From the NCBI GenBank assembly GCA_041671645.1, contig JBAZBD010000001.1, positions 799,234 to 863,233 on the forward strand: a stretch of 64,000 nt of DNA. Direction: 5' to 3'. Source of the stretch: Patescibacteria group bacterium (GTDB lineage: Bacteria > Patescibacteriota > UBA1384 > XYA2-FULL-43-10 > 1-14-0-10-43-13). Position 1 is the stretch's first letter. The number at the start of each line of letters is the position of its first letter. The notes beneath the pieces are model-generated. The model saw only the letters and a program-made list of their open reading frames with translations, made no database searches and was not told the DNA's origin. The translations under genes and the position numbers were made by a program. This document shows positions 1-64,000 of this stretch, one piece after another.

Positions 1-14
1 GCTGTTTTTTTGAT

Positions 15-42
15 ATAAAAATCCCCGCCGGAGAGGCGAGGA
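15..42 (-). terminator. Rho-independent terminator, copy A of an identical 28-nt repeat
   Basis: The minus strand reads CCTCGCC-TCTCC-GGCGGGG (hairpin 23..41, one G-U pair) followed by ATTTTTAT. The same 28 nt recur at 1789..1816. Confidence 0.7.
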
Positions 43-55
43 GAGGCAGGTAGTA

Positions 56-1720
56 TCAAACGCGTCTGGCGTTAAAACGCCATTGAATCATCAAGTGAAT
101 TCGCCTATAGAGTTTGATTGGCCGCTTGAGCGCCATTCTTAAATCATAGGGCAATTGTGAAAAAATGAGAATTTGCTTGCCACGATCACCAGCAGCGATA
201 ACAATTCTCTCAGCCCAGGCAGAGCCTAGACTTGGTGCATCGTCATGCCAACGAATTGACCCGGCTACCGAAAGGAGGAAAAAGTTTAGATCTAGCGATT
301 CTTTGCGGATACTTTCGAGCGCTTTCTTGGTCCTTTCAAAATCAAATTGAGTGATCGATCGCAAGATTATCCGCCATTTTTCCCTTGGCCAAGCATGCAA
401 TAGTTTGTGTAATTCTGAATCATTTTCGCAACGCAACAACGCTCCCGAAAAATCGAGTCGAAGTTCTCTTCTGATTCGACTGAGTGACTGAATCGCCTCC
501 TGACGGCCAAAAACTGTTTTTAATAGATTTCTGATCTTGTAGGTAGGCGGATTTTCGTTCAGAAAATCATTTGAAAAGAGCGGGTTCCTGGCCATACTGC
601 TGATCGCCAGGATTTCCATCGAGGAAAATCCCAGTTTGCGGAAATGCTCCTCAAGTATCTCCAGCACAGCTGGAAATATTTCAATATTGTGTTCTATCCA
701 AAGAATCCGCAGGATTTCTTTTCTGCGAGCTTCATCGCTAAACCAATAGCCCCAGCTTGTTGTAGCTTGGCCCCACCTCAGAAGAGCAAGATGGTTGAAA
801 TCTGAACGAGCGAAAGCGCTGACAACTTCATGCCGCCACAAGGGACGACGATGAAAATTCAGGGCGGACTCAAAAACCCATCCCAAAAACCGAGGTGTAA
901 CCTCAAACTCTTTGGCGTACCGAAGAATTTGAGTGATCTCGGCAATTGTCCCATAACGAGAACGAATTGGCTGAAGAGTAATCTCGGCAAATTCTGGTAC
1001 GGATAATCCGATAGACCGTACCAGGTCAATCGCCAATGATATCTCGGCCTCGTTCTCGGCAGAAGTATTTCGATAATAGTAGCCCGACCTAACAATATGC
1101 TTTAGAAAGGAGACAACTGTTTGGCCGCTAAAGCCTTCTGCATAAAATTGGTCGAAGAGAGATTTTGTTTTCTCATATCCCAAAGCCAGGGTTATGTAGC
1201 AGTATTCTCCCCTGCGATCGTTCCACGCCCTCTCAACATCCCAGTATTTTTGCAAAACCGGTGGTTCGGCAATATCGCTCGGCCTTGGCGCCAAAGCGAT
1301 CCCCCTTTCCATTTCATCTTCACGTTTTTGCTCTATAGCAATTATCAGCTTAGACAGAGGGACATGATGCCGAATGCAACTATGTGAGTAACGAAAATCT
1401 ATGGCTCGATGGACTAATTGACTTCGGCCGGTCGCAAGATACTCTGCGATATCGTCTCCATACCAAGTCAACCAAATATGTTCGTTGACGAGCTTGAGAA
1501 ACTCAACAAATATCGATTTACCATATTTGTTCTTGACTGTACTTAAGCTTTTTCTGGCCTCGTTGATGCCAGATTGCGATGGATGATAGTGGGAAACGAC
1601 ATACTCCACTACTTTATCAAAAATGTCATGCCATTCTGGAAGAAGGGCGGCGACGCCTTCAAACAGATTTTGGAATGCTTTTGTCCGAAGACAATCGTCT
1701 TTCCTGGGCATTGTGCTCAC
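56..1720 (-). CDS. Hypothetical protein, 554 aa, Trp/Arg-rich and probably all-helical, with no family recognised
   Basis: Long ORF with an AGGAGG RBS upstream of the ATG (GAAGGAGGTGAGCACAATG). It has its own promoter and terminator. I see no catalytic or TM motif. Confidence 0.75.
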   Translation of the reverse strand: MSTMPRKDDCLRTKAFQNLFEGVAALLPEWHDIFDKVVEYVVSHYHPSQSGINEARKSLSTVKNKYGKSIFVEFLKLVNEHIWLTWYGDDIAEYLATGRSQLVHRAIDFRYSHSCIRHHVPLSKLIIAIEQKREDEMERGIALAPRPSDIAEPPVLQKYWDVERAWNDRRGEYCYITLALGYEKTKSLFDQFYAEGFSGQTVVSFLKHIVRSGYYYRNTSAENEAEISLAIDLVRSIGLSVPEFAEITLQPIRSRYGTIAEITQILRYAKEFEVTPRFLGWVFESALNFHRRPLWRHEVVSAFARSDFNHLALLRWGQATTSWGYWFSDEARRKEILRILWIEHNIEIFPAVLEILEEHFRKLGFSSMEILAISSMARNPLFSNDFLNENPPTYKIRNLLKTVFGRQEAIQSLSRIRRELRLDFSGALLRCENDSELHKLLHAWPREKWRIILRSITQFDFERTKKALESIRKESLDLNFFLLSVAGSIRWHDDAPSLGSAWAERIVIAAGDRGKQILIFSQLPYDLRMALKRPIKLYRRIHLMIQWRFNARRV

Positions 1721-1758
1721 CTCCTTCTAGATTTCAAAGTCATAATGGTGCTTATTAC

Positions 1759-1787
1759 TTCATACCTTGTATCACGCTCAAAGTCAA
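1759..1787 (-). promoter_or_regulatory. Sigma70-like promoter for the 554-aa ORF
   Basis: The minus strand reads TTGACT (1787..1782), 17 nt, TATGAA (1764..1759), located between terminator copy B and the RBS. Confidence 0.45.
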
Positions 1788-1788
1788 A

Positions 1789-1816
1789 ATAAAAATCCCC
1801 GCCGGAGAGGCGAGGA
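1789..1816 (-). terminator. Rho-independent terminator, copy B of the 28-nt repeat
   Basis: ATAAAAATCCCCGCCGGAGAGGCGAGGA is identical to 15..42. It lies 7 nt past the stop of the lipoprotein gene. Same hairpin plus T-run on the minus strand. Confidence 0.75.
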
Positions 1817-1822
1817 TTAGAA

Positions 1823-3607
1823 TTAGCGCTTGTGCAATCCGGAAAATTTAATAGCCGGATATGCGCCACGAGTTCTAGTTTTTGGGGCAGAAAATCCGAC
1901 ACCTGGAATTGTTAGAACAAGATGTCGATCTACCTTGAGATTATTTCCATGATCATCCTGGTAACAGGCGTTTATAATGAAAGTTCGGGCCTGCAGATTT
2001 GGGCTCAAATCAGAGATCATCAAACTTCCGTCACAGGAGGCCAGCAGGGAAATACCTAACTCTTCAGTATCGCCTGGAGCGATAGCGAAATCCATTTCTA
2101 CTGGAGCTGAAGGAAACACCTCATCCGCAGCTATGCTGGGGTCGTACCAGCTGAGGTAGAGCCAATCGCCCGAACCATCATATTGGTCGAAGGTAATGCT
2201 TTTAACCAGGAGTTCGGAATTACCTCTATTGTTCAAAGCAATCGTCCAATTCCACTCGGTATCTGTGGGAGAGGCTTCTATCCTGGAGCTGGGAGTGATG
2301 GTCAATCCAAGCTGGCCGGTAGCGATCGGCCTAGCGTAATTAAGTAACTCCTTAACGCCACCATCGGTGTCTATCAACCCGTCATGGTCATGGATAGTCG
2401 TGATTTTAGTGATAGTTCCAAGAGTCATCTGGCGCAGATCGGTATGATCGGCTAAAGCACTTGCGTTCCCGACTATTAAGTCACTCCATGCTGCACCGGC
2501 TACCAATATGTAATTTACGTTTCCAAGCTGGACATTGGGCAAACCGGAATTTAGTTGAGTGAGAAAACTGCTATTAGCTGCGATCTGAGCGGTTGAGTAA
2601 GTATCGAATGCCGGCAAATATAGACCAGCACGAGCATTTTCCGGTTTATTGAGATAATCGTCCCTAAGATATGACATGATATTCTCAACTCTTCCCAATA
2701 TTGAGCCTTCGTTCGCCCCACAAATCGAGACGAAGGAACGAACATTTTTGGTAGCCTTGCAATATTCCAGAGCATAACGAGAGACCAGCGCTCCCATCGA
2801 ATGAGCCCAAATGTCCATTCGCCGATTTTTGATAGCTAGTACCTTGATACTGTACCCCAGATACCCGCCAGAACTCTCGATGTAGTCGCACCAGCTGTAT
2901 TCGTAGGCATAAATGTTGGAATACCTCTTGCTCGCAATGACTGCCTCGATAAGTCGATCAAAGACGTGCCTGGTGGCATTCCAACCATGAACAAGTATCA
3001 GATCATGGCCATTGGTCATATCGGGATTGGTATAAACCTGGACAAGATCCATTTTCCTTTCTGGCTTGGCCCAGCCCAACTTGCCTATCACGCCTGTGAC
3101 CTTTTTACCAAAGGTCGAGAAGGCTACTCGGTCAATGACGACTTTGGCACCCCATTTGAGGTACTCTGCCGAAGTCGCAGGCAATTTGCTGATCATAGCC
3201 CATTTACCATCTGACAGTTTGGTAAAAAATCCGTAGATGGCAGTGACGGCAGATGTCCTGCCGCCGTAGAGAAGCACTTCCGATGGAAGGTCGATAACTA
3301 TATCATCGTTGACCTCGGCAGAAACTGTAATAGTAACTTCTGGCTCTGACCCCACAGATTTGAAATTAGAAATCGCCGGAGTGCTAGTAGGAGTAGCACA
3401 GTCAATACGCACAGACGTATCTGACAAGAAAGTACCAGCGGGAACAGTGACAGTAATGCCACCGATTGATTTAGAACTGTCGATTTCGGAGTCGGCAGTG
3501 ACCTGAATTTGGCCGGAAGTGCCCGGCTTTGTCAGGTTAGTGCTATTGTTGGTGCCGCAACCGGCGACCAGAGTGACAAGTAACAATACGAAAAAGCAAC
3601 GTAACAA
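1823..3607 (-). CDS. Secreted lipoprotein with a central alpha/beta-hydrolase (lipase/esterase-like) domain
   Basis: TTG start 8 nt after GGAGG. Signal peptide with lipobox LVAGC. Motifs LILVHGW and the nucleophile elbow AHSMGA (GxSxG) are flanked by beta-rich, Ig-like N- and C-terminal regions. Confidence 0.7.
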   Translation of the reverse strand: MLRCFFVLLLVTLVAGCGTNNSTNLTKPGTSGQIQVTADSEIDSSKSIGGITVTVPAGTFLSDTSVRIDCATPTSTPAISNFKSVGSEPEVTITVSAEVNDDIVIDLPSEVLLYGGRTSAVTAIYGFFTKLSDGKWAMISKLPATSAEYLKWGAKVVIDRVAFSTFGKKVTGVIGKLGWAKPERKMDLVQVYTNPDMTNGHDLILVHGWNATRHVFDRLIEAVIASKRYSNIYAYEYSWCDYIESSGGYLGYSIKVLAIKNRRMDIWAHSMGALVSRYALEYCKATKNVRSFVSICGANEGSILGRVENIMSYLRDDYLNKPENARAGLYLPAFDTYSTAQIAANSSFLTQLNSGLPNVQLGNVNYILVAGAAWSDLIVGNASALADHTDLRQMTLGTITKITTIHDHDGLIDTDGGVKELLNYARPIATGQLGLTITPSSRIEASPTDTEWNWTIALNNRGNSELLVKSITFDQYDGSGDWLYLSWYDPSIAADEVFPSAPVEMDFAIAPGDTEELGISLLASCDGSLMISDLSPNLQARTFIINACYQDDHGNNLKVDRHLVLTIPGVGFSAPKTRTRGAYPAIKFSGLHKR

Positions 3608-3686
3608 TTAGTACACCTCCAAAAAGAGATTTTCGTTGTCAAAGGACAACAATTAGTCTTATCTTAGAACAATAACTGGCTGATAG

Positions 3687-3714
3687 CAAACACCTCACAT
3701 ATGTGAGGTGTTTG
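3687..3714. terminator. Palindromic hairpin, probable bidirectional terminator (family member 1)
   Basis: CAAACACCTCACATATGTGAGGTGTTTG is a perfect inverted repeat with A/T-tract flanks, immediately downstream of the stop at 3721. Confidence 0.6.
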
Positions 3715-3720
3715 GTTGCT

Positions 3721-4188
3721 TTAGAACGATGTTTTGATGAATTGACCGATAACGAATCCAATCACGATCACCACCATACCGATCAGGAGATGCTCAGAAA
3801 TCGTTTCCCATTTTTTATCTTTTGGCGCAATGATGTAGTTCAATAGACCAAGCAGTAATGTGCCCCAAGCAATACAGATGATGAGGGCAACCGTGGAGGA
3901 GAAAAAGGCCAGAGGGATTAGGAATGAGAGAGCGATCACTAACTTTGAGAAATAAGTGCTTAGGGTGGCTGTCCAAATTTCCTTCTTGGTGTGAGTTTCC
4001 TCAGATTCTTCAGAAATATGAATCCCCAAAGCGTCCGAAAAAGCATCGGCGAATGCAATAGTCAAAACGCCGCCGATTACGACCGCCCTAGTGGCATCGC
4101 TTGCAGTCAAGCCCACTATCAATCCGAGCGTTGTAATAATGCCAGAAGTAGCACCGAAGCTGAAACCGATTTTTGATGAGTGATCCAT
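3721..4188 (-). CDS. Small integral membrane protein, possibly VIT1/CCC1-like (iron/manganese transporter family)
   Basis: 155 aa with about 4 TM segments. The pattern GATSGIITTLGLIVG...AFADAFSDALGIHISEESE resembles the VIT-family N-terminal pattern. GGGAGG RBS. Confidence 0.45.
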   Translation of the reverse strand: MDHSSKIGFSFGATSGIITTLGLIVGLTASDATRAVVIGGVLTIAFADAFSDALGIHISEESEETHTKKEIWTATLSTYFSKLVIALSFLIPLAFFSSTVALIICIAWGTLLLGLLNYIIAPKDKKWETISEHLLIGMVVIVIGFVIGQFIKTSF

Positions 4189-4303
4189 GTGCCTCCCAAT
4201 AATTATGAGCTAACGTTTCCTATGATGTAATTGACTACGACAATCGCCCCGTAAAAAGGGGCGACAATTTGAGTATCCAAAATATAAAGTGCGAATAATT
4301 GTG

Positions 4304-4380
4304 ATGGTCGGGGATGCGAGACTCGAACTCACGACCTCTCGGTCCCAAACCGAGCGCTCTACCAACTGAGCCAATCCCCG
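4304..4380 (-). tRNA. tRNA-Pro (anticodon TGG), CCA encoded
   Basis: The reverse complement reads CGGGGAT...CTCGG-TTTGGGA-CCGAG...GGTTCGAGTC...ATCCCCG-A-CCA. The acceptor stem is perfect and the cloverleaf is canonical. Confidence 0.9.
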
Positions 4381-4389
4381 AACTAAATT

Positions 4390-4418
4390 ATCTTACATTA
4401 AATCAAGAATTTTTTCAA
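4390..4418 (-). promoter_or_regulatory. Promoter for tRNA-Pro
   Basis: The minus strand reads TTGAAA (4418..4413), 17 nt, TAAGAT (4395..4390), about 9 nt upstream of the mature 5' end. Confidence 0.5.
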
Positions 4419-4446
4419 TCTTTTCGCGATATTTCTTTGGTATGAA

Positions 4447-6402
4447 CTATTCATACCTCAAAGCTTCCATCGGCGAAAGCTTGCTCGCTCGTCTAGCCGG
4501 ATACACACCAGCCAATAATGAGACTAATGTTGTGACCACAATCATTTCTAAGGCAAAGAGCATTGGGGTAGCGAATATATTGAGACTGCCATCAATTGAG
4601 CTAACCTGCATTAAATAATTGATCAGAGCATTGATCGATTCCCCAAAAATCCAAGCGCCAACAACGCCAGCGATAGAACCAGTCAGACCGAAAAGTAAAA
4701 CTTCATACTCAAAAATCTTTTTGATGTCTCGGTTCGTGGCACCGATCGCCTTCATCGTACCGACCTCGTGTGTCCTCTCAAGCAACGAAATGGTCATGAT
4801 ATTGATAATTCCAATCAAGGCAACCATCAGAGCCACACCGCCGATAATACCTAAGATTATTTCTGTGATAAAAAAGATCTTGTCGACTTTCTTGATTAGA
4901 TCAACGACAGAGGTGGTCTGATAGCCAAGGTCGTCGATAGCATCCCTGGCGGCCTCCACATGCTTCCGATCGCTCACTTTCGCCTTGAGAGAGCTATATA
5001 TCGTGGTCTCATTGATCTTGGCCAATTCGTCGATAGGTAGGAATATCGCCGCGACAAGTTCATCATTGGAAACCCCGACGATTTTCTTTTTTGAGGTAGT
5101 TTCGTGAATGCTGGTCAAATCATTTGTATCCTTCGGCACGACCAAAAACGTAAGGTCCACCGTCTTGTTCAAAGCTGATGTCGGCTCCTTGATATCAAAA
5201 TTTTTGAGTGCTGCTTTGGATATCACTATCTCGTCATTTTCATCAAAACCTTCGCCTGCCACGGCGTACACTCCTTCAAAGGAGAGGGCTGACGCCTCGA
5301 GACCATAGGCGATGACCTGCTGAGCGCTGCTATCAATGGCGATTCTGGCAGTCGAAGTGATCGAAGGACTGACTAGGGTCACGTTTTGCACGTTTTTGAG
5401 CTCGAGGAGGGCGGTCTGATCCAGATGTTTAGTCGAATTTTTGTCGACATTTACATTTATCGTAACGAGAGAATCAAGAGAGGCAAGCTGATTTGAGGTA
5501 ATATTTTGCAAACCCATCCCCAAAGAAACGAGGGTGACGATAGACCCAACCCCCAAAGCTACGCCCAAGGCCGTCAGAAGTGTCCGCATCTTTTTGCTTA
5601 TGAAATGAAGTCGGGAAATCCGCAATATTTCCAGAAAACGAAGAGAGCCCCTCTTCTTTGGCACAAAATATTTCAAGCCATCATCTTCTAGATTATCGGG
5701 TGCAAGCACGCTTCGGGTCGCTTCGCTTTTGACAATCTTGCCATCCTTCATATGCAAAATTTTGTCACCGTAGTGAAGAAAATCCGGATTGTGAGTAACT
5801 AAAACGACCGTCCTGCCCCACTTCGTGCTGATGGTTTTGATCATTCTCATGATTTCAAGCCCCGTCGGCTCGTCCAAATTGCCGGTTGGCTCGTCCACTA
5901 GCAAAATCCAAGGATTGGCGACCAGTGCTCTAGCGATGGCGATCCTTTGTTGCTGTCCCCCAGAGAGTTCCACGGGCTTGTGATTCGCGCGGTCGCTCAA
6001 TTCCACCACAGAGAGCAATTCGCTCGCCCGTACATAAGCTTTTTTGCGGTCAACTCCAGAGAGAATCAGAGGCATTGCGATATTATCAATGGCAGAAAGA
6101 GTAGGAATTAAATTAAATTGCTGGAAAACCATCCCGATTTTGGTCCGACGATATTCCGCGAGTTCTGCCTCGGAAAGTGTGTAGATGTTTTGGTCATGCA
6201 CCCAAACTTGGCCGGCGGTCGGCTTGTCCAGTCCTCCCATCAAGCTAAGCAGGGTCGTCTTGCCGCAACCAGACGGACCGTAAATGACAACAAACTCTCC
6301 CGGCATGATATCAGTCTCAACACCCTTCAAGGCTTCAATATATTGATCTCCTACAAAAAAAGTCTTCTCGAGACCGGAAATTTTGATCACTGGTTTAGTC
6401 AT
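4447..6402 (-). CDS. Fused ABC transporter: N-terminal ATPase plus C-terminal FtsX/MacB-type permease
   Basis: Walker A GPSGCGKTT, signature LSGGQQQRIAIARAL, Walker B LLVDEPTGNLD. These are followed by a TM, a large extracytoplasmic domain and 3 C-terminal TMs (FtsX fold). I chose the start at MTKPVIKISGLEKTF (ATG 6402); the longer track ORF (6486) overlaps the upstream gene. Confidence 0.85.
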   Translation of the reverse strand: MTKPVIKISGLEKTFFVGDQYIEALKGVETDIMPGEFVVIYGPSGCGKTTLLSLMGGLDKPTAGQVWVHDQNIYTLSEAELAEYRRTKIGMVFQQFNLIPTLSAIDNIAMPLILSGVDRKKAYVRASELLSVVELSDRANHKPVELSGGQQQRIAIARALVANPWILLVDEPTGNLDEPTGLEIMRMIKTISTKWGRTVVLVTHNPDFLHYGDKILHMKDGKIVKSEATRSVLAPDNLEDDGLKYFVPKKRGSLRFLEILRISRLHFISKKMRTLLTALGVALGVGSIVTLVSLGMGLQNITSNQLASLDSLVTINVNVDKNSTKHLDQTALLELKNVQNVTLVSPSITSTARIAIDSSAQQVIAYGLEASALSFEGVYAVAGEGFDENDEIVISKAALKNFDIKEPTSALNKTVDLTFLVVPKDTNDLTSIHETTSKKKIVGVSNDELVAAIFLPIDELAKINETTIYSSLKAKVSDRKHVEAARDAIDDLGYQTTSVVDLIKKVDKIFFITEIILGIIGGVALMVALIGIINIMTISLLERTHEVGTMKAIGATNRDIKKIFEYEVLLFGLTGSIAGVVGAWIFGESINALINYLMQVSSIDGSLNIFATPMLFALEMIVVTTLVSLLAGVYPARRASKLSPMEALRYE

Positions 6403-6664
6403 CGTTTCTCTTCCTGGCCAAAATTTGTTTGAGTTGATCCTCGATGAGCAATAAATCATGCATTGACTCGAACACTGAGAAAGCAAGAGCGAAAACGGCG
6501 ATGGCCGATATCAGCAAACCAGCTATGACCAATATTTTCTTGAGCAGCGAGGCGTCAGGGAAATTAACCAACAGCGATATGACGAATATCAATATCAAGG
6601 CGGCGATAATAATGCCTATAATCAAGACGAGGTAAGAGCCAAATTTTATTAGAAATCTTTTCAT
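6395..6664 (-). CDS. Small two-TM membrane protein (89 aa)
   Basis: Two hydrophobic helices and a charged C-terminal tail. It overlaps the ABC gene start by 8 nt and starts 2 nt after the upstream stop, so it is translationally coupled. Confidence 0.6.
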   Translation of the reverse strand: MKRFLIKFGSYLVLIIGIIIAALILIFVISLLVNFPDASLLKKILVIAGLLISAIAVFALAFSVFESMHDLLLIEDQLKQILARKRNDD

Positions 6665-6666
6665 AA

Positions 6667-7386
6667 TTAGCTATTAAACCATTTCGCAAAGCCCTCAAAG
6701 GCACGCGACAACGCATCGATAATCACTTGGAAAATCGAAAGATCTTTGGCTGGATTTTTGGTCACAAACATCTGATCATCTGACTCGGCAGAATCAGTCG
6801 CGCCCTTGTTCACCGCCTTGATCTTCAGATGATATGTAGTAGCTGGTTTGAGTTTGTCCAGAATAATGGTATGACTCTGGTTTAGGCTCTCCTCTACCGC
6901 GGTCTCTGAGCCATATGATAGAGTTTCGCCATAAAACACCTGGCCGGTCGAGAGTATTTCTGTCTTGAAGGTCACAATCGCTTGAGATTCCGTCTTGCTA
7001 GTCGCGCCAGCTTCGATTTTGATTGCGGTGACTAAAGGCCTCCCAATCACGTCAATCGCCGAGGCGGAAGTAAACGAAATATTTGTGTTTGACACACGAT
7101 AAATATACGCGGCCAATGCAGTCACGTTTGAATCCATGTAGAAATTCAAATCGGTTTGGCCAAGCGTTGAATATGTTTTGCCTCCGTCCCCGCTCCTCTC
7201 GACGGTGACTGTGCCCTTGCCTTTCGGCCACGACAGAGCAAAGCCCGCCGTGTCCTTGGTCGAAATATTCGAAACTGTCAATCTGTCTTCAGCCGAAACT
7301 AATCCGATCTGGAAGAGGCTTATCAGTGCAGCAAGACCCAGGGCGACTAACCATTTTTTCTTGTTTAGAAACATATCTTTTTCCAT
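6667..7386 (-). CDS. Secreted protein with FN3-like and purple-acid-phosphatase-N-like beta-sandwich domains (239 aa)
   Basis: Signal peptide ending VSAEDR. The pattern AIVTFKT...VFYGETLSYG...HTIILDKLKPATTYHLKIKA parallels the last ectodomain module of the giant protein. It starts 3 nt after the giant ORF's stop. Confidence 0.65.
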   Translation of the reverse strand: MEKDMFLNKKKWLVALGLAALISLFQIGLVSAEDRLTVSNISTKDTAGFALSWPKGKGTVTVERSGDGGKTYSTLGQTDLNFYMDSNVTALAAYIYRVSNTNISFTSASAIDVIGRPLVTAIKIEAGATSKTESQAIVTFKTEILSTGQVFYGETLSYGSETAVEESLNQSHTIILDKLKPATTYHLKIKAVNKGATDSAESDDQMFVTKNPAKDLSIFQVIIDALSRAFEGFAKWFNS

Positions 7387-7389
7387 TTG

Positions 7390-8320
7390 TTATTTATCGC
7401 GATCGATCTCTATCTTCCTTGAAACAGTTTGGAGCTTCTCCTGGGCATCCATATGCGTAGCGTCAGAAGGTTTGTATCCAGCTTTGGCAACCAGGAGTTT
7501 GTATTTGCCCTTTGGCAGGACGGTTGAGAATTTGCCCTTTTCGTTTGTGACTGCTGTTCGAATTAATCTTTTGCCTTCGCCGTCCATGATTCTGACTAAT
7601 GCCAATGAAACTCCCGAGTGATTGACGCTATCTAGGACATTGCCCCAAGGTGAGACTTTGACGAAAGACTTGATGTTGACGTACCAAAGCAGTGGGAAGA
7701 GCAGAGCTGAGACCAGGGTGACCGTGTCACGGTGACTGTGAGCCAAGCTATTCAGGATAGAGACGGTGCCAAAAATCAGGAAGCCGAGGGAAACGTAGAC
7801 CAATACTTTTTCGACAACCCCGATTTTCTCGATAAATGAAAATCTCTTGGCGATGCTCTTGTCGTTCATCGAAAGCAAAATATTTGGTACGATCAGTCCT
7901 TCTTGCTCGCTCTTAACCTCGATGATCTGACCCTTTTTGTAGAAACCTGGGGCTTCAGAAACTTCATATAGATCTTTGGTCACCTCAATCTCATATTTGC
8001 CTGGATCAGCGACAAAGCTGAAGTTGCCTTCGATATCAGAATATGTATTGGCTACCGGCCTCTTTGAGAACGAGCCAGGGAAAGTTTGAGTTAATTTGAA
8101 GAGCGTCAGTTTGGCTTGAGCGATTGGGATATAAGTGCCAACCTCAAGTACTCGGCCCCACTTGCGACGGCTTTTCTTGGTGCCGAGAGAGGCAAGGGCG
8201 AAGATCAAAGAGCGAATGTATTCAGGAAGTGAGAATAGAGTGGCGGCATTGGCCAGTGGAGCGGCGGCGGCAGAGATAATCGCTATGCCAGCGACAGCAG
8301 CGGTGCTGGCTGGAGTAGTT
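7390..8320 (-). other. C-terminal anchor region of the giant protein, where TM helices alternate with two CarboxypepD_reg-like beta-sandwiches
   Basis: An Ala-rich hydrophobic stretch (AAVAGIAIISAAAAPLANAATLF...LIFALASLG) and KKSRRKW are followed by a sandwich (SDIEGNFSFVADPGKYEIEV). Next come two TMs (VLVYVSLGFLIFGTVSIL, LVSALLFPLLWYV) and a second sandwich (VRIMDGEGKRL...NEKGKFSTVLPKGKYKLLVAKAGY). Confidence 0.55.
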
Positions 8321-11300
8321 GTCGATGTTGGTATGCCAAAGACTACGGGTTGGCCTGAATTGTTGACGCCCACGATTTGCATCTGACCAATAATATCGCG
8401 AACTTTCATGGCTGTGCCAGAGAGATTGGAGATAACAGTATCTAGGACCGATTGCTCCTTGAAAATATCCTTGGTGGCGAAAGTAAAGTCTGTCGATTCG
8501 GCAGTTTGGCCATATTTATCTTTGGAAATGACAGCGAAATGGTAAGTTTTGTTGAAGTCCAAATCGGACAAAACAACTGTATGGAAAGAGTTGAGCCCAG
8601 TATCAACCTCGGTCGTGTAAGGGTATGGAGCAGAAGCGCCATATTTGACTTGAGTGGTGGCTGGAACGGTAGTTTTCCAAGTGATGGTGGCTTGAGCCTT
8701 CTCTGACATCAACTCGCTAGGAGTTGCCTTCACGTCTGATATCTCCAAAGTGCCCTCGCCTGGCTCATCTGGCGGCAGGATAACACAGCCAGAACAATCT
8801 ACAACCGTAGTTGTCTGGAACTCAGCTGCCATACTAGCTGTCTGGTTCTTGGCTAGATCAAAAGAGAATACGGAGTAGTTGAATTGGGTATTTGGCGTGA
8901 CTGTGTCGACATAAGAAGCGTAGCCAGAAGCGTCGACCTGGACGCCAGAGGTTGATTCAGAAATTATATTGTTGCCGTTTTTGACGATAGTGTAGCCGAG
9001 CAACCCAGAGCCAGTGTCAGTACTGGCCTTCCAGCGAAGCATCACTCGGTAGTCAGAGTTGACCCGATCAGAGATGTCGAAAGCTTCTACCTTTTCTAAT
9101 GATGATGGGAGGACCGTATCTAAGATGAAGGTAAGTTCCTCTGACCAAGCGAACTGATTGCCTAGATTATCGTTTGCGGCCACTCTGACGTAGTAAGTGC
9201 CGTCGGCCAGAGCACTGGCACCATCCAAGGTCAGAGAATTTGAAGGAGAAGTCAGCGTAGAGAGAGACAGAGCGTCATTTGCGTTGGCGCAGCCAGAAGT
9301 CTTGCAGATCTTGATACTGTAATTTAAAATTCCTGAATTTGTATCTGTTGCGGCTGGCCAAGTCAAAGTGACGGCTGGCTGATTGTAATATTCAATGTTG
9401 TCGATAGTGTTGGTCTTACCAGATACCGTTGGCTTGCCAGGAGCTGTTGGCTTGTCGCTGTCTGGCTTGCCAGAAGCTTGATTGGAGGCGGCTGAATAGT
9501 TGTCGACGCTATCGATAGCTTCAACTTTGTAATAGTATGTGACACCGCTTGTGACGTTGCTATCAATGTAAGTGGCAGTCGAAGATAGAGTCGTATAAGC
9601 GATCTTGTTCGTACCGATATTTGGTGTGAAATCGGCCTCGGTGGAACGGAAGATAGCGACATTGGCGAAGTCTGTGTCGGTCGGATTGACCCAAGAGAGC
9701 GAAACAGAAGCGCTAGCAGAGAGAGCGGTCAGATTCGTCGGTGCGGATGGCGCTGTGATATCTAGGATAATTGATGCCGAAGCAGTCGGCGACTCATCAC
9801 CATCGATATCTTTGACTTTCAGGTAAACCGTCTTCATCCCGTCAACAGTAGGAGCGGCCAAAGTCCATGACTTGCTGGTTGAGAATGTTTCATACTCGCT
9901 GCCAGAGAAATCAGGAGAATTTGAGACCTTCATTTGTGTGCCAGTGCTAGAAGAAAGCGTAAGTGTTTGATCTATTTGATTTGTCCTAGCCGAAGAGAAT
10001 GAGATCGTGCCAGTCGGCGGGAACCATTTGTTGGTATTGCCGAGATTGATCGAATTTGAAGGATCGATGACCGCACTGCTTAGATTCTTGGAGTTTTCGA
10101 CAGAAAGATAGGAAGTAGAGGTCGAGCCCTTTGGATCAATCTTCCATTGATCTGTACCTGTGCCGCCAGATCTACTGAGCGTGATATTTCCAGCAGAAGT
10201 TCCGTTCAAGCTTAATGCACCGTTGACCGTCTGAGTCGTATCAGAAGCGAAACTAATTGTTCGAGCCGCAGACGCTGTGGCAGATAGATTATTGAAAGTG
10301 TTAGATCCAGCGACCGTCTGACCTCCGATGCCATTCAAGGTAATCGTTGATGTGCCAGGATCTACCGTCATGCCAGTGAAATCAATATTCCCGCCGATTG
10401 ATACTGATGACGACTCAAGGTTCAATACGTTGGTGTCGTCAGTCGAACCAGTGTATCTAAAGATTCCATTTGTGAATTCATGAGTACCAGAGCCAAGATT
10501 TGCTGTTCCAACGCCATATACGGGATAGGCAAGATAAAGATTTCTTGCAGTTAGATTGTTGTCAACAGCATTTAACGTTGTCCTCTTGCCAGTAGTTATA
10601 GAATAGGCGTAGATGTCACGAGTCGTCGTCACATCAGATGACAGAGTGATCGCGACATCGTTTGTCACACCGGAATAAGCGACTGACCCTTGGCCGAAGT
10701 TTTGGCCAGCGACCGTGACGTCAGATGATGGTCGATAAACAAGGAAAGTCGAAGCAGTAAAATTTGCGCCTGTGTTGACGACGGCATCGCCGTCTGACTT
10801 GTACATCCTGAACGCATATCTGTTGTCACCGTTCAATGTACCACCCGCGTAAGTGTAGAGAACATTTGAGGTAGTGACCGATGAAATCGCGTTGGTAGTA
10901 TTGCCGTTGTGCGCCAACTTCAGATTATAGAAATCATAGGGAGCCGCAGCATAACCTTTTGATTGCAACGTTCCAGTCCCGGTCAAGTCAACAGTTGAAG
11001 TGCCAGGGGTGACAGTGATATTGCTCGTATCCCAATTCCCGCCAACATTGATCGTTCCTGATCCAAGATCAAGCTTATTGCCGATATTTGAAGCATTGCC
11101 ATGCGAAAGACTGCCGGCAATATTTGTTGTGCCGGATCCTAACTTCAAATAGCCAGGGATTGTAGCGTACTCGTTGGTAGAGGTCGAGCCAATAGTCAAA
11201 TTTTTGCACGTTAGATTGTGCGTACTCATATCGACGTAGCCGGCTGGAGTGGTCGTTCTATCTTTTGCGACTATGACATTGCTGTTGCCAAAGTTGAAAT

Positions 11301-14300
11301 TGCCAGTTGCCGTAAGAATCCCTGTCGGATCTTGTTGGAATGAAAAGGTTGTAGCAAAATTACTTGGCAATGTTATCGCCTTCTGTGTCATATCAGCAAT
11401 TTGTGGATATATTGCAAGGACTCCCAGTCTTGAATCAGCAGTCAAGTTGTTCACTGTCACGCTGTCGTTGCTCCTAGAGTACACGATGACAGCTTTGCCA
11501 ATACCCATTAGCGTCCCAGGGCCTACTGTGAACGCGCCAGCAGAGCCAGAACCCAAGCCCACAGAGACACCGGCGGTCATAGTAGAAGTAATCCCGGAGC
11601 CCGCCGCAACCAGGCTACCAAAAGTATTATGCATATCAGGGTTGGCAATATTCCCGCTAGACGACTGGGTCCATACGCCGGTAGAGGCGAGAACGCCGAC
11701 TTTGTTTGCAATAATTATGTCACCAGCAATATTAACCGACTTTCCACCGTCAACTAATGTTCCGGCGTTTGCAGTCAATGATTGGGCCGACACATTATCT
11801 TGGAAAGTCCACCCTGCAGTAAGCGTATGATTCGCAAGCAAAGAGATATTATTATTTAGCAAAGTCACATTCGGGTCGATAACCGCATCAACACCGTTGA
11901 AGATAAGATTTCCAAGTACTTGACCATTTGTCGTAATCGTCTTGCCGGTCGTTGTCGGATTGAAGTTGATAGTGCTAGTACCTTCGTTGAACACTGCGGT
12001 TGGATCGGCGGTCATGGTTAAGGAGCCAGCGATATTTAAGGTTTGAGCATTTGCGGTGAATGTGCCGGCGTTAAGAGTAAAGTCGCCATCATCGTTCAAA
12101 GTAGTATTTGCCGAAATTGTCCCGCTGTAGCCGGTGTTGACTGATAGTGATTTGATGTGACTCGTAAAGCTAGCATCAAGCGTCGAATCTTTGGTTGATG
12201 TAGCGTCGAAAATAACATCGCAAGTTGCGCTTGGGATAATATTTGCCGTCCAGTTATCAGCACTTGACCAATTGTCATCCGCTGCTTGGCCGTCCCAGAC
12301 GCAAGTGTTGTTGGCGGCGAACGACACAGAGATTGAATGAGTTGCAGTTACATTTGTAAATGTATATGACGATGGTAAAGTGCCACTGATTGCGCTGCCA
12401 TCGACGACAACATTTGAGATATAATAGCCGTCGCTAGGCGTGATCGTGTACTCCGGGCTAGTCCCATAATTGGCTAAATTATCTCCGAGAGGAGAGATAG
12501 CCCCGTTACTGCCAGCACTTGAGCTAATAGTGTATGTCTTCAAGGTGAATGTGGCGGTGATGGTCTTGTCAGCAGTAATATTTGTTAGTGCCGCACTACC
12601 TGTGCCAGCGGCATCGCCGCTCCAACCAGTAAAGTCAGAAGATACAGCAGGCGTAGCAGCAACTGTCAAATTAGCGCCGTAAGTCACTACTTGTGTCGAT
12701 TGATCGAGATCACCGGTACCATTGCCAGCCTTGCTGATGGTGACTGTGTAACTTCTGATTGTAAATGTGGCCGTAATTGTCTTGTTAGCTGTGATGTTGG
12801 TGAAAGATGCGTCCCCTGTGCCAGTTGCGTCGCCAGACCAACCAGCGAAGGTAGAAGAAGCCGCTGGTGTGGCCACAACCGTTAGATTGGCGCCATAATT
12901 TACTGTTTGGGTTGCCTGATCCAGATCACCCATGCCAGTACCAGTTGTGTTGATAGTAATAGTATAAGTCTTGATTGTAAATGTGGCCGTAATTGTCTTG
13001 TTAGCTGTGATGTTAGTGAAAGATGCGTCCCCTGTGCCAGTTGCGTCGCCAGACCAACCAGTAAAGGTTGAAGAGATGTCAGCTGTCGCGACAACAGTCA
13101 AATTTGCGCCATAATTGACATCTTGGGTTACTTGGTCCAGATCACCCGTGCCAGTACCGGCTTCGTTGATGGTGATAGTGTAGGTTTTGATTGTGAAGAC
13201 CGCAGTAATGGATCTGTCTGCTGAAACATCAGTCAGATAGCAGATGTTGGTAGCGACTGTATCGCAACCAGTCCAGGAAACAAAGTCCGAGGAGGCTGCA
13301 GCGGTCGCAGTGGTAGTAACGTCTGCGCCAGCGTCAACAATCTGGGTCACCTGGTCGAGACTGCCCGAACCGCTACCGTCAGAGCTGATTGTCACAGAGA
13401 AGTTGTCTAGCGTTGTAGTATTGTTGGTCGCGCCGAAATCAGTTGCAACATTGTCGCCATTTCTAGCTTTGATCTTATAAATATAATTGGTATTTTTGGT
13501 GAGACCAGTATTCGCAAAACCTGAATCTCCGCCCCAGTCAGCGTAGAGCTGCCAGTCCTCTGAGACCTGGGTCGTACCATCAGCGTTTTTGACATAATTC
13601 CAAGTGCTTCCAGCATCAGCTGAAACGGCAATCGCGTATCGTGTATTTGCATTTGGATTGCCATTCTTGTCAACGGTGATTCTAATGCGAGATGACGACA
13701 ATGTTGTGACCGTAGGCTGGCCAGGAACCGCAGCCAAAGTATAGACGGTATCAGAGTTTGAATCTTGGCTACCGCCGCCGTTGTAGACATTTACGTGACG
13801 AGTGTAACCAGTGTTGGCCGAGAGAGGAGTCTCGTTGTAAGAAGTCGAGCCGGCATCGAGATTTCCAGAAAGGCTAGTGTGGGCAGAGTCCTCAACTTTG
13901 TAACCAGTTTCTTCACTGGTAATATCGCTCCAAGTCCAATTGATCTGCGTTGTCGAAGCGGCTGAGCCAGCAAAATCATCAGGAGATTCGACGCCACAAT
14001 TAGAAGTCTCAAAGCTTGATGGCGCGGCGTATGGGCCGGTACCGTTTGCAGTTGAAGTAGCAGAAGCTTTCCAATAATAGGTAGTGGTGTTTGAGAGTCC
14101 AGTAATCTGCTTGCTGGTCGTCGCTGTTGTCAATGTGCCAATGTTGGTTGCCGCCGTATCAGTACCATAAGAAACCGTATAGCTGTCTGCGCCAGTAGCG
14201 GCTGTCCAGGTCGTGGTAGCTTTGGTAGTACAAATATTCGTTATGTTCAATGCTGTTGGAGCGGCTGGAGGAGTGACATCAGCAACTGAGGTCGAGGTGT

Positions 14301-17300
14301 AAATAGTTTCAACATTATCGCCATTCTTGGCCTTCACCTTCATCCAATATTGAGTATTGGCAGCAAGATCAACGTTGTCTTTGTCTTTCTTGAATAGATA
14401 AGTCGTTTCAGTCTGCCAGGCCATCGCATTTGGATCGTAGAAATTGCCAGCACCGGCGCCATCATTGGTCGAGTATTGAATATAATAGTTTGTCCCTGCT
14501 GGATTGGCGCTCGCATTAATAGTAGTATCCAGATGCCAAAGGTCTGCGTCAGAATAGTCCCCTGCGACAGTGGTGAAAGTCGGGACATTGGCCAGAGTAT
14601 ATTTGGGCGCCGCATATGCCGGAGCAGAATCACCGCCGGAATTGGTCGCTACTACCTTGGCACAATATTGAGTATTAACTGATTTACTGGCGATAGCCTG
14701 GCTGACTGCATCAGCCGACGTCGTAGTATCTGGTGTACCAGAATATGAAGCGGCAGAACAATCTGCGTTGCCGTCAGCAGTATAGACCTTGTAGCCAGTC
14801 TCGATCGAAGAATTGTCCGTCCAAGTCACATTAAACGTAGTCGACGAAGTCGGAGTAATAGTGACTCCCGTTGCGCTGGCCGGTGCGTCAAGAGCAAAAC
14901 TAGCAGTCACTGCGATATCACCTGCTACGTTTGAGTCAGTTCGAGCCGCGGTCATGACATCATCAGACCAGGAGACGAAGTGGTAATTGGCGGCAGGAGT
15001 AGCGGTAACTTGGGAGCCATTCGCACCGTAATTGACTGTTTGAGGCGTGGAACCAACGACTGAGCCATTGGCGCCAGCAGAGTAAGTAAGAGTGTGAGTA
15101 TCGATGGCAAAACTAGCAGTCACTGATTTATCGGTGATCACATTGGTTTCCGTTCTCGCTGCAGTTAGAACACCATCAGACCATGAAGTGAAGTGGTAAT
15201 TAGCAGCAGGGGTAGCGGTAACTTCTGACCCGTTCGCGCCATAGTCAACTGTTTGAGGAGTTATGCCAACTATAGAGCCGCCCGAACCGGCCGAGTAAGT
15301 CAAGACGAATGCGCTAGGGCCGCCATCAGTAATTGTCCAAGTGTGAGCACTAACTAGATGAGCTCGGCCGTCAGCCGCCGCTCCAAGAGTATACTTTTTA
15401 GTTGCAGCACCAAGAGTCACGTTGCTCTTCACTGCCTGTGCCGACCAGCCAATCAAAATATTACTATAATTAGCGTTAGAAAGTGCCGAGCTACTAAACA
15501 TATTTGTCATATCCGTCACATTAACCACATTCCAGCTGGCCAAGTTTTGGTTGAAGGCTGCCGCGGAGTAGAACATTTGATTCATATTAGTCACAGCGCC
15601 AGTATTCCAATTGCTGATGTTTTGGTTGAAGGCACTGTTGTTCCAGAACATTTCACGCATAGTGGTCACAGAGCCGGTATTCCAACTGCTGATGTTTTGG
15701 TTGAACGCCCAAGCAGACTCAAACATATAGGCCATATTAATCACGTTAGTTGTATTCCAACTACCGATGTTTTGATTAAATACAAAGGCGTTGTAGAACA
15801 TGGCGTACATACTGGTCACGGCACCAGTATTCCAGCTACTAATGTCTTGATTGAAAAGAGAGGAAGACTCGAACATGCAGTACATATCTGTTACGGCTGA
15901 CATATCCCAGCTATTCATCGAGGGTACAGTGTCAATACCGCTATCTCTAAAGGAATTTTTCATTGTTGTCGTACCAGTCGTATTCAAGACATCGGTGGCG
16001 GTGATTTTAAGATTCTTCGTGCCGGAAAAATAACCGTCGGAGTTACCCAGTCGGAGTGGACCGAATTGACTGATTTGAGAAAGCTTTAACTTGTCACCAG
16101 CGTTGTTAAATCTGAATCCAGTAATTGTCCCACCAATTTTGAGATCATAAATACCGCCGCTGGCGTAGGTGTGAGTGGTTTCAGCTTGGTTCCAGGTAGT
16201 GATGGTACTAGTGGAGCTGTCACCCCAGTCAACGATAAAGTTGTAGGTGCCAGTGGATTCTAGGGGCAGATGAATTTGGGTTGCCGTACTGGAACCGCTT
16301 GAAGTCTTGCTGGTATCCCACCTGGAGAGGAATTGGAGGGCAAAGTTGGCCGTGACGGTGATATCAACGGTGACATTGGTGTCGGTGCGGGCGGCAGTAG
16401 TATTGGCATCTGACCAGTCTACGAAATAATAGCCAGCTGCTGGGGTAGCGGTAACTTGTGAACCGTTGGCACCGTAGTCAACAGTCTGTGGCGATGTACC
16501 AACAACTGAACCATTCGATCCAGCGTTGTAGGTCAAGGTGTAGGTGTTGATAGCAAATGTAGCCGTAACTGAAATATTATCAGCAACATTGAGATCAGTT
16601 CGAGCCGCGGTCATGACATCATCAGACCAAGATACGAAATGGTAGTTAGCAGCAGGAGTAGCGGTAACTTCTGAGCCGCTTGAGCCATGGTCAACAGTCT
16701 GGGGGGTGGTACCGACAATCGAGCCATTGGCGCCAGCAGAGTAAGTAAGAGTGTGGGTGTCGATGGCAAAACTAGCAGTCACTGCGATATCACCTGCTAC
16801 GTTTGAGTCAGTACGAGCAGCAGTCATGACGTCATCAGACCAAGATACGAAATGGTAGTTCGCAGCAGGAGTAGCGGTAACTTCTGAGCCGCTAGCGCCG
16901 TGATCAATGGTCTGAGGGGTGGTACCGACAATCGAGCCATTGGCGCCAGCAGAGTAAGCCAAAGTATGAGTGTCGATTGCGAAACTAGCCGTTGTCGTAA
17001 TGTTGGCCGTGACGTTGGTATCCGTTCGGACTGGATTAGTAGAGTCATTGTCTGACCATTTGACAAAATGGTAATTGGCGGCAGGAGTGGCAACAACTTC
17101 TGAGCCGCTTGACCCATGGTCAACAGTCTGAGGAGAGCTGCCGATAACTGATCCGTTGGCGCCAGAGTTATAGGTAAGGGTGTAGACGGCCAAGGTTGAT
17201 TGGTCGGCAGTAGCAGAATAAGCAGTCGCAACACTATCGCCATTTGTAGCGGCCACGGAGAAAGTATATAGGGTGTTGGCGGTCAGACCGGTCACGGTCT

Positions 17301-20300
17301 TGCTCGAACCCCAGGTCGCATAAGCTTGCCAGACAGCTGAATCGCCGAGTGTGCTGTTGGCTTGAACATATTTCGTCGTAGCGCCGTAGACTACTTTGAT
17401 GGCATAAGTCGTATTGGATGGATTGGAGTTTTGGGCAATCAGGACTGGAATAGTAGTCGAAGTGACTGTACCAAAAGTTGGAGTGCCAGGTACATTAGCC
17501 AAAGTATACTTGGCAGCAGTAGAGCTAAATGCTGTTTCGGTATTGTCACCATTTCTAGCTTTGACTTTGTAGGTGTATTGAACATTTGGACTCAAGGAAA
17601 CATTGTCAAATCCAGAAGCACCACCCCAGGCGGCATAGTTTTGCCAGTCTTCAGAAGCTTGATTGGTGCCGTCTGCATGTTTGACATAATTCCAAGTACT
17701 TCCGCCATCAGCTGAGACAGCGATAGCATAAGTAGTAGAAGAGTTGTCAGTAAGTTTGATATTGATGACGCTAGCAGATGAAGCAGCTAGGGTTGGAGCG
17801 TCAGGGGCGGCGGCAAGGGTGTATTTGGGCGCAGCATATGCTGGAGCAGAATCGCCAATTGCATTGGTGGCGATCACCTTGGCACAATATTGAGTATTGA
17901 TTGATTTACTCGTAATAGCTTGGCTAATAGCGCCAGCGGCAGTCGTATAATCAGGAGTGCCAGAGTAACTGGCGGCCGAACAATCAGCATTGCCAGCGGC
18001 AGTATAGACCTTGAAGCCGGTCTCGTTGCTGGAAGCGTCAGTCCAAGTCACTGTAAATCCAGTGGTAGTCAGCGTCCCAATGGCAACTGTGTTTGGCTCC
18101 GTTGGGGCAACGTCGACTGTGGTCTGAGCAGTTCCGCTAGATAGAGCGGTCTCAACATTGTCTCCGTTCTTGGCTTTAACTTTATAGGTATATTCTGTGT
18201 TGGCGGTGAGGCCAGTATTGGTAACTCCAGAAGCGCCACCCCAGGTAGTATAATCTTGCCAGACAGCAGAAGTATCTGAAGAACCGTCCGCCTGGACATA
18301 TTTGCTCAGAGTATCATTGTAAACGGCATAATTGGTGCCGGCTGGGTTGGAATTCTGGTTAATTTTGACGGTTAGAGAGCTCGAGGAAGTGGCGTCTACT
18401 GTCGGAGCAGAAGGTACATTAGCCAAAGTATACTTGGCAGCAGTAGAGCTAAATGCTGTTTCGGTATTGTCACCATTTCTAGCTTTGACTTTGTAGGTGT
18501 ATTGAACATTTGGACTCAAGGAAACATTGTCAAATCCAGAAGCACCACCCCAGGCGGCATAGTTTTGCCAGTCTTCAGAAGCTTGATTGGTGCCGTCTGC
18601 ATGTTTGACATAATTCCAAGTACTTCCGCCATCAGCTGAGACAGCGATAGCATAAGTAGTAGAAGAGTTGTCAGTAAGTTTGATATTGATGACGCTAGCA
18701 GATGAAGCAGCTAGGGTTGGAGCGTCAGGGGCGGCGGCAAGGGTGTATTTGGAAATCGAGTCGGTAGCTGCTGTGGTCTCTCCGTCTCCGTTTCTAGCCT
18801 GAGCGGTGTAGGAATACTGAGTATTTGGCGAAAGGCCAGTATTGGTAAGGGTATTGTTGTTGGTATTCCAAGAAGCAAAACCCGTGCCAGTTCCGGCAGA
18901 TTTAGTAATGTAGAGGCCAGATGAGCCAACGGACAAGTTGGTAAATGTGCCGGTAGCAGAGACTTGGATCGAATCAGTAGCTATCGTCCCGAAGGTGATA
19001 CCGGAAGCGGCCTCGATAGAGGAGTAGGCAGAAGCAGTAGAGGAAGCCTGGCCCAAAACTCCGTTGTAAGCACGGACGTAATTTGTATATTGAGTATTGG
19101 CTGAGAGTGAACCTTGATCATACGCCGAAGCGGATGGGCTCCCAACGTCTGAATCATCGGAGCTCTTTAGAAGTCTGTAGCTAGAGGCACCTGCGACATC
19201 AGCCCAATCCCAAGATATTTGAGAAGCGGTGTTGGCGGTGTGAGTCAAGCTTGCAGGCTGTGCCGGAGCGGAAGTAGCAGTGCCAGCAGAAGAGGCAGAA
19301 GTTTCGGTGGTGTCACCGTTTCGAGCCAGCGCTTTGACGGAATACAACGTGTTTGAGGTAAGATTTTTCAGGTAATTGACTGTGCCAGTTTCCCAATTTA
19401 CCTTGGTCTTCCAAACCTTTGATGCGCCGCAAGTGCCATCGCCCTGTAGCCATGAGTCTGGAGTTGCGTTGCAGGAAAGAGCAAACTCAGTCCCGGCTGG
19501 ATTTGAGTTGACATTGATTACCGCGGCCATATTATTTCCGCTGGCTGCGCTCCAATCGTAAGCAGTGACAGTGGGGGCATCTGGCGTATTAGCCAAAGTA
19601 TATTTCGGTGCAGCAAAGGCTGGATCAGAATCCCCGTCTGCATTGGTAGCGATCACTTTGGCGCAATATTGAGTATTGATAGTTTTGCCCGTAATGGCCT
19701 GGCTGGTAGCATCTGCGGCAGTGGTATAGTCTGGGGTGCCAGAATACGAAGCGGCGGAACAATCAGCGTTACCAGCGGCAGTGAAGACTTTGAATCCGGT
19801 CTCGTCGCTGGAATTATCAGTCCAAGTAACGGTAAATAAAGTAGAGTCAATCGAAGTGATCGCCACAGTGCTAGCCGCATTTGGCGGAGCCGAAGCGAAC
19901 CAGTTTACATTATTACCGGCGCTCGTAACGTTTGAACCTGAGTTATCGGTATAGATCGCAGTCGCGTTTGCATTTATCGAATCTTTCACTGAAGCATAAG
20001 AGATTGCTCTTGTGCTCTGAGGATCTATAGACCATGTAGAGCCATCAGAGGAAGAATTTAGAGAGATAACTCGACCAGAAGCTCCAGAAACCGTCAGCGC
20101 ACCTGCGATTGTTTGAGTTTTACTTGCCTCAAATTTCAAGGTTTTTGTTGTTGTCGCCCCAGGCTGTATTGTCACAGCGCTAAAAGTGGTATCGCCTGAA
20201 ATATCCTGGATGGAGCTATCTCCTCCATTGAAGACGACCGTGCCAGAATTGTGGGTGAAAGTACCAGCAGTGTGAGTGAAATCATTCGCAACGCTCATAG

Positions 20301-23300
20301 TGGTTGACGGAGCAGCGAAGGTACCGTCAGTTTGGATAAAACTACCCACAGTAACTGCATTTGCGCCAGAAGTGAAAGTGCCAGAGGAAACCGTTAGATT
20401 GTTCGAGGCGACAAGAGCGTCAGAAAGCGTAATTGATCCTGTCCCGCCCTGGCTCAAAACAATTTTTTTGTATGCATAGCCAGTAAAGTCACCAAGAGAA
20501 TACGGCGCTAGTCCTGTGTTTATCGTTGCAGCAACAACATTGGTTGATCCATTTATTTTGGAAACTGAATTTGCGCTGGAATTAGTAACCCAGACAAAAC
20601 CGCTTGCATCCACCGCAACACCGCAAGGAGCGCTTCCAACTGTGACTGTCGCAGCTACAGCATTTGTGGCTGTATTTATCTTGGTTACAGTATTTGTACC
20701 TAAATTTGAGACCCAAACAAAGCCGTTGGCATCAGCCGCAACGCCAAATGCATTCGTCCCCGCAGAAACAGTCGCTACAACTGTGTTTGTTGTTGGATTG
20801 ATTTTCGAAACATCACTTGTGCCATAATTCGGAACCCAGACAAAACCATTCAGATCAACTGCGACACCAGCAGGCTGTGTACCGACCGTAATAGTTGCCA
20901 CAACTGTGTCAGTCGTAGCATTGATTTTTGAAACTGTATTGCTATTAAAGTTTGCAACCCAGACAAAACCACTTGAATCGGCGGCGATTCCATAAGCACG
21001 CGCACCGACGTTCACTGTTGCTGCAATTGCATTTGTTGTCGGATTTATCTTGTACGCTACATTGTTCGTACCGCTAGCTACCCAAACAAACCCATTAGAA
21101 TCTATGGCCACGCCATAGGGATCAGAACCAATCGTAATCGAAGCATCTACGCTATTAGTGGAAGCATTAATTTTTGTTAAAGTACCGTTTGATCTGTTGG
21201 TTTGCCAAATAAACCCAGAATTATCAACAGCCACGCCAAATTCGGCCGCTCCGATTGTATGTGTAGTCACTGCGTTTGAAGATGTATCAATTTTTGTCGT
21301 CGTGGTTGCGCCAGAATTTGCAATCCACGCATAAGGAGTTGAAATCGTACCGGCCTGACCAGCCACAGTAATATTGTAAAAATCGTTGCTATTGCTAGCG
21401 ACTGTAGCAGCTGCTGTACCGTTGAAGTTTACCGTTGAAGTCCCTTTGGTGAATGTGCCACCAGTATTATTCCAGCTTCCACCAATATTTATTGTGTAAT
21501 TTCCCGCACTTAGAGTTCCCTCAGCAAGATTCAACGCTCCATCATCATTCAAATCCGCGCCGAGAGTAACCGTATCCGTGTAGCCAGTATTGATAGAGAG
21601 AGATTTGATGTGAGCAGTGAAACCGCTATCGAGAGTTGACGCCTTGGTCGAGGTGGAGTCAAAGACGACATCGCAAGCAGCATCAGGTACAGTATCAAGA
21701 GTCCAGTTCTCAGCTGTACTCCAATTGTTCCCTGTACCGCCGCCATCCCAAACACAACCAGGCAAAACGTCCCAATTGGTCACATTCACACCCTTGGTCC
21801 AGTTGGTCGGGCTTATTGGATTGGCCGCGTTATTCTTCGAATTTGAGACTGAAACATAGTCGACAGTCCACTGATTATCCATGCTCGTGCTTGGAGTGAT
21901 TTCCCATTGTGCACCAGTACCGTTGCGTTGAAGTGTTAACAAATTATCAGCGATACCGGTAGCGGTCCACTGGCCAGTCACAGTCTGATTCGTGCCTGGA
22001 TTGAAGCTGATCGTCCGAGCAGTCGAAGTCGTCATTGTAAAATTGTAAAATTCAGTCGAGCCGCCAACGACTTGGGCCAAGCTCGCAGAATTGAGCTCTA
22101 CGGTACCGTAGTTGTTGCTGAAAGTACCTCCGTCCCGAATAAAATCACCACTAACTTTCATGGTGCCGTTTGGAGCTGAAAAAGTACCAGTGTCCTGAGC
22201 AAAGTGTTTTGTCTCTACGTTGTAGCCATAAGCATTGAATGTATTCGCGAGCGTAATATTCAGCGAATGCTCGACAAGTAAAGTGTCCTGAGTCACGACT
22301 GTACCGTTAGCAGAGTTTGCAGATAATTGGTAGAACTGGTTGCTGCCGCATTTAACATAGTATGTGTTGGCAGAGTTGATATTGTTGATCCATACCGCGC
22401 CGTCGTTATTCACAAACGTACCACCGCCAGACATGTCGAAGAGGAAGTCAGTGGCAACATCATTGGCGTCAAGTGTTAGGACCTGGGCAGGCGCGTTAAA
22501 TGTACCGCCATAGAGATAAAAATTGTAACTTTTAATTGTAACGGTGGCTGTGTTGCTGTTGAAGGTGCCCGAGATAATAGTAGTAGAATAACCGTTCAAG
22601 ACCAAGGTTGAAGAATTGGAATTAAAAGTGCCGCCGTTTAAGTATAGTCCGCCTACTGTCACAGTGCCTGTACCAGCATTGAAAACAGCACCAGACTCAA
22701 CATAGAAGCTGCCCATGTCGCTAGAAGTAAATGTGGCAGTGGCATTGATTGTACCGTAAATATATGCGCCAGAAGAACCAACACTTGCACCTGGGGTATA
22801 AACTTTTGAAGCCGGGATATGAAGAGAATAACTAGTCGAGAGTACATTGGAACCATCGACACTGAACAAGATTTTTCCATTCGCGTCAGAACAATTATCA
22901 GCAGTCGCAAGAATAGTATTGGTCATCGGGCCAGAGTCTTCATAGGTGAGAGAAACCAGGTAAGAGTAAAGCGACAAGCCCGTGATGTCGCTAGAGCCGG
23001 CCGCAACAGTCACAATATTACCAGCTGAATAATTGCCATCTTCGAAGAAAATTGTAATAACTGTTCCGGCGGTAACACCGCCGGCGACGAAATCAAAAGC
23101 GCCATTCCCATCGGTTGCCATTGTCTGTTTTGCACCACCATTAACCGAGGCAGAAACATTTTGCCCAGAGCCAACATTCCCCTGCCCAATTCCCTGATAT
23201 GCAGTACCCGAGATATGACTGCCGAGCCAGTTGGTATTATTACTACCAGATGCAGTTGAGTTGGTCGGTGCGATTGGTCGAGAATTTAGATTGTTTGAAT

Positions 23301-26300
23301 CAGAATAAGTAACACGATCGACTGTCCAAGGCGACATCCCACTGGTGTTCGCATTTATCTTCCATTGGCCCGAGCCTGCAGTGCCGTTGAGCTTCATGAC
23401 AATGTTATTCCCAGCCGCGCCCTGTATTGTGAGCGCTCCAGAAATAGTCTGGGTTGAGTCTGCTGCAAAAGATAATGTCTTGCCAGCAGTGGCACAAGTA
23501 AAGCTAGAAGGAGCGTTGTCGCCAGAGATCACCGATTCTTGAGCAGTATCAAATGTCACGACATAAGGCGAGAAAGTGCCGCCAGCCGTCGTAGTCAGAT
23601 TGCGTCCGATTGTAATATCGCTACCTGAGAAATAAGCGCCTGAGCTGATAGCCGCATCGCGCCCAACAACAACTGCATAAGACGGCGATAAATAGCCGTT
23701 CGTCACAGAAAAGTCATTCGATACCGTAAAGCCAGCACTATAACCTACTGTCCCATCACCAGTGTTTGCGTAAATATAATTATAGATAGGCGGAACGTTT
23801 GTAAACGTATATGGATTGTAACTGCTATTAGCAGGAATTGAGCCAATTTTGAAAGTACCATTGGCGTTATTGAAAGTACCGCCAGAGATATTCCAAGTAT
23901 AATCACTATAATATCCGTTTGAGTCAGTTGTAATAGTCAATGTGCCCGAAGTAGATGTAAATGTACCACCGCTCATCGCAAATGATGCGTTTAGCATAGT
24001 AATCGTAGCAGTGTCACCATTAAATGTAGCACCGGTGCTAACCGTAATTTGATAATTTGATAAGGTCAAATTTGAAGTGTTAGCATTGAAAGTACCGCCA
24101 GAGAAAGTAGGAGTAGCCAAGATGTGAGTACCGCTACCAGCATTGAACTCGCCGCCAGCCTGATAAAATGAGCTGGAAAGAGTGAGGTTATTGGCTTCCA
24201 TCTCAACAATGCCATCGTTATACATACCATAGGCGTTTACATTGCCGCCAGGAGTAAACATCGTATACTGAGTGACATAAAGATCATACATAGTACTGAG
24301 AGTCGAACCAGAGACCGAGAAATCAGAGAAACAGCCGCAGTCATCAGCAATCGCTAAATCTGCGTTTGTAATAGCCCCTGCGGTATAGTCACTGTAAAGA
24401 GTGGTCTTGTATCGATACATATTGAGACCAGTTTTGTCTATGGCGGATTCAGGCAAATAGACGATACTGCCGGAATTGTAGCTCGGATCATTATCAATAA
24501 AGATGGTGACTGGTTTGCCAGCAACAAGCTCGACCCCGCTAAAGGAAAAAGTACCACCGGAGCCAGTGACGCCCGACATCTTTCCGCCACCGTTTGAGGT
24601 AATGGAAATCGGGATATCAGCGCCCAAAACGCTGCCGCCGATACCATCGTAAATTGTGCCGGAAATCGTATTGCCGCCAGAATATGTAACTGTTAATTTT
24701 GGATCGAGTGCCGTACCATCATTTTCTGCAAAGTAGCCATAGAAGTAGACACTATCATAATCGGCATTTATGGTTGGCTGACTATCTGCAGCATCAGCAG
24801 TGATTCTAAGACCAAGCTTCGTAACACCAGATGTACTAATAGCTGCTAGACCGCTTGCATTCATCGCGAAATCGTTGTATCCCATATCGTTGTAACTGGC
24901 GTACGGAATCGCAGATGCAAATGCAGTTGTTCCGAAAGTGTCGTAATCCGATGCTTGAAGCGAAGTGTTGCTAGAAGGGTTCGAGGAATACAGACCCAAA
25001 CTCGAATTCCAACCCGAAGGGTCACCCATCTTGTATGCGCCATATACGGAAAAATTGGCAGCTGAGATAGTCGCGGTGTTTGGGATGCTAGAAGTATCAA
25101 AGAGAAACGCACTTCTTGAGACGTAAGCCCAAGCAGCGTTGTTGCCAGCGGCGATTGCGGCCATATCACCGCTTGTTCCGTCATCAGCAGCGCTATATCC
25201 GCCAGACCTTATGGAAGCCCAGTCCCAATTGCTCCTACTGCTGTAAGTGTACCCATCAACAGACGTGACTTCAGTATGAGTATTTGGATAATAAATAACA
25301 TCAGTATCAATCTTCATGTCAGACTTTGGCGCTGTCTCTTGCCAGACAAAGCTTGAATCCAAGCTGCCTTCGATCTTTTTGGCTTCGACTGCGACAACCT
25401 TGTCTTGGCCAGTCTCATCTTTGACGACTTCACCAGTTGAGGCATTTACATCAAAAGCTTCTGGCTTGTCTCTGAATTTGAGATCGTCTTTGACGACGAC
25501 AGTCTTGTTTTCTTTGGTCTCTGGGTCGGTGACGACAACACTTCCTTCTTTCCCGCCATCAGTCTTGGTCACATTCCACTGGAAATTCTTCGGCGCGTCT
25601 TCGCCCTTGATTGTCTTCCAGAGACGTACACCATACTCAGAGATGTCAAATTCAAATTTGAGGTTACCGTCATCGGTTGTGACCTGGCTATCCTCAGCCA
25701 AAATCTGTGGTGCAATCCATTTGGAAAGCGCGTTTCTGGTATCTTCGGCCATCTTCTGGTCAGGAGTGTTGATATCGGCCCAAGCCACTTTGCTGTCAGT
25801 TCCCTTTGATTTTGATAAAACTGGATTGCCATCGACGTCTTTCAGGGTCACCGTATATTTGTCGCCAGTTTGTCGAGACTCGATTTCATAGCCAATCTTG
25901 TCTTTGAAAACTTTGACAGTAGAGGGCATCTGGTCAAAAAGCACATATTCGGGCGTATCGATGGAATGATTTGGGTTGATATCCTTCCAGCTTGAGTCAG
26001 CCTTGGCATAATCTTCTTTGTAGTGGACAAGGCCGGTATAGGACTCTAGAGTCTTGGTGCCGTTCTTGTTGTCGATTGTCTTGGTAGTCTCTGTGCGATC
26101 AGCGACAATCTCATTTGGATTGGCCAAAATCTGGTCAGTGCCGTTGTTTGAAATAGTAGTATTCTTCTGGCCCTCTTCTTTGGCGATGACAAATGAATAT
26201 TCCTGGCTCCATGGCGACCAAGCGCCAACAGAGTCCTGATAGCGAACGCGAGAGTAGTAGGTTCCTTCGGTGAGTAGAGTTGTTAGCTTGATATTTGTCA

Positions 26301-27273
26301 GTTCGTCTTTGGGCTCTGTCTTTGTCTGATCGAAGATCGGAGAAGCATAATCGCCAGATTTGGTCGAAATCTGCCACTCTGAAGCGTTTTGCGTGTCATT
26401 GTCGATATCAAGATAAGAGCTAGCGCTTAGGGTCTGAGTATTTCTAAACAAGCTTTTGTCAGCAGTGAACGAGAGACCGGTTGGTGTATTTGGAAGTCTA
26501 GAGTAGAGCAAGGTCAAAGAGTGCAAAACAGGCGAAAGACTAGCGTCGCCAGTCGAAAGGGTCAAGCGTATGTAGAGAGTCTCGGAATCGGCCATCTCAA
26601 GGACATCGCTCGAAAACAAAATGTTGTCAGTAGAAAATTCCTTTTTGACAGCACCGCCGTTGAGTACTTCGCTGGCCTCGATCGAAAGCCAATCGACAAA
26701 CTCACCCTTGGCCGGGGTGTAGGCCAAAATCGCGTTGCCAGATTCCTGGTACTGATTTTGTGTAATATCTGAGTCTAACTTCGCACTTTGGGAAAGAGAG
26801 AGAGAATTGGGGTTATCGGCTGTCGAAAGTCCAGAAATAGTCCAACTCTGCCAAGCTTCCTGTGTGCCCCAAGCCACTTGTGAAGAGGCGAAAGTGCGAA
26901 TGACGCTGGTAGCAAAAACGGAGGTGAAGATAAGGGCCACGATGCCAGACATGTAGCCGGAGAGTGAAACCCAGTGAATTGCAGAAGCAAACGGGCTCAT
27001 GTGCCACTTGTAGTACCATCTGAATTTCATCCGAAGATTGTTGTGGAGGGTGGCGAAGACTGGAAAAGTAACCTTGGTCGAACGCTGGATCAAAATGATT
27101 TCACGTTCAAGCTGAGCTTCCTTCTTTTGGAGCTCTTTTTGCTTCTCCGCGACAATCACCTCTTCTTTGGTGAGACCTTCAATCGCTGCCTTGTCCTGAG
27201 GCAACAAAGTGTACTTCTCCAAAGGTGCTTTTTTGGAAAAATGACTGCGGAAAAATTTGCGTAGGCCCTTCAA
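7390..27273 (-). CDS. Giant membrane-anchored surface protein (6,627 aa), putative adhesin or attachment fibre
   Basis: Uninterrupted 19,884-nt ORF with AGGAGG 4 nt upstream of a TTG start. N-terminal K/E-rich segment plus a TM (IHWVSLSGYMSGIVALIFTSVFA). Modules recognised by pattern: FN3 arrays, 7 YVTN repeats, a DUF285/BspA LRR block, InlB-B-repeat-like modules, two G/T/N-rich beta-helix-like blocks, and C-terminal TMs with CarboxypepD_reg-like sandwiches. Confidence 0.9.
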   Translation of the reverse strand: MKGLRKFFRSHFSKKAPLEKYTLLPQDKAAIEGLTKEEVIVAEKQKELQKKEAQLEREIILIQRSTKVTFPVFATLHNNLRMKFRWYYKWHMSPFASAIHWVSLSGYMSGIVALIFTSVFATSVIRTFASSQVAWGTQEAWQSWTISGLSTADNPNSLSLSQSAKLDSDITQNQYQESGNAILAYTPAKGEFVDWLSIEASEVLNGGAVKKEFSTDNILFSSDVLEMADSETLYIRLTLSTGDASLSPVLHSLTLLYSRLPNTPTGLSFTADKSLFRNTQTLSASSYLDIDNDTQNASEWQISTKSGDYASPIFDQTKTEPKDELTNIKLTTLLTEGTYYSRVRYQDSVGAWSPWSQEYSFVIAKEEGQKNTTISNNGTDQILANPNEIVADRTETTKTIDNKNGTKTLESYTGLVHYKEDYAKADSSWKDINPNHSIDTPEYVLFDQMPSTVKVFKDKIGYEIESRQTGDKYTVTLKDVDGNPVLSKSKGTDSKVAWADINTPDQKMAEDTRNALSKWIAPQILAEDSQVTTDDGNLKFEFDISEYGVRLWKTIKGEDAPKNFQWNVTKTDGGKEGSVVVTDPETKENKTVVVKDDLKFRDKPEAFDVNASTGEVVKDETGQDKVVAVEAKKIEGSLDSSFVWQETAPKSDMKIDTDVIYYPNTHTEVTSVDGYTYSSRSNWDWASIRSGGYSAADDGTSGDMAAIAAGNNAAWAYVSRSAFLFDTSSIPNTATISAANFSVYGAYKMGDPSGWNSSLGLYSSNPSSNTSLQASDYDTFGTTAFASAIPYASYNDMGYNDFAMNASGLAAISTSGVTKLGLRITADAADSQPTINADYDSVYFYGYFAENDGTALDPKLTVTYSGGNTISGTIYDGIGGSVLGADIPISITSNGGGKMSGVTGSGGTFSFSGVELVAGKPVTIFIDNDPSYNSGSIVYLPESAIDKTGLNMYRYKTTLYSDYTAGAITNADLAIADDCGCFSDFSVSGSTLSTMYDLYVTQYTMFTPGGNVNAYGMYNDGIVEMEANNLTLSSSFYQAGGEFNAGSGTHILATPTFSGGTFNANTSNLTLSNYQITVSTGATFNGDTATITMLNASFAMSGGTFTSTSGTLTITTDSNGYYSDYTWNISGGTFNNANGTFKIGSIPANSSYNPYTFTNVPPIYNYIYANTGDGTVGYSAGFTVSNDFSVTNGYLSPSYAVVVGRDAAISSGAYFSGSDITIGRNLTTTAGGTFSPYVVTFDTAQESVISGDNAPSSFTCATAGKTLSFAADSTQTISGALTIQGAAGNNIVMKLNGTAGSGQWKINANTSGMSPWTVDRVTYSDSNNLNSRPIAPTNSTASGSNNTNWLGSHISGTAYQGIGQGNVGSGQNVSASVNGGAKQTMATDGNGAFDFVAGGVTAGTVITIFFEDGNYSAGNIVTVAAGSSDITGLSLYSYLVSLTYEDSGPMTNTILATADNCSDANGKILFSVDGSNVLSTSYSLHIPASKVYTPGASVGSSGAYIYGTINATATFTSSDMGSFYVESGAVFNAGTGTVTVGGLYLNGGTFNSNSSTLVLNGYSTTIISGTFNSNTATVTIKSYNFYLYGGTFNAPAQVLTLDANDVATDFLFDMSGGGTFVNNDGAVWINNINSANTYYVKCGSNQFYQLSANSANGTVVTQDTLLVEHSLNITLANTFNAYGYNVETKHFAQDTGTFSAPNGTMKVSGDFIRDGGTFSNNYGTVELNSASLAQVVGGSTEFYNFTMTTSTARTISFNPGTNQTVTGQWTATGIADNLLTLQRNGTGAQWEITPSTSMDNQWTVDYVSVSNSKNNAANPISPTNWTKGVNVTNWDVLPGCVWDGGGTGNNWSTAENWTLDTVPDAACDVVFDSTSTKASTLDSGFTAHIKSLSINTGYTDTVTLGADLNDDGALNLAEGTLSAGNYTINIGGSWNNTGGTFTKGTSTVNFNGTAAATVASNSNDFYNITVAGQAGTISTPYAWIANSGATTTTKIDTSSNAVTTHTIGAAEFGVAVDNSGFIWQTNRSNGTLTKINASTNSVDASITIGSDPYGVAIDSNGFVWVASGTNNVAYKINPTTNAIAATVNVGARAYGIAADSSGFVWVANFNSNTVSKINATTDTVVATITVGTQPAGVAVDLNGFVWVPNYGTSDVSKINPTTNTVVATVSAGTNAFGVAADANGFVWVSNLGTNTVTKINTATNAVAATVTVGSAPCGVAVDASGFVWVTNSSANSVSKINGSTNVVAATINTGLAPYSLGDFTGYAYKKIVLSQGGTGSITLSDALVASNNLTVSSGTFTSGANAVTVGSFIQTDGTFAAPSTTMSVANDFTHTAGTFTHNSGTVVFNGGDSSIQDISGDTTFSAVTIQPGATTTKTLKFEASKTQTIAGALTVSGASGRVISLNSSSDGSTWSIDPQSTRAISYASVKDSINANATAIYTDNSGSNVTSAGNNVNWFASAPPNAASTVAITSIDSTLFTVTWTDNSSDETGFKVFTAAGNADCSAASYSGTPDYTTAADATSQAITGKTINTQYCAKVIATNADGDSDPAFAAPKYTLANTPDAPTVTAYDWSAASGNNMAAVINVNSNPAGTEFALSCNATPDSWLQGDGTCGASKVWKTKVNWETGTVNYLKNLTSNTLYSVKALARNGDTTETSASSAGTATSAPAQPASLTHTANTASQISWDWADVAGASSYRLLKSSDDSDVGSPSASAYDQGSLSANTQYTNYVRAYNGVLGQASSTASAYSSIEAASGITFGTIATDSIQVSATGTFTNLSVGSSGLYITKSAGTGTGFASWNTNNNTLTNTGLSPNTQYSYTAQARNGDGETTAATDSISKYTLAAAPDAPTLAASSASVINIKLTDNSSTTYAIAVSADGGSTWNYVKHADGTNQASEDWQNYAAWGGASGFDNVSLSPNVQYTYKVKARNGDNTETAFSSTAAKYTLANVPSAPTVDATSSSSLTVKINQNSNPAGTNYAVYNDTLSKYVQADGSSDTSAVWQDYTTWGGASGVTNTGLTANTEYTYKVKAKNGDNVETALSSGTAQTTVDVAPTEPNTVAIGTLTTTGFTVTWTDASSNETGFKVYTAAGNADCSAASYSGTPDYTTAAGAISQAITSKSINTQYCAKVIATNAIGDSAPAYAAPKYTLAAAPDAPTLAASSASVINIKLTDNSSTTYAIAVSADGGSTWNYVKHADGTNQASEDWQNYAAWGGASGFDNVSLSPNVQYTYKVKARNGDNTETAFSSTAAKYTLANVPGTPTFGTVTSTTIPVLIAQNSNPSNTTYAIKVVYGATTKYVQANSTLGDSAVWQAYATWGSSKTVTGLTANTLYTFSVAATNGDSVATAYSATADQSTLAVYTLTYNSGANGSVIGSSPQTVDHGSSGSEVVATPAANYHFVKWSDNDSTNPVRTDTNVTANITTTASFAIDTHTLAYSAGANGSIVGTTPQTIDHGASGSEVTATPAANYHFVSWSDDVMTAARTDSNVAGDIAVTASFAIDTHTLTYSAGANGSIVGTTPQTVDHGSSGSEVTATPAANYHFVSWSDDVMTAARTDLNVADNISVTATFAINTYTLTYNAGSNGSVVGTSPQTVDYGANGSQVTATPAAGYYFVDWSDANTTAARTDTNVTVDITVTANFALQFLSRWDTSKTSSGSSTATQIHLPLESTGTYNFIVDWGDSSTSTITTWNQAETTHTYASGGIYDLKIGGTITGFRFNNAGDKLKLSQISQFGPLRLGNSDGYFSGTKNLKITATDVLNTTGTTTMKNSFRDSGIDTVPSMNSWDMSAVTDMYCMFESSSLFNQDISSWNTGAVTSMYAMFYNAFVFNQNIGSWNTTNVINMAYMFESAWAFNQNISSWNTGSVTTMREMFWNNSAFNQNISNWNTGAVTNMNQMFYSAAAFNQNLASWNVVNVTDMTNMFSSSALSNANYSNILIGWSAQAVKSNVTLGAATKKYTLGAAADGRAHLVSAHTWTITDGGPSAFVLTYSAGSGGSIVGITPQTVDYGANGSEVTATPAANYHFTSWSDGVLTAARTETNVITDKSVTASFAIDTHTLTYSAGANGSVVGSTPQTVNYGANGSQVTATPAANYHFVSWSDDVMTAARTDSNVAGDIAVTASFALDAPASATGVTITPTSSTTFNVTWTDNSSIETGYKVYTADGNADCSAASYSGTPDTTTSADAVSQAIASKSVNTQYCAKVVATNSGGDSAPAYAAPKYTLANVPTFTTVAGDYSDADLWHLDTTINASANPAGTNYYIQYSTNDGAGAGNFYDPNAMAWQTETTYLFKKDKDNVDLAANTQYWMKVKAKNGDNVETIYTSTSVADVTPPAAPTALNITNICTTKATTTWTAATGADSYTVSYGTDTAATNIGTLTTATTSKQITGLSNTTTYYWKASATSTANGTGPYAAPSSFETSNCGVESPDDFAGSAASTTQINWTWSDITSEETGYKVEDSAHTSLSGNLDAGSTSYNETPLSANTGYTRHVNVYNGGGSQDSNSDTVYTLAAVPGQPTVTTLSSSRIRITVDKNGNPNANTRYAIAVSADAGSTWNYVKNADGTTQVSEDWQLYADWGGDSGFANTGLTKNTNYIYKIKARNGDNVATDFGATNNTTTLDNFSVTISSDGSGSGSLDQVTQIVDAGADVTTTATAAASSDFVSWTGCDTVATNICYLTDVSADRSITAVFTIKTYTITINEAGTGTGDLDQVTQDVNYGANLTVVATADISSTFTGWSGDATGTGDASFTNITANKTITATFTIKTYTITINTTGTGMGDLDQATQTVNYGANLTVVATPAASSTFAGWSGDATGTGDASFTNITANKTITATFTIRSYTVTISKAGNGTGDLDQSTQVVTYGANLTVAATPAVSSDFTGWSGDAAGTGSAALTNITADKTITATFTLKTYTISSSAGSNGAISPLGDNLANYGTSPEYTITPSDGYYISNVVVDGSAISGTLPSSYTFTNVTATHSISVSFAANNTCVWDGQAADDNWSSADNWTANIIPSATCDVIFDATSTKDSTLDASFTSHIKSLSVNTGYSGTISANTTLNDDGDFTLNAGTFTANAQTLNIAGSLTMTADPTAVFNEGTSTINFNPTTTGKTITTNGQVLGNLIFNGVDAVIDPNVTLLNNNISLLANHTLTAGWTFQDNVSAQSLTANAGTLVDGGKSVNIAGDIIIANKVGVLASTGVWTQSSSGNIANPDMHNTFGSLVAAGSGITSTMTAGVSVGLGSGSAGAFTVGPGTLMGIGKAVIVYSRSNDSVTVNNLTADSRLGVLAIYPQIADMTQKAITLPSNFATTFSFQQDPTGILTATGNFNFGNSNVIVAKDRTTTPAGYVDMSTHNLTCKNLTIGSTSTNEYATIPGYLKLGSGTTNIAGSLSHGNASNIGNKLDLGSGTINVGGNWDTSNITVTPGTSTVDLTGTGTLQSKGYAAAPYDFYNLKLAHNGNTTNAISSVTTSNVLYTYAGGTLNGDNRYAFRMYKSDGDAVVNTGANFTASTFLVYRPSSDVTVAGQNFGQGSVAYSGVTNDVAITLSSDVTTTRDIYAYSITTGKRTTLNAVDNNLTARNLYLAYPVYGVGTANLGSGTHEFTNGIFRYTGSTDDTNVLNLESSSVSIGGNIDFTGMTVDPGTSTITLNGIGGQTVAGSNTFNNLSATASAARTISFASDTTQTVNGALSLNGTSAGNITLSRSGGTGTDQWKIDPKGSTSTSYLSVENSKNLSSAVIDPSNSINLGNTNKWFPPTGTISFSSARTNQIDQTLTLSSSTGTQMKVSNSPDFSGSEYETFSTSKSWTLAAPTVDGMKTVYLKVKDIDGDESPTASASIILDITAPSAPTNLTALSASASVSLSWVNPTDTDFANVAIFRSTEADFTPNIGTNKIAYTTLSSTATYIDSNVTSGVTYYYKVEAIDSVDNYSAASNQASGKPDSDKPTAPGKPTVSGKTNTIDNIEYYNQPAVTLTWPAATDTNSGILNYSIKICKTSGCANANDALSLSTLTSPSNSLTLDGASALADGTYYVRVAANDNLGNQFAWSEELTFILDTVLPSSLEKVEAFDISDRVNSDYRVMLRWKASTDTGSGLLGYTIVKNGNNIISESTSGVQVDASGYASYVDTVTPNTQFNYSVFSFDLAKNQTASMAAEFQTTTVVDCSGCVILPPDEPGEGTLEISDVKATPSELMSEKAQATITWKTTVPATTQVKYGASAPYPYTTEVDTGLNSFHTVVLSDLDFNKTYHFAVISKDKYGQTAESTDFTFATKDIFKEQSVLDTVISNLSGTAMKVRDIIGQMQIVGVNNSGQPVVFGIPTSTTTPASTAAVAGIAIISAAAAPLANAATLFSLPEYIRSLIFALASLGTKKSRRKWGRVLEVGTYIPIAQAKLTLFKLTQTFPGSFSKRPVANTYSDIEGNFSFVADPGKYEIEVTKDLYEVSEAPGFYKKGQIIEVKSEQEGLIVPNILLSMNDKSIAKRFSFIEKIGVVEKVLVYVSLGFLIFGTVSILNSLAHSHRDTVTLVSALLFPLLWYVNIKSFVKVSPWGNVLDSVNHSGVSLALVRIMDGEGKRLIRTAVTNEKGKFSTVLPKGKYKLLVAKAGYKPSDATHMDAQEKLQTVSRKIEIDRDK
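12320..13420 (-). repeat. In-frame tandem array of about 72-aa (216-bp) InlB-B-repeat-like modules
   Basis: Four 72-aa units (TIKTYTITIN...GWSGDATGTGDASFTNITANKTITATF) plus one longer variant. The units starting at 12757 and 12973 share about 90 nt with one mismatch at a 216-bp offset. Confidence 0.8.
15440..15925 (-). repeat. DUF285/BspA-type leucine-rich repeat block within the giant protein
   Basis: Six consecutive repeats of about 26 aa of the form FNQNISSWNTGxVTxMxxMFxxAxx. Confidence 0.75.
17488..17828 (-). repeat. Perfect 341-bp direct repeat, copy 1 (FN3 module)
   Basis: Base-for-base identical to 18412..18752 by manual comparison. The 924-bp offset equals 308 codons. Confidence 0.9.
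18412..18752 (-). repeat. Perfect 341-bp direct repeat, copy 2 (FN3 module)
   Basis: Identical to 17488..17828. Both encode KYTLAAAPDAPTLAASSASVINIKLTDNSSTTYAIAVSADGGSTWNYVKHADGTNQASEDWQNYAAWGGASGFDNVSLSPNVQYTYKVKARNGDNTETAFSSTAAKYTLANVP. Confidence 0.9.
20485..21336 (-). repeat. Seven YVTN-type beta-propeller repeats within the giant protein
   Basis: A repeat of about 42 aa, xVxKINxxTNxVxATIxVGxxPxGVAVDxxGFVWVxN, occurs seven times. Confidence 0.75.
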
Positions 27274-27312
27274 CTTCCCTCCTGCGACAACCAGTCTTAT
27301 TATTATGAGTAT

Positions 27313-27341
27313 ATTTTAACAAGAGAAGTGAACTCGTTCAA
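27313..27341 (-). promoter_or_regulatory. Promoter of the giant gene
   Basis: The minus strand reads TTGAAC (27341..27336), 17 nt, TAAAAT (27318..27313), about 35 nt upstream of the AGGAGG/TTG start. Confidence 0.5.
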
Positions 27342-27429
27342 GGGCAAAAGAGGGTCTTGGCTGTTGATAAGATACAGAAAAATAGAACAAATTTATTTGC
27401 CTCATATTTGTCTTTGCTAGACTAGATAA

Positions 27430-28158
27430 TTAGTAAATTTTCTTTTGCAAATTTTGACGGATTTTCCACGAATCAACTATCATTTTGAGCCCATCTTTCA
27501 ATGGGTTGACAGTCGAATGTGGATCATCGTGCCAGGTGATCCCCTCCTCCTTTATTTTGTATCCTAATTTTTTGGCAATAGCTAAAACTTCAATATCGAA
27601 AGAGAAGTCAAATATGGTCAGCTTCTCGAAAATCGCTCCGGCCGCCTCTTTCGAAAATAATTTGAAACCGCACTGTGTGTCTTTGATCCCAGGCGTCACA
27701 AGGGCTTGGATCATCCAGTTCAAAGCTCGGCTGCCCGCTCTTCGAGTGAATGACTGTGGGATGGCTAATTTGCCACCTTTGCAGTATCTGGAGCCGATGA
27801 CGACATCGTATTTATCGATATGGGCAAGAAGTTTGTCGACCTGTTCGATTGGGGTAGAATTATCAGCATCGGCGAATAACACATACTGGCCCTTTGCCAA
27901 TTTGATTCCGTCCTGCACTGCACCACCCTTCCCGCGGTTCTGTTCGCCTTCGTAGATCACCAGATTCGGAATTCTGTCCACAAAATGTTCGGCGGAGCCA
28001 ACCGTGTCATCAGGGGATGCATCAATTGCAACTATCGTTTCGACGATGAAGTCTTTGGTTTTAACATATTTTTCTATCGCTTCCAGAATAACGTGGATCC
28101 GTTTTTCTTCACGATATGCCGGAATCACAATTGATAAATAGATTTTCTCGTCCATCAA
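27430..28158 (-). CDS. GT2 glycosyltransferase, polyprenyl/dolichyl-phosphate hexose synthase-like (Dpm1/Ppm1-like)
   Basis: LSIVIPAYREEKRI..., IVAIDASPDDT, NRGKGGAV and FADADNSTP (DxD) fit the soluble GT-A fold. 242 aa. Confidence 0.8.
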   Translation of the reverse strand: MMDEKIYLSIVIPAYREEKRIHVILEAIEKYVKTKDFIVETIVAIDASPDDTVGSAEHFVDRIPNLVIYEGEQNRGKGGAVQDGIKLAKGQYVLFADADNSTPIEQVDKLLAHIDKYDVVIGSRYCKGGKLAIPQSFTRRAGSRALNWMIQALVTPGIKDTQCGFKLFSKEAAGAIFEKLTIFDFSFDIEVLAIAKKLGYKIKEEGITWHDDPHSTVNPLKDGLKMIVDSWKIRQNLQKKIY

Positions 28159-29993
28159 AGTCCTATTTTGTGATTAATATTTGGTCTGGGATAATCAAGA
28201 TATTTGATCGGATACGGAGATTTGGGCGGATGTTGCTTCAAGTCTTCCGGAGTAATGTTGTAGACCAGGATAGAGCCACCAATAATCGCCTTTGGCTTAA
28301 TATCGTCAAGCCAGTTGTACGACCATTTGCCCTCTTCTGGACCACGTAATTTTGACAATTGATAGAAAGTCGCAGAGACAGCCAACCAGCCCGTAGTGGG
28401 TCCGTAGCTAGAATGCCAGTCTGTACGACTTGGCAAGTAATAGGTGGGGACTGAACCGAAATAATCCACCTTAATATTCGTGATATTATTGTCGCCTACG
28501 TATTTCTTGAGTCGGAGAAAGTCCTGGCCCCAATCAAGTGAAGAGTCAACTAGCCTGGTGTAGCGCTTGTCTTTGGGGGTGAGTTCATTGAAATACGCGA
28601 TGAAATTAGGGAAATTTGAGATTGTTGAAACAGCTAAATATGCCAGAAGAATAACTAGGGCGATCTGCATCCGACCCAGTTTCCGCCAATTCCAGCTGGG
28701 ATTCACAATTGGATAAATTGCATAACCGATCATCAATAATACGAAGGGAATCGTTGGCATGAGATGACGAATACCAATGTTCAGCGAACCCTGCAATGTG
28801 ATAGCCCAGTAAATAACCCATGGCACGATTAGGAGCGAGAGCATCCATTTGATTTCTTTTTGCTTTGGCCAATTACGAATTATCGAATAAACAGAAAAGA
28901 AAAACATAGCTATGATTGGTAAGGGAGTTTTGAGCAACCAAGCGACCGGGAAATACCAGGGGATTGATTTGTCAGAAAGATGACCCCAAATAAAGGTTGC
29001 ATTGCCACCGCCAACACGGCCGATAACTAGGAATATTCCCAGGATATAGTGGCCAAGTGCTCGCAAGTACGGATTATTTTCAAATAAGTGGAGAAAGTTT
29101 CTAAGGGGCAAAGTCCTCGCATCGGACGTCATATTTGTGTCTATCAATTGATGCTCGATAGCAGGCGGAGTCTTCCAAACCAAAGGTAGGTAAACCAACC
29201 AGACGACCACCAATGAGATCAGACTGACATATACTAGAGGCATGAAATTTGCAACAAAATTATGCCGGAAGCCTTTCTCCTTTCTATCCAAAACGGCCCG
29301 AACTACCACGAGAATGAAGAAAATCGGGAACAGCAAAACCCCAGAAAACTTTAGGAGTTCAGCTATCCCGAGCGCAACTCCGGCAAGCAAAATGCTCGAC
29401 AAAGTTTTCTTAGTGACCGCCTTGTCAAAGGCATACGTCGCCAAGACAAAACCAAATGCCGCCGCTACGTCGGTAGTGACTAGCCGGCCGTGAGCGATGA
29501 CGTCAGGGTAAAGCGCATATAGGAAAAGGATGACTACGCCGACTTTCCAGCCGAAGAGCTCAATCGCCCACTTGAAGAGCAACAGGCCCAGCCCAATCAT
29601 GAGCAGCATCATCGGAAGTCTGGCAAGAGAGAATACTTCGGCAGGATCGTTGCCTTGACGATAAATCATGCTCCAGCCCGATTCCCATTGGTTTATGTCT
29701 TTGAAGCTTGAATCGTCCTCTGGACCCTTGATCTTACTATTCATGACGAGAGGAACACCGGCCAGAACTTTCGCCAGAGGCGGATGCTCTGGATTCAATC
29801 GATAATCTTGATCTTTTAAGTAGGTATAGCCAGCGGGAATATGTGCGATTTCATCGACAATAGCAGAATCACCCGGCGTGTTTCCGATCCCTCGGGAGGA
29901 AAATAGGGCGAGCAAGAACATAAACAGGAGAATCCCCGCAGGCACGAAATATTTATATTGTATTTTACTGCAGATCCTCTTTAGCAATTTCAT
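28155..29993 (-). CDS. GT39/PMT-family (ArnT-like) polyprenyl-phosphate-sugar-dependent glycosyltransferase
   Basis: 612 aa with more than 10 TMs. The first loop carries the DE motif (IVDEIAHIPAGY) and NPEHPPLAKVL, typical of PMT/GT39. It overlaps the downstream GT2 start by 4 nt. Confidence 0.75.
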   Translation of the reverse strand: MKLLKRICSKIQYKYFVPAGILLFMFLLALFSSRGIGNTPGDSAIVDEIAHIPAGYTYLKDQDYRLNPEHPPLAKVLAGVPLVMNSKIKGPEDDSSFKDINQWESGWSMIYRQGNDPAEVFSLARLPMMLLMIGLGLLLFKWAIELFGWKVGVVILFLYALYPDVIAHGRLVTTDVAAAFGFVLATYAFDKAVTKKTLSSILLAGVALGIAELLKFSGVLLFPIFFILVVVRAVLDRKEKGFRHNFVANFMPLVYVSLISLVVVWLVYLPLVWKTPPAIEHQLIDTNMTSDARTLPLRNFLHLFENNPYLRALGHYILGIFLVIGRVGGGNATFIWGHLSDKSIPWYFPVAWLLKTPLPIIAMFFFSVYSIIRNWPKQKEIKWMLSLLIVPWVIYWAITLQGSLNIGIRHLMPTIPFVLLMIGYAIYPIVNPSWNWRKLGRMQIALVILLAYLAVSTISNFPNFIAYFNELTPKDKRYTRLVDSSLDWGQDFLRLKKYVGDNNITNIKVDYFGSVPTYYLPSRTDWHSSYGPTTGWLAVSATFYQLSKLRGPEEGKWSYNWLDDIKPKAIIGGSILVYNITPEDLKQHPPKSPYPIKYLDYPRPNINHKIGL

Positions 29994-31500
29994 TTTGTCC
30001 CTCCAAAATATTTGACCTCTTTGTTGATTTCGTAGTCACTCTGAAAACTTCAAGATATTTACCAAACATCAGCCGAGTCTGTGATTCCATAGCTGGGATG
30101 GAAGAAAAGAAAATGTTGGAAATCGGCATTACAAATGGGGTCAGGCACCAGTCGAGTAGAATTCGACCAAATGGTTTCCTGCCTTGTCTCTTCGGCATCA
30201 GAAGGGTAGAAATCACAAGTGTGACAATCATACCGAGCCATGCGATAGTCAGCATTTTGATATACACTCCGCGAAAGCTATATGCCAAAATGTCTCCCTG
30301 AAAGGCAGAGCCGAAAAAAACCGGAATCCAGGCTGAAGTGATCAGGACCAACGATGTCGTCGACCAGGAGATATGTGATTCCCATAATATCAAAGCGTTC
30401 GCCCACCTGTCAAAAAACGGTATTTTGTGGTTTCCTATCGTATTTTCCATCACAAAAGGGATGTCTGACACACCCCAAGCCCAACGTTTTTTCTGCAAAT
30501 ACTGCTCACGCATAGTATTCCTGAAAGTGTCAGCCAAGACTGCGTCCTGATAGATTGGAGTATACATCGGTACCACTTCGTGACAGCCGTCAAACCGATA
30601 ATAAGTTCGCCAAAACTGATGGCCGTCTTCCACAATCGTCTTGGTCGACCAGAAATCTGTTTGGACTAGTGCGGCTAGACTCTGTGCATGGGCAGAGAAA
30701 TTACGAAGCCGAGAAGGTCTTGTCGTAACAATTAATTGCCAAAAAGACGAACCCATCGCCATCAACCGATTCATCATCGGCACGTCCCAAATATTGTTGA
30801 AAAACATAGGCAACGGCTGAAAACTTTTGTGGATGGGATCGGGATCAGTGACATATTTATAAGTCAGATCGAGGAGATAATTTTTGTCCATGATATGGTC
30901 CGAATCCATCGTTGTCACGACCACATTTTCGTAAGGAATTTTCTCTTTGTCGATTTGTTCGAGTACCTTTCTGGCCGCGTAGGTGATGTTCCCACCTTTA
31001 CCGATCACTTCACCGGGAATATCCTTGGGATGCATTACGGTCATGAAAAGATGAAACTTCTTGCCGTGCTTTTCGGTTAATATTTTGGAATACTCCCCTG
31101 CCCGTTCTTTGTCGCGCTCCTCCGTCCCCAAGACATAAATAACATGATCCTGCGGGTAATTCGAAGTGAGAACGGAACGAATAGATGATTCTAGAATTTC
31201 AATATCTTCCTTGTATGTCGGAACAATCACAAGATGATATATCTCCTTCCATTTGCCGTCCGTCTGGTCTAATTTTGCTTGCCAATCAGTTTTCATGTCA
31301 CGTCGATAATTTCGATAACCCAGGATTAACCGATAAGACATCACAAATGTTCTTATCAACCAGTAAGTTAGATAAAAAATCATGTAAATAGCAAATACTT
31401 TTGGCGAGACTAGGACAACGACGAAAGGCAAAAGCAATATTGACCAAGAAATCAAACCGGGGAGTACTTCAAACAATCTTTTGTATTTCCAGGTGTTCAT
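29965..31500 (-). CDS. Membrane GT2 of the processive beta-glycan synthase type (cellulose/chitin-synthase-like)
   Basis: N-terminal TMs, VIVPTYKED, TMDSDH (DxD-like) and QKKRWAWG (QxxRW), followed by C-terminal TMs. 511 aa. Confidence 0.75.
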   Translation of the reverse strand: MNTWKYKRLFEVLPGLISWSILLLPFVVVLVSPKVFAIYMIFYLTYWLIRTFVMSYRLILGYRNYRRDMKTDWQAKLDQTDGKWKEIYHLVIVPTYKEDIEILESSIRSVLTSNYPQDHVIYVLGTEERDKERAGEYSKILTEKHGKKFHLFMTVMHPKDIPGEVIGKGGNITYAARKVLEQIDKEKIPYENVVVTTMDSDHIMDKNYLLDLTYKYVTDPDPIHKSFQPLPMFFNNIWDVPMMNRLMAMGSSFWQLIVTTRPSRLRNFSAHAQSLAALVQTDFWSTKTIVEDGHQFWRTYYRFDGCHEVVPMYTPIYQDAVLADTFRNTMREQYLQKKRWAWGVSDIPFVMENTIGNHKIPFFDRWANALILWESHISWSTTSLVLITSAWIPVFFGSAFQGDILAYSFRGVYIKMLTIAWLGMIVTLVISTLLMPKRQGRKPFGRILLDWCLTPFVMPISNIFFSSIPAMESQTRLMFGKYLEVFRVTTKSTKRSNILEGQNEIAKEDLQ

Positions 31501-31829
31501 TGGTGAGATAGATAATAAATTTCCAAAATCATTACAAGTGCTACTGCCAAGATATTGCCGATGAAGAGGAGATAGCCAATTTCGCGTTCTCTTTTGAAGG
31601 AAGAAAAGGCCAAAACAGTGTTGAGAATCAGAATGATGAAAAGCAGTTTGATTGGGTAAACACCGATTCTGATATAGACAAAAATGTCTGGAGAGCTAAG
31701 CAAGAAATGCCAGATAAGATAATCTACAAACGACCAGATTAGGGAAATAGAAAACAAATACCGATTCACGATATCGTCAACCAGAAATTCCTTCAGGAAC
31801 GGACCAAGGGTGGTTATATATTTTTTCAT
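31497..31829 (-). CDS. Small polytopic membrane protein (110 aa), first gene of the glycosylation operon
   Basis: I chose the start at MKKYITTLGPF (ATG 31829) because the longer track ORF (31853) would overlap tRNA-Thr. It overlaps the next gene by 4 nt (ATGA). Confidence 0.55.
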   Translation of the reverse strand: MKKYITTLGPFLKEFLVDDIVNRYLFSISLIWSFVDYLIWHFLLSSPDIFVYIRIGVYPIKLLFIILILNTVLAFSSFKREREIGYLLFIGNILAVALVMILEIYYLSHQ

Positions 31830-31842
31830 ATTTTTTGTATTT

Positions 31843-31918
31843 TGGAGCCGCATTCGAGATTCGAACTCGAGACCTCCACTTTACGAAAGTGTTGCTCTAC
31901 CAGCTGAGCTAAAGCGGC
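31843..31918 (-). tRNA. tRNA-Thr (anticodon CGT), CCA encoded
   Basis: The reverse complement reads GCCGCTTTAGCTCAGCTGGTAGAGCA-ACACT-TTCGTAA-AGTGG...TCGAGTTCGAATCTCGA-ATGCGGC-T-CCA, with one U-U mismatch in the acceptor stem. Confidence 0.85.
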
Positions 31919-31919
31919 A

Positions 31920-31993
31920 TGGAGCGGGTAGTGGGAATCGAACCCGCGACTCATCCTTGGGAAGGATACATTTTACCACTAAACTATACCCGC
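31920..31993 (-). tRNA. tRNA-Gly (anticodon CCC), CCA encoded
   Basis: The reverse complement reads GCGGGTATAGTTTAGTGGTAAAA...TATCC-TTCCCAA-GGATG...GGGTTCGATTCCC...TACCCGC-T-CCA, with a perfect acceptor stem. It lies 1 nt from tRNA-Thr. Confidence 0.9.
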
Positions 31994-32092
31994 ATTAATA
32001 ACGACGATATTATCTACTACTAGAAAATTTATCACTTTGGGGTTGAAAAAACAATCGCTTGCCAATATTTTGTGTAAATAGAAATTCCAAGC

Positions 32093-32121
32093 TTGAAGAT
32101 CACTCAGAAAAATTGTATAGT
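32093..32121 (+). promoter_or_regulatory. Promoter for trpS
   Basis: TTGAAG (32093..32098), 17 nt, TATAGT (32116..32121), 24 nt upstream of the ATG. Confidence 0.5.
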
Positions 32122-32145
32122 TATTGCAAATCAAGAAAGGATTTC

Positions 32146-33153
32146 ATGGAACAGAAAAAAGTTATATTGACAGGAGACAGACCGACAGGCAAACTTCACC
32201 TCGGTCATTTTGTCGGTTCACTCCAAAATCGAGTCAAATTGCAACATGAGTATGAACAATTCATACTGATAGCCGACCTCCAGGCCCTGACAGACAACTC
32301 TGAAAATCCGGAAAAAATTAGGTCAAATGTCCTCGAAGTAGCCCTAGACTACCTAGCGGTTGGAATAGACCCGGAGATTTCCACAATATGTATTCAGTCC
32401 GAACTGCCCGCACTTTCTGATTTGACAATGTACTACTTAAATCTCGTCTCGCTTGCCCGACTTCAACGCAATCCTACAGTTAAAGATGAAATGAATCAAA
32501 AAGGCTTTGGAGCTGAAGTCCCTGCCGGATTTTTGACATATCCGATCAGCCAAGCCGCCGATATATCTGCATTTAAGGCAACTTTGGTACCAGTCGGCGC
32601 TGACCAGCTCCCGATGATTGAGCAAACCAACGAGATCGTTCGCAAATTTAATCGTGTTTACAATTCCAACGCATTAGTTGAATGTGAAGCACTAGTATCC
32701 GAAACTGGTCGACTTCCTGGTATCGACGGTAGCAACAAGATGTCCAAGTCCCTTGGCAACTGCATATATCTCTCAGATTCAGCTGAGGAGATCAAACAAA
32801 AAGTCATGAATATGTACACCGACCCGGATCACATCCATGTCGAAGATCCAGGAAAAGTTGAGGGGAATACTGTATTCGCCTATCTCGACATTTTTGATGA
32901 AAACAAAGACGAGATCGCGAAATTAAAAGAAGAGTACAAAAAGGGCGGCCTTGGCGACGTAACACTTAAGAATCGTTTGAATGATATTTTGCAGGAATTG
33001 CTCAATCCAATCAGAGCAAAGCGCGAAGAATTGGCCAAAGACCCAGATGCAATTATGAAAATTTTGGAAAAAGGCTCAGAGAAAGCTCGGGCAATTACTG
33101 GCAAAACGTTAGAGGAAATTAAATCTGCGATGAAGCTGGATTATTTCGCATAA
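32146..33153 (+). CDS. trpS: Tryptophan--tRNA ligase
   Basis: Class I signature (TGKLHLGH) and KMSKS. I chose the start at [15 protein letters not shown] with an AAAGGA RBS; the N-terminal extension in the track is unlikely. Confidence 0.9.
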
Positions 33154-33158
33154 GATTC

Positions 33159-33184
33159 AAACGCCTCATATGTCTGAGGTGTTT
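33159..33184 (+). terminator. Hairpin terminator after trpS (variant of the palindromic family)
   Basis: AAACGCCTCA-TATGTC-TGAGGTGTTT, 6 nt after the stop. Confidence 0.6.
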
Positions 33185-33199
33185 CCGATATCCACTTCA

Positions 33200-33228
33200 T
33201 TGATTTTTGAGTCCAAATTTGTTATAAT
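33200..33228 (+). promoter_or_regulatory. Strong promoter ahead of the tRNA-Asp 5' fragment and the GIY-YIG ORF
   Basis: TTGATT (33200..33205), 17 nt including the TGn extension, TATAAT (33223..33228). Confidence 0.6.
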
Positions 33229-33240
33229 CCATTCTATTGC

Positions 33241-33256
33241 GGGGGCGTAGTTTCAG
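33241..33256 (+). repeat. Duplicated 5' end of tRNA-Asp (fragment)
   Basis: GGGGGCGTAGTT(T)CAG matches tRNA-Asp positions 1-15 at 33564..33578: 12 identical nt (13 with the preceding C), a 1-nt insertion, then CAG. Confidence 0.7.
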
Positions 33257-33282
33257 CCAAAGGCTGATCAGCCTCTGGCTGA
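33253..33282 (+). other. Twin tandem hairpins with identical stems in the 5' leader of the GIY-YIG ORF
   Basis: TCAGCC-AAA-GGCTGA is immediately followed by TCAGCC-TCT-GGCTGA. Confidence 0.6.
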
Positions 33283-33294
33283 CAGTTGGAAAAT

Positions 33295-33573
33295 ATGCAT
33301 TTTGTTTATTTCTTAAAAAGTATTACCAACGGAAAGTATTACGTCGGTCAGACAGATCGCGAACCTTCTGTACGTTTACAAGAGCATAATTCTGGCCATA
33401 ATTCATGGACAAAAAAGAATGGCCCCTTCGAACTGATTTACCACGAAAGTTATGCATGCAAAGAAGATGCTAGGAGGAGAGAAAACTTTTATAAATCTGG
33501 TATTGGCAAAAGGGTTATGAAAGCGATAATCGAGATATTTGTTAATAAGGAAAAACCAACTACGGGGGCGTAG
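33295..33573 (+). CDS. Small GIY-YIG (URI-domain) nuclease family protein, 92 aa
   Basis: Begins MHFVYFLKSITNGKYYVGQT, followed by R..EHNSG, PFELIY.E and RRREN. Its stop codon (TAG 33571..33573) lies inside the first 10 nt of tRNA-Asp. Confidence 0.8.
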   Translation: MHFVYFLKSITNGKYYVGQTDREPSVRLQEHNSGHNSWTKKNGPFELIYHESYACKEDARRRENFYKSGIGKRVMKAIIEIFVNKEKPTTGA

Positions 33574-33640
33574 TTCAGTTGGTTAGAACGCCACACTGTC
33601 ACTGTGGAGGTCGCCGGTTCGAGCCCGGTCGCTCCCGCCA
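33564..33640 (+). tRNA. tRNA-Asp (anticodon GTC), CCA encoded
   Basis: GGGGGCG-TA-GTTCAGTTGGTTAGAAC-G-CCACA-CTGTCAC-TGTGG-AGGTC-GCCGGTTCGAGCCCGGT-CGCTCCC-G-CCA. Confidence 0.9.
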
Positions 33641-33712
33641 TATGTTGGTTTTTCCTTAAGAATAATGTCTCTCTAGCAGGTCTGGGGCAGAGGCCCGCCC
33701 ATCCTCGACTGG

Positions 33713-33724
33713 GCTCCCGCCATA
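33713..33724 (+). repeat. Duplicated 3' end of tRNA-Asp (12 nt)
   Basis: GCTCCCGCCATA is identical to 33631..33642 (tRNA 3' end plus 2 flanking nt), 82 bp downstream. Confidence 0.7.
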
Positions 33725-33731
33725 AAAAAGG

Positions 33732-33754
33732 ATAGCTCTTCGAGCTATTTTTTT
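33732..33754 (+). terminator. Rho-independent terminator of the tRNA-Asp unit
   Basis: ATAGCTC-TTC-GAGCTAT followed by TTTTTTT. Confidence 0.65.
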
Positions 33755-33825
33755 GTTGCAGAGCCGTCAAGACTCGCACGAGATTAGCGTATTTGATATA
33801 ATCAAAAAAATAAATTGGAGTTAGA

Positions 33826-34815
33826 ATGTCTGAGCATAATCTTGGCGCGAGTAAAAGCGATACAAAATTTTCAGCATCGGATGAACAAGTTAATCCAATA
33901 CAACCTGGCGGTCCTTTGCCAGACCATATGCTATGGGAAACCAGTGTAGATCAGAATGATCCATCAATAGAATTGGGTATTACAACACCTGATGGCGATT
34001 ATTTTCCATTCGATCATGGCGAATCGCTAATTATGATCATGATGGCAGATGGCCAGAGACAACCATTTGTTAGACTGAAAAGTGGCCAGGAAGTCAGGTT
34101 TGAATCTTGGAGATTATCAAGAAGACAAGAATTTGCTGAAGTATTAGACAATGTCGACGAAGATTATAAGGCAGCATATCTCGCGGCACTGGAAGACTTC
34201 CCCCATCTTGACCAGATGCAAGTCGAATTGGCAACTTCCCAGCAATATCCAAATCTGAAGTATACTGGCGGCTTTTGGCGAAAACCTCAAAGCGACGCAG
34301 ATGCTCCAAAAATTGTTGTTATTATGGGGCAAAATGGGCTATATGAACAGCTACTAATCGATCGAGAGCTCTCGGCCAGAAAAAGTGCTGAGATAATCGG
34401 TATCGATTTCGAGGTGATGAAAGAACACCCAAATATTTTAAAACTTTTTATTTTCCTCCATGAAATCGGCCATGTTGAGGATTATATAACAAACTTTCGC
34501 AAGAAAAGTGAATTAGACGGTTCTGATCCAGTGCAGGCAAAACGAGAAAAACGCAATCGAGAAATGGTCACTTTGCCTATTCCTGGAGTAAGTCCAGATT
34601 TGGCGAGACGAATGTACGACAGCGGAGAGCTCCAAACATACTACGCAAAATATCAACAAAATTACCAAAGGATTAGAGGGTTAATGTCGGTTGAAGAATT
34701 GCTAGATGCCAACGAGATTGCTTACCATGAGCTCCCGTCAGAGAGATATGCTGATCAACGGGCAGGAGAGATATTAAGAAAACATTGGAACGTATTAATC
34801 AATCACACCAAATAG
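33826..34815 (+). CDS. Hypothetical protein with an HExxH motif (possible zinc metallopeptidase-like), 329 aa
   Basis: GGAG RBS. LFIFLHEIGHVEDY, with a later YHELPSERYADQRAGEIL segment. No signal peptide or TM. Confidence 0.6.
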   Translation: MSEHNLGASKSDTKFSASDEQVNPIQPGGPLPDHMLWETSVDQNDPSIELGITTPDGDYFPFDHGESLIMIMMADGQRQPFVRLKSGQEVRFESWRLSRRQEFAEVLDNVDEDYKAAYLAALEDFPHLDQMQVELATSQQYPNLKYTGGFWRKPQSDADAPKIVVIMGQNGLYEQLLIDRELSARKSAEIIGIDFEVMKEHPNILKLFIFLHEIGHVEDYITNFRKKSELDGSDPVQAKREKRNREMVTLPIPGVSPDLARRMYDSGELQTYYAKYQQNYQRIRGLMSVEELLDANEIAYHELPSERYADQRAGEILRKHWNVLINHTK

Positions 34816-34886
34816 TGATGTATTAATTCGAGATAAAAATGTATTCAGACCGATAGTTCTAACTTCCGCCACTATGCCCCGCCGTT

Positions 34887-34926
34887 AAGAATCACCAATC
34901 TTTGTAAAAATTGGTGATTCTTTATT
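34887..34926 (+). terminator. Rho-independent terminator
   Basis: Perfect 13-bp stem AAGAATCACCAAT / ATTGGTGATTCTT followed by TATTT. Confidence 0.7.
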
Positions 34927-34994
34927 TGCTAATACTCTTGCATTTAGGTCAAGATCGTTGTACTGTGGAGCTGATAATTAATAGAAAGGGTGTT

Positions 34995-35750
34995 ATGTCC
35001 TATTGGCTCATTCCGATCGCGATCTTGGTCTTTTCTGCCCTCAGAGTCGTTCAGCAATATGAAAAAGGTGTCGTTTTCCGCCTTGGTAAGGTCATCGGCG
35101 AGCGAGGCCCAGGTTGGCGAATTATGATTCCGATCATAGACATTATGCGCAAAGTTTCCTTGCAGATAATCACCATGCCGATTCCTTCACAGAAAATTAT
35201 CACGAAAGACAATGTTTCGATCGATGTAGCCGCTGTCGCCTACTTTCAGATCGTTGACGCGACCAAATCCTTGGTTGCAATTCAGAATGTTGTCTCAGCC
35301 GTGAATCAAATTTCCCAGACCACGATTAGAAATTTTGTTGGACAATTCACACTTGATGAAGTATTGTCCGAGACCGATAAGATAAATAAGAAGGTCAAGA
35401 ATATCATCGACACTCACACTGAGGCCTGGGGCGTTTCAGTCAAAACTGTAGAGATCAAAGATATTCAACTCCCAGACACAATGCAACGAGCGATGGCCAA
35501 ACAGGCCGAAGCTGAGAGAGAAAAGCGGGCCAAAATCATCGCAGCTGAAGGTGAATTTCAATCAGCAGATCAGCTTGGCAAGGCCGCCGATGTCATAGCT
35601 AAGCATCCAATTGCTCTGCAACTTCGCAATCTCCAGGTCTTGTCCGAAATAGCAGTGGAGAAGAATTCGACAATTGTCTTCCCATCCCAACTATTCTCAA
35701 GCGTTGATAACTTGAAAAAATTCGTGGGCGACGAGATAAGTTCTAAATAG
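34995..35750 (+). CDS. SPFH/band-7 (stomatin/prohibitin-like) membrane protein
   Basis: N-terminal TM followed by [15 protein letters not shown]... and [21 protein letters not shown] chose the start at MSYWLIP (ATG 34995) because the track start lies inside the upstream terminator. Confidence 0.85.
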
Positions 35751-35773
35751 TTCATACAATTTCATACATAGAA

Positions 35774-35804
35774 AATTGCCCCGCCACACTGGGGCAATTT
35801 TTTT
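35774..35804 (+). terminator. Rho-independent terminator
   Basis: AATTGCCCC-GCCACACT-GGGGCAATT followed by TTTTT. Confidence 0.75.
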
Positions 35805-35870
35805 GTCTTGAAATTTATAGTAAGAAATTGGTAAGATGAGTGAGCATTATTATTTATTGGAAGGCATTGA

Positions 35871-37157
<1,287 letters not shown>

Positions 37158-37171
37158 TCGAATCTAATATT

Positions 37172-38689
37172 ATGAAACAGAGCGACAGAAAAGTTGCGCT
37201 GATTATTTTGGATGGCTGGGGATATAGTCCAGACACAGAGCACAATCCGATCAGTATCGCCGAGACTCCATGTTTTGATCGTTTGTGGGGAAAATGTCCT
37301 CATGCTTTTCTGGAAGCTAGCGGCGAGGCAGTCGGTCTGCCCGCTGGGCAAATGGGTAATAGCGAGGTTGGCCATACCGTAATTGGAGCTGGCAAAATAG
37401 TCTACACTGATCTGGCAAAAATTTCTAAGGCCGCAAGAGAAAAAGAACTTTCAACAAATTCAGCTTTGATTGCACTCTTTGACCACGTGAAAGAATACGA
37501 CTCGGTACTCCATGTTGCAGGACTGATTGGTCCTGGCGGAGTCCACAGCCATTCGGAGCACCTCTACGCTTTCCTCCGAGCCGCCGACAGAGCCGGGATT
37601 AAGAAGATAGCCATCCACGCCTTCATGGACGGCCGCGATACTCCTCCCCAAAGCGGACGACAATACTTGAAGGAACTAGAAGAAGTAGTCGACGAGATTG
37701 GAATTGGTTTTATTGCCACAGCTTCAGGAAGGTTTTACGCTATGGACCGAGACAACAACTGGGATCGGCTCCAAATGGTGGAGAATATGATATTTGATGG
37801 CAAGAGCGGTCGGCGCGAAAGTCGAAAACCGTCAGAAGTAATTGCTGAGCTATACGAACATGGTATTATAGACGAACATATTGAACCAACAATGTTCTTG
37901 GATGATTCTGGGATAAGTTACCAAATCGGCAAGAATGATGGCGTATTTTTGTTTAATTTCAGAAAAGATCGGGCCAAGATGATGACGAGCAAAATCATCG
38001 AAAGAGGCAGGGGCAATAACAACTTTTTGGTTACTATGACAGAATATGATAAAAGCTTCCCCTGTCTACATGCGTTTACCGAAGAAATCATCGAAACTAC
38101 CGTTGCCAAGGAGATCTCGAGAGCAGGGATGAGACAGGCTCATATCGCAGAAACCGAGAAATTCGCCCATTGCACATATTACTTGAATGGCGGGAAGAAG
38201 GAGCCATATCCCGGAGAAGAACATATCCTTGTCGAGAGTCGAAAGGACATCAAGACTCACGACCAGGCCCCAGAAATGAAAGCAGAGGAAATAACGGAAA
38301 AAGCTATCGAGCAGATAGAGATTGACACAAATTTCATCTTCATAAACTACGCAAACCCAGATATGATCGGTCACACCGGCAATAGAAGTGCGGCCGTTAA
38401 GGCCATCGAATCCCTCGATTGCCAATTGGGAAGGCTCGTTCAAAGAGCCGAAAAATCAGGTTACAATATTCTAATTACCGCTGACCATGGAAATGCTGAG
38501 GTTATCTTCGACGCCGTCACGAAGCAACCTCATACGGCTCATACCACAAACAAAGTCCCCATCATCTATTCGGGTGGAGAGGGGCACACACTTTCGGACG
38601 GGAATCTAAGTGATATCGCGCCCACAGTGCTATCCTTGCTGAAGATACCAATCCCCGAAAGCATGACTGGCAAAATATTGCTTAAATAA
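37172..38689 (+). CDS. gpmI: 2,3-bisphosphoglycerate-independent phosphoglycerate mutase
   Basis: LIILDGWG, GNSEVGH, HAFMDGRDTPP and TADHGNAE motifs. 505 aa. It starts 14 nt after eno. Confidence 0.9.
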   Translation: MKQSDRKVALIILDGWGYSPDTEHNPISIAETPCFDRLWGKCPHAFLEASGEAVGLPAGQMGNSEVGHTVIGAGKIVYTDLAKISKAAREKELSTNSALIALFDHVKEYDSVLHVAGLIGPGGVHSHSEHLYAFLRAADRAGIKKIAIHAFMDGRDTPPQSGRQYLKELEEVVDEIGIGFIATASGRFYAMDRDNNWDRLQMVENMIFDGKSGRRESRKPSEVIAELYEHGIIDEHIEPTMFLDDSGISYQIGKNDGVFLFNFRKDRAKMMTSKIIERGRGNNNFLVTMTEYDKSFPCLHAFTEEIIETTVAKEISRAGMRQAHIAETEKFAHCTYYLNGGKKEPYPGEEHILVESRKDIKTHDQAPEMKAEEITEKAIEQIEIDTNFIFINYANPDMIGHTGNRSAAVKAIESLDCQLGRLVQRAEKSGYNILITADHGNAEVIFDAVTKQPHTAHTTNKVPIIYSGGEGHTLSDGNLSDIAPTVLSLLKIPIPESMTGKILLK

Positions 38690-38691
38690 CG

Positions 38692-38719
38692 AAAAATCGA
38701 CCCTGAATGGTCGATTTTT
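38692..38719. terminator. Bidirectional terminator between the convergent gpmI and PPIase genes
   Basis: AAAAATCGACC-CTGAAT-GGTCGATTTTT, with an A-tract and a T-tract on either side. Confidence 0.7.
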
Positions 38720-38739
38720 CTAGTGTAGGATATTTGTGT

Positions 38740-39783
38740 CTATTTTATATCATACATTTTCAAAATAAAACTTTTGTCCTTGAGCTCAGAAATCCAATCA
38801 GCAAATTTTTTCTGTAAAATCCCACCCCTGCTTTCTACTTTGATAATGTGCCAGCCGTAGATAGTCTTGACCGGTTCAGACACTTCTCCAACTTTTGTGC
38901 CGAAGGCGACGTCGGAGAATTCCTGAACCATCTCACCGTCTGCAAATGGCTCAAGTTTGCCCCCGTTTGGAGCGCTACTTGAGTCTTCTGAGTATTTCTT
39001 GGCCGCTTCTGCGAAATCAAGTCCGCCGCTAATTTCTGCTTTTATGGAATCTGCCTTGACTTTGGCTTTTGCGATATCGTCAGCAGAGGCGTTTTCAGCC
39101 ACTCTGATCAAGATATGGTCAACCGTAACCTTTGCGATAACTTTCTCATTTAGTTTGTCTCTCATAATCTGGATTCTGACTAATTGCCTAAACCTTTTCA
39201 GATTTATTCCGTACATTTCGTTCAGTATTTTTTCAACTTTGTCCTGGCCACCATTTTGCTGAACAATACCGTCGATAACTTGGTCTTCGTCCTGCTTGGT
39301 AACTTTGACTTTGTATTTGACAGCCTGGATCTGGATAATTTTATTTTCGATTAATTGGTCTACAATTTGCTGATCAATTTCCTTGAAATCTACTGAGGTC
39401 TCCATCTGAGTTGCCTCATAGAAATGATGGATATAATCAGACTCCGCCGTGTACGAGTCGTAAGTGATGAACTGATAATTCACGACCGCAATTGGATAAG
39501 GAATAAAACTAGTTGCGAATTTTACATTTTTCGACTGCGATTTGAATCCGTAGATCATAACTCCTGTCACAACAACGTAAGCGACAAATATGACAATAAA
39601 TATCCCGACAATCACCGATGTTTTCTTGTAGAGCGGGCTGGCCATAAACTCCTTGCATTTGATCGCTCGGATTTTCGTCCAGCATGCAGAACAAAAACTA
39701 GAAACTGGTTTTGGTATTTTAATCTTATCAACCCAAATAAATAACTTTTTCAATCTCTTAAATACGTCCTTATCAATCTTCAT
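38740..39783 (-). CDS. Membrane-anchored parvulin-type peptidyl-prolyl isomerase (PrsA/SurA-like)
   Basis: The C-terminal PpiC domain reads FAEAAKKYSEDSSSAPNGGKLEPF...GWHIIKVE. One N-terminal TM. The start is uncertain; MASPLYKK (M47) is an alternative. Confidence 0.8.
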   Translation of the reverse strand: MKIDKDVFKRLKKLFIWVDKIKIPKPVSSFCSACWTKIRAIKCKEFMASPLYKKTSVIVGIFIVIFVAYVVVTGVMIYGFKSQSKNVKFATSFIPYPIAVVNYQFITYDSYTAESDYIHHFYEATQMETSVDFKEIDQQIVDQLIENKIIQIQAVKYKVKVTKQDEDQVIDGIVQQNGGQDKVEKILNEMYGINLKRFRQLVRIQIMRDKLNEKVIAKVTVDHILIRVAENASADDIAKAKVKADSIKAEISGGLDFAEAAKKYSEDSSSAPNGGKLEPFADGEMVQEFSDVAFGTKVGEVSEPVKTIYGWHIIKVESRGGILQKKFADWISELKDKSFILKMYDIK

Positions 39784-39828
39784 ATAGCTTCCTTTTAATG
39801 TGAGTTTATTATAGTTTCTTTGTCTTCT

Positions 39829-40398
39829 CTACACAAGCCCACCCCAGCTGGAGGTCAAGAAGACTATCGTGATGGCTAGCACAGTAATCGTCGCGTAAGT
39901 AAAAAACTTGTTGTCTGTATGCTTAGCCAGAACAGTATAGCAAAATCCGACGAAAAGATAAGAAACCGCTGCGATTATCAATCCCTGGCTAGTTGGATCG
40001 ACCAAAAAATAACTCAATATCAGGAAAACCTCGAGGATAATCAGAGAAAAAAGTACAAGATAAATCAACCGCTTGTCTCCGAGAATACCGATCTTTTGCT
40101 CGACATATGTGAATAAGTATGAAAATATGATCAGTGTTCCGATCATCGCGAACCAAAGGGGCAGGGACATTTGATATAAGACAGAATATAGGGCATGGCC
40201 AGATGTAAATGAAAGCAAGATTAGCGTAAATATTGGTGAAAGTTCCCGCCATATGACAAAAAGACCAAAAACAGAAATCCCGATCATCGTATACAAAAGA
40301 AAATCGCTAGACACATTTTGGGCATAGGTGAAAACACCCCAGGCCAAAATGGCTGTGAGCATAGATTTTCTAGTAAATTGACTCTTCAGAAAAGCCAT
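39829..40398 (-). CDS. Polytopic membrane protein of unknown function (189 aa)
   Basis: About 6 hydrophobic helices. Its start overlaps the LCP stop by 1 nt (TAATG). Confidence 0.6.
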   Translation of the reverse strand: MAFLKSQFTRKSMLTAILAWGVFTYAQNVSSDFLLYTMIGISVFGLFVIWRELSPIFTLILLSFTSGHALYSVLYQMSLPLWFAMIGTLIIFSYLFTYVEQKIGILGDKRLIYLVLFSLIILEVFLILSYFLVDPTSQGLIIAAVSYLFVGFCYTVLAKHTDNKFFTYATITVLAITIVFLTSSWGGLV

Positions 40399-41822
40399 TA
40401 ATTTTTGGTCGAATTATAATCTTTACCAATATAGATCGCAATTTCGGAGGAAGGATTTGCTGGCGCAGTTTTGCCTGCAGTAACCCCAACCTTGAGGAGA
40501 GAAGAAAGATCGTCGAGCGCTTTCTTCTTGTTTCCATTTGAATAGTCGTAAATAACCGTTTTCTCCATCACTGACTTGGCATTTGAGACTGTCAGCACAT
40601 CAACTTCCCCCGATCGAGCTAACTCTTTGGACAGATTTGTGGCCAGGCCGGGCGTGCCAGAAGCGTTATAAATTTCTATCTTTGCAGTCGTACCCGCCGG
40701 TTCATCAAAAATGTTTTTGATCATGCTATTGATTTTGATGTAATTACCACCCTTCGGCAGAAGGTGATAGGTCCCGTCAGATGAACTCTCCAAATAACCA
40801 TCTTTGCCGGTGTTCAACACCTTGGTGCTCATATTGTTCCTGTCAATTTTTGAAGCTAGCGAAAGAAATTCTTTTAGTTCTGGCAGGGACATATTCGTTT
40901 TCATAGAATCGCCGAGTGTGTTAATTAAATCCAATATCTTCTTGGGGTTAGCCAAGGTACCGCCAGCCGTTGCCTTCTCCTTTACGGCAGTCAAAATTTG
41001 TTGTTGTCTAGCCGCTCGGTCGAAATCGCCTCCGCTAGTCCCATGGCGAGATCTGGCATATTTGAGAGCAGTTTTGCCGTCCAAATGATGCTGCCCGGCT
41101 TTGATATAAAATGGAGCGTATCCCTCCATTTTGTCGTCTGGGAACTCAGGATCGTAGATATCGCTCGCCACTGTGACGTCAATTCCGCCCAATTGATCAA
41201 TTAGCTTTTCGAATCCGCTGAAATCGGTGGATACGTAATAATGAATTGGAATATCAAAAAGTTTTGAAATTACGTCGCTTTCGTAATTGGCGCCAGATGT
41301 AAGCGCCTCACCTCTACACTGGCTAAGCTTCTTTTTGGTGCAATTCTTCGCCAGATAGGAATTATAGCCGATCGAGAGTGCGGAATTTATCTTGGCTTCC
41401 CCACCACTTGGCATTTTGACCCAGAGATCACGAGGAATCGAAATCATAGCGGCTTTGTTGTCAGAAGGTCTAACGCTCAGAATCATAATCGAGTCAGTAA
41501 GCAACCCTCCGTCATGGCCGACTCCGCCTGATCCGAATAGCAGGATGTTGATTCTATTTTCTTTTTGTCCCTTGAGGATATCTTTGCTGCCGTATATGGT
41601 TTTGATCAGGTCTGCTCCGTTGCCAAACCCATTCTCAAAAATTTTTGATCCTGAGGAAATAGCATAAGATATGACCGATATTCCGAGTACAACAATAATT
41701 CCCAATATGATAAAGAAAATTTTCCAGAGCCTTTTCTTCTTTGATTGAGCTACAACTGGTTGGTCTTCGGTCTTTCTGACTTTTCGTCTCAAAAACATTA
41801 AAATATCCGCTATTTGTTTCAC
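40398..41822 (-). CDS. LytR-CpsA-Psr (LCP) family cell-envelope phosphotransferase
   Basis: An N-terminal TM is followed by INILLFGSGG...LTDSIMILSVRP...ISIPRDLWV and a C-terminal LytR_C-like domain. Confidence 0.85.
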   Translation of the reverse strand: MKQIADILMFLRRKVRKTEDQPVVAQSKKKRLWKIFFIILGIIVVLGISVISYAISSGSKIFENGFGNGADLIKTIYGSKDILKGQKENRINILLFGSGGVGHDGGLLTDSIMILSVRPSDNKAAMISIPRDLWVKMPSGGEAKINSALSIGYNSYLAKNCTKKKLSQCRGEALTSGANYESDVISKLFDIPIHYYVSTDFSGFEKLIDQLGGIDVTVASDIYDPEFPDDKMEGYAPFYIKAGQHHLDGKTALKYARSRHGTSGGDFDRAARQQQILTAVKEKATAGGTLANPKKILDLINTLGDSMKTNMSLPELKEFLSLASKIDRNNMSTKVLNTGKDGYLESSSDGTYHLLPKGGNYIKINSMIKNIFDEPAGTTAKIEIYNASGTPGLATNLSKELARSGEVDVLTVSNAKSVMEKTVIYDYSNGNKKKALDDLSSLLKVGVTAGKTAPANPSSEIAIYIGKDYNSTKN

Positions 41823-41854
41823 TAATCAATAGTATCAAAAACGAGGGCGAAGGT

Positions 41855-42217
41855 CTAGCTTTTGGGCTGTGAAATCTTTGGTGCAAAAGCATAGACTGGC
41901 AGAACAGGCTTTTCAAAATTTCTGGTTTGAATGTCAGACATTTGAGCAACAACTGGAATATCCAGACTAAATGCCAAACTATTTGCAACACTAACCCCAA
42001 CTCTTACTCCCGTGTATGGCCCAGGGCCTGGATTAACTACAATTGCTGAGAGATCTGACTTTTTTTTGCCAGCGTCTTTCAAAATACGCTCAATGTTGGA
42101 GAGCAACTCTTCGGTATGATTGTGTACCACTCGCCAATTTAATGAGCCGACTAAACTTTCTCTGTCATAGAGACAAAGTCTGGCTTCCCAATCTGCTGTA
42201 TTTATCTCAAGTATCAT
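41855..42217 (-). CDS. tsaB: Shortened TsaB-like protein (N-terminal ASKHA half only, 120 aa)
   Basis: MILEINTA...AIVVNPGPGPYTGVRVGVSVANSLAFSLDIPV. ATGA overlap with tsaE. It is about half the usual TsaB length. Confidence 0.65.
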   Translation of the reverse strand: MILEINTADWEARLCLYDRESLVGSLNWRVVHNHTEELLSNIERILKDAGKKKSDLSAIVVNPGPGPYTGVRVGVSVANSLAFSLDIPVVAQMSDIQTRNFEKPVLPVYAFAPKISQPKS

Positions 42218-42636
42218 CGGTATTCTACCTCTCTTGAATTTTCGTCGATGTATTTGAACATAATGGTTTTCGTTCGCTCTTTGGGAATTAACTTGGATAT
42301 TTTCTCTGGCCACTCAATTACACAAATGCTTTTGCCGTCCGCAAAATATTCCTCGAGCCCAATTGAAATTGCATCATCCTCGTTTGCAAGCCGGTAACAA
42401 TCTACATGCACCATTTTACGGTCCGTAGCTTCAATCTCATACTTTTTCATAATAGTGAAGGTCGGGCTTGTGACTGGGTTGGTAATACCCAACGCCTCGG
42501 CAAAAAATTTCGTAAACGTGGTTTTCCCAGATCCGAGATCGCCTTCCAGGGCCAAGATTTGGCCATCGCAAACCTCACCAGCTATGTCAGCGGCGAATTC
42601 AGACATCTCACCCAAATTATTCAGAACTTTTTTCAT
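42214..42636 (-). CDS. tsaE: tRNA t6A37 biosynthesis ATPase TsaE
   Basis: LEGDLGSGKTTFTK...VTSPTFTIMKKY...HVDCYRL. 140 aa. Confidence 0.85.
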   Translation of the reverse strand: MKKVLNNLGEMSEFAADIAGEVCDGQILALEGDLGSGKTTFTKFFAEALGITNPVTSPTFTIMKKYEIEATDRKMVHVDCYRLANEDDAISIGLEEYFADGKSICVIEWPEKISKLIPKERTKTIMFKYIDENSREVEYR

Positions 42637-42681
42637 TTGGTATTCAAATAATCAATGCAAAGAGGATTTCGACAAATATGA

Positions 42682-43422
42682 TTATAACTTAATCTCCTTC
42701 CCCTCTTCCAACTCCCCATTTCTTTTTTTTTCTTCGCCCCTGTTCAAATCACCAAATATTTTTTTGGACTCTTCACTTTCGAAAACGGGACTCTTCATTC
42801 TTTCGGACAAGTTCTTCTTTTTTATCAGAGTCTTGGCCTCTCTTTCAAGATGTTCATACTTTTTATGAGTTCCTGGCTTTTGGTCTGGCAGGTTCTCTAT
42901 GTGATGCTCGTGGAGATTTATAATTCTCTTTGCCACTAAATATGGGTTGGGAATCGACAAGAACTGAAAGTTTTCCCTCTCTCCTGCGGTCTGAATCATC
43001 ACGTCACCGAAATGTAACAGAGTCGGAAAAATTCCATTAATTCGTGCATTCACATCCTGGACCTGATGCAAATGTAATTCTGAGATCTGGCGATGGAAGA
43101 ATCCGGCTTGATCAATATCGACAATCCTTCTGTCAGTGACGATATAAACATCTAGATAGTAGGAAATAAAACCATAAAGCTGAAGGCCTATGGTAAACAA
43201 TAGATAGATACTCAAAAGTAGCATAAGCGAAAGTCTGAGCAGGCCGTCTAGCGATTGGCCGTAGGCAATGAAATAGTAAATCGCGAAAATTGCAGGCACG
43301 ATCATAAACAAACCAATCCCGGCAAACGGGACATAGTTGAACCAGTGTTTCCTGATCAGCAGAAAAACTTTTTCTTCTTTTTCTTGGCTAGGGAATAATT
43401 TGTCTTCGTCTGTTTTGGCCAT
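42682..43422 (-). CDS. Membrane protein with a bacterial PH (bPH_2/YdbT-like) domain
   Basis: Two TMs are followed by YIVTDRRIVDIDQAGFFHRQISELHL..VQDV....GIFPTLLHFGDVMIQTAG. Confidence 0.65.
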   Translation of the reverse strand: MAKTDEDKLFPSQEKEEKVFLLIRKHWFNYVPFAGIGLFMIVPAIFAIYYFIAYGQSLDGLLRLSLMLLLSIYLLFTIGLQLYGFISYYLDVYIVTDRRIVDIDQAGFFHRQISELHLHQVQDVNARINGIFPTLLHFGDVMIQTAGERENFQFLSIPNPYLVAKRIINLHEHHIENLPDQKPGTHKKYEHLEREAKTLIKKKNLSERMKSPVFESEESKKIFGDLNRGEEKKRNGELEEGKEIKL

Positions 43423-43423
43423 T

Positions 43424-43624
43424 TTAGGGTAATTCGACTATTGCGAATATTAATGTTGTCACAATGATAGCGACAGAAACGATAGAATAAATCACTATGG
43501 CAAGCTTGGAAAGGTCACCCGAGTAGCCAAAACGCCAGAGATGATAAATCCCCACGCCGCTGTAGATAACGAAGGCGAGGACAACACAAAGATAGATTAC
43601 GATAACAGCATAATTATAATTCAT
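43424..43624 (-). CDS. Small two-TM membrane protein (66 aa)
   Basis: I chose the start at MNYNYAVIV (ATG 43624), which forms an ATGA overlap with the queH stop. Confidence 0.5.
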   Translation of the reverse strand: MNYNYAVIVIYLCVVLAFVIYSGVGIYHLWRFGYSGDLSKLAIVIYSIVSVAIIVTTLIFAIVELP

Positions 43625-44205
43625 TCTAGGCGTCCTTCCGCTTTTGAATCCTTGCATCCGCAAAAAGTTGGAGACTCCAAATCATGATTTTTGGCATAAT
43701 TTCTTCCCTTCCAGTAACCTTTGCGGAAATCTTGATAATAAAACGTCAAACCATAGTCGAGAGCCCTCTCGTTGCAAATCTCGACAATTTCGTCGTGGTC
43801 TTTGTACGGAGAACAAAGTAAGGTGGTAGTAAAATAATTAATCTTCAGCTGTTTGGCCTGTTCAACTGTCTGCTGTATTAGAAGAGAGTTGCAAAAGCGA
43901 CAGCGGCGTCGGCGGTATCGATCAATCTCAGTAATATATTTGATTGAACTCTTGTCCTTGTACGGGGCTATGATATCGAGGAGGTCATCTGGATGATGCT
44001 CTGGCAGAATAAGCTGAATGTCATTCTCCTGGCAATAATTTTCGATATTTTCTCGCCTTTTCTGGTATTCCTCGTGCCCATCGATTTCGGGATTGTAAAA
44101 GAAGGCTACAGGCACAAATCCGGCCTTTTGGAGCTCAGCAAAAACATAGCTGGCGCACGAGGCGCAACAGGTATGAACAAGAATTTTCCGAATTTTGCTG
44201 GTCAT
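43621..44205 (-). CDS. queH: Epoxyqueuosine reductase QueH (DUF208)
   Basis: The Cys pattern HTCCASCASY, CRFC and FCGC, and the length (194 aa), are typical of QueH. Confidence 0.75.
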   Translation of the reverse strand: MTSKIRKILVHTCCASCASYVFAELQKAGFVPVAFFYNPEIDGHEEYQKRRENIENYCQENDIQLILPEHHPDDLLDIIAPYKDKSSIKYITEIDRYRRRRCRFCNSLLIQQTVEQAKQLKINYFTTTLLCSPYKDHDEIVEICNERALDYGLTFYYQDFRKGYWKGRNYAKNHDLESPTFCGCKDSKAEGRLE

Positions 44206-44207
44206 CT

Positions 44208-45257
44208 TTAGAAAAGACTATTCTTCTGGCTATTCTTTATTTTTAAATGGTCGAATGCCAGTGGTGTCACGATTCTACCACGATTTGTCCGATTTATGAA
44301 GCCTAGCTGTAACAAATATGGCTCGATCACATCCTCAATCGTATCCTTGTCCTCCGAAAGTGCGGCCGCAATTGTTTCAAGCCCCACTGGTCCGCCGCCG
44401 AATTTTTCGATAATGCAGTTGAGATATTCTCTATCATTTCGGTCGAGACCGATTTCATCAATATTGAGCTTGGAGATCGCTTCGCGAGCAATCGGCTGGT
44501 CGATCTTGCCATGATGTTTCACCTCCGCGTAGTCCCTGACCCGCTTCAAGATACGGTTGGCAATTCGAGGAGTGCGACGCGATCTCTTGGCAATCTCACC
44601 CTTGCCCTCATTGTCGATAGAAACATTTAGTAAATCAGCTGAGCGATTGATGATTTCAGAAAGTTCAGGATCAGAGTAAAATTCCAGCCGATGAACCAAA
44701 CCAAACCGATCACGCAAAGGAGACGAAAGAGAGCCAAATTTGGTGGTGGCGCCGATAAAGGTAAATGGTTCGAGATTGATTCTCATGCTACGGGCCGACG
44801 GGCCCTTGCCAACAACCAAATCAACGACATAATCTTCCATCGAAGAGTATAATACCTCTTCGAGATTGCGATTCAGTCGATGAATTTCATCAATAAATAG
44901 GACGTCGCCCTTCTGAAGATTGGTTAAAATTGCCACTAAGTCGCCCGCTCGCTGAATAGCGGGGCCAGAAGTAACCTTGATCCCGACACCAAGCTCATTG
45001 GCGATAATGTGGGCCAAGGTTGTCTTGCCAAGTCCTGGAGGGCCGTAGAGTAAAATATGTTCGATTGAATCGCCCCTTCTTCGCGCTGCTTCAATCACGA
45101 TTGCCAGATTGCTCTTGATCTCATCTTGGCCGACATAATCTTTCAGCGCTCTCGGGCGTAGGGAGCTATCGAACCTTTCGTCCTCAGAAGAAGCCTCTTC
45201 GCCGGAGACGAGGGTAGAAATATCAGTTTCTAAATTTTGTTCTAGATCTCTATCCAT
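44208..45257 (-). CDS. ruvB: Holliday junction branch migration helicase RuvB
   Basis: [23 protein letters not shown], and a C-terminal winged helix. Confidence 0.95.
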
Positions 45258-45263
45258 GAGGCC

Positions 45264-45272
45264 ATTATAACA
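45264..45272 (-). promoter_or_regulatory. Extended -10 element (TGTTATAAT) immediately upstream of the ruvB ATG
   Basis: The minus strand reads TGTTATAAT-GGCCTC-ATG. A GAGCT/AGCTC hairpin plus a T-run lies just upstream. No SD sequence is present. Confidence 0.4.
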
Positions 45273-45330
45273 AAAAGAGAGCTCAATACTAGCTCCCTGC
45301 TCCTATTTGATCTCCATCCGTAAATAAAGC

Positions 45331-45897
45331 CTAGCTTTTCGCTAGTTTTTTGAGACACCAGCGAATTTTCTCCTCCGTGGTAATAATTTCGGCTGGAATT
45401 TTGTTGATGAAAGATGCAATCTCGTTTTTCTTGTAGCCGAGAGACTCTAATGCATCGAAAAGGTCGTTGTTTTCTCCGCCAGCGAGGACATTGATATTCT
45501 GATCTCCCGACAACTTCGACTTCAATTCAAGGATTATTTTGGCCGCCACTTTCTTGCCGATTCCTGGAACGGCTGTAAAGAAATTTAAGTCGTCAGAAAT
45601 GATAGCACGAATTATCTTGTCCGACTTGCCTGATGACATAATATTCAATCCAGCCTTCGGTCCAACCCCCGATACAGTGATCAATTTCTCGAACATATTT
45701 AGCTCGTCGAATGACTGGAAGCCGTAAAGATCATCTAGATCTTCGCGAATATGTTGGTGGATGAATAATTCCGTTGACTCGCCGTTGGCCAAGACGGTAG
45801 CTGAGTCGACATTGACGCCATAACCAACCCCGCCAGTTTCTAGAATAATGAAACCGGTCCGGCTGACCACAACTTTTCCTTTCAAATATGAAATCAT
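45331..45897 (-). CDS. ruvA: Holliday junction DNA-binding protein RuvA
   Basis: MISYLKGKV...GVGY.V, with HhH motifs (VSGVGPKAGL, VPGIGKKVAAKI). Confidence 0.9.
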   Translation of the reverse strand: MISYLKGKVVVSRTGFIILETGGVGYGVNVDSATVLANGESTELFIHQHIREDLDDLYGFQSFDELNMFEKLITVSGVGPKAGLNIMSSGKSDKIIRAIISDDLNFFTAVPGIGKKVAAKIILELKSKLSGDQNINVLAGGENNDLFDALESLGYKKNEIASFINKIPAEIITTEEKIRWCLKKLAKS

Positions 45898-47018
45898 TTT
45901 CGCAACAGCTCGATAAACAACCGTTCATAGCTATCAACCATTTTCTCGATATCAAATTTTTCTCGGGCATGATTATGAGAAGCGACGGCCATTCCTTCGT
46001 ACTCAGCGTCGCCAAGAGAATCAATTTTGCGAATCGCTTGCTCGAGACCGCCAACACCAGTCTTGGCTATCACCCTTCCTCGATCAACTTTCCCCTCTGC
46101 CGGATCAATTAAATATCCGGTTTTCCCGTCGATGATGAGTTCGGGCGCTGAGCCGTTCGCATATACAATCGCTGGCTTTCCAGCCGCCATACTTTCCGCC
46201 ATCACTAGACCGAACGCTTCTTCCACTTGCATCGGATTTACCAACGCGATACTTCCAGCCAACAATTCGCTCTTCTCCGCATCATTCACTTCGCCCACAT
46301 AAAAAATCTGCTGATTATCAATTTGCGGCTTTATTCTTTCCTCAAAATATAATTTGTCCTCGAGACGAGGATAGCCCCCTGCGATTTTCAATTGAACGCC
46401 TGCCTTCTTGGCTGCTTCAATCGCAAGATGGACACCTTTCTCCTCGGTGATACGGCCCAGAAAAACGAAATAATTACCTTTTTCAGTTGTGAACTTTATT
46501 TTTGAGAGGTCTATCCCATTGTAAACGAAATTGTGGTATTCAATGGAGTCGAATATTTCTTGTTGGTGTTTGCTAACCGTAACCAAAGAGACATTCTTCA
46601 TTTTGCTTATTTCAGTATATATCCTAGCACGGTAAGGTGGGGAACCAACAGGAGCATGGATGGTTGAGACGATTGGTTTATTTATCAGACTTGCGTGCAT
46701 GAGAAAACGCCACCCTATGTTGTCGTGGATAACATCAAAATCTTCTTGAAGCCGGACTATCTCATCTAACGCCTTATTCTTGTAATGCTCATTCAGGGCC
46801 TCAAACCCAGAGGAGCACAGTTCGGCGTCTTCTCGAATACTCTTTTCGATAACGGGTACAAGTTTGGCGCTGGTTTCTGAATTAGAAGATGCGAAAAGTG
46901 TGACGTTATGACCGCGCTTGACTAGGCCCTCGGCCAACCAAAAAGCTATTCTATTGACCCCGCCACTCTTCGAAGGAGGAACCGGATCCAATAATTCGGC
47001 CAATATCGCAATTTTCAT
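45894..47018 (-). CDS. GT4-family (GT-B, group 1) glycosyltransferase
   Basis: MKIAILAE...GG and an E-x7-E region (EEAFGLVMAESMAAGKPAI). It overlaps the ruvA start by 4 nt. Confidence 0.8.
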   Translation of the reverse strand: MKIAILAELLDPVPPSKSGGVNRIAFWLAEGLVKRGHNVTLFASSNSETSAKLVPVIEKSIREDAELCSSGFEALNEHYKNKALDEIVRLQEDFDVIHDNIGWRFLMHASLINKPIVSTIHAPVGSPPYRARIYTEISKMKNVSLVTVSKHQQEIFDSIEYHNFVYNGIDLSKIKFTTEKGNYFVFLGRITEEKGVHLAIEAAKKAGVQLKIAGGYPRLEDKLYFEERIKPQIDNQQIFYVGEVNDAEKSELLAGSIALVNPMQVEEAFGLVMAESMAAGKPAIVYANGSAPELIIDGKTGYLIDPAEGKVDRGRVIAKTGVGGLEQAIRKIDSLGDAEYEGMAVASHNHAREKFDIEKMVDSYERLFIELLRK

Positions 47019-47020
47019 TT

Positions 47021-48196
47021 TTAATTCGCAATTAATGATTTGTAGAGTTTCTCAATTTTCTTCGAAATTTCTGGCCATTGGAATTTTTCGACTGCCCGCT
47101 TGTGGCCAGCTTCGCCCAATTTTAATCTCAATTTTTCATCCGAGAGCAGACGAATAGCATATTTGGCGAAGCCGTGGATGCTATTGTAACCACTAACTAG
47201 ATACCCGTGTTCACCGTGTTGGAGCACGTATGGTACTCCCCCACATTTAGTGGCTACTACTGGGACCTTAGAATACATCGCCTCGGCCAATACGATACCG
47301 AAGGCTTCATAGATGGTTGGTGAGATCAACACTTGTGACATCCTATAGAAAGCAACTTTTTCTCGGACATTGGAAATATAGCCACAAGCAGTCACCCTCT
47401 TCTCAAGTCCGTATGAGCTTATCATCTCTTTCAGTTCAGGCGAGGTGTCTGTGTAGGCCCCAATAATTAACAGATGCGCGTCAGGGATCTTTTTGGCGAT
47501 CAGATCAAAAGCTTTGATCGATCTGTCCAAGCCCTTCCGAAGATCAGTCATCGATCCGAAAACCAGGACATATTTCTTGTTTTCAGGGATTTTGAATTTC
47601 TTCCTTACGTCTCTTCTCGGTTCCGATTCACTCACGATATTAATATCGATGCCATTTGGGATTATTCGGAGTCGATCGATATTGATCTCTGGATATTTCC
47701 GCTTCAGCAACGCCTTCTCGTAGTCGGAGACACAGATGGTAGCAGAGGAATTTCTGATGACTGGAACGGTCAGCATCCGCTCAAAATATTTTCGAATATT
47801 TTTGACTTTCTCGGTATCAAAAACGTTCCAAGGATGATAATGAGGCGTGAAAACATATGGCTTCTTCTTGCATTTGGCCGCAATGGCGCCGACCTGGGAG
47901 GATTGGCAAAGTGTGCCATGAACATGGAGCACATCAAAGTCATGCTCTAACAAATAGGATAATAGAGTTGGAAAAACGACTTGATTGGCCGGCTCATCGA
48001 GTGGATAGGCTGGCAACACTACAATTTTGACCCCTTCAAGCTTGAGCGACTTCTTGAAGCTGGCCAATTCTCCGATATCACTAGTAATGATCGTGACGCT
48101 GTGGCCCAACTTGACCAAGTTTTTTGAAATATTAAAGACGTGACGCTCCTGGCCACCACCGTAATAAAATCTTTGACAAATTTGAATAATTTTCAT
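47021..48196 (-). CDS. GT4-family (GT-B, group 1) glycosyltransferase
   Basis: MKIIQICQRFYYGGGQERHV... and YEAFGIVLAEAMYSKVPVV. It ends 2 nt upstream of the next gene. Confidence 0.8.
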   Translation of the reverse strand: MKIIQICQRFYYGGGQERHVFNISKNLVKLGHSVTIITSDIGELASFKKSLKLEGVKIVVLPAYPLDEPANQVVFPTLLSYLLEHDFDVLHVHGTLCQSSQVGAIAAKCKKKPYVFTPHYHPWNVFDTEKVKNIRKYFERMLTVPVIRNSSATICVSDYEKALLKRKYPEINIDRLRIIPNGIDINIVSESEPRRDVRKKFKIPENKKYVLVFGSMTDLRKGLDRSIKAFDLIAKKIPDAHLLIIGAYTDTSPELKEMISSYGLEKRVTACGYISNVREKVAFYRMSQVLISPTIYEAFGIVLAEAMYSKVPVVATKCGGVPYVLQHGEHGYLVSGYNSIHGFAKYAIRLLSDEKLRLKLGEAGHKRAVEKFQWPEISKKIEKLYKSLIAN

Positions 48197-48213
48197 GTTT
48201 GCTTCCCTGACTC

Positions 48214-49290
48214 CTATTTATTCTCAGTTGATGTAGTATTATTTCTAATCTTGTTAATTTCTCTCGCTCTTCTTAATACTTCTGCGGCGTAGGCGACGCT
48301 GTGCGGACCCTTACGACCCTTTTTCTCGACATAAAACAACGCATGTTCTCCTTGATTTGTCGGCACGTATTTAAAGCTACCCGCTCCAGTTACATCTTCT
48401 TTATTGACAATATCGTCTATGGCCTCATCAAGTTCTGGCTTTGACCCACCAACTTTTACTTTAGCAACTTTATCGATACTATTTTCGAACATCGGAATAT
48501 CATTTCCACTATCACCCGCTACGATCCCAGAGTCAATATCTAATTCTTCAACTAAGTAATTGATCGCGTCCGCTTTATCAAGTGCCAATAGATCCACATA
48601 GTAGAGGCTTTTGCCCCCGTCTAATTTCTGGATTTGACAAACTGAGACCCTGAATTTTGGAAATAATTCCGTGAATCTATCACGGACACTCTGCATCTTC
48701 TGAATATTACCTTCGAACTGAAGGCTAACTTTGAACTCTTGGTTCTCTAGATATGGTGCTCCGTCCAGGAACGCTTGTTCTTCGGCTGGCCACTGGAATT
48801 GTAATTTTAATTCTTGGTCGGAAGCTGACTCACCATCAATTTCTTCTTTGGCAGTCTCTACCACTTCCTTGCGGTTGAATCCTGTTGCCAACACGCGTTC
48901 TCGATATTTTGAATCCGGGACATAAAACAATTTATCTCCCTCTCGCTTTAATACCCAGATCTGTGAACCCACCGAACTACAAATCGCTTGGAAATAGGGC
49001 AGTTCTCCTTTGGCGATTCTTTCCCCCACTACCTGAATTTGATTTCCTGTATCAGCAATAATTGGGTAGTTCTCTCTCTTGGCCCCGTCAAACAGTATTT
49101 TGGTTGTTTCTGGTTCGCTCGGGAGAAAAGCTGTGTCATCAATATCGGTAAAAACCGCCACGGATTCTCCGTTGCTTTTCCTCTGGGCGTCTAGCATCGC
49201 GACCAATTCAGAATCAGTATAAGCTGACGGCGCTTCCTCGGCTGGGCTTTCTAGATCGATGCCATAGTTTACTTCGCCACGGTCTATCAT
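48214..49290 (-). CDS. HAD-IIB superfamily sugar-phosphate phosphatase-like protein
   Basis: Motif I FTDIDDTAF (DxDxT) and motif IV GDSGNDIPMF, with a long cap region. Confidence 0.7.
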   Translation of the reverse strand: MIDRGEVNYGIDLESPAEEAPSAYTDSELVAMLDAQRKSNGESVAVFTDIDDTAFLPSEPETTKILFDGAKRENYPIIADTGNQIQVVGERIAKGELPYFQAICSSVGSQIWVLKREGDKLFYVPDSKYRERVLATGFNRKEVVETAKEEIDGESASDQELKLQFQWPAEEQAFLDGAPYLENQEFKVSLQFEGNIQKMQSVRDRFTELFPKFRVSVCQIQKLDGGKSLYYVDLLALDKADAINYLVEELDIDSGIVAGDSGNDIPMFENSIDKVAKVKVGGSKPELDEAIDDIVNKEDVTGAGSFKYVPTNQGEHALFYVEKKGRKGPHSVAYAAEVLRRAREINKIRNNTTSTENK

Positions 49291-50279
49291 TTATCTTTCC
49301 CTTTTAAGTAGTGTGAGGCCTCTTCTGGCGGCATAGTATTGATGATGATTTCGCTACCCAATTCAAATCCTCCGTAGCGTGAAACCCTGGGCGCAATTTC
49401 CATGTGCCAGTGATATGAAGCTGAGTCATCAAATATGGTCGGTAGTGTATGAATATAGAAGTTTAGAGGTGGATTGTCAAGAGTTTTGTCGATCATTTGG
49501 AGCACCTTGTGGGCCGCTTCGGAGAATTCTTTCATGCTAACTTTCGAAGTCATCTCAAATTGGCTCTCATGACTCTTCGGCATTATCCAAGTTTCAAATG
49601 GAAATCGGGAGGCATAAAAGTTGAAGGCAATAAATCGGTCATTTTCATAAACAATTCTCATCTTCTCTTTCTTCTCGTGCCGAATCATGTCGCAATAGAC
49701 ACAGGTACCATTGATACCAAAATATGTATCAGAGCCGTTCAACTCTCGGCCGACCATGTTAGAGACAACTCCTGAGGCAAAAATCTGGGCATGAGGGTGA
49801 TCTATCGAAGCACCTGCCTCAGCTCCATGATTGTAAATTGGCACAATCGAAGAAATCTTCTCGTGATCCTTCATCCAGATATAACGGTCGCGGATAACTT
49901 CGAACAATTCGTCCAGTATAGCCTGCGGCATCTTGAACAGGGTCATCTCGTGCTCTTTGACGATGACGACTTCATGGTCGCCTACCGAAGCCCGAGCGCG
50001 ATAAAATCCTTCCTCGGGATAGAAGCTTCGAACGCTCTTGTGCGATTCGTCCTCAAGGAAAGCCGGAAAACGATTCTCTACAACATAGACGTGAGGAGTC
50101 TGGCATTTTCGTACTTTTTCGTTTTGTTTGTAGCCCTCGGAATCGACGCAAAAAGGACAATTCGTCTTGTCGGCTACCTTAACACTTTTGGGGATAATAA
50201 AATCACGAGGCCGTTTGGCACGCTCCGGCGCTACAACAACCCAGTCACCGGTGATAATATTTTGACGTAATTCAGGCAT
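49287..50279 (-). CDS. galT: GalT-family (HIT superfamily) hexose-1-phosphate nucleotidyltransferase
   Basis: ITGDWVVVAPERAKRP, CPFC and HPHAQIF. GGAGGGA RBS. It overlaps the HAD gene by 4 nt. Confidence 0.75.
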   Translation of the reverse strand: MPELRQNIITGDWVVVAPERAKRPRDFIIPKSVKVADKTNCPFCVDSEGYKQNEKVRKCQTPHVYVVENRFPAFLEDESHKSVRSFYPEEGFYRARASVGDHEVVIVKEHEMTLFKMPQAILDELFEVIRDRYIWMKDHEKISSIVPIYNHGAEAGASIDHPHAQIFASGVVSNMVGRELNGSDTYFGINGTCVYCDMIRHEKKEKMRIVYENDRFIAFNFYASRFPFETWIMPKSHESQFEMTSKVSMKEFSEAAHKVLQMIDKTLDNPPLNFYIHTLPTIFDDSASYHWHMEIAPRVSRYGGFELGSEIIINTMPPEEASHYLKGKDK

Positions 50280-50377
50280 GATTCCCTCCGGTCAAATGTT
50301 CAATGATCAAGTGTCAATTTTCAACTAATTTTGAAATTAAAAAAATGAAATGATCATTGATAACTGATACTTGATAA

Positions 50378-50899
50378 TTAATCGGCCTTTAGCCGATTGT
50401 TGGTTTGTGCGTGTGTAATCGCAACTGCCAGGGCGTCTGCCGCATCATCTGGCTTGGGGCAATCTTTCAGATCGCAGACGACCCGCACCATCTCCTGCAT
50501 CTGCTTCTTGTCCGCCCTGCCATACCCAGTCAGGGCTTGCTTGACCTGGAGAGGCGTATACTCGAAAACTGGCAGACCATATTTCAATCCGGTCACGACT
50601 GCCACGCCTCGCGCCTCTGCCACCGATATGACCGTAGTCGCGTTCTTGAAAAAGAACAGCTCCTCCACAGCCATTTCGTCTGGTCGGTTCTTTTCAATTA
50701 TATCACAAAGAGAGGTGTAAATATGAAGTAACCGCTTCATTTTGTCGGTCTTGGGCGGGGTAATAACACAGCCATATTTGAGCGGTTTGATCTTGTCGCC
50801 GCTCTTCTCGATCAGCCCCCAGCCAAGAATTCCGGTGCCAGGATCAATTCCTAGAATCCTGACGGATTTAGTTTTCAGTTTACAGTTTACAGTTTCCAT
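50378..50899 (-). CDS. ruvC: Crossover junction endodeoxyribonuclease RuvC
   Basis: VRILGIDPGTGILGWGLIE, AVEELFF and DAADALAVAITHA. Confidence 0.9.
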   Translation of the reverse strand: METVNCKLKTKSVRILGIDPGTGILGWGLIEKSGDKIKPLKYGCVITPPKTDKMKRLLHIYTSLCDIIEKNRPDEMAVEELFFFKNATTVISVAEARGVAVVTGLKYGLPVFEYTPLQVKQALTGYGRADKKQMQEMVRVVCDLKDCPKPDDAADALAVAITHAQTNNRLKAD

Positions 50900-50965
50900 T
50901 TATTTTTTGTAATTAAAAATTATTAATTGATAACTAATTGAAAACTGCTAACTGACAATTGCTAA

Positions 50966-51697
50966 CTATAAGTTCGCGTTGCTATATACATTGTTCACAT
51001 CATCGAGGTCGTCTAAATGATCGATAATTCTTTCGATCATTTCTTTCTTGTCATCAGCCAAATCAATATAATTGGAAGCAATTTGTACTGCCTCGGCTGA
51101 ATCAACCTTGATGCCAGCAGACTCTAAATTAACTTTGACTGAATGGATATCAGTGAAGGCGCAGGTGACAACGATCAGATTCTCTTCTTTGTCAAAATCT
51201 TCTGCCCCAGAGTCGAGAATTGCCATTTCAATATCATCGGGACTGATTGAATTTTTACTGAGATCAATAATCATCTGGCCTGTTTTCTTGAACAAATATG
51301 AGACCGAGCCGGCCGAAGCGAGAGAACCGCCATTTTTGTTCAAAACCGTTTTGATTTCCCCAAGCGCTCTGTTTTTGTTGTCAGTCAAGCATTCGATAAG
51401 GATGGCAACCCCTGCTGGACCGTATGCCTCGTACGTAATTTCTTCGAGTGCTGCGCCACCGTCAAGACCGCCAAGACCACGCTTGATCGCTCGATCAATA
51501 TTGTCCTTCGGCATCGAAACAGACTTGGCATTATCAACGGCAACTTTAAGCCCTGGGTTCATCGTCACATCGCCAGATTTGCCATCACGAGCCGCAATAG
51601 TGACCAACTTCGCCGCTTTAGTGAAAACTTTGGCCCGCTTGGCGTCGATCACGCCCTTCTTATGTTTGGTCGTCGCCCATTTACTATGTCCTGACAT
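50966..51697 (-). CDS. yebC: YebC/PmpR family DNA-binding regulator
   Basis: MSGHSKWATTKHKKG... I chose the start at ATG 51697 rather than the track's 51745. Confidence 0.9.
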   Translation of the reverse strand: MSGHSKWATTKHKKGVIDAKRAKVFTKAAKLVTIAARDGKSGDVTMNPGLKVAVDNAKSVSMPKDNIDRAIKRGLGGLDGGAALEEITYEAYGPAGVAILIECLTDNKNRALGEIKTVLNKNGGSLASAGSVSYLFKKTGQMIIDLSKNSISPDDIEMAILDSGAEDFDKEENLIVVTCAFTDIHSVKVNLESAGIKVDSAEAVQIASNYIDLADDKKEMIERIIDHLDDLDDVNNVYSNANL

Positions 51698-51803
51698 AAT
51701 TTCCTTGTCATCCCGAACTTGTTTCGGGATCTTAATTACAAACAATAGCGCCCATCTCTGGACACTATTGTTATAACAAACTTCAAACTATAAATCTATC
51801 TAG

Positions 51804-53609
51804 CTAATTGGTGAATTGGAAAGTAGAAGTGATTTTATCCTGAGTTGCCGATAGTTCGCCCGGACTGAAATGAATCCAATATACCTTGGAATTATGTTCT
51901 GCAGCTATTTGATAATATGCATCGCCGATTCCACCAGTTAAATATTTGTAGGCCTTTTCTCCATCTAATGTTGTGACGGCTATCTCTGAATTCGTAACAT
52001 CATTTCGGATAAAGCTATCTAAAGTCTTATCGTCGTTGTTAAATTTTGTAAATTCGGCAAGAGAGCTAACTGTCTGAACAATGATATTTGGTGAATAGGC
52101 TTCATTTTGCGTACCACTATTTTTTATAGCTTCATTCTTAGGAGAATTAAACGTGGCAGAGTCTGCTAAGACTCCTTTGGTCCAGTCAGCGGGGTATTTT
52201 ACAGAGTAGCCAAAAGCTGTGTCTGTATATGTCTTCCAAGTCAGAGTTTCGTCGTAAGTCAACGAATCGGCAATCAAACGAGCTGTCTCGATCTTTGCAT
52301 TTAGGTCAGAATAATCACCATTTTTAATCTTCTCCGCGATCTGTCTCGAGGATCCAACTCCGTCACATACATCTTCCTTGAGGGCAAGGCGCGCCGCCGC
52401 CGAGTCAGCAGTCATAGCCGCAGAAGATGAAGTGATACTTATTTCAATATTTGGAAATTCACTGTTAAGCGCAGTAACAACCTTCAGAGAACTACTCGGA
52501 GAACACTCACTGTTGAAATAATCGTAGACCAGCAGACTCTTATTGCTTAACTTTTTGACCATCAATACCTCCGGTATGGCTTGCGCACCGAACATGTTCG
52601 TTTGCAAATCTGCAACCGACCAAGAAGTATCTACCTTGACCTGGCTATAGGATGTATTAATTACAGGCAGTCCTTGAATATAAGCCTTTGCTTGGGCGCT
52701 TATGTCAAAAGATTTATCAGGGTCAAAATGAACAATTCCATTTTTGCCGTCAGAACTAGATATAAATTTGCCACCATATCCATCTTTTAGATTGTCGATC
52801 AGGTTAAGCTTCATGCTGGACCAATCTTGCGGATATTTAAGAGTGAATCCGACTTCTGTATTTGTATATGTCTTCCAGCCGAGGGTAGGATCAATCGCAA
52901 ATGTATTCAAAATATTCTTTTCCGTGGTGGTCAGATCGCTATCTACTTTTTTGTTCAATGAACTAATTTTATAAATATGACCGCTGCTTTCTAAAACAAT
53001 TACATATCCGCTGACATCTCCCGCTTGTGTCGCCGAATATGCGGTCTGACCAGCAAAAGTAATTTGTTTACTGTCGGAGAAACCAGATGTTTTCACATAA
53101 TCAGCAAGAGTCGCGGGCTTCGCTCCACCCAGACCGCCATAAGTGTCGCTAATACTAGCGTAGTAAGTCACCCCCATATTCGGGAAGACGGCTGCTCTTG
53201 AGGTAGGGTTTGCGACAGCATAATCATCGTTTGTTTTTTTGGTTTCTGGACTAGTTAGAGCGATAGAATTGGCGCCGAATACCGTTGCGGCATCAGCAAG
53301 CGTCCAATCAGTTGGGTATTTGATTGAATAACTAAACGCGGTGCTAGTGTATGTCTTCCAATCTGCAGTCGCGTCTACTGCTGTTGTCGTTGTGGTCGTG
53401 TCAGTCGTGGTAACCGTTGAAGCTGTGTCATCGCTTGATTTGGAGTTGATATAGCGATAGTAATAGGCGCCGGCAGCGACTACGAGAAGGAGGACGACGA
53501 GAGCCAATAATAGAATTACTTTGCTTCGTACTTTGGTCGATAGCACAAAACTTTTGTGCGATTCTGTCTTCTCCGTTTTTTGATCCATATTAATCTCTCC
53601 CTCTTTCAT
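51804..53609 (-). CDS. Membrane-anchored secreted protein with three copies of a WKTYT...KYPxDW module (601 aa)
   Basis: An N-terminal TM and a Thr-rich linker are followed by three occurrences of WKTYT[SND]T[AE][FV][SG][YF][ST][ILV]KYP[TQA]DW. Confidence 0.7.
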   Translation of the reverse strand: MKEGEINMDQKTEKTESHKSFVLSTKVRSKVILLLALVVLLLVVAAGAYYYRYINSKSSDDTASTVTTTDTTTTTTAVDATADWKTYTSTAFSYSIKYPTDWTLADAATVFGANSIALTSPETKKTNDDYAVANPTSRAAVFPNMGVTYYASISDTYGGLGGAKPATLADYVKTSGFSDSKQITFAGQTAYSATQAGDVSGYVIVLESSGHIYKISSLNKKVDSDLTTTEKNILNTFAIDPTLGWKTYTNTEVGFTLKYPQDWSSMKLNLIDNLKDGYGGKFISSSDGKNGIVHFDPDKSFDISAQAKAYIQGLPVINTSYSQVKVDTSWSVADLQTNMFGAQAIPEVLMVKKLSNKSLLVYDYFNSECSPSSSLKVVTALNSEFPNIEISITSSSAAMTADSAAARLALKEDVCDGVGSSRQIAEKIKNGDYSDLNAKIETARLIADSLTYDETLTWKTYTDTAFGYSVKYPADWTKGVLADSATFNSPKNEAIKNSGTQNEAYSPNIIVQTVSSLAEFTKFNNDDKTLDSFIRNDVTNSEIAVTTLDGEKAYKYLTGGIGDAYYQIAAEHNSKVYWIHFSPGELSATQDKITSTFQFTN

Positions 53610-53698
53610 CTTGTTCCTCTCAGTCAGTTAGTGAACACATTGATTTTAAAATTGTATCTAGCTTTTATTGTACAACAAAAATAGTTTGGACAATAGTT

Positions 53699-54559
53699 TT
53701 ATAAGCTGTTTCCAAGTTTTGATCGCGATAATTTACCCGCCTTGTCGATTTCGAAGCAGATGTCCCCGTCCTGATCGGTGCGGGAGATTTGGATATTGTG
53801 CTGATTCAGCCCATCGAGCGTTTCCTGGTTGGGATGACCGAATTGATTGTTTAGCCCATCTGAAATGACAGCAAACTCTGGATTTGCTTTATCATAGACA
53901 GAGCTTAAATAAGCATTTTTGGAGCCGTGATGGGCGACTTTGACGACTGACTCCTTGGACAAATTCGGAAGCAGATCAGACTGTCTATCCGCTTCGATGT
54001 CACCAGTAAGGAGGAAACAATTTTCTTGGGCGCAAAAATCCAAGACGAGCGAAGAGTTGTTGAGATTGTCAATTTTCTGCTTCACATATTCTCCTCCCGG
54101 ATAGAGAAAGCGAATCTGGCCAGGTGGGACTTCAATTGTTGAATCAATTTGTGGCACCGACAGGGACAGATTTTTGTCCTTCAAACTGTTCAAAAACTTT
54201 AGATATTGATCTGACTCAGCCACCACTCCAGTGCCGTAAACCTGACCAACGGTGTAGCGAGCTAAGACTTCATTGATCCCGACAATGTGATCGGCGTGTG
54301 GATGAGGAAGTATGATGAGATCGATTTTTCTGTCTTCCAGAGCCATCATTTTCGGTAATTTTTCCAAGACTTTGGCATCTGGCCCGCCGTCAATTAGTAT
54401 TTGGAAATCGCCCTTGGATATCATGGCCGCGTCTCCTTGGCCAACGTCGAAATAACAAACTTTGGTCAAGTCTGTGGCTGGAGAATTGAAAATCAGAAAG
54501 ATAAAGGAAATCGGCAGGAGCAAAGATACCATGATTATTTTTTTGGCGTGTTTTCTCAT
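53699..54559 (-). CDS. Stand-alone metallo-beta-lactamase domain protein (ComEC C-terminal domain homologue) with its own TM
   Basis: YFDVGQGDA, HPHADHIVG and VAHHGSKN. The ATG at 54559 is 2 nt after the ComEC TGA stop. Confidence 0.8.
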   Translation of the reverse strand: MRKHAKKIIMVSLLLPISFIFLIFNSPATDLTKVCYFDVGQGDAAMISKGDFQILIDGGPDAKVLEKLPKMMALEDRKIDLIILPHPHADHIVGINEVLARYTVGQVYGTGVVAESDQYLKFLNSLKDKNLSLSVPQIDSTIEVPPGQIRFLYPGGEYVKQKIDNLNNSSLVLDFCAQENCFLLTGDIEADRQSDLLPNLSKESVVKVAHHGSKNAYLSSVYDKANPEFAVISDGLNNQFGHPNQETLDGLNQHNIQISRTDQDGDICFEIDKAGKLSRSKLGNSL

Positions 54560-54561
54560 GA

Positions 54562-56001
54562 TCAAAAAGTTAGCGAAGCTAGCGGAACACGAGCTAAATA
54601 ATGAATTGCCAAGATAACGTATTCGAGCATCGGCCAGAGCAGGAGGGCAATGGCTTGAGCGAAAGGCGCCCAGATGAAGCCCAAAATTATGGCGACAAAA
54701 GTGAATAGCATGATCCAGGCCACGCTCCAGACGACCAAGAGATTGGCAATCGGCGAGATCAATGAAATTGTTCGGAAATTGTAGAAAATGATCGGAATTA
54801 CGGCGAGCTGAGCCGCCAGAGTCTCACAGGTCATCTTGGCGAAGTCAGGTGTTTCGGAACGCTTCGAGATTTTTTGATACAAATCAGAGAGCAATGGAGC
54901 GAGATATATGATACCGATGAAAGCGGCGAATGAAAGTTGGAAGCCGAGATCATAGAATAATAGATACGGATTTTGCAGCAACATAACAAGCGCAGTCAGA
55001 GTCAAAATATTGAGCTGATCAGCCCTCCGGCCGTAAGTCGTGCCGAAAAGAATCAGCATCGAGAAGATTCCGGCTCGGACAACCGAAGCGGAGCATCCGG
55101 TCGCCAAGATGAAAATGATGACGAAGATTAGTCCGGCCCAAAACGATCTCTTCTTGCCCAGAAACCCAGCAAGGACCCAGGCTAGAGCGATCGTAATGAT
55201 AGTGACGTTAAATCCCGAAAGAGCCACGATGTGAGTCAGCCCCGTTTTCTGGAGATCATCCTTCAGCCCCTGGCTCATATTGGATTGGCTGCCAAGCAAG
55301 ATTCCACTAGCGAGCGAGGCGTGTGGCTCAGGCAGGGATCGGCTGATCAGACTGGCTGATTTCTCTATTGCCAAGAAGAGCGCACCCTTAACCGTCACCC
55401 AGATAGAGCTATCCTGCCCAACGATCGTAATCTGCTCGCTCTCTAAGATGCCATAAATCCCCTTCCCTTTGAGATATCCTGGATAATCAAAATCTTCAAT
55501 TTTCTCTGGTTTGACTATTTTCCCATTAATCTCTAATTTGTCGCCATATCGATAAATCGGAAAAACTGGAGCCTTCAGAAGCAAACGAGTTTTCTTGCCT
55601 GCCTCGGCGGCAGACGGGCCATTTATATCCGCCAGTACTGTCAATTTTTGATTGGTCGCCGTCACCGCCGGTCGCTCCGCCACGACGACATTAAAGCTCG
55701 CGCTTTGGTCAAAAATGAGGCTGGGCGTGCTTTTGTAGGAAAAATATGATAAATAGAAAAGTCCAAGGGAGAAAAATAAAAAGGCAAAGGAGATCAGGAC
55801 CAGCCCCCGTAATTTAAGAAGAAAATTGATGAAAGCGGTCAGAATGAGAGCGCAAAATAGAAAAATAAACAGACGGAAATCTGCTAAATAATTGAGAGTC
55901 AGGAAATTCGCAAAAGTTAGGCCAACCAAAAATGAGATCGCAAGAACTGTGAAAAGACGAAAGGGATAAAATAAATTCTCCCACCAATCTTTGAAAAGCA
56001 T
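54562..56001 (-). CDS. comEC: ComEC/Rec2 DNA-uptake channel (DUF4131 plus competence domain, lacking the MBL domain)
   Basis: Polytopic protein with an OB-like insert. Carries TGLTHIVALSGFNV and SASVVRAG motifs. Confidence 0.8.
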   Translation of the reverse strand: MLFKDWWENLFYPFRLFTVLAISFLVGLTFANFLTLNYLADFRLFIFLFCALILTAFINFLLKLRGLVLISFAFLFFSLGLFYLSYFSYKSTPSLIFDQSASFNVVVAERPAVTATNQKLTVLADINGPSAAEAGKKTRLLLKAPVFPIYRYGDKLEINGKIVKPEKIEDFDYPGYLKGKGIYGILESEQITIVGQDSSIWVTVKGALFLAIEKSASLISRSLPEPHASLASGILLGSQSNMSQGLKDDLQKTGLTHIVALSGFNVTIITIALAWVLAGFLGKKRSFWAGLIFVIIFILATGCSASVVRAGIFSMLILFGTTYGRRADQLNILTLTALVMLLQNPYLLFYDLGFQLSFAAFIGIIYLAPLLSDLYQKISKRSETPDFAKMTCETLAAQLAVIPIIFYNFRTISLISPIANLLVVWSVAWIMLFTFVAIILGFIWAPFAQAIALLLWPMLEYVILAIHYLARVPLASLTF

Positions 56002-56061
56002 ATTGATTTAGGATTTGAGAATACTATATCATAAACGAAGGGATTAATAAGGAATACCAAT

Positions 56062-56538
56062 ATGAAAAGCAAAAAAGTACAACCAGATACAACAATAGAA
56101 TCAGAGCAAAAGATTGCCGAGCTGACCCTTGGCTGGCAGAGAACTCAAGCTGATTTTCAGAATTTCCGACGCCAGGTCGAGTTAGATCGGCAGAAACTGC
56201 TCAAGACGGCTAGCGCCCAGGTGCTGGAAGATATTTTGCCGGTGTTGGACAACTTCCAGCTTGCGGCCAAGCACGCTCCGGCAGAATTGGAAAATAATAA
56301 TTGGGTTATCGGCATCAAACAGATCGAGAAACAGCTCGAAGGCATCCTGGCCAACGAGGGCTTGGTAAAAATAGAAACAATCGGCCAACAATTTAACCCA
56401 GAATTTCATGAAGCAATCGAGCATCTCTCCTCCGACAAACCAGAAAATGAAATTGTGGAAGAAGTTTCGTCTGGCTACACTTACGAGACCATCGTCCTCC
56501 GACCAGCAAAGGTAAAGGTCTCTTCAGGAAAACAATAA
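56062..56538 (+). CDS. grpE: Nucleotide exchange factor GrpE
   Basis: QADFQNFRRQ, FNPEFHEA, and VLRPAKVKV at the C-terminus. Confidence 0.9.
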   Translation: MKSKKVQPDTTIESEQKIAELTLGWQRTQADFQNFRRQVELDRQKLLKTASAQVLEDILPVLDNFQLAAKHAPAELENNNWVIGIKQIEKQLEGILANEGLVKIETIGQQFNPEFHEAIEHLSSDKPENEIVEEVSSGYTYETIVLRPAKVKVSSGKQ

Positions 56539-56559
56539 GCCCTAATTTACAGAAGAACC

Positions 56560-56587
56560 AAAAAAGTCGGCCTAGCCGTCTTTTTTG
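56560..56587 (+). terminator. Weak intrinsic terminator after grpE
   Basis: AAAAAAGTCGGC-CTA-GCCGTCTTTTTT, a short stem with one mismatch. Confidence 0.4.
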
Positions 56588-56664
56588 ATAGGGGGTCTTG
56601 ATCCGTCCTTCGTTAAAACTACGGAGGATCAACCCCTCCGTAGCTCCTGCGGAGCAAAGGGGGG

Positions 56665-56695
56665 TTGACAAAATGTAAAGTCTACTTTACATTTT
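56665..56695 (+). promoter_or_regulatory. dnaK promoter overlapped by a 26-bp perfect palindrome (candidate operator)
   Basis: TTGACA (56665..56670), 17 nt, TACATT (56688..56693). The palindrome AAAATGTAAAGT-CT-ACTTTACATTTT spans 56670..56695. Confidence 0.55.
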
Positions 56696-56727
56696 AGATA
56701 GTATTATTTTATTAACAAGGAGTTCAT

Positions 56728-58632
56728 ATGTCCAAAATCATCGGTATCGACTTAGGTACCACCAACTCAGCTGTCGCTATTATGGAAGGTGGCGAAGCCA
56801 AGATTATCACTTCCTCAGAAGGCGGACGAACCGTCCCCTCAATCGTGACTGAGACCAAAAAGGGCGACCGATTAGTCGGTCAATTGGCCAAGAGACAAGC
56901 TGTCACAAATGCAGAAAACACTGTTTTCTCGATCAAACGTTTCATCGGTCGTAAGTTCGACGATGCTGACGCACAGGCAGATATCAAGAAAATGCCTTAT
57001 GGCGCCAAGAAGGCCTCTGATGGATCGATCCGAGTCAGCATGATCGGTCAAGAGTACAGCCCACAAGAAATCTCTGCCTTCATCTTGCAGAAATTAAAGA
57101 CCGATGCTGAGACCTATCTCGGCGAGAAAGTAACAGAAGCCGTCATTACTGTGCCTGCCTATTTTAATGATGCTCAGCGCCAAGCGACCAAAGATGCTGG
57201 CAAAATTGCAGGTCTCGAAGTCAAAAGAATTATCAACGAGCCGACCGCGGCCGCTCTTGCTTACGGACTAGACAAACAGAAGAATGAAAAAATCGCTGTT
57301 TACGACCTCGGTGGCGGAACATTTGATATTACCATTTTGGAGCTGGGCGATGGCGTTTTCGAAGTCAAAGCAACCAACGGTGACACTCATCTCGGCGGCG
57401 ACGACTTTGATCAGCGAATCATGGACTACATTATCGATGAGTTCAAGAAGGATCAGGGCGTCGATCTACACGCCGACAAAGCAGCAGTCCAAAGAGTCAA
57501 GGAAGCAGCCGAAAAAGCCAAAATTGAGCTCTCGACCGCTCTTGAGACTGAAATCAACCTACCTTTCATCACCGCTGATGCCTCCGGTCCAAAACATTTG
57601 ACCCTGACAATCAAACGCGCTGATCTCGAAAAAATGGTTGGCGAGTTGATCGAAAAGACGATGAAGCCATGCCAGAAGGTCTTGGACGACGCTAAGATGA
57701 AAAAAGAGGATATCAATGAAGTGATCCTGGTCGGTGGCATGACACGTATGCCAGCCGTTCGTGAGGCAGTCAAGAAATTCTGGGGCAAAGAGCCAAACCA
57801 TTCCGTCAATCCTGACGAGGCCGTCGCTATCGGTGCCGCTATTCAGGGCGGAGTCTTGGCTGGAGATGTCAAAGATTTGCTCCTGCTAGACGTGACTCCA
57901 CTCTCTCTTGGAATCGAAACTTTGGGCGGTGTCTCGACCAAATTGATCGAGCGCAATACTACTATCCCAACCAGCAAATCACAGATTTTCTCTACCGCAG
58001 CTGACAATCAAACTTCTGTAGAAATTCATGTCTTGCAGGGCGAGCGCGAAATGGCCGCCGACAACAAGACGCTTGGCCGATTCATGCTTGATGGCATTCC
58101 ACCTGCCCCACGCGGCATTCCACAGGTCGAAGTTTCCTTCGACATTGACGCCAACGGCATTGTGAATGTCAAAGCTACCGACAAAGCAACCAACAAAGAG
58201 CAGAGAATCACTATTACTGCTTCGAGCGGACTATCTGAATCTGAAATTGAAAGAATGAGAAAAGAAGCCGAAGAGCATGCTGACGAAGACAAGAAGAAAA
58301 AAGAGGCTGTCGAAGTCAAAAATATGGCTGACACATTGATCTATACTGCTGAAAAGACACTAAAAGACGCAGGAGACAAAGTTGATTCTAACTTGAAATC
58401 TGATGTCGAGCAGAAAATCCAAGCCTTGAAGGACGTCAAAGACAAAGATAATCTCGAAGAGATCAAGACCCAGACAGAATCTCTCAGCACTGCTCTGCAG
58501 GAAATTGGCAAGAAGATGTACGAACAGGCTGCCAAAGAGCAACCAAAAGCCGACGGTGCGAAGGAAGAGGAAAAGGCCGAAGAACCCAAAAATAATCCGC
58601 CAGCTGGCGGAGATGAGCCAAAAGCTGAATAA
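56728..58632 (+). CDS. dnaK: Chaperone DnaK (Hsp70)
   Basis: [11 protein letters not shown] and DLGGGTFD. Full length of 634 aa. AAGGAG RBS. Confidence 0.97.
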
Positions 58633-58748
58633 TTTGCTTCCATATTTGCCCTCTATTGCTTAGAGGGCAAGATGGAGTTAAAATTATAGAGATCTGGTTT
58701 TGTCCGATTTCAACTTAACATGGAGGGTCCCCTCAGGGGGAAAGTTTT

Positions 58749-59408
58749 GTGAATTTGTTTCGTAATCCTATCTTTATACTTTTCTTCGTCGTCGCCCTAA
58801 TCGTGTCGATCGTCTGGAGTTATATTTCGAACAAGAAAACTAATACTCCGGTCACGACCGAGACGACTGAGACGACAACAACAGACACACCCAAGGTGAC
58901 CAATCTGACAAACCTTGACCCTGTCGACTTCGACTCGACCTTGAAGGGATATCTCGATATCGCAGCCACTAAGTCAGCGGAGATCAACAAGGATTACAAG
59001 TTGGCCGATATCGAAGTAGAGATAGGCCAATCCCTCCAACCAGCCGACGCCACTATTCGATATGCGTACAATCTCGGGGCCACAGACACAAGCAATTGGA
59101 TAATTTCATTTGCCCAGGACACCGGCAGTTATGTTCGTTCGCTTATCCCAAGTGAGGATTATCTCGGCCACCCCAAGCAGATTGACACGACACTCTGGAA
59201 ATTTAATTACGTCACCGCTCTGCAATTGGCTGAGAAGAATGGCGGCCTCGAATACCGTGAGAAAAATTCTGACTTTTCCAGCGTCAAAATGAGTTTGAAA
59301 CATACTGGCGAAAAAGCCTGGCTCCTCTGGAGTGTGGAGTACAAAGGTACGACCAGCGGCCTAACTGTCCTAATCGACGCAAACTCAGGTGACAAAGTCA
59401 CTCAATAA
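58749..59408 (+). CDS. Membrane-anchored hypothetical protein (219 aa)
   Basis: GTG start. An N-terminal TM and a Thr-rich linker are followed by a globular domain. No family recognised. Confidence 0.55.
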   Translation: MNLFRNPIFILFFVVALIVSIVWSYISNKKTNTPVTTETTETTTTDTPKVTNLTNLDPVDFDSTLKGYLDIAATKSAEINKDYKLADIEVEIGQSLQPADATIRYAYNLGATDTSNWIISFAQDTGSYVRSLIPSEDYLGHPKQIDTTLWKFNYVTALQLAEKNGGLEYREKNSDFSSVKMSLKHTGEKAWLLWSVEYKGTTSGLTVLIDANSGDKVTQ

Positions 59409-59493
59409 AGCAGTAATATATAAGCTTATAAGTCCGATAAGCGCTCTGCTACTTGCTTACCAACTTAGGATTTATAGCTAATTGCTTATTTTT

Positions 59494-60144
59494 ATGTCAA
59501 CAGATTATTACAAAACTTTGGGTGTCTCAAAATCGGCCTCGGCCGAGGAAATCAAAAAAGCTTATCGAAAGCTTGCTTTGGAGCACCATCCTGATCGAGG
59601 CGGCGGCAACAATTCCGACGCCAAGTTCAAGGAGGTCAACGAGGCCTATCAGGTCCTCTCTGACCCCGAGAAACGCAAGACATACGATCAGTTTGGCGAT
59701 GCCGCCTTCAAAAACGGTGGAGCTGGGGCTGGAGGCTTTGGCGGATATCGACAGGGCGGATTCCAGGGCGACTTTTCTGATTTTGACTTCTCTGGATTCG
59801 GATTTGGTGGAGGAATTGGAGATATTTTTGAAGACTTTTTCGGCGCCCAGATGTCTCAGGTCCAAGCCGAATTACAAATTTCCCCTGCTCAGGCCGTACT
59901 TGGGGATAAAGTTTCCGTCCAGATCAATGGCGAGAATCTGGAGTTCTCTCTTCCCGCAGGCACAAACGATGGCACTTCATTCCGTTTTCAGGGCAAGGGT
60001 CGTGCAACACGAAATGGCCGCAAAGGAGATCTCATCCTAACAATCAAAATTGTAATGCCAAAACACCTGACAAAGGAACAGCAAGAACTCTGGCAACGTC
60101 TCCGCGACGAAGAATCCAAGAAAAAAGGTTGGTGGGGCGCTTAG
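59494..60144 (+). CDS. J-domain co-chaperone lacking the Cys-rich zinc-finger region (216 aa)
   Basis: DYYKTLGV...HPDR, a G/F-rich linker, and one short C-terminal beta domain. No CxxCxGxG repeats. I chose the start at ATG 59494. Confidence 0.8.
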
Positions 60145-60288
60145 CGCCCCCTTAACCACGCTAAGCGTGGTGGCGGTAGGCCAAAAAAGGATTACCCCGC
60201 AGGGGACCCTTTGGGTCAAATTTTCCTAATTACAGATATTAATTTGATATTCGTAATTTGAACGATCCGTAATCCGTTATGTTGTTTC

Positions 60289-60317
60289 TTGACTTGAAAC
60301 AAGAAAAAACCGATAAT
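60289..60317 (+). promoter_or_regulatory. Promoter for the 60355 gene
   Basis: TTGACT (60289..60294), 17 nt, GATAAT (60312..60317). Confidence 0.5.
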
Positions 60318-60354
60318 AGAAGAAACAAAAAGGTAAGTTAGAGGGGTAAAAAGA

Positions 60355-60864
60355 GTGCAGCTTCCTAGTGTGGATGTTTTTATCGGGTTGTTATTCTTAG
60401 TCGGCATCGCCTACGGCTTTATTTTGCAACGAGAAAAAACGATCACGACACTGATTTCTGTCTACATCGGGCTGGTCGTTGCATCGAGCTTCTCCGGAAC
60501 AGTATTTGACTTCTTCAATGGCAACAAGGTGATTGCCAATCAGATTTGGATCAGAGGCAACGCTTCAAATCCGACAATAGCGATCGTAATATTCTTGATC
60601 ACTACTTTCCTCGTCTCGGGAGCAATCAACTCAAAATCAAAAAAAGGTGACGGCAGTATTTCTCTCCTCGAGACGATTGTCTACAGCGCTCTGATGATGG
60701 CCCTAATCCTCTCCTCCATCTTGGGATTCCTCCCCGAAGCGACCAGAACCCACTATATCGAAACTTCTATGTCCGCAAAATATCTTTGGAATATGCGGAC
60801 ATTATTTGTAGTTTTACCCCCGATCATGTTGGTCTTCCTGAATTGGAAAAGAAAAGAGAAATAG
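60355..60864 (+). CDS. Polytopic membrane protein, possibly CvpA-like
   Basis: GTG start after GAGGGG. Four TMs. The N-terminal pattern VDVFIGLLFLVGIAYGFILQ resembles CvpA, but the family call is weak. Confidence 0.5.
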   Translation: MQLPSVDVFIGLLFLVGIAYGFILQREKTITTLISVYIGLVVASSFSGTVFDFFNGNKVIANQIWIRGNASNPTIAIVIFLITTFLVSGAINSKSKKGDGSISLLETIVYSALMMALILSSILGFLPEATRTHYIETSMSAKYLWNMRTLFVVLPPIMLVFLNWKRKEK

Positions 60865-60987
60865 CAGAAAATTATTACTTATTAGTTCTTAATTTTTATT
60901 CAATTATTAATTAATAATTATAAATTGATTAGAAATTAAGCCGAAGGCTCCCCTTCGGGGGAAATCAATTATTAGAAATTGAGGAAT

Positions 60988-61350
60988 ATGCTTTTACTTC
61001 GTTGGATCTTAAATACTTTGGTTCTTTTGCTAGTTAGCTACCTTGTGCCTGGTGTAAAATTTTCAGGGTTTTGGGCCGCTTTGATCACTGCACTAGTCTT
61101 AGGTTTACTGAACGCTCTAGTAAGACCGCTGATCATCTTACTCACCTTGCCTGTCAATTTCCTGACCCTTGGTTTCTTCACTTTGGTCATCAACGCTCTC
61201 ATGTTCTGGCTCGCCAGCACCATCGTCAAAGGATTTGATATCGCAGGATTCTGGCCCGCTTTCATCGGCGCTTTGGTCTATTCGATCATCATCATGATCA
61301 TAAATATGATGACACTCAAACAACCGCCTAAGCAAACGATCAAAAAATAG
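60988..61350 (+). CDS. Holin-4_2/DUF360 (YvlD-like) family membrane protein
   Basis: WILNTLVLLLVSYLVPGV.F.GFW.ALI.ALVLGLLNALVRPLI..LTLPV..LTLG.F is typical of the family. The ATG at 60988 follows a GAGGAA RBS. Confidence 0.7.
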   Translation: MLLLRWILNTLVLLLVSYLVPGVKFSGFWAALITALVLGLLNALVRPLIILLTLPVNFLTLGFFTLVINALMFWLASTIVKGFDIAGFWPAFIGALVYSIIIMIINMMTLKQPPKQTIKK

Positions 61351-61393
61351 TTCTGATCTATTTTCACCTGATATCAAAACATTGCTTTCAGAG

Positions 61394-61422
61394 TTGATTT
61401 TTTGTTGGAAATTATGTATTAT
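61394..61422 (+). promoter_or_regulatory. Promoter for tRNA-Lys
   Basis: TTGATT (61394..61399), 17 nt, TATTAT (61417..61422), 12 nt upstream of the tRNA. Confidence 0.55.
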
Positions 61423-61434
61423 AACAGCTAATGT

Positions 61435-61509
61435 GGGCTGTTAGCTCAATGGTAGAGCAGTGGCCTTTTAAGCCATTGGTTCTGGGTTCGAGTCCCAGGC
61501 GGCCCACCA
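61435..61509 (+). tRNA. tRNA-Lys (anticodon TTT), CCA encoded
   Basis: GGGCTGT-TA-GCTCAATGGTAGAGC-A-GTGGC-CTTTTAA-GCCAT...CTGGGTTCGAGTCCCAG-GCGGCCC-A-CCA. Confidence 0.9.
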
Positions 61510-61514
61510 AAAAA

Positions 61515-61542
61515 AGTTTCTGATTCGTCAGAGACTTTTTTT
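61515..61542 (+). terminator. Rho-independent terminator after tRNA-Lys
   Basis: AGTTTCTGA-TTCG-TCAGAGACT followed by TTTTTT. Confidence 0.75.
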
Positions 61543-61543
61543 A

Positions 61544-61572
61544 TTGACCAAATCAATCAATAATGATATAGT
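61544..61572 (+). promoter_or_regulatory. Promoter for the GreA-C-domain gene
   Basis: TTGACC (61544..61549), 17 nt, TATAGT (61567..61572), giving a leader of about 70 nt with small hairpins and a GGAGGG RBS. Confidence 0.55.
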
Positions 61573-61649
61573 TCTATACATCTTAAAGCTTTCAAAGAAA
61601 GCCTTGGGAAGCACGCTGGAATGCGTGACACTACTCCGGAGGGTCTCAA

Positions 61650-62240
61650 ATGACCACATTATCAGTAGCACAAGTTGCAGAAACAGGTGCCCTTGAAGCT
61701 GGCGTAATTTATAATTATGCGACCAGCGCCGCTATCAAAGCGGCTCGACTACGACTTGCTAACATGCGCGATCAGTTGGCAGGAATTATCGCTGAAACAG
61801 ATTTGTCCGATACCGCACATGGTGATGTTGACGCAGGTGTCGTGAATGATGCGATACAGTGCGGCGCCCTTTTGACAGCGATCGACAATCTTGACTTTGA
61901 GATTAGCAATCCGAATCTCATAATAGTCGACTGGATGGACCACGGGCCAGAACCCAAGGTTGTCCCCGGGACGGAAATCACCGCCCTTTTGGATGGAGAA
62001 GAAAAGTCCTGGATATTCCTGGATTCGCTGGACTTGACGTACGGAGAGCATTCGCCAGAGATTACCAGCCGATTAATTACAATTAGTAGCACCATCGGCG
62101 AAGCGATCTTCGGCAGTTCAGCCGAAGATGAGATTACCATTCTGAAGCCCATCAGAGGGCAAAGGAACAGAAAGGTGAAAATCCTTTCAATCGAACCGTG
62201 GCCACCCCGAGCCACAAAAAAACGCAGTAACAAAGATTAA
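61650..62240 (+). CDS. Protein with a GreA/GreB C-terminal (FKBP-like) domain and a non-canonical N-terminus (Rnk-like), 196 aa
   Basis: The C-terminal VVPGTEITALLDGEEKSWIFLD...ITISSTIGEAIFGSSAEDEITI...KVKILSIE follows the GreA C-domain pattern. The N-terminal half is not a recognisable Gre coiled coil. Confidence 0.55.
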   Translation: MTTLSVAQVAETGALEAGVIYNYATSAAIKAARLRLANMRDQLAGIIAETDLSDTAHGDVDAGVVNDAIQCGALLTAIDNLDFEISNPNLIIVDWMDHGPEPKVVPGTEITALLDGEEKSWIFLDSLDLTYGEHSPEITSRLITISSTIGEAIFGSSAEDEITILKPIRGQRNRKVKILSIEPWPPRATKKRSNKD

Positions 62241-62270
62241 CTGCTTCCCCAAATAGTTCGTATTTAGCCC

Positions 62271-62304
62271 GGCACCGTCCCCAAGACGGTGCCTCGCTTT
62301 TTTT
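62271..62304 (+). terminator. Rho-independent terminator
   Basis: GGCACCGTC-CCCAA-GACGGTGCC followed by TCGCTTTTTTT. Confidence 0.8.
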
Positions 62305-62385
62305 GTATAGCTCAATTCGCTTCGGAGGACACTTCGACACGACTGACCGATCTGTCGACTCGTCTACAAGGAGCTAATCATTTCT

Positions 62386-62415
62386 TTAAACGCCTCACAT
62401 ATGTGAGGCGTTTAA
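62386..62415. terminator. 30-bp perfect palindrome (family member 3), probable terminator of the cohesin-like gene
   Basis: TTAAACGCCTCACATATGTGAGGCGTTTAA, 36 nt beyond the stop at 62451. It shares the core CCTCACATATGTGAGG with 3687..3714. Confidence 0.55.
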
Positions 62416-62450
62416 CACAGTGCCCGTATCGGATAGAGAACGAAATAATG

Positions 62451-63812
62451 TTAGTTGAAATGGTTAATATCGTTGTTATTGTCCACGACAGGATTCTCTG
62501 TTTCTGGAGTCGGAGTCGAAATTGGAGGTGCAGTTGAGGTAAAGGTGGAAATTGGGGTAGCTGTGATTGTAGCAGGGGTGGATCCTTGAGCGCGGCCTGT
62601 CATTTTCAGATCTATTTTTCTGTTTCGATAGAGAAAGAATCCCAGCAATAGCAATCCGAGTAAAAGAGCGACGCTGCTCCAAAACCAAGGGTTCTGAAGT
62701 AATCCGGAAGACCAATCATTCTGAATCACGATTGGAGTTGCATAGGCTTTCTCTGGATCGACCTGAAAGGTAAGTTCGTCTGCCGCTTTGGTCGTCTCTG
62801 TCGCTGTAGTAGAGAGTGCATATGCTTTATGGACGCCCGCTTCTATGCCGTCGCTGACTGTGATACTCCATTTGCCCTCTGCATCGGTTGTGACAGATTT
62901 TGTGATCAGTGTGCTAAAGACATAGACTGTCACAAGAGAGTTCGGCTTGGATATACCCTTAAAGGTTAGATTGGTTAGAGATTTTTTGTCTTGAATGTTG
63001 GCGACAACTGCTTGGTCAGAATTTAATAATATTGTGGTTTCTGAACTAGCGCTAATCTTTTTGATTTCTTTTTGAAATTTCTTCTCGCTATCTGGCATTG
63101 TCGGCGCGACTAGTACGGGCGCCTCTGCTGTAGCTGGAACTGGCGTCTCTGTCATGACGGCTGGTGTCTCTGCTGTCGCGGCGGGTGTCGTAGCAGCAGG
63201 GGTAGCAGTTGTGGCAGAGCTTGGAGTGGTGGTCTTTTTGGTTGTGCTTGGAGTTGTGGGTGTAGTATCGGCTGGGTTGGTAGCTGGGACATCTGGTGTT
63301 GTCGGAGTATCTGGTATCGGGTCTGGGATGACTGGTGCTGCCGCTATGGTGTAGCTACCTCCTGAGACAGAAGACAAAATATTGGCTGGTTCATCGCCTG
63401 AGCTGACGACTTGGCCACCCGACAAGGAAATTGTGGCTGTGCCGGCATTCGTGCCTTTGACTACCAAAGTGTAAACGGTAATGGTACCAACACCATCACC
63501 AGTCGAACCACAGCTGAAACTTAGCGATGGGGTGCTTGGGTCGGTAGTACACATAGAAACGGAGCCTTTGGTCAGGCTCACCACGGTCAAGTTGCTGACT
63601 GATACGCTTGCCTTGTAAACCGACATATTTTGGCCGCCGCCATCTGCAACGATACCAACTGAAAATTCCTCGCCGACAGTATGGCTACCTGTTGCTGAGC
63701 TCACCGAAATTGTGGCTGTGTTTGCTGCCCGTATAGGGGTAATTGCTCCAAAGATAGCAACTATCGCTGAGATAGTGACAATAGCACTAGTTTTTTGTAT
63801 TACGTTGAACAT
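62451..63812 (-). CDS. Secreted, C-terminally membrane-anchored protein with an N-terminal cohesin-like domain
   Basis: A signal peptide is followed by ISVSSATGSHTVGEEFSVGIVADGGGQNMSVYKASVSV...TATISLSGGQVV...ILSSVSGGSYTI (cohesin-like pattern). Next come a P/T-rich linker, an Ig-like domain, a TM (SSVALLLGLLLLGFFLY) and a T/P-rich tail. The ATG at 63812 follows GGGAG. Confidence 0.65.
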   Translation of the reverse strand: MFNVIQKTSAIVTISAIVAIFGAITPIRAANTATISVSSATGSHTVGEEFSVGIVADGGGQNMSVYKASVSVSNLTVVSLTKGSVSMCTTDPSTPSLSFSCGSTGDGVGTITVYTLVVKGTNAGTATISLSGGQVVSSGDEPANILSSVSGGSYTIAAAPVIPDPIPDTPTTPDVPATNPADTTPTTPSTTKKTTTPSSATTATPAATTPAATAETPAVMTETPVPATAEAPVLVAPTMPDSEKKFQKEIKKISASSETTILLNSDQAVVANIQDKKSLTNLTFKGISKPNSLVTVYVFSTLITKSVTTDAEGKWSITVSDGIEAGVHKAYALSTTATETTKAADELTFQVDPEKAYATPIVIQNDWSSGLLQNPWFWSSVALLLGLLLLGFFLYRNRKIDLKMTGRAQGSTPATITATPISTFTSTAPPISTPTPETENPVVDNNNDINHFN

Positions 63813-63826
63813 ATCCACTCCCTAAA

Positions 63827-64000
63827 TTATTTATTCCAGTTTGTAAGTAAGGTCGCAAAGTCTAGTTCATCCACAACCCTATCTCTATTGTAGTCAGCCA
63901 TTACATTCTTTGGTGCACCCCAGTTTCCAAGCATACTAGCAAAGTCAAGCTCATCGATGGCGCCATCATTATTTATATCGCCACTTTTGTGGATGATGAG
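63827..64000 (-). CDS. 3' end of a CDS (truncated by the window edge) ending in a dockerin-like tandem EF-hand repeat
   Basis: Manual translation gives ...LIIHKSGDINNDGAIDELDFASMLGNWGAPKNVMADYNRDRVVDELDFATLLTNWNK*, i.e. two Dx[ND]xDGxIDxxD-type segments. This ORF is not in the supplied track because it has no start inside the window. Confidence 0.6.
   Translation of the reverse strand, partial: LIIHKSGDINNDGAIDELDFASMLGNWGAPKNVMADYNRDRVVDELDFATLLTNWNK

Follow-up and report, generated by a model that had tools for sequence, protein, structure and literature searches.

A putative two-gene cohesin-dockerin surface-display module in a Patescibacteria bacterium

At one end of the window (the whole 64-kb stretch of DNA analysed, from a tiny, uncultured Patescibacteria group bacterium), two genes lie close together on the minus strand. 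The upstream gene runs off the window edge and is visible only at its 3' end, which codes for a dockerin; the downstream gene is complete and codes for a 453-aa protein, referred to here as the anchor, which has a cohesin near its N-terminus and a transmembrane helix towards its C-terminus. The features of the locus, in the direction of transcription, are listed below.

63830..64000, minus strand: 3' end (last 57 codons) of the window-edge gene, a C-terminal dockerin by translation and Pfam Dockerin_1; stop codon TAA at 63827-63829
63929..63979, minus strand: dockerin repeat 1, DINNDGAIDELDFASML, an EF-hand-like calcium loop with D/N/D/D/D at positions 1, 3, 5, 9 and 12, then a helix
63845..63895, minus strand: dockerin repeat 2, DYNRDRVVDELDFATLL, loop and helix as in repeat 1, the helices of the two being nearly identical (DELDFAxxL)
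63813..63826, minus strand: intergenic spacer of 14 nt with the ribosome-binding site AGGGAG (63818-63823), from the sequence and a terminator scan
62451..63812, minus strand: anchor gene, 453 aa plus stop; protein identical to GenBank MFA6963933.1
63723..63812, minus strand: signal peptide or hydrophobic segment, aa 1-30, ending ...TPIRA/AN (Kyte-Doolittle windows >1.6 over aa 4-30)
63333..63722, minus strand: cohesin domain, aa 31-160, of a divergent subfamily, with a conserved GGGQ loop
63078..63332, minus strand: P/T-rich linker, aa 161-245, by composition; disordered in the AlphaFold2 model
62757..63065, minus strand: Ig-like domain, with Pfam Big_13 at aa 280-352 and predicted beta strands from about aa 250
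62625..62690, minus strand: transmembrane helix, aa 375-396, PWFWSSVALLLGLLLLGFFLYR, then RNRK, by hydropathy; helix 375-396 in the AlphaFold2 model
62454..62624, minus strand: T/P/N-rich tail of about 56 aa, by sequence and composition

The visible part of the upstream open reading frame (ORF), LIIHKSGDINNDGAIDELDFASMLGNWGAPKNVMADYNRDRVVDELDFATLLTNWNK followed by the stop codon, passes the gathering cut-off of Pfam Dockerin_1 (PF00404; 29.5 bits, with 22.9 required; E 8.6e-7) and covers positions 2-52 of the 57-position profile; with NCBIfam dockerin_GC it scores 25 bits, below the cut-off of 29. The dockerin lies at the C-terminus of this ORF, and the N-terminal part of the gene is beyond the window edge. 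It is built of duplicated segments of ~22 residues, each a 12-residue EF-hand-like calcium loop plus a helix; both loops, DINNDGAIDELD and DYNRDRVVDELD, have the full series of D, N, D, D and D residues and are followed by FAxxLxNW, and the two-loop pattern is conserved in an alignment of 10 related dockerins. The initial annotation had described a truncated upstream gene with two dockerin-type calcium-binding segments; both are there, and, judged by its sequence, the upstream ORF ends in a genuine dockerin. Its specificity determinants differ from those of classical type I dockerins, with the canonical Ser-Thr (or Ser-Ser) recognition pair absent and loop positions 10 and 11 occupied by Glu-Leu in both repeats; related dockerins have N/D-D, L-N, I-Y and similar residues at these positions. 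Because Glu-Leu replaces Ser-Thr in both repeats, a known binding mode cannot be transferred to this dockerin residue by residue. An indexed search with the 57-aa dockerin tail gave no match, and a metagenome scan for the upstream dockerin ORF identified a single contig, that of related locus L002.

The anchor gene extends from ATG 63812 to the stop codon at 62451-62453. A mechanical ORF list gives it 455 aa, with a GTG start two codons upstream of the ATG, but the AGGGAG ribosome-binding site 5 nt before the ATG favours the latter as the start. In GenBank the protein is named 'Ig-like domain-containing protein [Patescibacteria group bacterium]', with no mention of a cohesin. An identical protein is encoded on an independent assembly, Logan SRR18595301, on a 2.4-kb contig that begins inside the dockerin; a scan of the genome contigs with the anchor protein found no relative.

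From N- to C-terminus, the anchor consists of a signal peptide, the N-terminal domain, a P/T-rich linker, an Ig-like domain, a transmembrane helix and a short tail. Hydropathy identifies an N-terminal hydrophobic segment in 130 of 150 homologues and a later transmembrane segment in 101 of the 150. The linker (measured over aa 160-245) is 28% T, 22% P and 16% A. Big_13 matches the anchor with E 1.4e-5 and 25.9 bits, slightly below the 27-bit Pfam cut-off; at E<=0.01 it is also found in 14 of 120 homologues, the best E being 2.8e-10. A single-sequence AlphaFold2 model of all 453 residues is uninformative overall (pLDDT 44), and the transmembrane helix is its only stretch with a block-mean pLDDT of 77-90. 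The linker, Ig-like domain and C-terminal transmembrane segment are thus present as first described (by composition, Big_13 and hydropathy, respectively). The T/P-rich tail, previously included in a description of surface display, does follow the membrane helix, but by the positive-inside rule it is predicted to be cytoplasmic and not displayed. The anchor has a single cohesin, and a Pfam scan of it found no SLH domain and no CBM.

The N-terminal domain of the anchor is a cohesin of a divergent subfamily, although this is not evident from simple searches. The 453-aa sequence has no match to Pfam Cohesin (PF00963) even at E<=10, a phmmer search of PDB sequences with the single N-terminal domain gave chance-level matches and no cohesin, and a word-indexed homology search with the domain was empty. 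An exhaustive search with the same domain found 264 homologues, whereas an indexed search with profile A2, built from 44 family sequences, returned only 8 proteins. Profile A2 matches the Ruminococcus flavefaciens ScaB cohesins 5m2o_A (E 8.8e-5) and 5aoz_A (E 1.3e-4) in the PDB over the whole domain. Among 120 homologues, Pfam Cohesin is matched by seven and Dockerin_1 by 18, each at E<=0.01; four homologues (P0152, P0154, P0156 and P0158) pass the Cohesin cut-off of 24.1 with 29.6-39.3 bits, and in each the match falls inside the region matched by the family profile (E 1e-15 to 1e-31). An AlphaFold2 model of the N-terminal domain (pLDDT 96.3) has the cohesin-type beta-sandwich (jelly-roll) fold, and a Foldseek search of the PDB with it returned cohesins at all of ranks 1-35, with 5n5p_A the best (E 1e-7, TM 0.74); the top matches are all dockerin-binding cohesins. 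The cohesin-like pattern proposed in the initial annotation, invisible to Pfam on the anchor sequence alone, is confirmed by profile and fold, and the fold check proposed with it came out in its favour.

The two genes are probably bicistronic, with co-transcription predicted: a terminator scan between them found none, and the lack of a terminator in the 14-nt spacer fits such an arrangement. The window has a single dockerin and a single cohesin-like domain, the two that share a strand and are separated by 14 nt. A gene ending in a dockerin is immediately upstream of the cohesin gene, on the same strand, in all 11 independent related loci (L002-L005, L007-L009 and L010-L013), which come from Patescibacteria, Berkelbacteria and Saccharibacteria. 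These loci were chosen through the cohesin domain alone, and one of them (L008) shows no more than the final 16 residues of its upstream gene. Because the sole copies are so close together within 64 kb and the adjacency recurs at all 11 loci, we do not regard the pairing of dockerin and cohesin as chance; preservation of the gene order, dockerin-ending gene and then cohesin anchor gene, argues for a functional link between the two. Pairwise identity among the dockerins correlates with that among the cohesins paired with them (r 0.76, Mantel p 2e-4); vertical co-inheritance of neighbouring genes would predict this just as well, and we do not count it as proof of co-evolution.

We think it probable that this locus of a Patescibacteria (CPR) bacterium is a two-gene, non-cellulosomal module for surface display by cohesin and dockerin. 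The upstream gene would code for a secreted protein with a calcium-binding dockerin at its C-terminus, and the downstream gene, probably co-transcribed, for a type-I membrane protein with one N-terminal cohesin. The C-terminal transmembrane helix would fix the anchor in place, with the P/T-rich linker (~85 aa) and the Ig-like spacer keeping the cohesin off the membrane. After export, the dockerin would plug non-covalently into the cohesin, tethering the passenger to the cell envelope. The module would draw on the way in which cellulosomes are assembled, with no enzymes for cellulose degradation.

The two proteins could instead be envelope components that are expressed together without binding to one another. 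In that case the domain with the cohesin fold would be a generic adhesin or Ig-type module, and the dockerin would bind another cohesin (of this genome or of a host) or a glycan, or would simply be a calcium-stabilised terminal module. The dockerin-cohesin interface is putative, the canonical Ser-Thr recognition pair is missing from the dockerin, and SEML1_0315, an essential dockerin protein of Southlakia epibionticum, is given without an adjoining cohesin gene (PMC10633639), all of which suit this explanation. However, the adjacency tracks the dockerin and not the passenger: all 11 upstream genes end in a dockerin, while the remainder varies among PKD arrays, propellers and GLUG repeats. Cohesin and dockerin are moreover fused in one chain, as in adaptor scaffoldins, in P0006, P0151, P0154 and an adaptor at L013. 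The last of these forms part of a three-tier chain, in which a GLUG protein with a dockerin is followed by a cohesin-PKD-dockerin adaptor and then by a cohesin anchor. The kinship of the fold with dockerin-binding cohesins likewise argues for binding, and we consider the non-binding explanation unlikely.

A second alternative is that the locus is a genuine minimal cellulosome, with the upstream protein a cell-tethered carbohydrate-active enzyme for polysaccharide degradation. The passenger of the window's own dockerin gene lies outside the window, dockerin and 'cellulosome anchoring' genes of candidate phylum SR1 were earlier read in this way (Kantor et al. 2013, PMC3812714), and the minimal pair of Cellulosilyticum lentocellum does tether a GH5 cellulase. 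Against this, Pfam finds no glycoside hydrolase, esterase, lyase or CBM domain in six related upstream dockerin proteins, whose passengers are PKD/Ig, Vgb_lyase-type propeller, GLUG, fn3 and Peptidase_M26_N-like domains; there are no CAZyme genes among the neighbours scanned; and the anchor has one cohesin and no CBM, whereas a cellulosome scaffoldin has several cohesins and a CBM. We regard a minimal cellulosome as very improbable. One further neighbour, a giant protein of 6627 aa, was considered as dockerin cargo and rejected, as it lacks a dockerin.

Related upstream dockerin proteins have N-terminal hydrophobic segments and passengers ranging from 533 aa (L002) to 2455 aa (L009). In several of them the hydrophobic segment could itself be a membrane anchor, and the need for a second tether would then be less obvious.

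The last alternative, a chance resemblance or annotation artefact in which a D/N-rich sequence of low complexity has passed for a dockerin and a beta-rich domain of generic type has passed for a cohesin, could draw on the anchor's lack of a Pfam Cohesin match by itself and on the empty word-indexed search, but it is effectively refuted by a dockerin that clears the Pfam gathering score and retains both loops, the 264 homologues of the N-terminal domain, its high-confidence and cohesin-specific model, the identical anchor protein on the independent Logan assembly, and the synteny conserved in related loci.

Returning to the display module, its likely role would be the display of adhesin-like proteins and attachment to a host cell or surface, not polysaccharide breakdown, because the passengers of its relatives are variable and non-enzymatic in appearance. 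We speculate, tentatively and with more doubt than conviction, that it could represent a lineage-wide, hierarchical and non-catalytic 'plug-and-display' system in Patescibacteria/CPR. In such a system, membrane-anchored monovalent cohesins would hold giant, exchangeable proteins resembling adhesins (PKD, propeller, GLUG beta-helix) through dockerins with their own specificity code (of DELDFA versus DNDDFT type), sometimes by way of cohesin-dockerin adaptors, and these ultra-small episymbionts would use it to attach to their hosts.

Most envelope proteins of CPR/Patescibacteria carry no annotation, and the way in which these bacteria attach to host cells is still an open question. A hidden cohesin on a transmembrane stalk, whose counterpart is a dockerin carried by varying adhesin-like proteins, offers a testable mechanism for the assembly and exchange of surface proteins. 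It would also widen the known range of cohesin-dockerin assembly, adding a membrane-helix anchor, cargo that is not enzymatic and a phylum whose genomes are minimal. The cohesin subfamily is currently missed by Pfam and its members are annotated as 'Ig-like domain-containing' or 'hypothetical', as in the public name of the anchor, which overlooks the cohesin; a new profile could be started from the 264-member family. The candidate pairs may also provide new orthogonal cohesin-dockerin pairs for protein engineering.

Dockerins without cognate cohesins are reportedly common in non-cellulosomal organisms, and their occurrence elsewhere counts against reading a dockerin as part of a display module. 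Several cohesin-dockerin systems are known outside cellulosomes. Those of the Clostridium perfringens glycosidase/toxin complexes (PDB 2vo8, 2w1n, 2o4e) have an enzyme context, the Archaeoglobus fulgidus cohesin (2xdh) has a domain context different from that of the window pair, and the hypothesised 'planctosome' of freshwater Planctomycetes (PMC6461901) involves LTD or peptidase proteins, unlike the pair described here. None of the three is described as a conserved bicistronic module of dockerin cargo followed by transmembrane-anchored cohesin in Patescibacteria.

Within the same superphylum as the window, cohesin or dockerin modules occur on envelope proteins in two reports: the dockerin and 'cellulosome anchoring' genes of SR1 (PMC3812714), and SEML1_0315, the essential dockerin-domain protein of the saccharibacterium S. 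epibionticum (Wang et al. 2023, PMC10633639). Both are passing annotation remarks, made without a structural test, gene-pair analysis or anchor architecture, and it is by annotation that we liken them to the window family. As an orthologous pair, SEML1_0315 was set aside, no neighbouring cohesin gene being given for it.

The closest arrangement of genes is that of ClcD and ClcC in C. lentocellum (Clole_2598/2599), whose adjacent dockerin and cohesin genes code for proteins that form a heterodimer in vitro (PMC13487519). There too, a single dockerin gene is directly upstream of a single cohesin gene and each has a ribosome-binding site, with a spacing of ~40 bp as against 14 nt in the window. 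Unlike the window pair, ClcD is a GH5 cellulase and ClcC has CBM3 and X2 modules and no cell anchor, in a cell-free system (PMC13487519). The window's cohesin protein differs from ClcC in being membrane-anchored, in having no CBM and in belonging to a different phylum.

In architecture, the anchor resembles the monovalent anchoring scaffoldins OlpA and OlpC of Clostridium thermocellum (PDB 3ul4, 4dh2) and ScaE of R. flavefaciens (PDB 2zf9). These use an SLH or sortase anchor, whereas the window protein has a C-terminal transmembrane helix and a predicted cytoplasmic tail. Their cargo consists of enzymes or scaffoldins of a plant-cell-wall-degrading machine, in contrast to the non-catalytic passengers in relatives of the window locus, and cohesins of this type share only 7-20% sequence identity with that of the anchor. 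By analogy, the anchor would work like an anchoring scaffoldin, with its cohesin and linker, but it stands apart from that group by its type of anchor.

The end of the window holds two adjoining genes on the reverse strand, here called the anchor gene and the dockerin gene:

62451-63812 (-): anchor gene, an ORF of 453 aa running from an ATG at 63812 to a stop codon at 62451-62453
63830-64000 (-): 3′ end of the dockerin gene, coding for LIIHKSGDINNDGAIDELDFASMLGNWGAPKNVMADYNRDRVVDELDFATLLTNWNK and closed by a TAA at 63827-63829; the reading frame runs on to the window edge

Just 14 nt separate the dockerin-gene stop from the anchor ATG, with AGGGAG lying 5 nt before the ATG, and a terminator scan found no terminator-like site between the genes, which would be co-transcribed. 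On translation, stops fill both remaining frames upstream of the anchor gene; the mechanical ORF list gives an alternative start, a GTG two codons before the ATG, yielding 455 aa. The initial annotation read the upstream gene as truncated at the window edge and ending in two dockerin-type segments, and both hold: positions 1, 3, 5, 9, and 12 of both 12-residue loops (DINNDGAIDELD and DYNRDRVVDELD) are acidic or amide, an almost identical helix (DFAxxLxNW) comes after each loop, and the 57-aa tail passes Pfam Dockerin_1 (29.5 bits, gathering score 22.9; E 8.6e-7). Its Pfam EF-hand matches are weaker, as expected of a dockerin, and the NCBIfam GC-type dockerin model scores 25 bits, under its cut-off of 29. 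Both repeats have Glu-Leu where classical type I dockerins have the Ser-Thr recognition pair, and their near-symmetry would permit a dual binding mode.

The anchor protein had been proposed to begin with a cohesin-like beta-sandwich, and the predicted fold and profile comparisons uphold this, with Pfam Cohesin silent on the protein alone. The single query sequence (the N-terminal domain) has no PDB cohesin match, and a word-indexed homology search with it returned no homologue; an exhaustive search gave 264 homologues at E<=1e-3, 33 of them at E<=1e-10, most sharing a layout of signal, GGGQ-loop domain, P/T linker, Ig-like domain, and transmembrane helix. Among the top 120 homologues, Pfam Cohesin is found in seven and Dockerin_1 in 18, each at E<=0.01. 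A profile built from a 44-sequence alignment of the domain matches Ruminococcus flavefaciens ScaB cohesins over the whole domain length (5m2o_A, E 8.8e-5; 5aoz_A, 1.3e-4), and it retrieves related proteins (P0152, P0154, P0156, and P0158) in which Pfam Cohesin scores above cut-off in the region matched. AlphaFold2 with the same alignment gives an all-beta model of very high confidence (pLDDT 96.3, pTM 0.88), and in a Foldseek search of the PDB with the model cohesins fill ranks 1-35 (top hit 5n5p_A, E 1e-7, TM 0.74). From this profile and fold evidence, we identify the domain as a divergent cohesin overlooked by current HMM annotation. The identical protein in GenBank (MFA6963933.1, on an 867,751-bp Patescibacteria contig) is named 'Ig-like domain-containing protein', and its relatives bear that name or 'hypothetical', the cohesin module being unannotated.

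The layout of the anchor protein is as follows:

aa 4-30: hydrophobic N-terminus (hydropathy)
about aa 31-160: beta-rich domain (model and family profile)
aa 160-245: linker, 28% T and 22% P
aa 280-352: Ig-like domain (Big_13, E 1.4e-5, 25.9 bits, just below the 27-bit cut-off)
aa 375-396: transmembrane helix, with RNRK next
56-aa tail: T/P/N-rich

Composition, Big_13, and hydropathy thus bear out the linker, Ig-like domain, and C-terminal helix described previously; the part of that description that would not stand concerns the T/P-rich tail, which we infer to be cytoplasmic. The N-terminal signal peptide, together with a C-terminal helix oriented by the positive-inside rule, would make it a type I membrane protein with its cohesin end outward.

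A single dockerin and a single cohesin-like domain occur in the 64-kb window, next to each other. Only the cohesin domain was used to gather related loci, so what lay upstream played no part in their selection. Species-representative genomes gave L002 (a member of the Patescibacteria group), L003 and L004 (both Berkelbacteria), and L005 (Saccharibacteria), and exact-protein look-ups gave L007 to L013; L006 was left out of the count as it lies on the same contig as L002. The bicistronic order is conserved: in 11 of 11 loci the cohesin gene is directly preceded, on the same strand, by a gene with a terminal two-repeat dockerin, visible in L008 over its last 16 residues only (LVDNDDFTIMLFWWT), with gaps of at most about 50 nt and abutting genes in L013. 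The cohesins of these loci share 35-54% identity with the query. In pairwise comparisons between loci, dockerin identity rises with the identity of the cognate cohesins (r 0.76, Mantel p 2e-4), which we take as consistency only because shared descent gives the same result. In the alignments, DF[A/S]xxL[G/T/A], with no aromatic four positions later, marks the dockerins from the window, L009, and L011; in the partner cohesins MSVY, LSVA, or VDVF takes the place of the FT[S/T]F that most others carry (FTGF in L010), and a shorter loop replaces TDGY. Dockerins reading DFTxL[L/M][F/Y] pair with cohesins of the FT[S/T]F and TDGY kind, and the anchor-proximal dockerin of L013 is intermediate between the two motif types. 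This apparent co-variation may reflect a specificity code or just the structure of the clades. Directly 3′ of the cohesin anchor gene in L011 (5454-6659, +) is an IS605 OrfB/TnpB-type gene (OrfB_IS605, Cas12f1-like_TNB).

The passengers, the remainders of the dockerin-ending proteins, are highly diverse: they carry K319L-type PKD and Big_6 domains in L002, L004, L007, and L012, a Vgb_lyase-type beta-propeller in L003, a Rax2-type propeller with GLUG repeats in L005, and fn3, GLUG, and Peptidase_M26_N-like domains in the 2455-aa protein of L009. Among the relatives' passengers examined, none showed a glycoside hydrolase, esterase, lyase, or CBM domain. Locus L013 (1-5638, +) has a three-gene chain resembling a hierarchical scaffoldin system: a 1413-aa GLUG protein with a terminal dockerin, a 312-aa protein combining a query-family cohesin, a PKD domain, and a C-terminal dockerin, and a 545-aa cohesin protein whose gene abuts that of the 312-aa protein. 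Cohesin and dockerin also share one chain in P0006 (two cohesins, one dockerin), P0151, and P0154, and these and the 312-aa protein have the architecture of adaptor scaffoldins. A possible second pair lies in L003 (430-2336, -), where a 190-aa protein whose end weakly resembles a dockerin (GDVDNNGIIDEKD...DVDSDGTVTAADL; E 8.6e-4 with a profile built here) is followed, with stop/start overlap, by a transmembrane-anchored protein of 445 aa that is cohesin-like by eye at its N-terminus but gives no match to the family profile.

The surroundings in the window are ordinary chromosome, with DnaK/DnaJ, a split ComEC, and tRNAs, and include the following:

7390-27273 (-): 6627-aa ORF with fn3, NHL, ten Flg_new_2 (InlB B-repeat-like) repeats, DUF285, and Flg_new repeats
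51804-53609 (-): 601-aa protein with two weak matches (PsbP_2, E 2.5e-8; PsbP, E 2.6e-6)
53699-56001 (-): ComEC, apparently split into two adjacent ORFs overlapping by 4 nt (479 aa, Competence and DUF4131 domains; 288-aa metallo-beta-lactamase protein)
60979-61350 (+): 123-aa membrane protein with a strong Phage_holin_4_2 match (E 2.6e-36), adjoining a weak CvpA-like protein (60355-60864) and tRNA-Lys (61435-61509)
61650-62240 (+): 196-aa ORF convergent with the anchor gene
62271-62293: terminator-like hairpin after the 196-aa ORF
62389-62414: perfect palindrome AAACGCCTCACATATGTGAGGCGTTT between the 196-aa ORF and the anchor gene

The 6627-aa product is probably a huge surface protein and lacks the kind of dockerin considered here. 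One would not expect PsbP-like matches in a CPR bacterium that does not photosynthesise; the 601-aa product is probably an envelope protein with a generic PsbP fold. The 196-aa ORF has no Pfam family and is kept beside the anchor gene on an independent 2.4-kb Logan contig.

We propose that the upstream protein is exported and that its calcium-loaded dockerin docks onto the anchor's cohesin, which the linker of ~85 aa and the Ig-like spacer would keep above the transmembrane anchor. A large, probably adhesive protein would thus be displayed non-covalently on a monoderm-type CPR cell.

Non-cellulosomal cohesins and dockerins have long been known, and the work of Peer et al. 2009 is widely cited. 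A 'planctosome' has been hypothesised in Planctomycetes (PMC6461901), and Southlakia has an essential dockerin-domain protein with no cohesin gene listed beside it (PMC10633639). In literature on cohesins or dockerins with CPR, Patescibacteria, TM7, or episymbionts, judged mostly by titles and abstracts, we found no description of a conserved pair of dockerin cargo and transmembrane cohesin. The window system differs from a cellulosome in cohesin number and CBM and, judged by the passengers of relatives, in enzyme cargo. It would work like the monovalent anchoring scaffoldins OlpA, OlpC, and ScaE, although these are anchored by SLH or sortase and the window protein by a transmembrane helix, placing it outside that class by anchor type. 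A direct precedent for an adjacent pair is in C. lentocellum, where the genes for ClcD (dockerin) and ClcC (cohesin) adjoin, about 40 bp apart, and their products form a heterodimer (PMC13487519).
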